NCBI RefSeq assembly: GCF_019464535.1
Contig: NZ_CP080507.1
Span: 4,020,001-4,052,000 of the forward strand
DNA: 32,000 nt
Direction: 5' to 3'
Source of the DNA: Horticoccus luteus
GTDB taxonomy: Bacteria; Verrucomicrobiota; Verrucomicrobiia; Opitutales; Opitutaceae
The notes below the pieces were generated by a model that was given only the letters and a program-made list of their open reading frames with translations, had not been told where the DNA came from and did no database searches. Below, piece by piece: positions 1-32,000 of this stretch. Numbering within the stretch: the stretch's first letter is position 1; each line of letters begins with the position of its first letter. Both the position numbers and the translations under genes were made by a program.

Positions 1-1
1 G

Positions 2-169
2 CCTTGGGCCGTGGCGTTTTCGTTCGCCCGGGCGATCCAACAACCTGCGTTGGACTTGTGGCACGGCGATGCCGCCAACGTCGCCGCCGCGCAAAAGGCC
101 CTCGTGCATCGCGCCCGTTGCAACCGCGCGGCGCGCCGCGGCGACTACAGCGCGGCCATGGAGAAGTGA
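2..169 (+). CDS. fba: class I fructose-bisphosphate aldolase, C-terminal fragment (gene continues off the left edge)
   Basis: Absent from the ORF track because it has no start in the window. Frame 2 reads PWAVAFSFARAIQQPALDLWHGDAANVAAAQKALVHRARCNRAARRGDYSAAMEK, with stop TGA at 167-169. From memory this aligns with the conserved C-terminal block of class I aldolases (..LTFSYGRALQASALKAWGG...AATQAFVKRALANSLACQGKY). Third codon positions are almost all G/C. Confidence 0.6.
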   Translation, partial: PWAVAFSFARAIQQPALDLWHGDAANVAAAQKALVHRARCNRAARRGDYSAAMEK

Positions 170-257
170 GCACGGCGACACCTCGCACCGTGATCCGTTC
201 GCTGCGCCGTCCGCCCATCCTGGCGACCAGCAGCGTTCTCGGACGGTTCGCCTGACT

Positions 258-1187
258 TTACGGGCTGCCCCGGCGTAGCAACGCCTCGATCGCGCGCCGC
301 GACGGCGCGGAGGGCTGGGCGCCTTGCTTGGTGACGGAAACCGCCGCGGCGGCCCCGGCCCAGCGCACGGCGTCGAGGAGTGGCTGCCCTTCACCCAGCG
401 CCACCGCGAGGCTTCCGTTGAAAACATCGCCCGCCCCGGTGGTGTCGACCGGCTTCACCTTGAAGCCCGCGATCCGCTGCTGGCCGGCGGCATTCGCGAC
501 CCAGGCGCCGCGGGCGCCCAGCGTGATGATCACAGTCCCGACGCCGCGCGCCCGCAGACGGTCCGCCGCCCGAGCCGCACTCGCATCGTCGGTGATGGAC
601 ACGCCGGTCAGCAGCTCCGCCTCGGTTTCATTCGGCGTGAGAATGGAAACCCGGTGCAAGAGCGCATCGGGCAGCGGTTGAGCGGGCGCGGGATTCAGGA
701 TCGCGCGCACGCCGTGCGCCGCCGCCCACTGAATGGCCGCATTCACACCGGCAAGCGGCGTTTCCAATTGGGCGAGCAGCACGTCGGCGCCGGCGATCAT
801 CGGCCGTGCGCGTCGGATATCGGCGGGCGAAAGACGCGCGTTGGCCCCGCTCGCGACGGCGATGCTGTTCTCTCCGCCGGCGGCGACGGAGATGAGCGCC
901 ACACCCGACGGCTCGCGCGCGTCGCGGCTCACGAGACTCACGTCGATCCCGTCGGCCTCGAAACCGCGGACGGCTTGATCGCCGAAGAGATCGCGCCCCA
1001 CCTTGGCGACCAACGTCACGGCGCCGCCCGCCCGCGCCGCGGCCACCGCTTGGTTGGCGCCCTTGCCGCCTGCGGCCGTAAAAAACTTGCCGCCGAGGAG
1101 TGTCTCGCCCGGCCGCGGCAAGCGGTCGAGCCGGACGATCATGTCGGTGTTGGAACTGCCGATGACGACGATGCGCGGTTTGTTCAT
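258..1187 (-). CDS. rbsK: ribokinase (PfkB family sugar kinase)
   Basis: 309 aa. N-terminal VVIGSSNTDM..LPRPGETL, GGKGANQAVAAARAG, NETEAE and C-terminal DTTGAGDVFNGSLAVAL are the classic ribokinase/PfkB signatures. Confidence 0.85.
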   Translation of the reverse strand: MNKPRIVVIGSSNTDMIVRLDRLPRPGETLLGGKFFTAAGGKGANQAVAAARAGGAVTLVAKVGRDLFGDQAVRGFEADGIDVSLVSRDAREPSGVALISVAAGGENSIAVASGANARLSPADIRRARPMIAGADVLLAQLETPLAGVNAAIQWAAAHGVRAILNPAPAQPLPDALLHRVSILTPNETEAELLTGVSITDDASAARAADRLRARGVGTVIITLGARGAWVANAAGQQRIAGFKVKPVDTTGAGDVFNGSLAVALGEGQPLLDAVRWAGAAAAVSVTKQGAQPSAPSRRAIEALLRRGSP

Positions 1188-1231
1188 GCGGGAAACGGTT
1201 CAGTTAAAATGATACAACGTGGTTTCGCTCG

Positions 1232-2512
1232 TCAGCTCGCCGCGCGCACCGCGATGGGCTCGATCGTTCGAATCACACCCAGCCGGCCGATCAGGGCGCA
1301 GACCACGACAAACGCCACCAGATGCACGAACGCGCACACGGCGAAGACGGGCGTGAACGACACGTTCTGCACCGTCCAGCCGATCGCGAGTTGCGTGCCG
1401 ATGCCCGCGACGCCACCGAGCGCCCCCGCGAAACCCGACACCGAACCGATGACGTGATTGGGCAAAACTTCCGCGGGCAACGTCATGTTGGCCCACGCGC
1501 CGTGACTGAACATCGCGATGCTGATCAGCGCCACCGCGAGCGCCGGGCTGGCGACCTGCGTTATCAACAGGCAACAGACCGGCATCAGGCAGGAAGCGAT
1601 CAGCATGACGCCTTTACGGGCGCGGTTGAGCGTCCAGCCGTGCCGGATCAGAGCCGCGGGCACGGCACCGCCGGCGAGGTTGCCCACCGCGGCGGCGACG
1701 AAAGGGATCCAGCTATATAAACCGAGTTCCGCCAGATTGAAGCCGCGTTCCTGTTGGAGGAATTTCGGCGTCCAGAAAATGAAGAAATATGAAATCGGAT
1801 CCGTCAGCACGCGGGCCAGAATGCAGCCCCACGCCTGACGCGTCGCCAGCAGTCTCCTGATCGACACGCGCGGTCGCACGGCGGGCGGCGGCGTGCCTTC
1901 CTCGATCAGTGCCAGCTCCTCGGCACTGAGCAACGGGTGATCGCGCGGCTGGCGGTAGAGGACCGTCCACAACACCAGCCAGACCAGCCCGAGCACGCCG
2001 CCGGCGATGAACGCCGACCGCCAGCCCCAGTGCAGCGCCACGAGCGCAACCATCGGCGCGGCGAGCGCGGCGCCCACCGCTGTGCCCGAGTTGAAAATAC
2101 CGATCGCGAGCGCGCGTTCCCGCAACGGGAACCATTCCGTCACCGCCTTGACGCCCGCGGGAAAGTTACCCGACTCGGTGGCCCCGAGCAGGAAGCGGAA
2201 AACCGAAAACTGCGTCGCGGTGCGCGCGAAGAAATGCAGCATGTTCGCCACCGACCAACCAGAGACGAAGATCAGAAACGAGCGTCGCGTGCCGAGGAAG
2301 TCGACCAACCGCCCGCTCACGGCATACATAATTGTATAGCTGACGAGAAACGCCGACGTGATGTGCGAATATTGAATCGTGGTCAGCCCGAGTTCGTCCT
2401 GGATGGTTTGCGCCAGCACCGAAAGCGTTTGCCGGTCCAGGTAGTTGAGCCCGGAGGCGAGGCAAAGCAGGCCTGCAATATGCCAACGCAGCCCGCGGAG
2501 TTTGAATTTCAT
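1232..2512 (-). CDS. MFS transporter, ACS/hexuronate (ExuT-like) family
   Basis: Start set at ATG 2512 (MKFKLRGLRWHIAGLL...); the track start at 2524 is a TTG. Similar along its length to E. coli ExuT as I remember it (GLRW.., EWFP..ER, YRQPRDHP), with about 12 hydrophobic segments. Confidence 0.8.
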   Translation of the reverse strand: MKFKLRGLRWHIAGLLCLASGLNYLDRQTLSVLAQTIQDELGLTTIQYSHITSAFLVSYTIMYAVSGRLVDFLGTRRSFLIFVSGWSVANMLHFFARTATQFSVFRFLLGATESGNFPAGVKAVTEWFPLRERALAIGIFNSGTAVGAALAAPMVALVALHWGWRSAFIAGGVLGLVWLVLWTVLYRQPRDHPLLSAEELALIEEGTPPPAVRPRVSIRRLLATRQAWGCILARVLTDPISYFFIFWTPKFLQQERGFNLAELGLYSWIPFVAAAVGNLAGGAVPAALIRHGWTLNRARKGVMLIASCLMPVCCLLITQVASPALAVALISIAMFSHGAWANMTLPAEVLPNHVIGSVSGFAGALGGVAGIGTQLAIGWTVQNVSFTPVFAVCAFVHLVAFVVVCALIGRLGVIRTIEPIAVRAAS

Positions 2513-2536
2513 GGGGAGGGGCAAGCAGCGCAGGGT

Positions 2537-3514
2537 TCAGTCCCCGGTGACGTGGAGGAGAGTCAAGTGACAGCTCTCAGGATTCCATTCCGCCGTGACC
2601 TGTCCGGCCGGAGCGATGCCGATCAATCGCGCGGGATTCGTGGTCGCCAACGGCAGCACTTCCTCGAGCGCGAGGCCGCAGAAGCGCGCCGTGTTGGCGA
2701 CGGCGGTATCCAACGCGAGCGAGGAGCCCGCGAGATGATTGGCGTGGGCGGCAGAGACGCGGCCGGTGACGTCGAGGACAACCTCCATGTCGCTGAGCTG
2801 ATACCGCCCCGGCGGTGCGCACGCGGCGGCGACGGCATCCGTCACCAAAATCGAGCGCGCGAGACCCTTCGCGCGGATCATCGATTTGACGACCGAGGGC
2901 GGGAGGTGATGTCCGTCGACGATGAGGCTGGCGCTCAAACCGTCCTCCGCGAGCTGCTCCCAAATCACGTTGGGATGACGCGGAAGCTGGGCCGGGCAAC
3001 CGTTGCCCAGATGCGTGGACAACGTCGCGCCCGCGCTCACCGCGTCGCGAATCTGCTCCCGCCCGGCGAGCGTGTGGCCGACGGCGACGCGAATTCCGCG
3101 CGCCGCCAGCGCTTCGATCAACGCGAGCGCGCCCGGCACTTCCGGCGCGAGCGTGACCAGGACGATGCGCCCGCCCGCCGCATCCTGCCGGCGGAGAAAA
3201 TCATCGAGCGAGGGCGGAATCACATGGGCGAGCGGATGGGCGCCGCGGGCGCCGTCGATCGGCGAGAGGTAAGGACCCTCCATGTGCAGACCAGCGATCG
3301 CTGGATCGTTGCACGCGGCGAGGGCGCGAGCACACGCCGCGAAGCGCTCGAACGACGACGTGATCAACGTGGGCAGGCAACGCGTGACCCCGCGCGTGCG
3401 CATCGCTGCGAAGGCGGTCGCGAGCTGCTCGGGAGGGCGGCCCGGCGTGTTGAAATCGATTCCAGCGAAGCCGTTGACCTGCAGATCGACCAGACCGGGA
3501 AACGAAATTCTCAC
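2537..3514 (-). CDS. nagA: N-acetylglucosamine-6-phosphate deacetylase-like amidohydrolase, short N-terminus
   Basis: Motifs [37 protein letters not shown] and LVTDAV match NagA. I set the start at GTG 3514-3512, which overlaps the nagB stop (GTGA). The track's upstream extension (3515-3649) runs out of frame inside nagB and has no NagA-like sequence. Confidence 0.75.
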
Positions 3515-4275
3515 GGCGGAAATTCGTCTCCGGTGACGGGTCGGCGTTGCAGCAGCGAGGCCGACGCGGGTTCGAGGTAGAGCGTCGCCGCCGGATGCGT
3601 GCGCAAGATGGAAGCCGGCGCGAGCGGGCTCACCGGACCCTCGAGGCAACGCTGCACCGCGGGGGCTTTGCGCGCATCGGGCACGAAAACGACGATGGCG
3701 TTCGCCTTGAGCAATTGCCGCACGGAGATCGAGATCGCGCGTTCGGGCACGTCGGCGAGCGTTTTGAACCAGCCCTCACCCACCTGCTGCCGCCGGCATG
3801 CTTCATCCAGTTTCACCACGTGATACGGTTGCTCCGTCACAAAGTCGGCCGGCGGGTCGTTGAAGGCGAGGTGACCGTTTTCGCCGATGCCGGCAAACGC
3901 CACGTCGATCGGCGCGGCCGCGAGCAACGCCCCGACTTCTCGGCAAATCTTCTCCGGGTCCGTTTCCCCGTCGAGCAGGTGATAATGCTGGATGCCCGTT
4001 TTCCGAATGATCCGCTCGAGGAGATAGCGCCGGAAACTCGCCGGATGATCGAGGCTGAGGCCCACGTATTCATCGAGGTGAAACATCTCCACCTTGTCCC
4101 AGGCGATGCCGGTCTCGCGCAGCAGCGCATTGACGAATGCGAGTTGCGATTCGCCCGTGGCGGCGAGGATGCGGGCGTGGCCGCGCGCAGCGATCGCGTT
4201 GCGAATGAGCGTGGCCGCCTCACTGGCAGCGGCGACGCCCATCGTGGCTTTGTCTTCGAAAAAGCGGAGTTTCAT
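3511..4275 (-). CDS. nagB: glucosamine-6-phosphate deaminase
   Basis: 254 aa. [13 protein letters not shown]..., [20 protein letters not shown] and [16 protein letters not shown] are typical of the NagB/6-phosphogluconolactonase fold. Confidence 0.9.
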
Positions 4276-4821
4276 GAAAGAGGAGGAGGCTGTCCGAAGG
4301 CCGAGCCGTCGGGCGATCGCGTGACATCGATCAACGAAGGCGGGCTAGGAGCGTCCGCCGCAAAACTGCCGCGAGCCGCCCCGCCAAAGCGAACCCAATC
4401 TCCCGCGTCTCAGAGATAAAGCATCGCGCCGCGCGTCAAAGGAGGCGGCTGACAATCACCAGTGAGCCTCACAGCCGCCGCGGGATTTCCATCGTGAGCA
4501 ATTCCGAACCGATCGCGTGAGCCATTGTCCGCGCTGCTGTCAAAAATTCGCGCCCCACCAATTCACGTGCTTCTGAAATGCCTGCGAGCCTGCTGAGTGT
4601 CACCCGTGGCTCCCTTTGAGCGAGGTGGAATGCTGCCAACCGAACAACCAACAAAAGACGGCCAGTCCCCCTCTCGCAGACGTCCTTGTCATGTCTTCGA
4701 ACTCACCGGTCTGCCCCGCAATGCGTCTGCTCCGAATTGGCGCGGCAACGCGATGATCGACCGCCGTCGGAATCGGTGCCGAGTCGGTGACTCCTGCGCA
4801 GGCGAACGCTTTGCCCTGCTT

Positions 4822-5262
4822 TCACAGATAAAACATTGCTTTGGCCAGAATCACGATCGCGAGCATGAGGACGGCGACGATGCGGTGCGTATAGCGGAAG
4901 CGGCACAAATCCATCGTGCCTTTGAATGAAGCGCGGATCGCGGCAACGAAGATTCCCAGCACCCCGAACGCCAGCACGACTTTGGTCGTCAGCAAAATCC
5001 CGAAACGCGTGTGGAAAAAGTCCGGCTGATTCGCGAACCGCACCCAAAACATCGCCCCGCCCGTCAGAAACAAGAGGCCGACGATCACCGGCATGAAGCC
5101 ACGAACACGCCGCGGAATTTCTGTGGCCAGCAGCTGCGACAATTCCCGCGGGAGCCGTTTCTCCAACGGCTCGATGACCAACACTTCGAAGAACACCGCC
5201 CCGATGAACGTGATCGCGCACAGCAAATGAACAGTAAGGATGATGCCGTAGTAGGAGGCCAT
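4822..5262 (-). CDS. small 4-TM membrane protein, CopD-like/unknown family
   Basis: 146 aa from ATG 5262 (MASYYGIILTVHLLCAITFIGAVFFE...), with four hydrophobic helices. Alternative ATG-ATG start at 5328 adds 22 non-hydrophobic residues. I prefer 5262 because an FNR-like box at 5352-5365 would place a class II transcription start near 5317. The family assignment is weak. Confidence 0.5.
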   Translation of the reverse strand: MASYYGIILTVHLLCAITFIGAVFFEVLVIEPLEKRLPRELSQLLATEIPRRVRGFMPVIVGLLFLTGGAMFWVRFANQPDFFHTRFGILLTTKVVLAFGVLGIFVAAIRASFKGTMDLCRFRYTHRIVAVLMLAIVILAKAMFYL

Positions 5263-5351
5263 GGTGAAGGGCGGAACCGTCGCGCTCCGGAGCAAGAAAC
5301 CACGGAGCGCGGGCGGCCCGGCCATCATCGCGCATCGTGCCGCTCCATGCC

Positions 5352-5365
5352 TTGACCCAAATCAA
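5352..5365. promoter_or_regulatory. FNR/CRP-family box, 9/10 match (TTGACccaaATCAA)
   Basis: Read directly from the sequence. It lies in the gap between the TlpA-like stop (5450) and the CopD-like gene. Confidence 0.45.
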
Positions 5366-5449
5366 CACGCCCGGACTTTCCCGCTCCACGCGCGCGCCCG
5401 GCCGACGCCGCCGCTTCGACCGACCACGGGCGAGGGACCGTCGGCCACG

Positions 5450-6013
5450 CTACGACGCCGGAGTGGGTGCCGGCGCCGGTGCGGCAGCGGGCGCCGTTAC
5501 CGAAGCGGCGGGCGCCGCAGCTTCGCGCCGAAACCAATCCGCGGACCACGCTTCATCGGGCACGCCACTGCGCGTGATCATTGTCCCGTCGGTGCCGATG
5601 AAATACGCCCGCGGCAACTCGCCGCGCCACGCGTGGTCCACCGAGTAGCGCAACCGGTCCTCGGACTCTTCGTTAAATTGCCAGAGTTCGGCCGCGCCCG
5701 TCGCGGCGTGACGGAGCAACTGCGCCACCTTTGGTTTCAATTCCGGCGGGTCAGCGGCGATGAGCACCACTTTCACGCGCGGAAACTCCTGTTGCAGGCG
5801 AGCGAGTAGGCCGAGCTCGTGCGCGCAGGGCGCACAAGTCGTGGACCAAAACGCGACGACCACCGGCCGGCCTTTCGCCGCTTCGCGGATTTCCGTGAAG
5901 CTGTGAGAATTAAAAATCCGCAATTCGGGAGCGGCAGCCGCACCGAGAGAAAAGAGCGCGCTGGTCAAAACCAGCGTGGCCCAACGGCAAACCTTTCGCA
6001 GAGCGGCATTCAT
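5450..6013 (-). CDS. TlpA/ResA-like periplasmic thiol:disulfide oxidoreductase
   Basis: 187 aa from ATG 6013 (MNAALRKVCRWATLVLTSALFSLGAAAA = signal/anchor). Thioredoxin motif FWSTTCAPCAHEL and an Ala/Pro-rich C-terminal tail. The start overlaps the upstream stop (ATGA at 6010-6013). The track's longer N-terminus is out of frame inside the upstream gene. Confidence 0.8.
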   Translation of the reverse strand: MNAALRKVCRWATLVLTSALFSLGAAAAPELRIFNSHSFTEIREAAKGRPVVVAFWSTTCAPCAHELGLLARLQQEFPRVKVVLIAADPPELKPKVAQLLRHAATGAAELWQFNEESEDRLRYSVDHAWRGELPRAYFIGTDGTMITRSGVPDEAWSADWFRREAAAPAASVTAPAAAPAPAPTPAS

Positions 6014-7188
6014 GGGAGGGCGACCAACGTCAGTGATTCGTTTTGCGTGTTCCACAGCACATAGAAGTGGCCGGCGAAGGTCAGCACGGCGGGATGACCC
6101 GATGCGCCGGATGTCGAGCCAAGTTCGGACTCGGTCCACGTGCGACCGCCGTCGTTGGAACTCATACTCCGAAGGCGCGTGTGTTGGCCGTCGAACGCCT
6201 TCCACGCCACCGCAACGCGTTTCCCGCTCGCGGCCACGGCGGCATGCTCAGCGGTTTCTCCGCCCACCCGCTGCTGGCCTTCAACCGCACCCGCTCGCAG
6301 CCGGCCATAGAAGACGCCCAGGCTCTGCGGCGCGCCGCTAAACCAGACCGCGTGCCAATCACCGGCCCCGTCTTCCGCGAGTCCCGGGCCATGGTGCGGG
6401 CAGGCATCGATATGCCAGTTGTCGAAGGTCGCCCGCGCCATCTCCGAGACGGTGCCATCCGCGTGCAGCGTGGCGACCGCGTGATCGCGAATATCGGGCG
6501 CAAACACGTGCCGCCACATCGCGCGCACATTGCCATCGGGCTCGGCGACGAGCGCGATCCGGCAGCATTCGCAACTGTGGTCCGCAACTTTGAAGTCTCC
6601 GCGAAACGTGGCGCCTTGATCGTCGGAAACGGCGAAGTAGATCGCGGCGCCGCGATAGGACTTCCCTTCCGCGGCCGCGCGCACGCCGTCGCGCTTGTCG
6701 ATCCACGCCACGAACACCTGGCCTCGGGCGTTGACCGTCAACGCATCGAAGCGATGGGTGATTTCCTGACGGTCGTGATGCACGATGACGGGCGGCGTGA
6801 ACGTCCGGCCGCCATCCAGCGAACGGGAGAATTTCACCTCGCCCGTGTAAGGCTTCGCGAGCGGCTTCGTCCACGTCACGTAAATCTCGCTCTTGGGCCC
6901 GAGCGCGATTTTCGGTCGCGCATCCCCGCCAGCGTCGGTCGTTTCGGGCAGCGGTGTGACCAGCACGGGATTTGACCACGAGCGGCCGAAGTCAGCGGAT
7001 TGCCGCACGGCGATGTGCCCGCTAATCTTCGCGACCACCCAGAGCGCGCCGTGCGCATCAAACGCGGCGTCGGCGCCCAGCTCGGTCTGCGCCGGATTCA
7101 TCGCACCGTGATGATGCATCGGCGCTTCGGCCCCGCGACTGACGGCCACGAGCCCGCAGGCGAGCAATGAGACAAGTAGAGTTCGCAT
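6010..7188 (-). CDS. secreted BNR/sialidase-fold beta-propeller protein with putative metal-binding motifs
   Basis: 392 aa with a signal peptide (MRTLLVSLLACGLVAVSRGA). Four BNR-type S-x-D-x-G-x-T/S-F/W motifs (SADFGRSW, SLDGGRTF, SDDQGATF, SNDGGRTW). MHHHGAM lies right after the signal peptide (7099-7119). HSCECC is at 6562-6579 and CPHH at 6391-6402. Confidence 0.7.
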   Translation of the reverse strand: MRTLLVSLLACGLVAVSRGAEAPMHHHGAMNPAQTELGADAAFDAHGALWVVAKISGHIAVRQSADFGRSWSNPVLVTPLPETTDAGGDARPKIALGPKSEIYVTWTKPLAKPYTGEVKFSRSLDGGRTFTPPVIVHHDRQEITHRFDALTVNARGQVFVAWIDKRDGVRAAAEGKSYRGAAIYFAVSDDQGATFRGDFKVADHSCECCRIALVAEPDGNVRAMWRHVFAPDIRDHAVATLHADGTVSEMARATFDNWHIDACPHHGPGLAEDGAGDWHAVWFSGAPQSLGVFYGRLRAGAVEGQQRVGGETAEHAAVAASGKRVAVAWKAFDGQHTRLRSMSSNDGGRTWTESELGSTSGASGHPAVLTFAGHFYVLWNTQNESLTLVALP

Positions 7189-7287
7189 AGTATTATTTTC
7201 TTATAGTAACCGCTGATTTCCGCTCGTGCGCACCGATTCCGAACCCGAAGACGTTTTCGCCCGGTGAGAGGTGGGGGCCGGTGAAAG

Positions 7288-7313
7288 ACCAATGATTGTT
7301 ATCGTTCATTGGT
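7288..7313. promoter_or_regulatory. AT-rich palindrome ACCAATGA-N10-TCATTGGT
   Basis: Perfect 8-bp inverted repeat in the 183-bp gap between the TBDR stop (7372) and the BNR start (7188). The core AATGATTGTTATCGTTCATT is loosely reminiscent of a Fur/Zur-type box. No U-tract follows on the minus strand. Confidence 0.3.
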
Positions 7314-7371
7314 GAGCGCGTCGTCGCGTGAATGAGCGGTTCTTTGGACATTTGTGAGTTGCGACTTGTCC

Positions 7372-9516
7372 TTACCATTTCACTTCGACCCCGCCATAGG
7401 CCGCGCGTGGCAGTCCCGGGCTGAAAACAGGTGTGCTGGAGGAAACCGAAGCGCTGTCGGCGAAACGCTTGTTTGTGGCGTTCATGAGACGACCAAACAG
7501 CGTGACGCGCCGGTTGAACGCATACGTGGCGCGGAGGTTGAGCAAGTCGTGGCCGGGATATTTGCCATAGGCGGGCGAATTGCTCGCCTCCAGCCAATAC
7601 GCCCCGACACGCACCCACTCGAGCTGCACCATCGCTCCGCCCGCCGGCCGCCAGGTGAGGCGGGTGTTGGCGAGCACGTGCGGGGCGGCTTCGATGTCGT
7701 GGCCGCTGTAATTCGCCGCACTCGTCGCCCAGTTAATATAGCGCTGATTGGAATACGACAGCGCCGTGTCGATCCTTAGTCCCGGCATCAGCGGCCCACC
7801 GAGCCCCGCCTCGACGCCGCGGTGATCGGTGCGGCCGGCGTTGACGTTGACCGTGACGTTGGTGGCGAGATCGCGCTGGCTGACGAGATCGTCGCGCTTC
7901 ACGAGATCGTAGCCGACCAGGTTGTAGGACCACGCGCCCACTTCGCCACGCACGCCGAGCTCGAATTGTCGCGCCTTGATCGGTTGGAGCGCGAGCCCGA
8001 GCCGGGCTTTCTCCTGCGCGTTGGCGGCGCTGCTGTCGTTGCCGGCGCGATAGAGCTGACTCTCGGAGGGGACGCGAAAACCGAAATTATACGACGTATA
8101 AAGATGGAGATGCGGCGTGAGCGTATAAGTAGCGCCCAACTTCGGGCTCGCCCGTGAGAAACTCCGATCGTCCGCGGCGATCTGACCGTAATACTTGGTC
8201 GCGCCGAGGACGTTTGCCGCCACCGTTCCGGACGGCAGGTGGTTGCTCATTGCGAAATCGAGCAGGTCGTAACGCAAGCCGGCGGTGAGGCGAAGGCGGG
8301 CCGTCGGCGAAAACTCCGTATGCACATAAGGCGACAAACTCTGGAACGTCACCCGGTAGTCATAAATCCGCGTGCCGAAACGATAGTCGCTGTAAATTGC
8401 GGTCGCACCGCTGCCGGTTCGCGTGACGAGGAGGTTGTCCTCCTGCCGCGAGCCCGGACTATAGTCAAAATCGATGCCGGCGATCAATCGCGTGCGCCCG
8501 GGAATGAATTTTCGCCGCCACTTCGCCATGAGGCCGTAGGAGACGTTGTGCGTGCGCTCGATTCGGGGGTCGAAGCTGAGGTTGTAGCTGCCGTTCAACT
8601 CCATCGCGTCGTCGCGGAAATAGGGAATGAACGAGAGGAGATTGTCGCCGGCGTGATGCTCGTATTCCGTGGAAATCCGCACCGCGCTCACGTTGCGATA
8701 CGCGATGGGCAGTCGGTTGAGCGTGGGGTTGTGCAAATAGTCGGCCAGCGGGAGCGGGGAATTCGCGCCGGTCTGTTGCGCAATGTGGGACACGGCGACC
8801 AAGGTCTTGAGCGTATCATCGCGCCCCACGGTTTGGTCGAAACGCAGATTCGCGCTCCGACGGTCGTAGGCTGTGCGGTCGCGCCAGCCATCGGTGTGCG
8901 TGGCGTTGAGGTCAGCCTGGAAGGCGCCGCGTTCGCCGAGCGCGCTGCCGCCGCTCGCCAGGCCGCGCCAGCTCCCGAACGAGCCGTATTCACCACTGAG
9001 ATCGCCGTGTGCGTAAGACACGGGCGCGCGCGACAGGACGTTGATGATACCGCCAATCGCGTCGGAACCGTAAAGGGCGGTGCCCGGGCCGCGCACGACC
9101 TCGATGCCGCCGGCCATCGGCAGGTTCACCTCGTAGAGCGCGTTGTGGTTAAAGAAACCCGTCGCGCGAATCGGAATGCCGTCTTCGAGAAAGAGGTAAA
9201 CCGGACTCGTGGTGAACGGCTGACGAATGGCGGTCGTGTGGCCTTCGCCGTTCGTCACGGCGATGGCCACGCCGGGAATCTGGCCGAGAATCTGGCCCGG
9301 GTGCAGCGGGGCGGTCTCGCGCACGCTATCGGCCGACACGGTGCCGATGGACGCTGGCGTTTCCGAAAGCAGAGCCCGTTCGCGGGTGCCCGTGACCGTG
9401 ATCGGATCGAGCGTGGTAACATCGCCGGCAGGCGGCGTATTGGCGGGAGCAGTGGTCTGTGCGAAAGCGGAGACTGCGTTGAAGAGGGCAAGCGGGAGAA
9501 TAATAAAGGTTTTCAT
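7372..9516 (-). CDS. TonB-dependent outer-membrane receptor
   Basis: 714 aa from ATG 9516 (MKTFIILPLALFNAVSAFAQ signal). TonB-box/plug region (DPITVTGTR..., IEVVRGPGTALYGSDAIGGIINV), a long beta-barrel with alternating pattern, and terminal ...GGVEVKW (aromatic C-terminus). Substrate cannot be read from the sequence, and the protein has no Cys. Confidence 0.9.
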   Translation of the reverse strand: MKTFIILPLALFNAVSAFAQTTAPANTPPAGDVTTLDPITVTGTRERALLSETPASIGTVSADSVRETAPLHPGQILGQIPGVAIAVTNGEGHTTAIRQPFTTSPVYLFLEDGIPIRATGFFNHNALYEVNLPMAGGIEVVRGPGTALYGSDAIGGIINVLSRAPVSYAHGDLSGEYGSFGSWRGLASGGSALGERGAFQADLNATHTDGWRDRTAYDRRSANLRFDQTVGRDDTLKTLVAVSHIAQQTGANSPLPLADYLHNPTLNRLPIAYRNVSAVRISTEYEHHAGDNLLSFIPYFRDDAMELNGSYNLSFDPRIERTHNVSYGLMAKWRRKFIPGRTRLIAGIDFDYSPGSRQEDNLLVTRTGSGATAIYSDYRFGTRIYDYRVTFQSLSPYVHTEFSPTARLRLTAGLRYDLLDFAMSNHLPSGTVAANVLGATKYYGQIAADDRSFSRASPKLGATYTLTPHLHLYTSYNFGFRVPSESQLYRAGNDSSAANAQEKARLGLALQPIKARQFELGVRGEVGAWSYNLVGYDLVKRDDLVSQRDLATNVTVNVNAGRTDHRGVEAGLGGPLMPGLRIDTALSYSNQRYINWATSAANYSGHDIEAAPHVLANTRLTWRPAGGAMVQLEWVRVGAYWLEASNSPAYGKYPGHDLLNLRATYAFNRRVTLFGRLMNATNKRFADSASVSSSTPVFSPGLPRAAYGGVEVKW

Positions 9517-9652
9517 AGCGCGGCGAGGGGTCACGCGCGAACACGCGTGAGAGAAGCGTCCAGTCCGCGACCGCGCGCGAATTCAGGACGAGCCGGGACC
9601 GGATCAGGCGCGTCAGGACGCTGCCGGCGGGCTTAACAGGAGGACACGAGAC

Positions 9653-10045
9653 TCACGCCACCGCTCGCGGCGGTGGCAGGGGTGGCGGCATGCGTCCGCG
9701 GCCCACCAAGCCCGGCGGCGCAAGAACGACGCCGAGAGGCCGCCGCGTCGGCGCCATGGGCATGACGGTCGCCGACGGCAGTAGCGTATCGAGCAGCTTC
9801 GCCTTGCCGAGTTCGGTCGTGGGCGGCGTGTTTTTTTCCTGCTGCTCCTTACCTTTTTGCACGACCTTGCAGAGGCTGCACATCTCGCCGGAAAATGTTT
9901 CCTGCGTGGCTGCGGTCAGCGACATGGTCTGGGCATAGCCCGTAAACATGCGCCCCCATGCAATGACCTGCATCAAGTCCCACTGGCAGCCCGTGGCGAA
10001 CAGCCACGCGGCCAGACAGCCATAGACTTGGAGGTGCCGACGCAT
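9653..10045 (-). CDS. small exported Cys-containing protein of unknown function
   Basis: 130 aa from ATG 10045 (MRRHLQVYGCLAAWLFATGC QWDLMQVIAWGRMF...GEMCSLCKVV...); the track start at 10057 is a TTG. High GC3, a possible lipobox (FATGC), a CxxC pair and a Pro-rich tail. I do not recognise the family. Confidence 0.5.
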   Translation of the reverse strand: MRRHLQVYGCLAAWLFATGCQWDLMQVIAWGRMFTGYAQTMSLTAATQETFSGEMCSLCKVVQKGKEQQEKNTPPTTELGKAKLLDTLLPSATVMPMAPTRRPLGVVLAPPGLVGRGRMPPPLPPPRAVA

Positions 10046-10183
10046 CGGGCGAATCAACCGGCCGCGCCGCTGTTAGCAAGCGCAGGGGACGGTTCGGCCA
10101 GGCGCCGGAGCGCGAAATTAGCGGCGCAGGAGTGGTTCATAAACAAGCGAGTGAGGATCACGCTGAATGGTTCGTGCGTCTGC

Positions 10184-11032
10184 TCAGGAGCCGACGACCG
10201 CTTTCACCGCGGCGATCACCTCCGGCGTCTTCCAGCCGTTGCCGCGCCAGATCTGGCGCACAGTTCCGTCGGGACCGATCAAGACCGTGCACAAGGTGTG
10301 ATCGAGCGTGAGGCCGTTCCGCTCGGTGAAAACGGCAAACGCCTTCGTCAGCGCCGCGATCTCCGCTGGTGTGCCGGTCGCAAACTGCCAGACCGCGAGA
10401 TCCGCGCCGACGGCCTCCCCGTAAGACTTCAACACCGCGGGCCGGTCAAACGTAGGGTCGAGGGTGATGCTGAGCAGCCGGGCCTGCGCGTGCAGCCGGT
10501 CGTCAGTCAGGATCGCTTTCTGCAATTCGGCAAAACGAAACGCGAGCGCGGGGCAGTATTCCGGCACCGGGCAACGGGTGAAGATAAACGTTACAATTGT
10601 CGCGTGCCCGCGGAGCGCGGCGAGGGAAAGGGGCGCGCCATCTTGGTTGAGAAGAGAAAATTCCGGCATGGCGTCGCCCTCGCGAACGCGACGGCGGGGC
10701 GCCGCTTCGGTCGCAGCAGGAGCGGGCGCACTCGATCCGATCACGACAAAAGCGGTCGCGAACCAATCGTCGCCCGCCGTATGCAGCTCGAAGCGGACGC
10801 GGTCGTCCGCGACCAAACGGGCGGCTTCCGCGGGCCGGGCGACGCGAAACGCCATCGTCATCGCCGGCATCACGCCGGGGATATTGTCGTGGGCGATGCG
10901 AATGTAGCCGTCCGCGTCGATCGCCTGGCGCACCACACCAGTCACGGGGTGAACGCCGTCAGCAGCGGGGGCGCGCACCACGAGTAATCCGGCGAGCGCG
11001 AGGAGCATTGATATAAGCATGCGCGTTGTCAT
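10184..11032 (-). CDS. CusF-like Cu(I)-binding domain fused to a SCO1/SenC copper chaperone domain
   Basis: 282 aa with a signal peptide. The N-terminal domain G..IRIAHDNIPGVMPAMTMAFRV...DDRVRFEL is a CusF_Ec-type Met/His motif. An Ala/Pro linker follows. The C-terminal thioredoxin fold TFIFTRCPVPEYCP...LSITLDP...DHT is Sco-like (Cys pair plus distal His). Confidence 0.85.
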   Translation of the reverse strand: MTTRMLISMLLALAGLLVVRAPAADGVHPVTGVVRQAIDADGYIRIAHDNIPGVMPAMTMAFRVARPAEAARLVADDRVRFELHTAGDDWFATAFVVIGSSAPAPAATEAAPRRRVREGDAMPEFSLLNQDGAPLSLAALRGHATIVTFIFTRCPVPEYCPALAFRFAELQKAILTDDRLHAQARLLSITLDPTFDRPAVLKSYGEAVGADLAVWQFATGTPAEIAALTKAFAVFTERNGLTLDHTLCTVLIGPDGTVRQIWRGNGWKTPEVIAAVKAVVGS

Positions 11033-11067
11033 GAGCGGAAATATATCCGTGTGGGTGCAGCCTGGCC

Positions 11068-11081
11068 TTGATGGACATCAA
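11068..11081. promoter_or_regulatory. perfect FNR/Dnr/NnrR-type box TTGATggacATCAA (box 1)
   Basis: 10/10 match to TTGAT-N4-ATCAA. Its centre at 11074.5 is 42.5 bp from the A of the CusF-Sco ATG (11032). A TATATT hexamer on the minus strand (11045-11040) ends 7 nt before that ATG. Confidence 0.75.
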
Positions 11082-11123
11082 GCAAAGCCCGCAAGGCGGC
11101 GGGATGATAAAAGCTTGGAGCTC

Positions 11124-11137
11124 TTGATACAAATCAA
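11124..11137. promoter_or_regulatory. perfect FNR/Dnr/NnrR-type box TTGATacaaATCAA (box 2)
   Basis: 10/10 match. Its centre at 11130.5 is 46.5 bp upstream of the azurin-like ATG (11177) and 56 bp from box 1. Confidence 0.75.
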
Positions 11138-11176
11138 GGCCTGCGGCCACGAGATCCGATACGGTGGGGCTCTTCT

Positions 11177-11704
11177 ATGAAAAACCACTCCTCCCTTTTT
11201 CTCAGCGGCGCCCTCCTGCTCGCGCTCGGACTGACCGGCTGCGGCCCGTCCGAACGCGCCGCCGACCCCGCTGAAACGGCAGCTGCGGCGACGTCCACTT
11301 CCGATGCCGCCCGGCCCTCGGCAGGTCGCGCGATCGCGATCACCGCGAACGATACGATGAAGTTCAACATGATCGAAATCCACGCCAAGCCCGGCGAGGC
11401 GCTCGCGGTGACGTTGATCAACGAGGGCACCGTGCCGAAGTTTTCGATGGGGCACGACTGGGTGCTCCTAGCGGCCGACACGGACCTCAACGCGTTTGCC
11501 TCCGAGGCGGCGACCGCCGCGGGGACCGACTACATTCCGGCGTCGTTCAAAGACAAGGTGCTGGCCGCGACGAAGCTGCTCGGGCCGAAAGAGTCCGACA
11601 CCGTGCGGTTCTACGCGCCGAAGACGCCGGGCCGGTATCCGTATATCTGCGCCTTTCCCGGCCACATGCAGGTCGGGATGAAGGGTGAATTGATCGTTGA
11701 GTAA
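11177..11704 (+). CDS. azurin-family cupredoxin, predicted lipoprotein
   Basis: 175 aa. Lipobox LGLTGC, then an Ala/Pro/Thr/Ser linker. Azurin-like ligand blocks MGHDWVL and YICAFPGHMQVGMKGELIV (Cys, His, Met; the loop is one residue longer than the classical azurin CTFPGHSALMKG). Confidence 0.85.
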   Translation: MKNHSSLFLSGALLLALGLTGCGPSERAADPAETAAAATSTSDAARPSAGRAIAITANDTMKFNMIEIHAKPGEALAVTLINEGTVPKFSMGHDWVLLAADTDLNAFASEAATAAGTDYIPASFKDKVLAATKLLGPKESDTVRFYAPKTPGRYPYICAFPGHMQVGMKGELIVE

Positions 11705-11726
11705 CGTTTCCGAACCCCGCCAACCC

Positions 11727-13631
11727 ATGAAACTAATCAGCTCCTTACTCGCGCCCGCGGTTGCCGCGGCCGCTCTCGTGGCCCTCCCCGGCTGTAATCC
11801 GCCGGGCAAGTCCGGCGCCGGCGATGCCGGGAAATCCGTTGCGGCCAACTCGGCCGCGGCCCGCACGTGGGTCGCCCCCGGCCAGAAGGATGAGTTTTAT
11901 CTCTTCTATTCCGGCGGGCATTCCGGCCAGGTCTATGTGGCCGGACTCCCGTCCATGCGCCATCTGGCGACGATTCCCGTCTTCGGCCGCTACCCGGGCA
12001 CCGGCTACGGTTACGACGAAGCGTCGAAGGCGATGCTCGGCGACTACACGTGGGGCGACGTGCACCATCCGGGCCTCTCGAAGAAGGACGGACTCTACGA
12101 CGGCCGCTGGCTCTTCGTGAATGATAATGCGAACAACCGCATCGCCCGCATCGATCTCCGCGACTTCAAGACGAAACAGATTCTCGGCCCGATCCCGAAC
12201 TCGATGGGCAACCACGGTTCGTCATTCGTGACCGACAATACCGAATACGTTTTGGTAGCGACGCGCTTCTCCGTGCCGCTGCCGAAGGGCCGCTATGCGG
12301 ATCCGGCCAACTACGAAAAGGAATTTAACGGCATGGTGAGCGGCATCAAAGTCGATCCCACCTCGGGCACGATGAAAGTAGGCTGGCAGATCATCACGCC
12401 GCCCTTCGATTGGGATCTCGGCTCCACGGGCAAGGGCCCGAGCGAAGGCTGGGCTTTCTGGACGTCCTATAACACCGAGATGGCGCACGACAATCTCGAG
12501 GCCAACGCCTCGCAGAAGGACCGCGACTACGCCGCGATCGTGAACTGGAAAGCCGCCGAGGCCGCGGTGAACGCCGGCCAGACCACCATGCTCGATGGCG
12601 TGGCCGTGATCGATCCGGCGAAAACCCCCGGCGTGCTGTATTATCTGCCGGTGCCGAAGTCGCCCCACGGTATCGATGTCGACCCGACCGGCCGCTGGGT
12701 CGTAGCCGCGGGCAAACTGCAGCCCGTCGCCTCGGTCTTCGACTTCGAAAAGCTCCAGGCCGCGATCGCGAAAAAGGATTTCGAATCCGAGTTTCGCGGC
12801 GTGCCGGTGATTCGCTACGATGCCGCACTCGAAGGCGAAGTGCCGGTCGGCCTCGGCCCGCTGCACACGCAATATGACGGCGCGGGCAACGCCTACACGT
12901 CGCTCTTCATCGAATCTGCCGTCGCCAAATGGAAGATGCCGCCCTGGTCCGCGGACGAGCGCGCCGATCTCAACAAGGTCGTGCTCGATAAGATCGCGGT
13001 GCATTACAACATCGGGCATCTCGTTGTCGGCGGCAGCGACACCAAGAAGCCCTACGGCAAGTATCTCGTGGCGATGAACAAGCTCTCGAAGGGCCGCCAT
13101 CTTTCGGTGGGACCATCGCAGCCCGAAGACAGCGAACTCATCGACATCACCGGCAAGAAAATGGAGTTGATCTATGAAGCCTTCACCGAGCCGGAGCCGC
13201 ATTTCGCGCAGATCCTGAAGGCCGATGCGATCAGCCCGATCGAAGTTTATCCGAAGGCGGAAAACGACGATCCCAACGCCGTCTGGGATGCGAAAGACAC
13301 CGGTGCCACCCGCCGCGGGAATGTGGTCGAAGTGAAAATGATCGCGATCCGCAGTCATTTCACGCCCGACCGCATCGACGTGAATGAAGGCGACGAACTT
13401 GTGCTCCATGTCACCAACGTTGAACAGACGCCGGACATGATCCACGGCCTCGGCATCGTCGAACAGAACGTCAACCTCGTGATCGATCCCGGTGAGACGA
13501 AGACCGTCCGGATCAAGATGACGAAGACGGGCGTGTTTCCTTTCTATTGCACCAACTTCTGCTCCGCGCTCCACCAGGAGATGCAGGGCTATCTGGCGGT
13601 GAAACCCGCCGTGGCCGTCGCGACGCAATAA
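11727..13631 (+). CDS. nosZ: nitrous-oxide reductase, clade II (Sec-type, no twin-arginine motif)
   Basis: 634 aa from ATG 11727 (the track start at 11697 is a TTG). CuZ histidines are in DVHHP, GNHGS, SPHG, GPLHT, IGHL and EPH. The CuA site is MIHG...CTNFCSALHQEMQGY. The signal MKLISSLLAPAVAAAALVALPGC has no RR motif. A nosB-type gene lies downstream. Confidence 0.95.
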   Translation: MKLISSLLAPAVAAAALVALPGCNPPGKSGAGDAGKSVAANSAAARTWVAPGQKDEFYLFYSGGHSGQVYVAGLPSMRHLATIPVFGRYPGTGYGYDEASKAMLGDYTWGDVHHPGLSKKDGLYDGRWLFVNDNANNRIARIDLRDFKTKQILGPIPNSMGNHGSSFVTDNTEYVLVATRFSVPLPKGRYADPANYEKEFNGMVSGIKVDPTSGTMKVGWQIITPPFDWDLGSTGKGPSEGWAFWTSYNTEMAHDNLEANASQKDRDYAAIVNWKAAEAAVNAGQTTMLDGVAVIDPAKTPGVLYYLPVPKSPHGIDVDPTGRWVVAAGKLQPVASVFDFEKLQAAIAKKDFESEFRGVPVIRYDAALEGEVPVGLGPLHTQYDGAGNAYTSLFIESAVAKWKMPPWSADERADLNKVVLDKIAVHYNIGHLVVGGSDTKKPYGKYLVAMNKLSKGRHLSVGPSQPEDSELIDITGKKMELIYEAFTEPEPHFAQILKADAISPIEVYPKAENDDPNAVWDAKDTGATRRGNVVEVKMIAIRSHFTPDRIDVNEGDELVLHVTNVEQTPDMIHGLGIVEQNVNLVIDPGETKTVRIKMTKTGVFPFYCTNFCSALHQEMQGYLAVKPAVAVATQ

Positions 13632-13650
13632 ACTGCGCGCTTCCGCTCCC

Positions 13651-13682
13651 GTGTGCGGCGAAGGACCGCCTTCGCCGCACAC
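13651..13682 (+). terminator. perfect 14-bp GC-rich stem-loop between nosZ and nosB (attenuator or stabiliser candidate)
   Basis: GTGTGCGGCGAAGG-accg-CCTTCGCCGCACAC; all 14 pairs checked by hand. It starts 20 nt after the nosZ stop and is followed by CCUCUUUCC (only a weak U-tract) and the nosB ATG at 13695. Confidence 0.55.
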
Positions 13683-13694
13683 CCTCTTTCCGCC

Positions 13695-14312
13695 ATGAAA
13701 ACCTTCTTCCTCCGCGAGTCCCTGTTTCTGCGCCGCTCACTCAGCCTGCGCTCGCGCTTGTTGCTGCTGCTCGCCGCGGTGACGGTTGTGGCGGCCGCCT
13801 TTCTGCCGCTCTGGCAGATCAGGCTCGTGGCGCCGCAATACGAAGAAGGCCTGTCGCTGCATATTTATACCCACAAACTCGTCGGCGGTAACCACGGGCA
13901 GGATCTGCACGAGATCAACATGCTGAATCACTATATTGGGATGAAGCCGCTCGTGGAGGAGGATTTCATCGAGATGCGGTGGATGCCCTTTGCCTTCGGC
14001 ATCTTCGCGCTGCTCGCGCTCCGCGCGGCGGTCGTGGGCCGGATGCTGAGCCTGATCGACCTCGGAGCACTGTTCACCTATTTTACGTTTTTCTCCCTCG
14101 GGAGCTTTTACTATCGGCTTTATACTTACGGCCACGAGCTCAACCCGCACGCGCCGATGACAATCAAGCCGTTCACGCCGATCCTGCTGGGCAGCCAGCA
14201 AATCGCCAACTTTGTCCAGACCAGCCTGCCGCAAACCGGCGGCGTGCTGTTCACCCTTTTTCCCATCCTGATCGCGGGCGCGATTTGGTTTTCCCGTCAC
14301 GAGGAGCCATGA
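13695..14312 (+). CDS. nosB: NosB-like integral membrane protein (clade II nos accessory)
   Basis: 205 aa from ATG 13695, with several TM helices. It sits immediately downstream of a clade II nosZ and is translationally coupled to nosD. Assigned by synteny, since I cannot align it to a reference from memory. Confidence 0.65.
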   Translation: MKTFFLRESLFLRRSLSLRSRLLLLLAAVTVVAAAFLPLWQIRLVAPQYEEGLSLHIYTHKLVGGNHGQDLHEINMLNHYIGMKPLVEEDFIEMRWMPFAFGIFALLALRAAVVGRMLSLIDLGALFTYFTFFSLGSFYYRLYTYGHELNPHAPMTIKPFTPILLGSQQIANFVQTSLPQTGGVLFTLFPILIAGAIWFSRHEEP

Positions 14313-15643
14313 GCCGCGCGCGCGCCGTTTCGATCTTCCGGCCCGCACTCCTGTGCGCGTTGCTGAGCATCGGAGCCGTTGCGCCCGCGCGCGCGGCGAC
14401 GTCTGGCGATGCGTTGCGGGCCGAAATCGCGGCCGCGGCGCCCGGCGCGACCGTGCGGGTGAAGGCAGGGATTTACGACGGGCCGTTCGTCATCGAAAAA
14501 TCCCTGCATTTGCTGGGCGAAAACGGCGCCGTGCTGCGGGGCGACGGCGTGGTCCATGTCATCGCCGTGCAGGCGCGCGACGTGGAAATCGGCGGATTTT
14601 CGATTCGGCGCTCGGGCCGGAATCTCTTCAACGATACCGCCGCGGTTTACATCACGGCGGACCGCGCGTTCATCCACGACAACCGGATTTCCGACATGCT
14701 GCATGGGATTTATGTGCGCAAGGCGCACGATTGCCGCATCCAGCACAATGTGATTCTCGGCGACGGCGCGCGCGATGAAGTCATCGCCGACCCGGTGACG
14801 GCGGGGCTCAGAGCCGCCGATGCCGCCGCCGGTGATTTGTGCAGCGTGCCTGATCCACTCGACCGGCGCGGGAACGGAATTCATCTGTGGAACTCCTCGG
14901 GACATCGCATCAGCGGCAACCGTATCCGCGGCACGCGCGATGGCATCTATTTCTCCTTCACGAACGACACGCTCACCCGCGACAACGACATCGCCCACGT
15001 GCGCTACGGGCTGCATTATATGTATTCGGACGGAAATGTGTTTGAGCGCAATGTCTTCTCCGACAATGCCGCCGGCGCCGCGCTGATGTATTCGAAGCGG
15101 CTCGTGCTGCGCGCGAACCGTTTCGTCGCCAACCGCAGCCATCGCGCCTACGGTTTGCTGCTCCAATCCATCGACGACACGCGAATCGAGAACAACACGA
15201 TCGAGGGCAATACCGTCGGGCTCTTTCTGGAGAACGGGAACGGCGACACGATCCGCGCGAACCGCATCGTGGGAAATTATGTCGGCCTGCGCGTGGACGA
15301 CAGCACCGCCGGCAGCCGGTTTTTTGAAAACAATTTCTCGGGCAACATTCATCCACTGGAGACGAGCGGCAACAATGGCGCGAACCTCTGGGCGGTCGCC
15401 GGGCGCGGGAATCACTGGGATAACGCCGAGTCGCTCGATCTGAATCGCGATGGCGTCGCCGATCTTCCGCATCACGAAGCCGACCTGTTCGGGCCATGGC
15501 GGCGCACGCTGCCGGCCATCGGTTTGCTTTCCGCCAGTCCGGGAGAACGCCTCCTGCGATTCATCCACAGCCGTCTGGCGCTGCCCGGCCTCCCGGGCGC
15601 GACGGACCCTCATCCGCTGGTTGCGGCTCCGATCACTCCATGA
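14309..15643 (+). CDS. nosD: NosD, periplasmic parallel beta-helix copper/sulfide maturation protein
   Basis: 444 aa from ATG 14309 (ATGA overlap with the nosB stop). Signal peptide MSRARAVSIFRPALLCALLSIGAVAPARA. Repetitive ..N.I.GN..GI.. beta-helix turns. Positioned before nosF and nosY. Confidence 0.85.
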   Translation: MSRARAVSIFRPALLCALLSIGAVAPARAATSGDALRAEIAAAAPGATVRVKAGIYDGPFVIEKSLHLLGENGAVLRGDGVVHVIAVQARDVEIGGFSIRRSGRNLFNDTAAVYITADRAFIHDNRISDMLHGIYVRKAHDCRIQHNVILGDGARDEVIADPVTAGLRAADAAAGDLCSVPDPLDRRGNGIHLWNSSGHRISGNRIRGTRDGIYFSFTNDTLTRDNDIAHVRYGLHYMYSDGNVFERNVFSDNAAGAALMYSKRLVLRANRFVANRSHRAYGLLLQSIDDTRIENNTIEGNTVGLFLENGNGDTIRANRIVGNYVGLRVDDSTAGSRFFENNFSGNIHPLETSGNNGANLWAVAGRGNHWDNAESLDLNRDGVADLPHHEADLFGPWRRTLPAIGLLSASPGERLLRFIHSRLALPGLPGATDPHPLVAAPITP

Positions 15644-16353
15644 TTTCCGTCCAAGAGCTAAAGAAGTCGTTTGGCGCGCGCCGCGTGCTCGATGGGCTCA
15701 CGTTTCGCGCCGAAGCCGGGGTAATCACGCTGCTGATCGGCTGTAATGGCGCGGGCAAGACCACCGCGCTGCGCCTGCTCGCCGGCCTGGCGAATCCCGA
15801 AAGCGGCACGATCAACATCGATGGCCACGATCTCGCCACCGACCGCCGCCGCGCGCTCGCCGGGTTGTCGTTTCTTCCGCAGGCGCCGCGCTTTCATCCG
15901 CGGCTCACCACGCGGCAGGTCGCGCACTTTTATGCGCAGTTGCGCGGACGCGAAGCAGTCGCCGCCGAGCGCGAGTTGAGTGCCTGGGGACTCAGCGAAT
16001 TCGCCCGCGTGCCCACGGGAAAACTCTCCGGCGGATTGCGTCAACGCCTCGCCCTCGCGGTGTTCGCACTCGCGGACGCGCCGGTGCTGCTGCTCGATGA
16101 GCCCGGGCTGAGTCTCGACCCCGCGTGGCGCGATCAACTGCAGGAATTTCTCGCGGCGCAGGCCCAAGCCGGGCGCACGATTCTGGTCGCCACTCATCTG
16201 CTCGGCGAGTGGGAAGGCCGCGCCGATCGCTGCCTGCTCCTCGCCGAAGGACGCTACGCGGCAACCGTGCCGCCCGACCAGTTGCGCGACGTGTTCCGGC
16301 GCAAGGACGCGCCAGCCAGCCAATGGGCCAACGCGGAGGCTGCAGTGCGATGA
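15640..16353 (+). CDS. nosF: NosF, ABC transporter ATPase
   Basis: 237 aa from ATG 15640 (ATGA overlap with the nosD stop). Walker A GCNGAGKTT, signature LSGGLRQR, Walker B LLLDEP. Confidence 0.9.
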   Translation: MISVQELKKSFGARRVLDGLTFRAEAGVITLLIGCNGAGKTTALRLLAGLANPESGTINIDGHDLATDRRRALAGLSFLPQAPRFHPRLTTRQVAHFYAQLRGREAVAAERELSAWGLSEFARVPTGKLSGGLRQRLALAVFALADAPVLLLDEPGLSLDPAWRDQLQEFLAAQAQAGRTILVATHLLGEWEGRADRCLLLAEGRYAATVPPDQLRDVFRRKDAPASQWANAEAAVR

Positions 16354-17159
16354 AATCCCCCGTCATCCCTTCTTTTGTCACGGTGGCGCGAGCCGCCGCC
16401 GGTCGCGAATTTTTGAGCCATCGCCTCAACCGGTTTCTTTATGCGCACGTGCTGCTCGTGTTGACTGCAGGTTTGCTGCCGTTGCTCACGCCGGGAGACG
16501 CTCTCGCGCGCGGAGCCGCGTGGTGGCTGCTGCATGCGGTGCTCTACGCGATTTCACTTTCCGCGCTGCTGCTTGGGCTCAGCTCGGCGCACGCCGAGAC
16601 CGATGAGTTCACGTGGTTGCTGGGGCAACCCGCCGGCATCGGGCCATGGCTCGCGGGCAAAGCGGCGGCGCTCATCGTGCTCGTCGCCGGCTCCACGGCG
16701 TTGCTGGGTGTGCCGACCTGGTGCGCGGGCGGCGGCTCGCGGGAATTGTTTCTCGTGACGGCGGGCGCCGCAGGCGTGAGCGCGGTGTGCGCGATGGCCG
16801 GCCTGGTTGTAGGCTGCTGGATTCGCGATCACGTGCCGGGGCTGATCGCCGCCGTCGCCGTGTGGTTCGTGCTCCTGTTTGGCGCCGATTTTTTACTCCT
16901 CGCCGTGGCGGGCGGAGAACTGACCCAGGCACATCCCGACGTCTGGGTCGGCGTGTTGATGATGAATCCGCTCGATGCCTTTCGCGTCACCGTGCTGTTC
17001 ACCGTCGAGCGCGCGGCGTTCAGCGGCATCGATGCCGGCCAGCTCACCGCTTGGTGGGTCACGCACGCGCTGGCGTGGCTCGTGACGATTCTCACCGCGT
17101 GGATCGCGGGCGCCGGCGCGTGCGCTTGGCTCGGCGCACGCCGCCGGTCTGATGGATAA
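16350..17159 (+). CDS. nosY: NosY, ABC-2 type membrane permease
   Basis: 269 aa from ATG 16350 (ATGA overlap with the nosF stop). Six hydrophobic segments and an MNPLDAFR motif. Positioned after nosF. Confidence 0.85.
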   Translation: MKSPVIPSFVTVARAAAGREFLSHRLNRFLYAHVLLVLTAGLLPLLTPGDALARGAAWWLLHAVLYAISLSALLLGLSSAHAETDEFTWLLGQPAGIGPWLAGKAAALIVLVAGSTALLGVPTWCAGGGSRELFLVTAGAAGVSAVCAMAGLVVGCWIRDHVPGLIAAVAVWFVLLFGADFLLLAVAGGELTQAHPDVWVGVLMMNPLDAFRVTVLFTVERAAFSGIDAGQLTAWWVTHALAWLVTILTAWIAGAGACAWLGARRRSDG

Positions 17160-17191
17160 ACGCGCGACGAACCGCCGCGCGGGCCGCCGCG

Positions 17192-18172
17192 TTAGTTGGC
17201 CGCCTTTATCAGATCGTCGACGGAATCACTCTCGGCGACGACGTCGGCAAACAACCAGGACGACAAATACCGTTCGCTGCTGGACGGGATGATGACCACG
17301 ATCTGTTTGCCTTCGTTCTCGGGACGGCGCGCGAGTTGGAGCGCGGCCCAGACGGCGGCGCCGGCGGAGATGCCGATCGGGATGCCGTCGAGCTGGTTGA
17401 CCTGCTTGCTCACCGGTCCGGAATCCTTGTCGTTCACCCGGATGACCTCGTCGTAAATCTTCGTGTTTAAGACCTGCGGCACGAAGCCCGCGCCGAGGCC
17501 CTGCAATTTGTGCGGCCCGGGCTGGCCGCCCGACAACACCGCGGAGGTATCAGGCTCGACCGCCACGATGCGCACGGCCGGTTTCCGCGCCTTTAACACT
17601 TCGCCCACGCCGGTGATCGTGCCGCCCGTGCCGATGCCGGAGACCACAAAATCCACCTTCCCGTCGGTATCGCGCCAGATTTCCTCCGCCGTGGTTTTGC
17701 GGTGAATCGCGGGATTCGCAGGATTGGCGAATTGTTGAAGGATGACGCTGTTGGGAATTTTCGCCGCGAGTTCCTCGGCCTTGGCCATCGAGCCCTTGAT
17801 GCCTTTGGCCGCTTCCGTGAGCACGAGTCGTGCGCCGAGAACCTTGAGCATTTTGCGGCGCTCGACCGACATCGACTCCGGCATTGTCAGGATGAGTTTC
17901 AGCCCTTTCGCCGCCGCCACGAAGGCGAGAGCGATGCCGGTGTTGCCGCTGGTCGGCTCGATGAGCACGGTGTCCGCGTTGATTTTTCCGCTGCTCAAAG
18001 CCTCCTCGATCATGGCGACGCCGATGCGATCTTTGACGCTCGAAAGCGGATTGAAGAACTCGAGCTTTAACAGGATCTCGGCTTTGGCGCCATGGGCGGC
18101 GGCCGTGCGATTGAGGCGCACGAGCGGAGTGTTGCCGATCGTTTCGGTGATATTGTTATAGATCTTGGACAT
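17192..18172 (-). CDS. cysK: cysteine synthase A (O-acetylserine sulfhydrylase)
   Basis: 326 aa. [14 protein letters not shown], the PLP-lysine block [23 protein letters not shown] and [10 protein letters not shown]. Confidence 0.9.
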
Positions 18173-18195
18173 AAAAAAAGGCGGCGCGGGGCTGC

Positions 18196-18630
18196 TCAGT
18201 TTTCCACCTGCGCCTGCACGTCGTGAATGGAGCGGAGCAATTCGTGCAAGGTGGGCCCAAACTGCCGCAACTCGGCGAGATGGATGGCGGACAAGCGTTC
18301 AATGACCTTCTCGCCTTCACGGGTAAGATGCAGTTCCACTTGGCGCCGGTCATGCGAGGAGGGTTCGCGCCGCAAAAGGCGCCGTCGCACCAGCCGGTCG
18401 ACCAGCCCCACAGCGCTGTGATGCCGAAGCTGCAGACGCTCCGCCAGTTCCGCAATGGAAGCGAAGTCGCGACCCGGCACGCCCTTGATCGCCAGCAACG
18501 CTTGATGCTGCTGCGCGGTGAGCCCGGCTTTGCGCGCGGCATCGCGGCTGAAGTTCATGAACTGTCGCAACGTGTGACGAATCGCGGCCAGCGATTCGTA
18601 GTGGGTCTTGGTGAGGCGGAGCGACGACAC
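18196..18630 (-). CDS. MarR-family transcriptional regulator
   Basis: Winged-helix region [14 protein letters not shown]...[50 protein letters not shown]. The start is uncertain: GTG 18630 (144 aa, preferred) or GTG 18660 as in the track. The latter would bury the inverted repeat in coding sequence. Confidence 0.7.
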
Positions 18631-18643
18631 GGCAAGGATTAGA

Positions 18644-18671
18644 ATTGCATTGTATCGCACTACGATGCAAT
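18644..18671. promoter_or_regulatory. inverted repeat ATTGCAT-N14-ATGCAAT in the MarR/ClC divergent region
   Basis: Perfect 7-bp arms in an AT-rich patch 18 nt upstream of the ClC ATG (18689). Plausible MarR operator. Confidence 0.4.
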
Positions 18672-18688
18672 CTTGAAACCTCTATTTT

Positions 18689-20503
18689 ATGGATCAGCCT
18701 GCCTCCGCGACCGCACCCATCCACTCCTCCGGCCACGTCAGCCGCGGCCTCCTCTCGGACTTCACCACCGACCGACGCGTGTTGTTATTGAGCGCCCTCG
18801 CGGTGCCGATCGGCTGCATCGCCGCGCTCGTCGCGAAAGCGCTGATTTGGTTGATCGCGGTGATCACGAACGCCGCGTTTTTCCTGAAATTCTCCACTGC
18901 GACGAGCACGCTGGCGGGCCACCACTTCGGCTGGTGGGGCGTGGTAGTCCCGGTTATCGGCGGACTCATCGTCGGTCTGATCGCGCGCTACGGCACCGAC
19001 AAGATCCGCGGGCACGGCATCCCCGAGGCGTTGGAAGCGATTCTGCTGGGGCGCAGCTTGATGAATCCGAAGGTCGCGGTGCTGAAACCGATCTCGTCGG
19101 CCATCTGCATCGGCACCGGCGGACCGTTTGGCGCGGAGGGCCCGATCATTGTCACGGGCGGCGCGTTCGGCTCGCTCTTCGCGCAACTTTTTCACCTGAC
19201 CTCCGCGGAACGCAAAACCCTGCTCGTCGCGGGCGCCGCGGCCGGCATGGCGGCGATTTTTGCCACGCCGATCGCGGCCGTGTTGCTGGCGGTCGAGCTC
19301 CTGTTGTTTGAGTGGAAACCACGCAGCTTCATTCCGGTGACCGTCGCCGCCATCGTGGCCTCCGCGATGCGCGTGCCGCTCCTCGGCGACCCGCCGATCT
19401 TCGCCGTGACGCCGCATGCGCTCCTCGATCCCAAGATGCTGGCGATCGCGGTGCTGATCGGCGTTTGCATCGGCTTTGCCTCGGGTCTGCTGACGATGCT
19501 CGTGTATGCGTGCGAAGACGGTTTCGCGAAACTCTCGATCCACTGGATGTGGTGGCCGGCCATCGGCGGAATTTTCGTCGGCCTCGGCGGGTTGATTGAT
19601 TCGCGGGTGCTGGGCGTGGGCTACGGCACCATTCACAGTTTGATGCGGGGCGAGGTGATCGGCGCGGCGCTTGTGGGGCTCATTCTCGCGAAGGGCATCG
19701 TGTGGGCCATCGCGTTGGGCTCGGGCACGTCCGGCGGCATTCTGGCGCCTTTGCTCATGATCGGCGGAGCGATCGGCGCATTCCTGGGCAGCATCGTAGG
19801 CGCGGGCGACATCGGCTTGTGGGCGATGATCGGCATGGCGGCGATGATGGGCGGCACGATGGGCGCGCCCTTGACCGGCACGATCTTCGTCCTGGAACTG
19901 ACTTACGATCTTACCACCCTGCCCGCCTTGCTCGTCGCGACCGTGGCGTCGTTGTGCGTCACAGTCCTTTTGCTGCGTCGCTCGGTGCTGACGGAAAAAC
20001 TCGCGCGCCGCGGTCAGCACATCACGCGCGAATACACGGTGGATGTTTTCACGCTCATGCGGGTCGGCGAAGTGATGGATCGGAAACCGCCGGTGGTGAA
20101 CGCCGACACGACCGTCGCGCAACTCTCCCAACTGATCGCCCAACCAAGCTCTCCCATCGGCCACCGGCAGGCGACGCTGATCGAACACGATGGCGCGCTG
20201 GCGGGCATCGTGACGCGCGGCGATTTGCTGCGCGCGCAACAGGCCGACAAGTCGGGCGCGATGACGGTGTTGCGCGCCGGCACGTCGGATCCGGTGACCG
20301 TTTTCGCCGATCAAACGCTCGACGACGCCATGGAAAAGATGCTGCAGCGCGGCGTGGGCCGCCTGCCGGTCGTGGACCGAGATAATCCCGGCAAAATCGT
20401 CGGCTATCTCGGGCGCGCCGAAATTCTCGCCTCGCGCATGCGCCAGCACGAAGAAGAGCAGCGCCGTGAACGCGGCCTCTCGTTTTCGCGGCATTCGCGG
20501 TAA
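18689..20503 (+). CDS. ClC-family anion channel/antiporter with C-terminal CBS pair
   Basis: 604 aa. ClC motifs GHGIPEALEAIL, GTGGPFGAEGPII and GTSGGILAPLL, with about 10-12 TM helices. The C-terminal ~150 aa have tandem CBS-like repeats (V..VM...PPVV...; GIVTRGDLL; GRLPVVD...GKIVGYLGRAEIL). Confidence 0.85.
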   Translation: MDQPASATAPIHSSGHVSRGLLSDFTTDRRVLLLSALAVPIGCIAALVAKALIWLIAVITNAAFFLKFSTATSTLAGHHFGWWGVVVPVIGGLIVGLIARYGTDKIRGHGIPEALEAILLGRSLMNPKVAVLKPISSAICIGTGGPFGAEGPIIVTGGAFGSLFAQLFHLTSAERKTLLVAGAAAGMAAIFATPIAAVLLAVELLLFEWKPRSFIPVTVAAIVASAMRVPLLGDPPIFAVTPHALLDPKMLAIAVLIGVCIGFASGLLTMLVYACEDGFAKLSIHWMWWPAIGGIFVGLGGLIDSRVLGVGYGTIHSLMRGEVIGAALVGLILAKGIVWAIALGSGTSGGILAPLLMIGGAIGAFLGSIVGAGDIGLWAMIGMAAMMGGTMGAPLTGTIFVLELTYDLTTLPALLVATVASLCVTVLLLRRSVLTEKLARRGQHITREYTVDVFTLMRVGEVMDRKPPVVNADTTVAQLSQLIAQPSSPIGHRQATLIEHDGALAGIVTRGDLLRAQQADKSGAMTVLRAGTSDPVTVFADQTLDDAMEKMLQRGVGRLPVVDRDNPGKIVGYLGRAEILASRMRQHEEEQRRERGLSFSRHSR

Positions 20504-20726
20504 GCACGCCGGCCGGCGGTGAGCACGCGCTCCCGCCCCGCTTCAGCTGCGCGTGCGGCGCATGGGTTGACGCGCGCTGGACGCGGCGGACGGCGTTTGC
20601 TCGCACGGCAGCGGCGTCGGCGGACGCGCGCTAATTTGTCGGCGGGATTTTTCGGACCTTGATGCAAGTCATGGTTTGCGCAGGCCGTCCGGGAGTAGCC
20701 TTCGAGGCGAACCTCGCCCCGCAACC

Positions 20727-23204
20727 ATGACCACGGCCACCGCATTTCCACGTTCATCCAATCGCATCTTTAACACGCTCAACGTCCCCTCGGCGCATCT
20801 GGTGGCCAAACGCGATGGCTCCACGGTGGCGTGGGATACGGGCAAGGTCGCGCGGGCGATTGCGCTGGCGTTTTACGACGTGGCCCACGGTGGCGCGACC
20901 AATCCTCATCGCGACGAAGTCGGCGCGCGCTACGGTCTGGATGTGGCGACGTTTGGCCGGGCGCACACGATCGCCGGCCGCGTCGAACACATGGCCGAGC
21001 TGTTTTATCGCGCCGGCCGCCGGCCGAGCATCGAGCAAATCCAGGATCTGGTGGAGAAGGCCATCGCCGCGGAAGGCGAATGGGAGGTCGCGCGCAGCTA
21101 CATCGTTTACCGCGAACGCCAGCGTCAGCACCGGCTCAAGGCGCACGGCGAAAACGGCCTGAGCGACTATATCGCGATGGCCAAATACGCGCGCTATCGG
21201 CCCGACCTCGGCCGGCGAGAGATTTTTCCCGAGGCCGTCGCGCGCGTGGCGGAGATGCACCGGAATTTTTTCGCCGGCCGCATCGACGAACCCGTCATCG
21301 CACGAATGGAAAATCTGCCCGCCGAAGACGCGGCCCGGCTCGCCGAATGGCTGACCAACGGTTCGCTGGGCGCGGCCATCGGCCACGCGTTTGCGGCCGT
21401 GGCGGAAAAGCGCGTGCTGCCGTCCATGCGCTCGCTGCAATTCGGCGGCGCCGCGGTGCTCGATAACCACGCGCGGCTGTTCAACTGCTCGTTCAGCCTG
21501 GTGGATCGCGTGGAGTTTTTCCGCGAGTATTTCTTTTTGCTGCTCGCCGGCACGGGCTGCGGCTTTTCGGTGCAGCGCCATCACGTGGATCTGCTGCCCG
21601 CCCTGCCGGTGCGCGGCGAAGAAATGGAGCTCACCGTCCGGCACCACGACGTGGGCGACACCATCGAGGGCTGGGCCGACGCGTTGCACGAGCTCTTCCG
21701 CAGTCATCTCGACGGCTACAAAGCGGAATTCAACTACGCGCAAATCCGGCCGCGCGGCGCACCGCTCGTCACGGCGGGCGGCAAGGCGCCCGGACACCTG
21801 CCGTTGAAGAACGCCCTCAACCGCGTCGATGCGATCCTGACGGCCGCCGCGGGGCGCAAGCTGCGCCCGATCGAGGTTTACGACATCTGCATGTTTGTCG
21901 CGCGAGCGGTGCTCAGCGGCGGCATCCGGCGTTCGGCGACAATCTGCCTCTTCTCGCCCGACGATGAGGAAATGATGACGGCGAAGACGGGAAACTGGTT
22001 CGAACACAATCCGCAGCGGTCGGCCTCGAACAACTCCGCGGTGGTGCCGCGCAAGAGCGAGGACGCGACGCAGTTTCGCCGGTTGTTCAACGCGCAAAAG
22101 GAATTCGGCGAGCCGGGCTTCTATTTCTCCGACCATCCCGATCACGGCTGCAACCCGTGCTGCGAAATCGGTCTGCACCCGGTGATCGAAGGACCACTCG
22201 GCGAGACGGACGCCGCGGATATGCGCCGGCTCGGCTACACGGGGCCGGTGGACGGTTCGGTGCGGCTCAGCGGCTGGCAGATGTGCAATCTCAGCACGAT
22301 CAACGGCGCGGCGCTGCGGTCGGCGGATGACTTTTATGTCGCGTGCATTCACGCCGCCGTGATCGGCACGCTGCAGGCGGCTTACACCGACATGCCCTAC
22401 CTCGGGCCGGTCACGCGCTGGCTCAACGAACACGACGCGCTCCTCGGCGTGTCGATCTGCGGGTTCATGGATAATCCCGAAATCCTGTTTGATCCGGCGG
22501 TGTTGGAGCGCGGCGCATCGCTCTGCCGCGCGGCTAATGCCGCCGTCGCCGCCACGCTCGGAATCAAACCTGCGGCGCGGGTGACCTGCGTGAAACCCGA
22601 AGGCACTGCGTCGCTCCTGCTGGGCGCTGCGTCGGGCATCCATCCGCACCATGCGCGGCACTATTTCCGCCGCGTGCAGGCCAATCGCCACGACTCGATC
22701 TTCCGGCACTTCAAGGCCGCCAACCCCCATCTCACCGAGCGGTCGGTCTACCGGCCCGACACGGATGACGTGCTGACGTTCGCGGTCGAAGCGCCCGAGC
22801 ACGCGATCCTGCGCGAGGAGGTCGACGCGGTCGGTTTCCTGCGGTTCGTGGAGCTCGTGCAACGCCACTGGGTGCGCGCCGGCGGCGCCCCGGTCACGCG
22901 TTCGCCCGGTCTGCATCACAACGTTTCCAACACCTGCACCGTGAAGCCGGATGAGTGGGAAGACGTGGCGGACTTCATCTGGGAGCACCGCGAGAGTTTC
23001 ACCGGCGTGGCGCTTCTCGCCGAAGACGGCGACAAACGCTACGCCCAGGCGCCGCGCGAAGCGGTGGCGACAGAGGAGGACATTTTGAAATGGAACCGGT
23101 TGAGTTATCGGCCGGTGGATTATACGACGCTGCGCGAGCACACCGACGAAACCGCGCTCAAGGAAACCGCCGCGTGCGCGGGCGGCGCTTGTGAACTCAC
23201 GTGA
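20727..23204 (+). CDS. nrdJ: adenosylcobalamin-dependent (class II) ribonucleotide reductase, RTPR-like core with N-terminal ATP-cone
   Basis: 825 aa from ATG 20727. ATP-cone-like N-terminus (VAKRDGSTVAWDTGKVARAIALAF...IEQIQDLVEKAI...ARSYIVYRERQ). Blocks resemble the L. leichmannii RTPR as I remember it (YARYRPDLGRRE, GTGCGFSV, IRPRGAPL..GGKAPG, SASNNSAV). Thiyl-loop NPCCE at 22152-22166, CNLSTIN Cys at 22284-22286, and a C-terminal redox pair CAGGAC. Confidence 0.8.
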   Translation: MTTATAFPRSSNRIFNTLNVPSAHLVAKRDGSTVAWDTGKVARAIALAFYDVAHGGATNPHRDEVGARYGLDVATFGRAHTIAGRVEHMAELFYRAGRRPSIEQIQDLVEKAIAAEGEWEVARSYIVYRERQRQHRLKAHGENGLSDYIAMAKYARYRPDLGRREIFPEAVARVAEMHRNFFAGRIDEPVIARMENLPAEDAARLAEWLTNGSLGAAIGHAFAAVAEKRVLPSMRSLQFGGAAVLDNHARLFNCSFSLVDRVEFFREYFFLLLAGTGCGFSVQRHHVDLLPALPVRGEEMELTVRHHDVGDTIEGWADALHELFRSHLDGYKAEFNYAQIRPRGAPLVTAGGKAPGHLPLKNALNRVDAILTAAAGRKLRPIEVYDICMFVARAVLSGGIRRSATICLFSPDDEEMMTAKTGNWFEHNPQRSASNNSAVVPRKSEDATQFRRLFNAQKEFGEPGFYFSDHPDHGCNPCCEIGLHPVIEGPLGETDAADMRRLGYTGPVDGSVRLSGWQMCNLSTINGAALRSADDFYVACIHAAVIGTLQAAYTDMPYLGPVTRWLNEHDALLGVSICGFMDNPEILFDPAVLERGASLCRAANAAVAATLGIKPAARVTCVKPEGTASLLLGAASGIHPHHARHYFRRVQANRHDSIFRHFKAANPHLTERSVYRPDTDDVLTFAVEAPEHAILREEVDAVGFLRFVELVQRHWVRAGGAPVTRSPGLHHNVSNTCTVKPDEWEDVADFIWEHRESFTGVALLAEDGDKRYAQAPREAVATEEDILKWNRLSYRPVDYTTLREHTDETALKETAACAGGACELT

Positions 23205-23348
23205 GGCGCGCGGCGCGTCGTGGCCGCCCGGCGGCGCTCAACGTCGGCCGGGCGCCGGCGGAGATCATGCGCCTGCCCCGCGGCGACTGGCTGCGCAGCG
23301 CTTTGACGAAACGCCGGTGAGTGGTCGGCGTGCGCCGGGTGGCGCGGA

Positions 23349-24833
23349 TCACGCGCGGGCGTTCGCGGGCCAGGGATCGCCGATCCGGTGCAACCACTCC
23401 TGCGTCGCGCGATCAAGCTCCGCCGCGAGCGCCGGTTCCTTTTCGGCGAGGTTGTGGAGTTGGTAACGGTCGTTCTCGTTGTCGAACAACCGCACGCGCG
23501 CTTCACCGTTTGCTCCCAGGCCGGTGACATAGGTGTGCCGATGCGTGCGCACGCCGCGATGTCCGCCGTCGGTCGAATCGAGATAAAAGGCGGAGTCCGG
23601 CCGCTTCGGGCCGGGGCGGCCGAGCAGCAGATCGGCGTAATCCGTGCCTTGGACCTGGCGGGGAATCTGTGTGCGTTGGCCCATCAGCCCGAGGAGCGTG
23701 GGCATCAGATCGGGCGTGCCGAACAAGAGATCGTCGGTGCGGCCGGCGGCGAGGCGGCCGGGCCAGCGGATGATCAACGGAATGCTGAACGCCTCCTCGT
23801 AGGGGTAGGGTTTACTCATCAAGCCCTGGCTGCCCATCATGTCGCCGTGGTCGCTGGTGAAGACGACGATGGTGTCGTCGGCGAGATTGAGGCGGTCGAG
23901 CGTGGCGAGCACGCGGCCGAATTGTTCGTCTACGCCGGTGACGGCGGCGAAGTAGTCGAGCACGGCGTCGCGGGCGTTGGCGCCGATGCCTTCGAGGCGC
24001 ACGTTTTTCCGCTGGAGCAAGTCGCGCCACGAGTGGCCTTGGTAACGTTCGCGCAGACGGGCCGGCACTTTGGCGTAGGGAGGATGCGGCGGATTGAGCG
24101 ACATCCAAAGGGCGAAGGGCTTGGCGGGATCGCGCATCGCACCGCCGGCGTTTTCGAGATAGCGAATGCCGAGGTCGGTCTCGTGCTCGGGCGACCATTC
24201 GTTCACGTAGTGATAGCCGTCGCGCGGGGCGTTGTTGTCCCAATAACGCGGGCGAAGGTGATCATCGTAGGCGTTGTAGCCATACCAGTAGTCGATGTGA
24301 TGACGATCCGCCTTGGGCGTGAACTCATCCCATTTCACGTCGTCCTCGCGGATGTCCTGCGGGATATACGGCGCGTGCGGGTGCGTGAGGTGCCATTTGC
24401 CGATGTAGCCGATGTGGTAGCCGGCGCGATGCAGCACATCCGTCACGCAGTCTTCGTCCCGATGGAGATAGACGGTGGGGCGGGTGGAGTTGCAGTTGTT
24501 GGTGATGCCTGTGGCGCATGGAAACCGGCCGGTCATCATCATGCCGCGCCACGGCGAGCAGACGGGAAACGTCGAGGTGGCGCGCGGCAGATAGAGGCCT
24601 TCGCGCGAGAAGCGATCGATGTGGGGCGTCAGCGCGGGATCTTCGCCGACGAACCCCATCGCCTGCCGGCGCATCTGATCGGGGAAGAAGAAAAGGAGGT
24701 TAGGCGCGCGGGCGGTGGAGGCGGCCGGAGTGGCGGAGGTCGACGGTGCCGACCGAACCCGCGGGAGAAGTGTGCTGGCGGCGAGGAGCGAGGTGCCGGC
24801 GAGCCATTCGCGGCGGCTGAGTCTGGTTTTCAT
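23349..24833 (-). CDS. formylglycine-dependent sulfatase
   Basis: 494 aa from ATG 24833 (MKTRLSRREWLAGTSLLAASTLL, Tat-like signal). Sulfatase signature CSPWRGMMMTGR. LFFFPDQ and FTSDHGDM blocks. Confidence 0.85.
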   Translation of the reverse strand: MKTRLSRREWLAGTSLLAASTLLPRVRSAPSTSATPAASTARAPNLLFFFPDQMRRQAMGFVGEDPALTPHIDRFSREGLYLPRATSTFPVCSPWRGMMMTGRFPCATGITNNCNSTRPTVYLHRDEDCVTDVLHRAGYHIGYIGKWHLTHPHAPYIPQDIREDDVKWDEFTPKADRHHIDYWYGYNAYDDHLRPRYWDNNAPRDGYHYVNEWSPEHETDLGIRYLENAGGAMRDPAKPFALWMSLNPPHPPYAKVPARLRERYQGHSWRDLLQRKNVRLEGIGANARDAVLDYFAAVTGVDEQFGRVLATLDRLNLADDTIVVFTSDHGDMMGSQGLMSKPYPYEEAFSIPLIIRWPGRLAAGRTDDLLFGTPDLMPTLLGLMGQRTQIPRQVQGTDYADLLLGRPGPKRPDSAFYLDSTDGGHRGVRTHRHTYVTGLGANGEARVRLFDNENDRYQLHNLAEKEPALAAELDRATQEWLHRIGDPWPANARA

Positions 24834-24861
24834 GAGATCGAGGGGACGACGGTTGCGAGTT

Positions 24862-26319
24862 TCAAAGCGGCGGCGTGTAATGCGCCGGGCCGCCCAATTT
24901 GAGCCAATGGCGGTTGGCCATGCGGGTGCCGACAAGTGAGAGGGAAGAAAGCACGATCAGCACGATGAAGACAAAACGATAGGGTCCGAGAATCACCGCG
25001 CCGACCCAGGGCACGTGCAAGGTATGACTGAATCCATGCAAGGCGTCGAACAGCCAGCCCGTCGCCGGACCAATGACAGCGGCGATGACGAGTGACTGGA
25101 TCATCGCATTGGCGGAACTGAGCTGGCCCATGCGCAGCGGATGAAAGATGCGTTGCGCGAGCATGCTCTGACTGAGCATCAACATCGGAAAAAACGAACC
25201 CGTGCAGAGCGTGGAAATCAGAAATGAGGTGGGACCGGTGACGAAAAAGAACGAACCCGCGAGCGCGGCGATATAGCCGATGAGGCAGAGCGACATGGTG
25301 CGCAGCGGCCCCCATCGATCGAGCGCCCAGCCGAGAGGAAACGCCAGCGGGATCCAGACAAACGACGCCCAGGAACTGAGCTTGCCCACCTGGTCGAGCG
25401 GCATGGCCAGCTCCTGCTCGGGAAAAAAGACGAGAAACGCCTGCACCACGAGCGCGGCGTAAATCATCATGCGCGCGAGATACGTCCACCAATAGACCGG
25501 CGCGCTGTAGGATTCGGTGACAAAGATTTTCGCGGCGCGCACGAAGCCGCCTGATCCGCCCGCGGCCTTTTCGCGGGGAGTCTCCGCCGGCGGATACTCG
25601 CCCTCGCGCACGAAGCAGCACATGAGCAGGAAGCCGACGCCCGACGCGATGGCCGTGCCGACGAAAATCTCCTTCGTGTGCGTATTCGCCATGCCGAGCA
25701 GCCAGTAGTTGAGGACGAACGTCGCCAGCGAACCGAAGATCCGAAACAGCGAAAGGAAGCGCCCGAGAAATTGCTCCGGCACGACGTCGCGAAACAAATA
25801 GAAATAGATCGACGCCACGACCATGTGGAACCCCTGGAAAAGCACCGCGAGAACGCCGTAGGTGAGGACGACGGGCGACGTGAGCGGCAGGGAAACCCAC
25901 AGCGAACGCACGGCCGGCCAGCGCAGCAGCCAGGCGGTGATCTCGGGCGCATACGGCGTGAGGCCGAGGAACAGAGCAATGAACGGCGACGCCCAGAAGA
26001 GATACGGAATCCGCCGGCCCCAGCGGCTCCGTTTGCGATCGGAACGATAACTGACGACCGGGGTGATGATCAGGTTGAAGAGAGCGGCGATCGAAGCGAC
26101 GATGATCGCGATTTCCTTGTCCGAAGCGCCGTGGCCCTTGAGCACGACCGGCAGAATCCGCGGCTCGAGTTGATCCATCAGCATGAACACGACGTCGCCC
26201 AGCAGCAGCCAGAAGAAGAGCATGCCCAGCCCCAGCTTGGTGTAGGTGAGCGTGCCCACACGGTAAACCGGCCGGTCCGCCGGAGCGGCGAGAGGGGCGG
26301 TCGGGGTGAGCGGAAGCAT
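24862..26319 (-). CDS. MFS/GPH-type (glycoside-pentoside-hexuronide-like) sugar transporter
   Basis: 485 aa, about 12 TM helices, RSDRKRSRWGRRIPYL loop typical of MFS_2/GPH carriers. The overlapping 521-aa ORF (24830-26395) in another frame is Arg-rich junk. Confidence 0.75.
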   Translation of the reverse strand: MLPLTPTAPLAAPADRPVYRVGTLTYTKLGLGMLFFWLLLGDVVFMLMDQLEPRILPVVLKGHGASDKEIAIIVASIAALFNLIITPVVSYRSDRKRSRWGRRIPYLFWASPFIALFLGLTPYAPEITAWLLRWPAVRSLWVSLPLTSPVVLTYGVLAVLFQGFHMVVASIYFYLFRDVVPEQFLGRFLSLFRIFGSLATFVLNYWLLGMANTHTKEIFVGTAIASGVGFLLMCCFVREGEYPPAETPREKAAGGSGGFVRAAKIFVTESYSAPVYWWTYLARMMIYAALVVQAFLVFFPEQELAMPLDQVGKLSSWASFVWIPLAFPLGWALDRWGPLRTMSLCLIGYIAALAGSFFFVTGPTSFLISTLCTGSFFPMLMLSQSMLAQRIFHPLRMGQLSSANAMIQSLVIAAVIGPATGWLFDALHGFSHTLHVPWVGAVILGPYRFVFIVLIVLSSLSLVGTRMANRHWLKLGGPAHYTPPL

Positions 26320-26343
26320 GGCGGGTCAGGCGCGGACCGCGGA

Positions 26344-27771
26344 TCACGCCGCGCCGGCAACCAGCGGAAAATCGTCGTGGGTGCGCTGCGCCCACGCCGC
26401 CAACAGCGCGCGGTGGCGGCGGATTTCGCCGGCGAGCGCGGGCTCGTGAACGAGGTTGCGCGATTCGCGCGGATCGAGACCGAGATCAAAGAACTGCTCG
26501 CGATGCGCGCCTTCGGAATAGGCGATGTATTTGTAACGGTCCGTGCGCGCCATGCGGCCCATGATGCCGGACGACTCATCGTTTTTCTGCAGGTGAAATT
26601 CCGTCTCCGCGATGAGGTGATCGCGCCACGGCGTGTTGAGCGTGCGCGCGCTTTCAACGAGCGGACGCAGGCTGCGGCCCGGACAAACCTCGGGCTGCGC
26701 GGCGCCGGTGTAGTCACAGAGCGTCGGCAGGAAATCCAGGCCCAGCGAGACGAGGTGCTCGTTGTCCGCCCGGCCGCGACCGGAGATTCCCGGGCCGGCC
26801 ATGATCAAGGGCACGCGGACCGATTCTTCGTAGAGCACGCTCTTTTGATTCCAAAGATGCGAGGCGCCGCCATCGCCGTGATCGCTCGAAAAAATCACCA
26901 CCGTATCGCGTTCGCGCCCGGCGGCGGCGAGTGACTCGAGCAGGCGGCCGACGAGCGCGTCCGACTTTTCGACGAGGCGATGGTAGGCCCAGATATAGCG
27001 CCGCCATTGGTCGTCGCCCCAGCCGGCCGTGGGATAGACGCGCGGCGTGAGTTGCTTGATGCGCGCGAGCGCCGCGGGTTCGTCGGGCAACAACGCGTGA
27101 TTCGGTGGCAACGGCGGACAGAGCGCGGGGGACGGCGCGGGCGGCAGATCGCCGTTGGGCAGCGGCTGGTCGCGGGCGTATTCGCAGGCGTCATGCGGAT
27201 TGATGAGCGCGGCGACGAGAAAGAGCGGATTCTTCCGGCGCTGGCGCAGGATCGCGTCGCACGGCTGCAGCACCAGATCGTCACGGCCTTCGTTGGTGAT
27301 GCCGCGCATGTCCGCGAACCCATGCAACGCGACATCGTCCGGCTGGATCGGCACATGCCATTTGCCGACGTAGGCGGTGTCGTAACCGGCGGAGGCGGCG
27401 AGGCGGCCGATGGTGGGCGTGCCGGCCGGCAGGAGCGGCTCACGGTTGTTGACGCGGATACCAAAGCGACGTGGCGCCTGGCCGGTCATCAGGCAGGTGC
27501 GCGACGGCAGACAAAGCGGTTGAAAGGCATACGCGCGCTCGAATCTCACGCCGCGCGCCGCGAGGCTGTCCATCGCCGGCGTGCGCAGCCCGAGGGCGCC
27601 CGCGCAACTGAGCGCATCAGCTTGTTGCTGGTCGGTGAAGATGAAGAAAACGTTGGGTCGGTCGCGCCGTGCTTCAGGGGAAACGAGCGCGGGCCCGCCA
27701 CGCAAACGCGGACCGAGGGCGGCCGCGCCGGCGGCGAAAGCGGAGGTCTGGAGAAAGTGGCGGCGGTTCAT
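26344..27771 (-). CDS. formylglycine-dependent sulfatase
   Basis: 475 aa. Tat-type signal MNRRHFLQTSAFAAGAAALG. Signature CLPSRTCLMTGQ. FFIFTDQQ and FSSDHGDG blocks. Confidence 0.9.
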   Translation of the reverse strand: MNRRHFLQTSAFAAGAAALGPRLRGGPALVSPEARRDRPNVFFIFTDQQQADALSCAGALGLRTPAMDSLAARGVRFERAYAFQPLCLPSRTCLMTGQAPRRFGIRVNNREPLLPAGTPTIGRLAASAGYDTAYVGKWHVPIQPDDVALHGFADMRGITNEGRDDLVLQPCDAILRQRRKNPLFLVAALINPHDACEYARDQPLPNGDLPPAPSPALCPPLPPNHALLPDEPAALARIKQLTPRVYPTAGWGDDQWRRYIWAYHRLVEKSDALVGRLLESLAAAGRERDTVVIFSSDHGDGGASHLWNQKSVLYEESVRVPLIMAGPGISGRGRADNEHLVSLGLDFLPTLCDYTGAAQPEVCPGRSLRPLVESARTLNTPWRDHLIAETEFHLQKNDESSGIMGRMARTDRYKYIAYSEGAHREQFFDLGLDPRESRNLVHEPALAGEIRRHRALLAAWAQRTHDDFPLVAGAA

Positions 27772-27786
27772 CGGGATGACGGGGGT

Positions 27787-30700
27787 TCAGGGTTGGACGG
27801 CCAGAGCGACTTCGACGGGCTGGCCGTCGCGGCAGGTGAGTTCCAGCGTCGTTTGTCCCGCTTCCACGGCCACGACCGCGACGCGGGCGTCGGGCTGAGC
27901 AAGTCGATAGTCTCCGACCACGGTCACGCGCACACGGGATGGCGCGCTGGCGGCGCGAAACCATTTGCGCGAGTAAATGCTGACTTCGCGTTGGCGGCCC
28001 GCGGCATCATACTGATCGGCCTCCGTGCCGGCGTAGAGATGAAGATCGGGGTCGCACACGCTGAGCGTGGCCGTCGCTTGATCGATGTGCAGCATGACGA
28101 TGGCCGGCGTATCCACCGCGGCGATGGGGAGGCCGGTGTGGTTGATCGGTTCAAAGCAGGCCGCGGCGAGAATGCCGGTCGCGCGGTCGCGCACGATGTG
28201 CGCATCGTGGTCGCGGCGCAAAATGGTGAACGGAGCCGTGTCGGGCTGGCGAAGCGCGGCGGTGAAGGCCGAGCGGCGTTGCTCGGAGGGTTGCACGAGG
28301 ATAGCGTAGGCGTAGCCGGCGCTTTTCGGCGCACTGCCGTGGTCAAGCCACGCGAGGGCGAAGTCGCCGGTCGTGTCGCGCTTGTCGTTTTGGCTGCGTG
28401 AGGATTGCGGGCCGGTGGTGACACGCAGGGTCGAACCGGGGAACACGTAGTAAACATTGCCAATCGTGTCCGCGACGGAGACAGCGGCGGGGTCGCGGCG
28501 GTCGGGTGAAAGAGCGGCGGCGCCGGAGGGGACATGTTGTTGAAACAACGTCGTGCGGGTTTCGTGCGCGGTGTCGGCATCGGTGATATCGGAGCCGAGC
28601 AGCACCACGCGATCGTCGAAGAAGAAGACGGATTTGCGCGCGCGGAACGAGCCGTCGTATTTGGCGTGTTCGTGCAGCTTCATCGCGAAGACACCGTTGC
28701 GGCCGCCGAGATTGCTGCCGCCGGCAAACGCCTCGTCGCTGATGAGCATCTCCTCGAAACCGCTGTAGATATCGACGTTGTTCACGCGGTCGCGGAGCAG
28801 GTCGATCGGGAGGTGAATCGCGGTCGTGCCCGGCCAGCAATTCCAGTCCCAGCCGGCCTCGGCAAAGCCGCTGTCGAAGAGGTTGATGGGATCGCCGGCG
28901 GCGAGGATTTCCACGTGGCCGTAGGCGTTGTAGCGACCGAAGGTGTTCGCGCCGGGATAGACTTCGGAGCCCCAGAGGTAGCGACTGAAGCCGCGGGCGG
29001 TGACGAGCCAGTTGGCGCGACGATGGGCGACCGTGGTGGCATAGCTCAGCGTGAGGTTGCCGGTGGGCGGCGCCTCGGGCGCGATCGGCGCGCGGAGGGC
29101 TGGCGTGAAATCGTCCTCCGGGGCATCGGCGCTCGGCACGGCGCGGCGATAGAGTGCCACGGCGGCGGAGAGTTTCGGTTTGCCGTGCGCGGATTTGGCG
29201 TCGGCGTCGGCCAGACGGCGCCAGACTTCGGCGACCTCGCGATCGAGTGATGCACGGCCGTCGGGCGTGCCCGAGAGGGCGAGAAAAAGATACGGCTCGG
29301 GACTGAGGCTGAACTCCGCATTCGGGTGGCGCCCGGAGAGACTGAGCGGCCATTGGAGAACGTTGCACTGGAAACGCAGATTGAGCATCGCGCGCCGCAG
29401 GCTCGCATGGCCGGCCTCCGGCACGCGCAGCGGCGTGTTGGCGAGCAGCCAGAGCGCCTCGGTCGCGCCGCGAATCCCGCCTTCCGCATAAGCCGGATAG
29501 TGGTTGCCGTGGTGGAGGATGCTGCCGTCGGCCTTGATGCCGCCGTTGAGACCCTGACTCGGCTCCAACGCGCGACCGAGCCAGTGCGAGGTGGCGGTGA
29601 GCGCGCGGACGCGACGAGTGTCGTCGGGCATCAGGAGTTGCGCGGCGATCTGACCGAGGAGCGTCGTGTTGAGCGTGTCGATACTGATACCGTTGACCTC
29701 GTCCAGGGGAACGTAGGCTTTGCCCACGCCGCTGAACCACGCCATCATGCGTTGGACTTCCTCCAGCCGTCCGCTGTCGCGCAGCGCGTCGCGCATCAGG
29801 AAAAATGCCGCATAGAAGTGGCGGGTGCTGTAGCCGAGATGATGAAGGGTCCCCATGCCGCTGCCGTCGGCCCAGCCTTGGTCGAGCAGGTGATCGGTCA
29901 GGTCGAAAAACATGCGACGCAACTCCGCGGACTGCGTTTCGTCCGTTGTGCCGCGACTGGCCTGTGCCACGCCGAAAAGCAGTGTGGCGTAGCTTTGCAG
30001 CCCGTCCTTCGCGCCGGCCTCGGCCAATTCGACGGAGCCCGCCGGATAGGCGACTTTCTCGTGCGGATACGCGATGGGCCGCCCGCGGATGCCGGCGGGC
30101 GTGCGGCGGATTTTCCACGTCGCAAAACGTTTTTGGAGGTTCGCCAGCAAGGCCGGGGTGGTCGGCGGGACGGCACCGAGGAGCTCCGTGTAGCGTTGGG
30201 TGACAGTGGCCACGGCGGCGCTCGCCGCGGGCGTCACCGCCCCGTCGGGCAACGGCGCGCGATCAAAGCGCCAGAGACCAAGCCAGTGGTCGTTGGCGTC
30301 GGTCGGCAGGCAGGTGCCAACGAACGGAACCTGCCGGTCGCGCGTGGCATGACGGGCGTCGATCGGCTGGGAAAACACGAGGGAGTCGATGAACACGGTG
30401 CCGCTTCCACCGCTTTCCGGTGCGACGATGCGCAACGTATCCATGTCCGTCCGCGGCTTCCCCTGCATGTCGCGCTCGTAGGCCACCCAGCAGGTGCGCC
30501 AGCCGGTGAAGTCCAGGCCGAAGTCGAACCAGCAGTCGCGCTCGCCGCCGCGACCGAAGGCGAACCGCAATTTCCCGTCCGGGCGCCGCACGGGGTTGTA
30601 GATCCAGACGACGAAGGTGCTCAGCGCGTTGGAGGTCGCGTCGGGCGTCAGGGCCTTGAACGCAATCGGGTGATGAAACGTCAGGACGCCGCCCGGCTGC

Positions 30701-30921
30701 CAGTCCCAGCGCAGGCTTTGCGCGCCATATTTGGCATGCTCCGTCGATGGCGCCGCCGTCGAGTGCGCGTCGGCCGCGACCGCCGCGGGCAGCGCGGATT
30801 CTTCGAAGGAAAGCACGCCAGCGGAGGCGGGGGACGCGGCACGTAACAGGGCCGGCGTCAGCAGCAGGAGAACGCCAAGGGCCGCGTGGCGGGCATGCGT
30901 GGAAACGGGGCGGGGTCGCAT
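27787..30921 (-). CDS. chondroitin sulfate ABC lyase-like polysaccharide lyase (PL8, chondroitinase ABC I type)
   Basis: 1044 aa from ATG 30921 (MRPRPVSTHARHAALGVLLLLTPALLRA signal; the track start at 31101 is a TTG). Many blocks match Proteus vulgaris chondroitinase ABC I as I recall it. SLRWDWQPGG vs SLLWKWKGGS; LDFTGWR in both; HLLDQGWADGS..HHLGYSTR vs HLLDQGFVKGS..HHWGYSSR; DGSILHHGNHYPAY vs DGTAWRHEGNYPGY; GRHP in both; FGRYNAYGH vs YGRYQSHGV; GWDWNCWPGTTAIHLP vs GWDWNRMQGATTIHLP; TTLFQ in both; AWLDH vs AWIDH. Confidence 0.9.
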   Translation of the reverse strand: MRPRPVSTHARHAALGVLLLLTPALLRAASPASAGVLSFEESALPAAVAADAHSTAAPSTEHAKYGAQSLRWDWQPGGVLTFHHPIAFKALTPDATSNALSTFVVWIYNPVRRPDGKLRFAFGRGGERDCWFDFGLDFTGWRTCWVAYERDMQGKPRTDMDTLRIVAPESGGSGTVFIDSLVFSQPIDARHATRDRQVPFVGTCLPTDANDHWLGLWRFDRAPLPDGAVTPAASAAVATVTQRYTELLGAVPPTTPALLANLQKRFATWKIRRTPAGIRGRPIAYPHEKVAYPAGSVELAEAGAKDGLQSYATLLFGVAQASRGTTDETQSAELRRMFFDLTDHLLDQGWADGSGMGTLHHLGYSTRHFYAAFFLMRDALRDSGRLEEVQRMMAWFSGVGKAYVPLDEVNGISIDTLNTTLLGQIAAQLLMPDDTRRVRALTATSHWLGRALEPSQGLNGGIKADGSILHHGNHYPAYAEGGIRGATEALWLLANTPLRVPEAGHASLRRAMLNLRFQCNVLQWPLSLSGRHPNAEFSLSPEPYLFLALSGTPDGRASLDREVAEVWRRLADADAKSAHGKPKLSAAVALYRRAVPSADAPEDDFTPALRAPIAPEAPPTGNLTLSYATTVAHRRANWLVTARGFSRYLWGSEVYPGANTFGRYNAYGHVEILAAGDPINLFDSGFAEAGWDWNCWPGTTAIHLPIDLLRDRVNNVDIYSGFEEMLISDEAFAGGSNLGGRNGVFAMKLHEHAKYDGSFRARKSVFFFDDRVVLLGSDITDADTAHETRTTLFQQHVPSGAAALSPDRRDPAAVSVADTIGNVYYVFPGSTLRVTTGPQSSRSQNDKRDTTGDFALAWLDHGSAPKSAGYAYAILVQPSEQRRSAFTAALRQPDTAPFTILRRDHDAHIVRDRATGILAAACFEPINHTGLPIAAVDTPAIVMLHIDQATATLSVCDPDLHLYAGTEADQYDAAGRQREVSIYSRKWFRAASAPSRVRVTVVGDYRLAQPDARVAVVAVEAGQTTLELTCRDGQPVEVALAVQP

Positions 30922-31086
30922 GAAAGCAACAGGCTCCCATTCGTCCGCCGCCTCAATGACCAAGCGACTAACGCCGTTCAGTAGCCGCCGCTGGGATGGC
31001 GTATCGGCCAGACCGCGGAGCGCTTGACGGTGCCGAAGGAAGATCAACCGGCCCTGCGCCCGCGTCGAACTGCGAGCGAACGGTTG

Positions 31087-31129
31087 AATCGAATATGGCA
31101 AAACATGTCGTTTCTTGACATATTCGATT
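31087..31129. promoter_or_regulatory. perfect 11-bp inverted repeat AATCGAATATG-N21-CATATTCGATT
   Basis: Read directly; arms at 31087-31097 and 31119-31129. It lies in an AT-rich patch of the 228-bp divergent region between the lyase operon and the nucleotidyltransferase gene. The spacer contains ACATGT and a TTGACA hexamer (31115-31120). Confidence 0.5.
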
Positions 31130-31149
31130 TACGCGGGCACACGTCGCTC

Positions 31150-32000
31150 ATGTCTGATTCCCCAACCTCGAACTCTGCGCCCGCCCTGCTGATCCTTGCC
31201 GCGGGCATGGGCAGTCGCTACGGCGGACTGAAGCAGATCGATCCCGTCGGGCCGGGCGGTGAGGCGGTGCTGGACTATTCGGTTTACGACGCACTCGCGG
31301 CCGGATTTGGAAAACTCGTTTTCGTGATCCGCCGCGATTTCGAGTCGGCGTTTCGGGAAAAAGTGGGCCGGCGGTTCGAGGCGCGCGCTGACGTCCGCTA
31401 CGTTTTTCAAGAGCGCGATGCCCTGCCCGGCGACCACGCGGTGGCGGCGGAACGGGAAAAACCGTGGGGGACCGGCCATGCGGTGTGGTGCGCGCGGGCG
31501 GAACTCACGGAACCGTTTGCGGTGATCAATGCCGATGATTTTTACGGCGCCGATTCGTTCCGCCAACTGGGCCGGTTTCTCGCCGCGACCAACCCGGCCG
31601 GCCAGCCCGCCCATTGCTGCATGATCGGCTTCAGGCTCGCGAAGACGTTGTCGGAGTTCGGCGCGGTTTCACGCGGCATTTGCACGGTCGATGCCGACCA
31701 TCACCTCACGGCGGTGAACGAGGCCACGGGCATCGAGCGCGCGCACGTAGCGGGCCACGGTGGCGCCGGGACACCACTCTTCACGGGTGACGAAATCGTC
31801 TCGATGAATTGCTGGGGTTTCACACCGGGCGTCCTCGCCTCGGTGGAGCGGCAATTGAGCGCGTTTCTCGCGGCCCACGGGCGGGAGTTGAAATCGGAAT
31901 TTTATCTGCCGTCCGCGGTGACCGGTTTAATCGACACCGGCGAAGCGGTGGTCACGGTGCTGCCGACGGCGGCCGCTTGGTTTGGCGTGACTTACCGGGA
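31150..32000 (+). CDS. sugar-phosphate nucleotidyltransferase family protein, 5' part (runs off the right edge)
   Basis: Absent from the ORF track because it has no stop in the window. My translation from ATG 31150: MSDSPTSNSAPALLILAAGMGSRYGGLKQIDPVGPGGEAVLDYSVYDALAAGFGKLVFVIRRDF...EKPWGTGHAVWCARAELTEPFAVINADDFYG... The LxxAAGxGSRxGG.K pyrophosphorylase loop and the GTGHA/NADD blocks are typical. The frame stays open to position 32000 and GC3 is high. Confidence 0.75.
   Translation, partial: MSDSPTSNSAPALLILAAGMGSRYGGLKQIDPVGPGGEAVLDYSVYDALAAGFGKLVFVIRRDFESAFREKVGRRFEARADVRYVFQERDALPGDHAVAAEREKPWGTGHAVWCARAELTEPFAVINADDFYGADSFRQLGRFLAATNPAGQPAHCCMIGFRLAKTLSEFGAVSRGICTVDADHHLTAVNEATGIERAHVAGHGGAGTPLFTGDEIVSMNCWGFTPGVLASVERQLSAFLAAHGRELKSEFYLPSAVTGLIDTGEAVVTVLPTAAAWFGVTYR

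Follow-up and report, generated by a model that had tools for sequence, protein, structure and literature searches.

The stretch of DNA analysed here (the window) covers 32,000 nucleotides of Horticoccus luteus, a member of the family Opitutaceae. ORF calls place six consecutive minus-strand genes between the nos promoter region and position 4822, as an earlier note on this DNA had described, and divergently from them runs a nos cluster (Table 1). Since gene neighbourhoods in relatives separate the six genes, they are grouped below into three units: A (a CusF-Sco fusion), B (four genes: a small leader-like ORF, a TonB-dependent receptor, a β-propeller and a thioredoxin) and C (a CopD-like gene). 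Pfam was run on the ORFs as first called (small ORF, 9653-10057; receptor, 7372-9534; thioredoxin, 5450-6205; CopD-like, 4822-5328); the starts of these four were revised to the ATG codons at 10045, 9516, 6013 and 5262, respectively. The domain assignments were as first described, with Pfam recognizing CusF_Ec and SCO1-SenC, Plug and TonB barrel, and AhpC-TSA, and with BNR_2/BNR and CopD below cut-off.

Table 1. Features of the H. luteus locus (positions counted from the first nucleotide of the window)
Feature	Position	Strand	Remarks
Unit C, CopD-like membrane protein, 146 aa	4822-5262	-	four hydrophobic segments; K0B96_16375
9/10 FNR-type box TTGACCCAAATCAA	5352-5365	.	centre 96.5 nt upstream of CopD-like ATG
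Unit B gene 4, TlpA-like periplasmic thioredoxin, 187 aa	5450-6013	-	WSTTC60-AP-C63 (nt 5825-5836)
Unit B gene 3, exported β-propeller with Asp-boxes	6010-7188	-	motifs, AlphaFold2 model
Unit B gene 2, TonB-dependent receptor, 714 aa, uncharacterised subfamily	7372-9516	-	Pfam Plug + TonB barrel
Spacer, leader ORF to receptor gene, 136 nt	9517-9652	-	C > G on coding strand
Unit B gene 1, leader-like ORF, 130 aa	9653-10045	-	alignment, motif spacing, hydropathy; NCBI hypothetical protein K0B96_16395
CTTGC element, candidate unit B promoter element	10076-10080	-	35 nt upstream of small ORF ATG
Unit A, exported CusF-Sco fusion	10184-11032	-	Pfam CusF_Ec + SCO1-SenC, motif conservation, nos linkage
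Perfect FNR/CRP-type box TTGATGGACATCAA	11068-11081	.	centre 42.5 nt from CusF-Sco ATG (11032)
Perfect FNR/CRP-type box TTGATACAAATCAA	11124-11137	.	centre 46.5 nt from azurin-like ATG (11177)
Divergent nos cluster	11177-17159	+	members listed below
Azurin-like lipoprotein gene	11177-11704	+	nos cluster
nosZ	11697-13631	+	nos cluster
Conserved membrane ORF, no family	13653-14312	+	nos cluster
nosD	13979-15643	+	nos cluster
nosF	15496-16353	+	nos cluster
nosY	about 16350-17159	+	nos cluster

The nos gene order of the window is also found in three other loci (L087, L092 and L101). As had been noted earlier, nosL is missing: within the window, the part of the genome covered here, the nos cluster contains none, and none comes after nosY in L087 or L101. 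A search of the whole window for FNR boxes (TTGAT-N4-ATCAA, at most one mismatch) returned four sites against 0.36 expected, a number reached in none of 100 shuffles. The single perfect box previously thought to be shared by CusF-Sco and azurin-nosZ is correctly placed with respect to CusF-Sco, but the interval 11033-11176 contains two perfect boxes, not a shared one. The 9/10 box before the last gene is also present; with the CopD-like start revised to ATG 5262, its centre is 96.5 nt upstream. A box at a fixed distance before CusF-Sco is conserved among relatives: eight distinct loci have it 41.5 nt from the ATG, and two more have it at 40.5 and 43.5 nt. On the azurin side the distance is 44.5-48.5 nt in relatives whose cupredoxin start aligns from residue 1. 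The CusF-Sco spacing of 40.5-43.5 nt is counted from the ATG and not from a mapped transcription start, while a class II FNR/CRP site lies near -41.5 from the start.

The fusion protein of unit A scores 54 bits against Pfam CusF_Ec (cut-off 27) and 79 bits against SCO1-SenC (cut-off 22.8). Its CusF ligands are H48, M55, M58 and M60, in a conserved H-x6-M-x2-M-x-M pattern, and its Sco-like motif is C154-PVPEY-C160-P together with H245 (the His of DHT). The canonical Sco CxxxC motif was not found in the protein, which carries Cx5C instead, as do its orthologs. Among these orthologs, defined as relatives with at least 43% identity, an azurin-like cupredoxin adjoins the gene in all 21 cases with enough flank and nosZ lies nearby in all ten with enough flank, whereas none of 31 more distant CusF-Sco fusions is linked to azurin/nosZ. 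CusF-Sco is a conserved divergent partner of the azurin-nosZ operon and, alone among the three units, has a consistent tie to nosZ.

There are parallels with CuA biogenesis by Sco/SenC, PCuAC and TlpA proteins (Bradyrhizobium TlpA-ScoI-CoxB; Paracoccus SenC2/PCuC), and Paracoccus SenC2 and PCuC are required for N2O reduction at low copper (PMC7558416). The window likewise has a Sco-domain gene beside nosZ and, in the same gene row, a TlpA-like CxPC thioredoxin. It differs in that CusF and Sco form a single protein, whose Sco domain carries Cx5C in place of CxxxC, the thioredoxin is paired by fusion and synteny with the propeller and not with Sco, and PCuAC is absent from the window. An FNR/Dnr-type activator bound about 41.5 nt before the ATG would switch CusF-Sco on at low oxygen, and the mRNA, to judge from the box-to-ATG spacing, would probably be leaderless. 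The exported fusion would then receive Cu(I) on its CusF domain and pass it via the Sco domain to CuA of NosZ, and perhaps to azurin too.

At the other end of the row, hydropathy agrees with the earlier description of unit C as a CopD-like protein with four membrane segments. Its Pfam CopD (PF05425) score, obtained with the 168-aa version, is 30.7 bits against a cut-off of 32.1; in a precomputed table, both the 146-aa protein and most of its homologs are entered under PF05425. In relatives these homologs sit with nirK or NO-stress genes, which argues against including the gene in a NosZ copper module, and FNR boxes precede them in L093, L166 and L167 and precede the homolog-containing nirK operon in L168. 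We read unit C as a separate FNR-box gene of a denitrification/NO-response neighbourhood.

Within unit B, every NCBIfam match of the receptor lies below cut-off. The earlier note had pointed to NosA (OprC family), linked in Pseudomonas stutzeri to copper loading of N2O reductase, and the receptor resembles such proteins as an outer-membrane TonB-dependent receptor encoded near nosZ for which anaerobic co-expression is plausible. It is nevertheless not of the NosA/OprC type: the corresponding model, TIGR01778, is absent among the matches listed (25 of 31 families), and PDB matches at E up to 1e-3 include no OprC or NosA chain. Nor did any other known family of copper receptors match it in these comparisons. 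A further difference from NosA/OprC is that the module to which the receptor belongs is usually unlinked to nosZ. The solved structures closest to the receptor are YncD and PqqU (1e-18). A further match, to an unnamed TonB receptor chain (PDB 9rvq), is restricted to the plug domain (1.5e-9); we take this chain to be possibly CrtA. For CrtA-type transporters the next gene is PepSY_TM in more than 75% of loci; for the receptor of the window it is the propeller. In 46/65 loci the gene immediately before the propeller encodes an orthologous receptor, and three loci inspected among the other 19 (L009, L044, L048) have a different receptor of about 800 aa in this position.

The propeller carries all three motifs reported earlier: MHHHGAM near the N-terminus (nt 7099-7119), HSCECCR (nt 6559-6579) and CPHHG (nt 6388-6402). 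Across 48 homologs CxCC is invariant and CPHH nearly so. The family comprises 281 clusters at E below 1e-30. Of 150 cluster representatives, 20 are fused to thioredoxin, and CxCC occurs in 105/108. Pfam gives BNR_2/BNR below threshold only (BNR_2, 25.9 bits; cut-off 31.4), and the AlphaFold2 model (pLDDT 88) and profile searches retrieve only generic propellers from the PDB, the profile matches covering a 25-residue Asp-box. A GH33 sialidase/BNR_2 identity is not supported on these grounds, the score being below the Pfam gathering score and the similarity limited to the Asp-box. We found no description of such a Cys/His propeller protein in the literature, and conservation makes its Cys and His residues candidate copper ligands.

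The propeller stop overlaps the thioredoxin start at 6010-6013, the ATGA coupling noted before, and the thioredoxin directly follows the propeller in 68/76 loci. It scores 29.9 bits against Pfam AhpC-TSA (cut-off 26) and, like TlpA/ResA-type periplasmic thioredoxins, combines a thioredoxin fold and an export signal with a W-x-x-C-x-P-C active site (WSTTCAPC). NCBI names it a TlpA family protein; its NCBIfam TlpA/ResA matches are weak, the rhizobial TlpA equivalog NF047696 giving 26 bits against a cut-off of 230.

These similarities could also suggest that unit B has nothing to do with copper, the receptor importing a siderophore, B12, a PQQ-like cofactor or a glycan and the propeller acting as a glycosidase or lectin. 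The best family and PDB matches of the receptor are indeed of the siderophore, heme, PqqU, YncD and BtuB types, the best folds for the propeller are sialidases and lectins, and databases call it a sialidase. However, all these matches fall far below family cut-offs, the sialidase likeness is confined to Asp-boxes (TM-scores 0.4-0.65), and the invariant propeller residues are Cys and His, with no sialidase catalytic set. Propeller fusions with a thiol-disulfide oxidoreductase and a neighbourhood of PCuAC, Sco, CusF-Sco and DUF2946/CruR leaders also speak against this explanation, which we regard as improbable.

The first gene of unit B, the small CxxC protein, had been considered a component of copper trafficking. 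Pfam found no family in the ORF 9653-10057, and its relatives form 323 unnamed clusters. Two to three basic residues and then a hydrophobic stretch of 15 residues constitute an export signal by hydropathy; C56-SL-C59 (nt 9869-9880) follows, and PPPR (nt 9665-9676) lies four codons before the stop in the C-terminal tail PPPLPPPRAVA. The CxxC is invariant in 13/13 Opitutaceae homologs; the Opitutaceae leaders also share an invariant PPR[VA], in the form (P)PPR[VA], located 2-4 residues from the stop and 62-68 residues after CxxC. A search with the leader itself yields loci in which it is followed by a receptor, and in 24/45 loci the receptor is immediately preceded by a small ORF that has CxxC and a C-terminal PP. 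CTTGC or TTGAC occurs 35 or 39 nt before the leader start in 13/16 Opitutaceae loci, compared with 1/96 background windows. The spacer downstream has no significant RNA structure (z = -0.56), and its C>G skew is modest and not confined to it.

This arrangement recalls cruR-crtA-crpH of Bordetella pertussis (a DUF2946 leader, a TonB-dependent copper transporter and a PepSY_TM protein), where control by CruR combines relief of a ribosome arrest by copper with termination by Rho, and where synteny includes TonB transporters, PCuAC, Sco and AhpC_TSA genes (PMC9426467). CruR itself is reported to escape detection by proteomics although the proteins encoded after it are seen. As there, a small exported ORF with CxxC and C-terminal prolines comes first and is followed by a long spacer and a TonB-dependent receptor, and PCuAC, Sco and AhpC_TSA-type genes are again syntenic. 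In addition, true DUF2946 genes head the betaproteobacterial versions of the module: the counterparts before orthologous receptors score 29.9 bits (above the gathering score) and 22.3 bits, and carry R[AGD]PP 46-49 residues after CxxC. A verrucomicrobial locus (L170) combines CusF-Sco, leader, receptor and PepSY_TM, which is the cruR-crtA-crpH architecture. The differences are that the leader of the window has no detectable DUF2946 homology, PPPR instead of RAPP and a spacing of 62-68 rather than about 45 residues, and that propeller and thioredoxin take the place of PepSY_TM. Two Opitutaceae leaders gave no Pfam match to DUF2946 (PF11162) at E up to 10, and hhalign assigned a probability of 0.9% to such homology.

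CutF-like sensors (Rhodobacter capsulatus cutFOG; Ozturk et al. 2023) have been delimited by rules (fewer than 150 aa, PP among the last 15 residues, a signal peptide, a Cys/His motif and, no more than 1000 nt downstream, a gene on the same strand), and their genes are frequently followed by those for TonB-like proteins and PCuAC (PMC9973294). The leader of the window agrees with all of these, having 130 aa, PP in the tail, CSLC, a hydrophobic N-terminus and a same-strand gene after 136 nt. It differs from CutF, which relies on stem-loop unfolding over a short spacer, in its long spacer without significant structure. No Verrucomicrobiota are named among CutF-like sensors in the text or supplement of PMC9973294.

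With its position and architecture (export signal, CxLC, PPPR) matching these leaders, the small CxxC protein looks like a regulatory leader peptide of the CruR/CutF type and not like a chaperone. It might instead be a mature periplasmic or membrane copper-binding protein, either a chaperone or a partner of the receptor: its N-terminal half is conserved throughout, including W22-D23-xx-Q26-V and A29-W30-G-R32-M33-F, which exceeds what an arrest peptide needs, it has no sequence homology to CruR, and Price et al. first proposed, from cofitness, that DUF2946 is a copper homeostasis protein. We consider this unlikely in view of its agreement with every CutF/CruR-like sensor rule, a position equal to that of DUF2946 before orthologous receptors, the fixed spacing between CxxC and C-terminal prolines, and the long spacer after it.

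The leader-receptor-propeller-thioredoxin module is shared by Opitutaceae, Burkholderiales, Rhodocyclales and Lysobacterales. Genes for PCuAC and Sco are frequent neighbours: PCuAC (Pfam, 130 bits) is encoded in 24/80 loci, and Sco or CusF-Sco in L060 and L003. The six genes facing nosZ are real and, as a set, related to copper. Comparable copper-starvation operons (Bradyrhizobium pcuABCDE; methanobactin MbnT/MbnP/MbnH) also encode a TonB-dependent receptor with periplasmic copper-handling proteins, often including PCuAC, but a Cys/His propeller and a thioredoxin have been reported in neither.

The earlier note had gone further, reading all six genes as one anaerobically induced operon or route dedicated to NosZ, leading from outer-membrane uptake to CuA/CuZ insertion and possibly substituting for NosL. 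In its favour, all six genes point the same way, an FNR box lies at either end of the row, no terminator-like site was found between CusF-Sco and the leader, and the nos clusters of the window, L087 and L101 lack nosL. Moreover, the order nosZ, azurin, boxes, CusF-Sco, leader, receptor, propeller, thioredoxin is kept in a second lineage (L082-84). Nevertheless, nosZ is near receptor, propeller and thioredoxin in only 1/40 fully flanked propeller loci, so that for these three the proposed conservation next to nosZ does not hold. None of nine nos-linked CusF-Sco loci has the receptor or propeller of unit B downstream, the closest propeller relative (L081, 76% identity) has unrelated genes after the thioredoxin, and the CopD-like gene is found 10 kb away in L082 and at separate sites in other genomes. 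Ahead of the leader there is a conserved promoter-like element, and no gene among the six resembles NosL or a CuZ-specific factor. A single NosZ route is thus rather improbable; what stands of it is the link to copper, the CusF-Sco-nos linkage and the conserved spacing of the FNR box. We consider it reasonably likely that 4822-11032 holds three copper- or denitrification-related units side by side, without one dedicated operon.

As part of this three-unit reading we propose that unit B is a widespread copper-uptake operon, so far undescribed and present in many genomes without nosZ. If it works as CruR does in Bordetella, the 130-aa ORF would be a co-translationally exported sensor peptide. 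When copper is scarce, ribosome arrest at the C-terminal PPPR would allow transcription and translation to continue into the receptor gene; copper binding to CxLC of the nascent chain would relieve the arrest and shut the operon off. The receptor would import copper, probably as a chelate, and the Cys3/His cluster of the periplasmic propeller may accept the metal or strip it off. The TlpA-like thioredoxin would keep the propeller cysteines reduced or supply electrons for conversion of Cu(II) to Cu(I), and the copper would then be handed to Sco- or PCuAC-type chaperones. Because the order of unit A then unit B recurs in the second lineage, unit B may still be functionally coupled to NosZ locally: with unit B directly downstream of unit A in H. 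luteus and this related lineage, transcription from the FNR promoter could run on into unit B and so tie copper import to N2O respiration.

The six ORFs on the minus strand that face the azurin-like gene and nosZ (4822-11032) were read in the earlier note as a single copper route dedicated to NosZ. The domain assignments behind that reading were borne out by Pfam and NCBIfam: CusF_Ec and SCO1-SenC in the first protein, Plug and TonB barrel domains in the receptor and an AhpC-TSA/TlpA-like domain in the thioredoxin. The matches of the propeller to BNR_2 and of the last protein to CopD are both sub-threshold, and the small second ORF matched no family in either collection. The propeller protein carries all the motifs ascribed to it (MHHHGAM, HSCECCR and CPHHG); its sequence matches K0B96_16385, a hypothetical protein of Horticoccus luteus (Opitutaceae, Verrucomicrobiota), with 100% identity. 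The ATGA overlap between the propeller and thioredoxin genes is real, and the starts annotated by NCBI agree. The description of the locus stands with corrections, among them its FNR boxes. Its interpretation is partly right: the CusF-Sco gene (unit A) is linked to nos, the receptor module (unit B) is not, and the CopD-like gene (unit C) is separate.

Features of the window and of related loci (positions are those of the window unless a locus is named)
Feature	Positions	Strand	NCBI start (length)
Gap after the CopD-like gene (546 bp)	4276-4821		
CopD-like gene, unit C	4822-5262	-	ATG 5262 (146 aa)
TlpA-like thioredoxin, unit B	5450-6013	-	ATG 6013 (187 aa)
Propeller, unit B	6010-7188	-	
Receptor, unit B	7372-9516	-	ATG 9516 (714 aa)
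Leader ORF, unit B	9653-10045	-	ATG 10045 (130 aa)
CTTGC element upstream of leader	10076-10080		
CusF-Sco fusion, unit A	10184-11032	-	
Sco-domain CPxPxxCP, residues 154-161	10553-10575		
Regions compared for box spacing	11030-11081; 11124-11179		
Membrane ORF between nosZ and nosD	13653-14312		
Unrelated region	17192-31614		
ATP-cone ribonucleotide reductase-like ORF	20676-23204		
Large overlapping ORF	23349-24935	-	
Large overlapping ORF	23388-24902	+	
PL8 chondroitin-type lyase, sulfatase, MFS transporter	24862-31101		
L071, nosZ and nosD near the triad	2-13160		
L168, nirK row	5987-9924		
L169, tandem receptors	7001-12266		
L170, CusF-Sco to PepSY_TM	3672-8682		

The plus strand encodes an azurin-like lipoprotein, NosZ, a conserved membrane protein of no known family, NosD, NosF and NosY. 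The N-terminus of NosZ is of the lipoprotein type and shows no twin-arginine motif, which fits the expectation for clade II. No nosL was found in the window's nos cluster or downstream of nosY in the relatives L087 and L101; nos clusters in the clade of these relatives lack the gene, and in L101 a bacterial globin gene follows nosY. The membrane ORF is conserved in five relatives (L087, L092, L101, L121 and L133) at 60-73% identity. Its product has three to four hydrophobic segments, has no match in Pfam or NCBIfam and may be a NosB-like protein.

FNR boxes (TTGAT-N4-ATCAA, at most one mismatch) occur four times in the window against 0.36 expected. Instead of one perfect box shared with the azurin-nosZ operon, as previously described, the divergent intergenic region holds two perfect boxes, one near CusF-Sco (42.5 nt from its ATG) and the other near the azurin-like gene (46.5 nt from its ATG). 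Spacing was compared between the window, L082 and L086-L101. Eight distinct related contigs have the proximal box centred 41.5 nt before the ATG of CusF-Sco, and two more have it at 40.5 and 43.5 nt. The box to cupredoxin ATG distance is 44.5-48.5 nt in those relatives whose cupredoxin start aligns from residue 1. Class II FNR/CRP sites lie 41.5 nt from the transcription start. Since the observed spacing, taken from the ATG and not from a mapped start, is near this distance, we infer that the CusF-Sco and azurin-like mRNAs are leaderless or have very short leaders. An arginine at the N-terminus of the signal peptide speaks for translation beginning at the first ATG.

A metagenome scan anchored on CusF-Sco provided 80 loci. 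Among orthologs with at least 43% identity, the azurin-like gene adjoins CusF-Sco in 21/21 with at least 600 bp upstream (divergently in 20, on the other side in L121) and nosZ is present in all ten with at least 1.5 kb upstream. A receptor or propeller gene is found downstream in none of the nine with at least 3 kb on that side, and more distant fusions (<43% identity) are linked in 0/31 cases. Sco-type chaperones matter for N2O reduction when copper is low (PMC7558416), and unit A is a good candidate for a NosZ CuA assembly factor. Its Sco domain has a CPxPxxCP (Cx5C) motif, not the canonical CxxxC, and Cx5C is kept in nearly all the CusF-Sco fusions sampled.

The propeller, used as anchor in a genome scan, gave 80 loci from Opitutaceae, Burkholderiales, Rhodocyclales and Lysobacterales, in which genes were counted by tblastn with the window's proteins. 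An orthologous receptor lies directly upstream of the propeller in 46/65 loci and the thioredoxin directly downstream in 68/76. A different receptor of about 800 aa occupies the same position in L009, L044 and L048, the three loci inspected of the 19 without the orthologous one. Of the 40 propeller loci flanked by 5 kb or more on each side, only one (Azohydromonas) has nosZ. By the counts with the two anchors, linkage to nos is therefore a property of CusF-Sco and not of the receptor module. Outside the Horticoccus lineage, L071 (Azohydromonas australica) stands alone among the propeller loci in having nosZ and nosD within 5 kb of the triad of receptor, propeller and thioredoxin genes. The gene order of the window, including two boxes 57 bp apart, is repeated in L082-84, which represent one metagenomic lineage, and the juxtaposition of units A and B was thus inherited within a small clade. 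In the closest propeller relative (76% identity) the genes after the thioredoxin are unrelated. ORF clustering found PCuAC in 24 propeller loci (Pfam, 130 bits) and Sco or CusF-Sco in a few.

With 281 clusters of 50% identity at E <1e-30, the propeller family is large; it is also highly conserved, with 57-76% identity across phyla. Homologs show no variation in CxCC, in the first three residues of CPHH or at several other His, and little at the last His of CPHH; among full-length representatives, 105 of 108 have CxCC. Similarity to sialidases in sequence is confined to the Asp-boxes. The AlphaFold2 model is confident (pLDDT 88); the structures similar to it are all generic propellers of six or seven blades (TM-scores 0.4-0.65), and no closer solved relative was found. 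Natural single-chain fusions to a C-terminal thioredoxin-homologous domain (E 1e-8 to 1e-38) occur in 20/150 representatives (P0260, P0279, P0288, P0314, P0285 and 15 others). These fusions, the ATGA coupling and the synteny argue that the propeller works together with the thioredoxin, whose active site is of the TlpA/ResA type, WxxCxPC. A copper role is suggested by the family features, the copper-linked neighbours and the copper-sensing leaders, and we infer that the propeller accepts or processes copper in the periplasm and that the thioredoxin would service its cysteines. Our literature search found no BNR/sialidase-like protein in copper operons, no description of this propeller and nothing on Opitutaceae nosZ with copper.

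No curated family matched the receptor. Its identification as OprC/NosA was rejected, TIGR01778 being absent among the best 25 of 31 families matched, and the same was concluded for the alternative 800-aa receptors beside propeller homologs. Among solved structures its best matches are YncD and PqqU, and no OprC chain is matched; it resembles NosA in role alone.

In Betaproteobacteria, the ORFs just 5′ of the orthologous receptor are DUF2946, the copper-responsive leader CruR of Roy et al. (PMC9426467). CruR combines an export signal and a CXXC with a C-terminal arrest motif, RAPP, about 45 residues further on; a long spacer comes after it, and it works through Rho-dependent termination (PMC9426467). 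Comparison of the window's small ORF with 12 Opitutaceae homologs revealed a basic and hydrophobic N-terminus, an invariant CxxC and, at a fixed spacing of 62-68 residues from it, a C-terminal (P)PPR[VA] 2-4 residues from the stop, with 93-225 nt separating the ORF from the receptor gene. The rules that define CutF-like sensors (PMC9973294) all apply to these putative leaders. Sequence homology to DUF2946 was rejected, none being detectable. The family comprises 323 clusters, all unnamed and without Pfam domain; a source is named for only a few of them, and it is Opitutaceae or Verrucomicrobia. A CutF-like stem-loop masking the receptor start was rejected, since the spacer has no significant fold (z = -0.56); its C>G skew is modest. 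The leader would act by arrest and Rho termination.

A receptor follows the leader twice in the leader-query loci. The verrucomicrobial L170, with CusF-Sco, leader (4-nt overlap), receptor and PepSY_TM, has the same layout as Bordetella cruR-crtA-crpH, and L169 carries, in tandem, leader, receptor, a family-less 107-aa ORF and a second receptor. CTTGC/TTGAC is found exactly 35 or 39 nt before the leader ATG/GTG in 13 of 16 Opitutaceae loci, the window included, against 1 of 96 background windows, which suggests that unit B keeps its own promoter. Taken as a -35 element, it would imply a leaderless mRNA for the leader ORF as well. It is not followed by a convincing -10 hexamer, and a sigma-54 reading was dropped because the GG at -24 is absent in the window and L001. 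A search of the intergenic gaps for consensus sigma-70 promoters and intrinsic terminators yielded nothing useful.

With 153 clusters the CopD-like family is small; its proteins are uniformly about 146 aa long, and where a source is named it is Opitutaceae or Verrucomicrobia. FNR boxes lie upstream of the gene or its operon in every case examined. It adjoins the nos-linked CusF-Sco in L093 and L102, lies among ScdA, hemerythrin and globin genes in L166, and is 10 kb from the unit B module in L082. Judged by these neighbourhoods it is a separate FNR-box gene of denitrification/NO surroundings, and unit C is independent of units A and B. In L168 (Opitutaceae) nirK, here with a cytochrome c domain, heads a row of genes for an FGE-sulfatase/NirV-like protein, Sco, the CopD-like protein and a globin; a Crp/Fnr regulator adjoins the row and two FNR boxes precede nirK.

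The gap after the CopD-like gene contains no convincing ORF and is followed on the same strand by a sugar operon of nagB, amidohydrolase, MFS and PfkB genes; Rfam gave zero families across the whole window, this gap included. The unrelated region at the other end also includes a PLP-dependent enzyme and a ClC channel with CBS domains. Of its two overlapping large ORFs, the plus-strand one has no family match.

The adjacency of these genes tempts one to over-read it, and the analysis corrects this. The supply of copper sets a limit on N2O reductase and so on the emission of N2O. CusF-Sco emerges as a companion specific to nosZ, linked to FNR boxes, in nos clusters of the Opitutaceae type that lack nosL, and as a candidate CuA assembly factor for clade II-type NosZ. 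To our knowledge, few of the steps are described by which copper, once past the outer membrane, reaches periplasmic cuproenzymes. Unit B would be a general copper-acquisition operon under a CruR-like leader, with two uncharacterised periplasmic proteins that databases name "sialidase" and "TlpA family", yet which are encoded in copper operons. Copper or a copper chelate would pass from the TonB-dependent receptor to the propeller and thioredoxin, whose thiol chemistry would release or reduce it, and Cu(I) would then be handed to Sco- or PCuAC-type chaperones. We suggest, tentatively and with some doubt, that the propeller and its dedicated TlpA-like thioredoxin represent a new class of periplasmic copper-handling machine, with the Opitutaceae operon gated by a previously unrecognised arrest-peptide family (CxLC ... 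PPPR-stop) of origin independent from DUF2946. The receptor-propeller-thioredoxin operon is widespread in Verrucomicrobiota and Proteobacteria, as its 281 clusters illustrate, and the putative new family of copper-sensing leaders would extend the CruR/CutF principle to another phylum.

Follow-up and report, generated by a model that had tools for sequence, protein, structure and literature searches.

The question raised by this locus is what switches on its N2O reductase operon, and whether the copper-related genes transcribed away from that operon are switched on by the same protein. In the stretch of DNA analyzed here (32 kb with a G+C content of 65%; hereafter, the window), an intergenic region of 144 bp (11033-11176) separates a CusF-Sco gene on the minus strand from a cupredoxin-nosZ operon on the plus strand, and two perfect copies of an FNR-type palindrome lie within it.

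The divergent operons and their two boxes

The copper-related cluster on the minus strand begins with a gene (10184-11032) for a fusion protein of 282 aa that carries a signal peptide, a CusF domain (CusF_Ec; PF11604), and a SCO1/SenC domain (PF02630). The Pfam survey of the ORFs also placed on the minus strand a hypothetical protein (9653-10045), a TonB-dependent receptor (7372-9534), a BNR-like protein (6010-7188), a thioredoxin/TlpA-like protein, and a CopD-like protein (4822-5262 or 5328). A terminator scan of this Sco-to-CopD cluster gave nothing above chance. On the plus strand, the nos operon is opened by a gene (11177..11704) encoding a cupredoxin lipoprotein of the plastocyanin/azurin family (PF00127), with the lipobox LTGC in its translation. 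There follow a clade II (Sec-type) nosZ gene (11697..13631), whose product contains nos_propeller and cupredoxin domains and whose true start is likely the ATG at 11727, and, up to ~17159, a nosB-like gene that encodes a membrane protein, nosD, nosF, and nosY (Pfam NosD and ABC_tran). The NosZ protein of the window is 65-92% identical to NosZ proteins of Verrucomicrobiota, and its relatives place the window in the Opitutaceae of this phylum. The remaining genes are cysK, marR, a ClC channel gene, nrdJ, sulfatase genes, and a PL8 lyase gene.

Box 1 (TTGATGGACATCAA; core 11068-11081, centered at 11074.5) and box 2 (TTGATACAAATCAA; 11124-11137, centered at 11130.5) both match TTGAT-N4-ATCAA at 10 of 10 positions, have no assigned strand, and lie 56 bp apart, center to center. 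In their extended forms, box 1 (CTTGATGGACATCAAG; 11067..11082) is the predicted class II activator site of the minus-strand CusF-Sco promoter, and box 2 (CTTGAT..ATCAAG; 11123-11138) is that of the plus-strand cupredoxin-nosZ promoter. Both fit the DNR consensus CTTGAT-N4-ATCAAG at all 12 positions, with 0.04 matches expected at up to one mismatch. No other perfect TTGAT-N4-ATCAA is present in the 32-kb window, where dinucleotide-preserving shuffles gave a mean of 0.03 perfect boxes and none of 100 shuffles reached two; allowing one mismatch, there are four sites versus 0.36 expected. The Rfam scan of the whole window matched no family, and thus no riboswitch or sRNA accounts for the intergenic region.

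The other imperfect matches were considered individually. One of them is a possible third site (TTGATTTGGGTCAAGGC in the minus-strand reading, one mismatch; 5352..5365) upstream of the CopD-like gene. It has GATGAT at the -10 position and a predicted transcription start site (TSS) at ~5317, giving a leader of ~55 nt to the conserved start codon M23 (5262); homologues of the CopD-like protein align from residue 21-23. Two sites are probable chance matches: one at 18485-18498 (one mismatch) is internal to the coding sequence of marR, and one before nrdJ (20659-20672; two mismatches) has no -10 hexamer in register. A box with two mismatches at 9963-9976 was rejected as the promoter of the 9653-10045 gene, since it falls inside the coding sequence (WDLMQVI), and this gene has no box at 41.5 bp from its ATG.

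The position of the boxes relative to the start codons suggests how they might work. The center of box 1 lies 42.5 bp from the A of the CusF-Sco ATG (11030..11032, minus strand), and a candidate -10 hexamer TATATT (11040..11045, minus strand) is followed by seven nucleotides (TCCGCTC) and then by this ATG; an alternative hexamer, ATATTT, ends 6 nt before it. The predicted TSS coincides with the A of the ATG (11032). Box 2 is centered 46.5 bp before the cupredoxin ATG (11177), and a candidate -10 hexamer TACGGT, with a TAnnnT core (11160..11165, plus strand), lies 11 nt before this codon. Here the TSS is predicted at 11171..11173 on the plus strand, as 41.5 bp added to the box center and 7 nt added to the hexamer end both give 11172. 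Downstream of the box edge, the -10-like hexamers are found at 22-23 bp in the window and at 21-22 bp in its relatives. The positions of the two boxes, their distances to the ATGs, and the hexamers TATATT and TACGGT had been pointed out in the first-pass annotation, together with the opinion that two such boxes in one intergenic region are not there by chance, and our reading of the sequence, the shuffling, and the conservation of the boxes in orthologous Sco/cupredoxin-nosZ intergenic regions of Verrucomicrobiota agree with it.

The -35 positions of the window read AAGGCC (Sco) and AGGCCT, neither of which matches a -35 element, and a scan of 10900-11300 with the sigma-70 consensus did not find a complete promoter. 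This fits a dependence on an activator, without being positive evidence for it. We consider it likely that the region contains two back-to-back, activator-dependent class II promoters, which would be served by an activator of Dnr/FNR specificity and would produce leaderless or near-leaderless mRNAs. Each box would be bound by a dimer of a CRP/FNR-family protein of the Dnr/FNR DNA-specificity class, encoded elsewhere in the genome and corresponding, in many relatives, to a Dnr-like protein linked to nos. Placed ~41.5 bp upstream of its own TSS, the dimer would replace the missing -35 element, as in class II activation. Box 1 would thus drive a leaderless CusF-Sco transcript starting at the A of the AUG, and box 2 a cupredoxin-nosZ transcript starting 4-6 nt before the AUG. 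The signal would probably be low O2 and/or NO, and translation without a Shine-Dalgarno sequence would rely on direct recognition of the 5'-terminal or near-terminal AUG. With both promoters under the same regulator, the N2O reductase and the copper-delivery protein would be switched on together.

Conservation of the boxes and the candidate regulator

We compared the window with 80 nosZ loci from Opitutaceae, Chthoniobacterales/Udaeobacter, other Verrucomicrobiota, and a few other phyla; these loci are phylogenetically related, and the counts given here are counts of non-independent events. About 55 of the 80 loci have the divergent Sco/cupredoxin-nosZ arrangement, and a perfect box is found in the Sco/cupredoxin-nosZ zone of 45 of 75 loci. 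Altogether, 961 kb of sequence contained 66 perfect boxes, 50 of them within a 450-bp zone around the cupredoxin start, which corresponds to a density of 1.50 per kb in this zone and of 0.017 per kb elsewhere (~87-fold). In about ten loci that share the gene order, no box is present at up to one mismatch, and thus another type of control must exist. Other genes of the relatives that have a box in the same register encode a cupin, TonB-dependent receptors, a DUF2249 protein, and a protein with only a cNMP-binding domain, which suggests a small regulon comprising the N2O reductase and its copper supply.

The window itself contains no CRP/FNR-family gene, as judged by Pfam on the major ORFs and by tblastn with E. 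coli FNR and CRP and with 28 verrucomicrobial regulators as queries. The relatives offer candidates, because tblastn found nos-linked genes of this family in ~28 of the 80 loci, usually directly after nosDFY or beside copD (L007 and L079). Their products combine cNMP_binding and HTH_Crp_2 domains, and their recognition helix, SETLSRTL, follows the pattern E-x-x-S-R known from FNR and DNR. Their scores stay below all the curated NCBIfam equivalog cut-offs, and their best PDB match is the DNR protein of P. aeruginosa (3dkw; E = 1e-26). We found no consistent sign that these regulator genes control themselves: a box with up to one mismatch is near only 3 of the 28, and none is in a consistent register.

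The identity of the regulator is the point at which our proposal meets its first competitor. The geometry and the leaderless output could be the same while the protein is a true O2-sensing [4Fe-4S] FNR, i.e., a global anaerobic switch, instead of a Dnr/NnrR-like sensor of NO or haem. The core motif is indeed the canonical FNR box, the window has no linked regulator, so that a global regulator encoded elsewhere is conceivable, and both the E-x-x-S-R helix and the box are common to FNR and DNR (PMC1274295). However, none of the 28 nos-linked regulators has the Cys-X2-Cys-X5-Cys motif or an N-terminal cysteine cluster, and their alignments with E. coli FNR begin only at residue 31-52 (mostly 50). 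The solved structure that they match best is DNR, and the two boxes of the window agree with the extended DNR consensus, flanking C and G included. For these reasons, we regard a true FNR as rather unlikely, and the term FNR-type is used here for a DNA motif and not necessarily for an O2-sensing FNR, because the regulator of the relatives is Dnr-like and lacks the Fe-S cysteine cluster. The proposal that a single CRP/FNR-family regulator, encoded outside the window, co-activates the reductase operon and the copper module came with the first-pass annotation; the absence of such a gene from the window was verified, and the comparison gives in silico support to the co-activation, which would be exerted by a Dnr-like protein.

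Spacing of boxes, hexamers, and start codons

The distance between each perfect-box center and the ATG heading an ORF of >=80 aa was surveyed across the loci. The main peak is at 41.5 bp (24 cases, with 44 cases within 40.5-43.5 bp), a second one is at 45.5-47.5 bp (13 cases), and a third one is at 61.5 bp (10 cases), over a background of ~1 case per offset. In the Opitutaceae, box 1 is found at 39.5-44.5 bp from the Sco ATG, with a mode of 41.5 (19 loci). The relatives also share a (c/t)AnAnT hexamer whose end falls 5-7 nt (mostly 6) upstream of the Sco ATG. The window deviates slightly from these values, having box 1 at 42.5 instead of 41.5 bp and the end of TATATT at 7 instead of 6 nt. Box 2 of the Opitutaceae type is at 45.5-47.5 bp from the cupredoxin ATG (14 loci), with a TAnnnT sequence ending 10-12 nt before it. 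The Chthoniobacterales type has a single box, whose distance is 40.5-43.5 bp to the cupredoxin ATG (27 loci) and 58.5-63.5 bp to the Sco ATG (19 loci).

The sequence between box and start codon was then examined in 59 unique promoters (boxes with up to one mismatch; ORFs of >=120 aa). All the start codons are ATG. Taking the A of the ATG as +1, the composition is close to background except for A at -11 (69%), T at -7 (66%), and C at -1 (59%). In the group at 45.5-47.5 bp, positions -18 to -13 hold the hexamer, -7 is C, and -6 is A, a register that predicts a start 6 nt before the ATG. A TAnnnT sequence is aligned with the TACGGT of the window in ten relatives, with T-18, A-17, and T-13 enriched relative to the ATG, and most relatives have C at -7 and A at -6 before the cupredoxin ATG. 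When the closest relatives are aligned, conservation is limited to the boxes, the (c/t)AnAnT or TAnnnT hexamers, and the ATGs, the mean column identity being 42%.

The ATGs are genuine start codons. That of CusF-Sco is the earliest possible one past the upstream in-frame stop; the alignments with homologous proteins start at residue 1, and this Met opens the signal peptides of the homologues, which have no alternative Met. An in-frame non-AUG leaderless start for the cupredoxin gene was considered, given an ATT or ATC two codons upstream in L002-L004 and L022 and an ATG in L010, and it was rejected as a general explanation: the window, L009, L011, and L079 have an offset of 4-5 nt, which is out of frame.

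From this register we infer that the CusF-Sco mRNA is leaderless, with its 5' end at the A of the AUG (11032), and that the cupredoxin-nosZ mRNA would carry a pyrimidine-rich leader (CUUCU) of 4-6 nt without a Shine-Dalgarno sequence. The class II layout with leaderless transcription, as well as the combination of one leaderless mRNA with another having a leader of ~5 nt, had been predicted from the window alone; the relatives strengthen both predictions, as the spacing and the -10 register are conserved and the intervening sequence is not, and the two spacings of the window fit the 39.5-44.5 and 45.5-47.5 bp ranges of the Opitutaceae. No GGAGG-like element precedes either ATG; this is uninformative, because a Shine-Dalgarno sequence is found in almost none of the 25 genes of the window. 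Some Verrucomicrobia are reported to be poor in such sequences (PMC10783764), and Cappable-seq of Akkermansia muciniphila classified ~10% of the TSSs as leaderless, versus 0.4% in E. coli (PMC4782308). Given these observations, a leaderless output is credible for the phylum. The support for the leaderless reading comes from the conserved register of box, -10 hexamer, and ATG.

The same boxes might instead be genuine regulator sites serving leadered mRNAs, in which case the TSS would be elsewhere, the boxes would be class I or repressor sites, and their spacing to the ATG would not be related to the TSS. Spacings that are not of class II do occur, as shown by the 61.5 bp to Sco in the single-box lineages; the stretch around the predicted nos TSS of the window (11170-11176) is all pyrimidine, which is unusual for a start nucleotide; and the missing Shine-Dalgarno sequences do not speak for either side. 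Against this, the 27 bp between box and ATG fit no alternative promoter, no -35 element or sigma-70 promoter was found elsewhere in the region, and A-11 and T-7 are in exact register when the A of the ATG is taken as +1. Moreover, the box-to-ATG spacing is free of indels in more than 40 loci while the remainder of the intergenic region varies from 143 to 558 bp, and a TTCAAT-like hexamer is present 6-7 nt ahead of the ATG even in the 61.5-bp Sco group. Leadered mRNAs therefore seem quite unlikely to us.

The class II, leaderless or near-leaderless reading assigns one box to each promoter of the window. A single dimer could also activate both promoters, the second box being redundant or modulatory, either as a class III-type helper or as a down-regulating site at ~-98. 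The Chthoniobacterales-type loci do use a single box for both genes; the two ATGs of L023, L027, L051, and L062 are each 40.5-43.5 bp away from one and the same box, and in L011, which is from Geminisphaera colitermitum TAV2, the single box has distances of 41.5 and 45.5 bp. Each box of the window also stands at ~-98 from the opposite promoter, by arithmetic from the positions, and could modulate it from there. In tandem-site FNR promoters such as yfiD, a second upstream site at ~-90 to -100 can have a modulating effect. Nevertheless, the two ATGs of the window are 145 bp apart, too far for a single box to stand at class II distance from each of them, and both boxes are perfect and keep a spacing of 54-58 bp in at least eight Opitutaceae loci; pairs with this spacing occur in the closest Opitutaceae (L002, L003, L004, L010, L014, L015, and L017). 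L015 belongs to Opitutaceae D2-102, and its two boxes are perfect. That one box suffices is thus hardly probable.

Between the two boxes there is an A-rich tract (ATGATAAAAG; 11105..11114, no strand assigned), ~60-67 bp upstream of the predicted nos TSS. An A-tract located 10-15 bp upstream of box 2 recurs among the aligned relatives, and we speculate that it may be a docking region for the alpha-CTD.

Lastly, the idea that the boxes are chance matches or repeat remnants without a regulatory role, for which only the small size of the motif can be invoked, is effectively refuted by the shuffling result, the ~87-fold enrichment, and the positional conservation across the phylum.

Comparison with known systems and meaning for N2O reduction

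The DNR/FNR control of nos genes is well known, and its motif, target genes, and regulator family are those seen here and in the relatives. In proteobacteria, the denitrification promoters that depend on DNR typically have a class II site near -41.5. In this group, CTTGATnnnnATCAAG is established as the consensus that DNR recognizes ahead of nir, nor, and nos genes, nosZ among them (PMC1274295). The DNR (ANR/FNR) promoters of Pseudomonas and beta-proteobacteria, i.e., those of nirS, norC, and nosR/nosZ, share with the window the palindrome, including the flanking C and G, and N2O reductase targets, and the regulators of the relatives have the same fold and the same E-x-x-S-R helix. The differences are that the window belongs to Verrucomicrobiota and has a clade II cluster (cupredoxin-nosZ-nosB-DFY) without nosR, that its two sites stand back to back for divergent operons, and that its start codons are at the predicted TSS or at most 6 nt from it, whereas the nos mRNAs of proteobacteria have leaders with Shine-Dalgarno sequences.

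For Campylobacteria, it has been proposed that Crp/Fnr proteins control clade II nosZ (PMC11539149). In the Nss-type system of this group (NssA/B/C of Wolinella succinogenes; Nitrosophilus labii), candidate Crp/Fnr boxes likewise precede a clade II nosZ gene (PMC11539149). Those sites were sought with a looser TTGA-N6-TCAA pattern with two mismatches allowed, whereas the boxes of the window are perfect, and their leaders measure 15-37 nt and contain ribosome-binding sites (PMC11539149), whereas the mRNAs of the window are predicted to be leaderless. Akkermansia muciniphila shares the phylum with the window, but the class and the family are different, and the Cappable-seq study tied its leaderless TSSs to no regulator or nos genes (PMC4782308). 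We found no direct precedent in the literature on nos regulation in Verrucomicrobia/Opitutaceae or on FNR-dependent leaderless promoters.

The single-box loci of Verrucomicrobiota resemble the single-site divergent promoters of E. coli, whereas the window has one site per promoter and outputs that are predicted to be leaderless. For E. coli, El-Robh and Busby reportedly described in 2002 one CRP/FNR site that activates divergent promoters. A textbook precedent for this geometry is the PRM promoter of phage lambda, where the activator of cI bound at ~-42 contacts the RNA polymerase and the transcript is leaderless, beginning with AUG. There, the activator is the lambda CI protein and not a CRP/FNR-family member, the setting is a phage, and a single promoter is involved.

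What appears to be new is the clade II nos lineage of Verrucomicrobiota in which this control would operate, its divergent pairing with a copper-chaperone gene, and a phylum-wide coupling to leaderless or near-leaderless transcripts, all of them read from comparative sequence data. A more general picture can be offered tentatively, with more doubt than confidence: across Verrucomicrobiota, with Udaeobacter, Chthoniobacterales, and other groups abundant in soil among them, the N2O reductase may be hard-wired to a Dnr-like sensor by means of leaderless-mRNA promoters, and in some lineages a single palindrome located 41.5 bp from both ATGs (83 bp from ATG to ATG) may drive two divergent leaderless transcripts.

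Organisms with clade II nosZ are regarded as important N2O sinks, and how this gene is switched on is poorly known outside Proteobacteria and Campylobacteria. The model proposed here is testable for the phylum, as it provides an operator (CTTGAT-N4-ATCAAG), a candidate Dnr-like regulator, and exact predicted 5' ends, and it couples the delivery of copper (Sco/CusF and TonB-dependent receptors) to the control of the reductase. As a comparative case that joins class II activation with leaderless translation, it could help to annotate start codons and regulons in Verrucomicrobia poor in Shine-Dalgarno sequences. Many of these Verrucomicrobiota are regarded as consumers of N2O that do not denitrify; in that case, the Dnr-like protein may respond to a signal other than NO produced by the cell itself, for instance external NO, O2, or N2O. 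If the model is true, the leaderless design may tie the synthesis of an N2O sink enzyme to transcription alone.

A candidate copD site and other elements of the window

Besides the two perfect FNR/DNR-type palindromes (TTGAT-N4-ATCAA) located at 11068-11081, on the side of the CusF-Sco gene (Sco), and at 11124-11137, on the cupredoxin-nosZ side, the window contains a one-mismatch box, TTGATTTGGGTCAAGGC in the minus-strand reading, at 5352-5365 on the minus strand, between the genes encoding a TlpA-like and a CopD-like protein. It has the same AAGGC flank, and GATGAT occupies the -10 position. Transcription is predicted to start from this site at around 5317; with the conserved start of CopD lying at 5262, the leader would be about 55 nt long. 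This box may act as an internal promoter that brings copD into the same regulon.

A two-mismatch box, TTGATGCAAGTCAT, is present at 20659-20672, just upstream of the ORF of a B12-dependent ribonucleotide reductase and 61.5 bp from its ATG at 20727. This is probably a chance match, since no -10 element was found in register with it.

The stretch between the two perfect boxes includes, at 11088-11103, a small hairpin rich in G+C (CCCGC..GCGGG); it was flagged as terminator-like on the minus strand, and its conservation was not obvious in the alignment of the relatives. Between Sco and the TonB-dependent receptor gene, the minus strand also encodes a hypothetical protein of 130 aa (9653-10045), for which Pfam gave no match. 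Its sequence features are a CxxC motif (MCSLCK) and a tail rich in proline.

Start codons and possible short leaders

Almost every gene of the window lacks a Shine-Dalgarno-like sequence upstream (e.g., those starting at 1187, 4275, 18172, 18689, and 27771), showing C/T-rich or A/T-rich upstream regions in its place, and thus, judging from the sequence, the source organism appears to be SD-scarce, as are some other Verrucomicrobia.

Only 28 bp (18661-18688), in an A/T-rich stretch, separate the GTG of marR at 18660 from the ATG of the divergent ClC channel gene at 18689. Should these starts be correct, the two promoters must either extend into coding sequence or produce leaderless mRNAs. An A/T-rich patch, unusual for a window of 65% G+C, was also observed on the minus strand at 7189-7215, upstream of a BNR-like gene, where TACTATAAGAAAATAATACT directly precedes the ATG at 7188; an internal promoter may be located here, in which case the leader would be very short.

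Shared boxes, regulators, and candidate regulon members in relatives

Among the 80 nosZ loci fetched from relatives, four from Verrucomicrobiota carry one palindromic box, at about 5444 (L023), 5363 (L027), 3292 (L051), and 5460 (L062), located 40.5-43.5 bp from each divergent start codon, the ATG-to-ATG distance being around 83 bp. This arrangement predicts a symmetric bidirectional promoter in which one activator dimer would give rise to two leaderless mRNAs.

About 28 of the 80 loci have a gene encoding a Dnr-like CRP/FNR regulator in linkage with their nos cluster. These regulators lack the Cys cluster and present the helix SETLSRTL. The gene is found about 4-6 kb downstream of nosZ in L004, L009, L012, L013, L015, L017, L023, L032, L035, L047, L053, and L061-L063, among others, and beside copD in L007 (3004-3783) and L079 (2718-3491). 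It is not present in the window, where nosY is followed by cysK.

Additional perfect boxes were detected in L007 (299/366), L017 (2329), L003 (2269), L017 (12142), and L064 (13), 41.5-45.5 bp ahead of ATGs. The genes that begin at these ATGs encode a cupin protein of small size, TonB-dependent receptors of the NosA/OprC-like type, a DUF2249 protein, and a protein whose only domain is a cNMP-binding one. All of them are candidate extra members of the regulon, again with the leaderless-type geometry.
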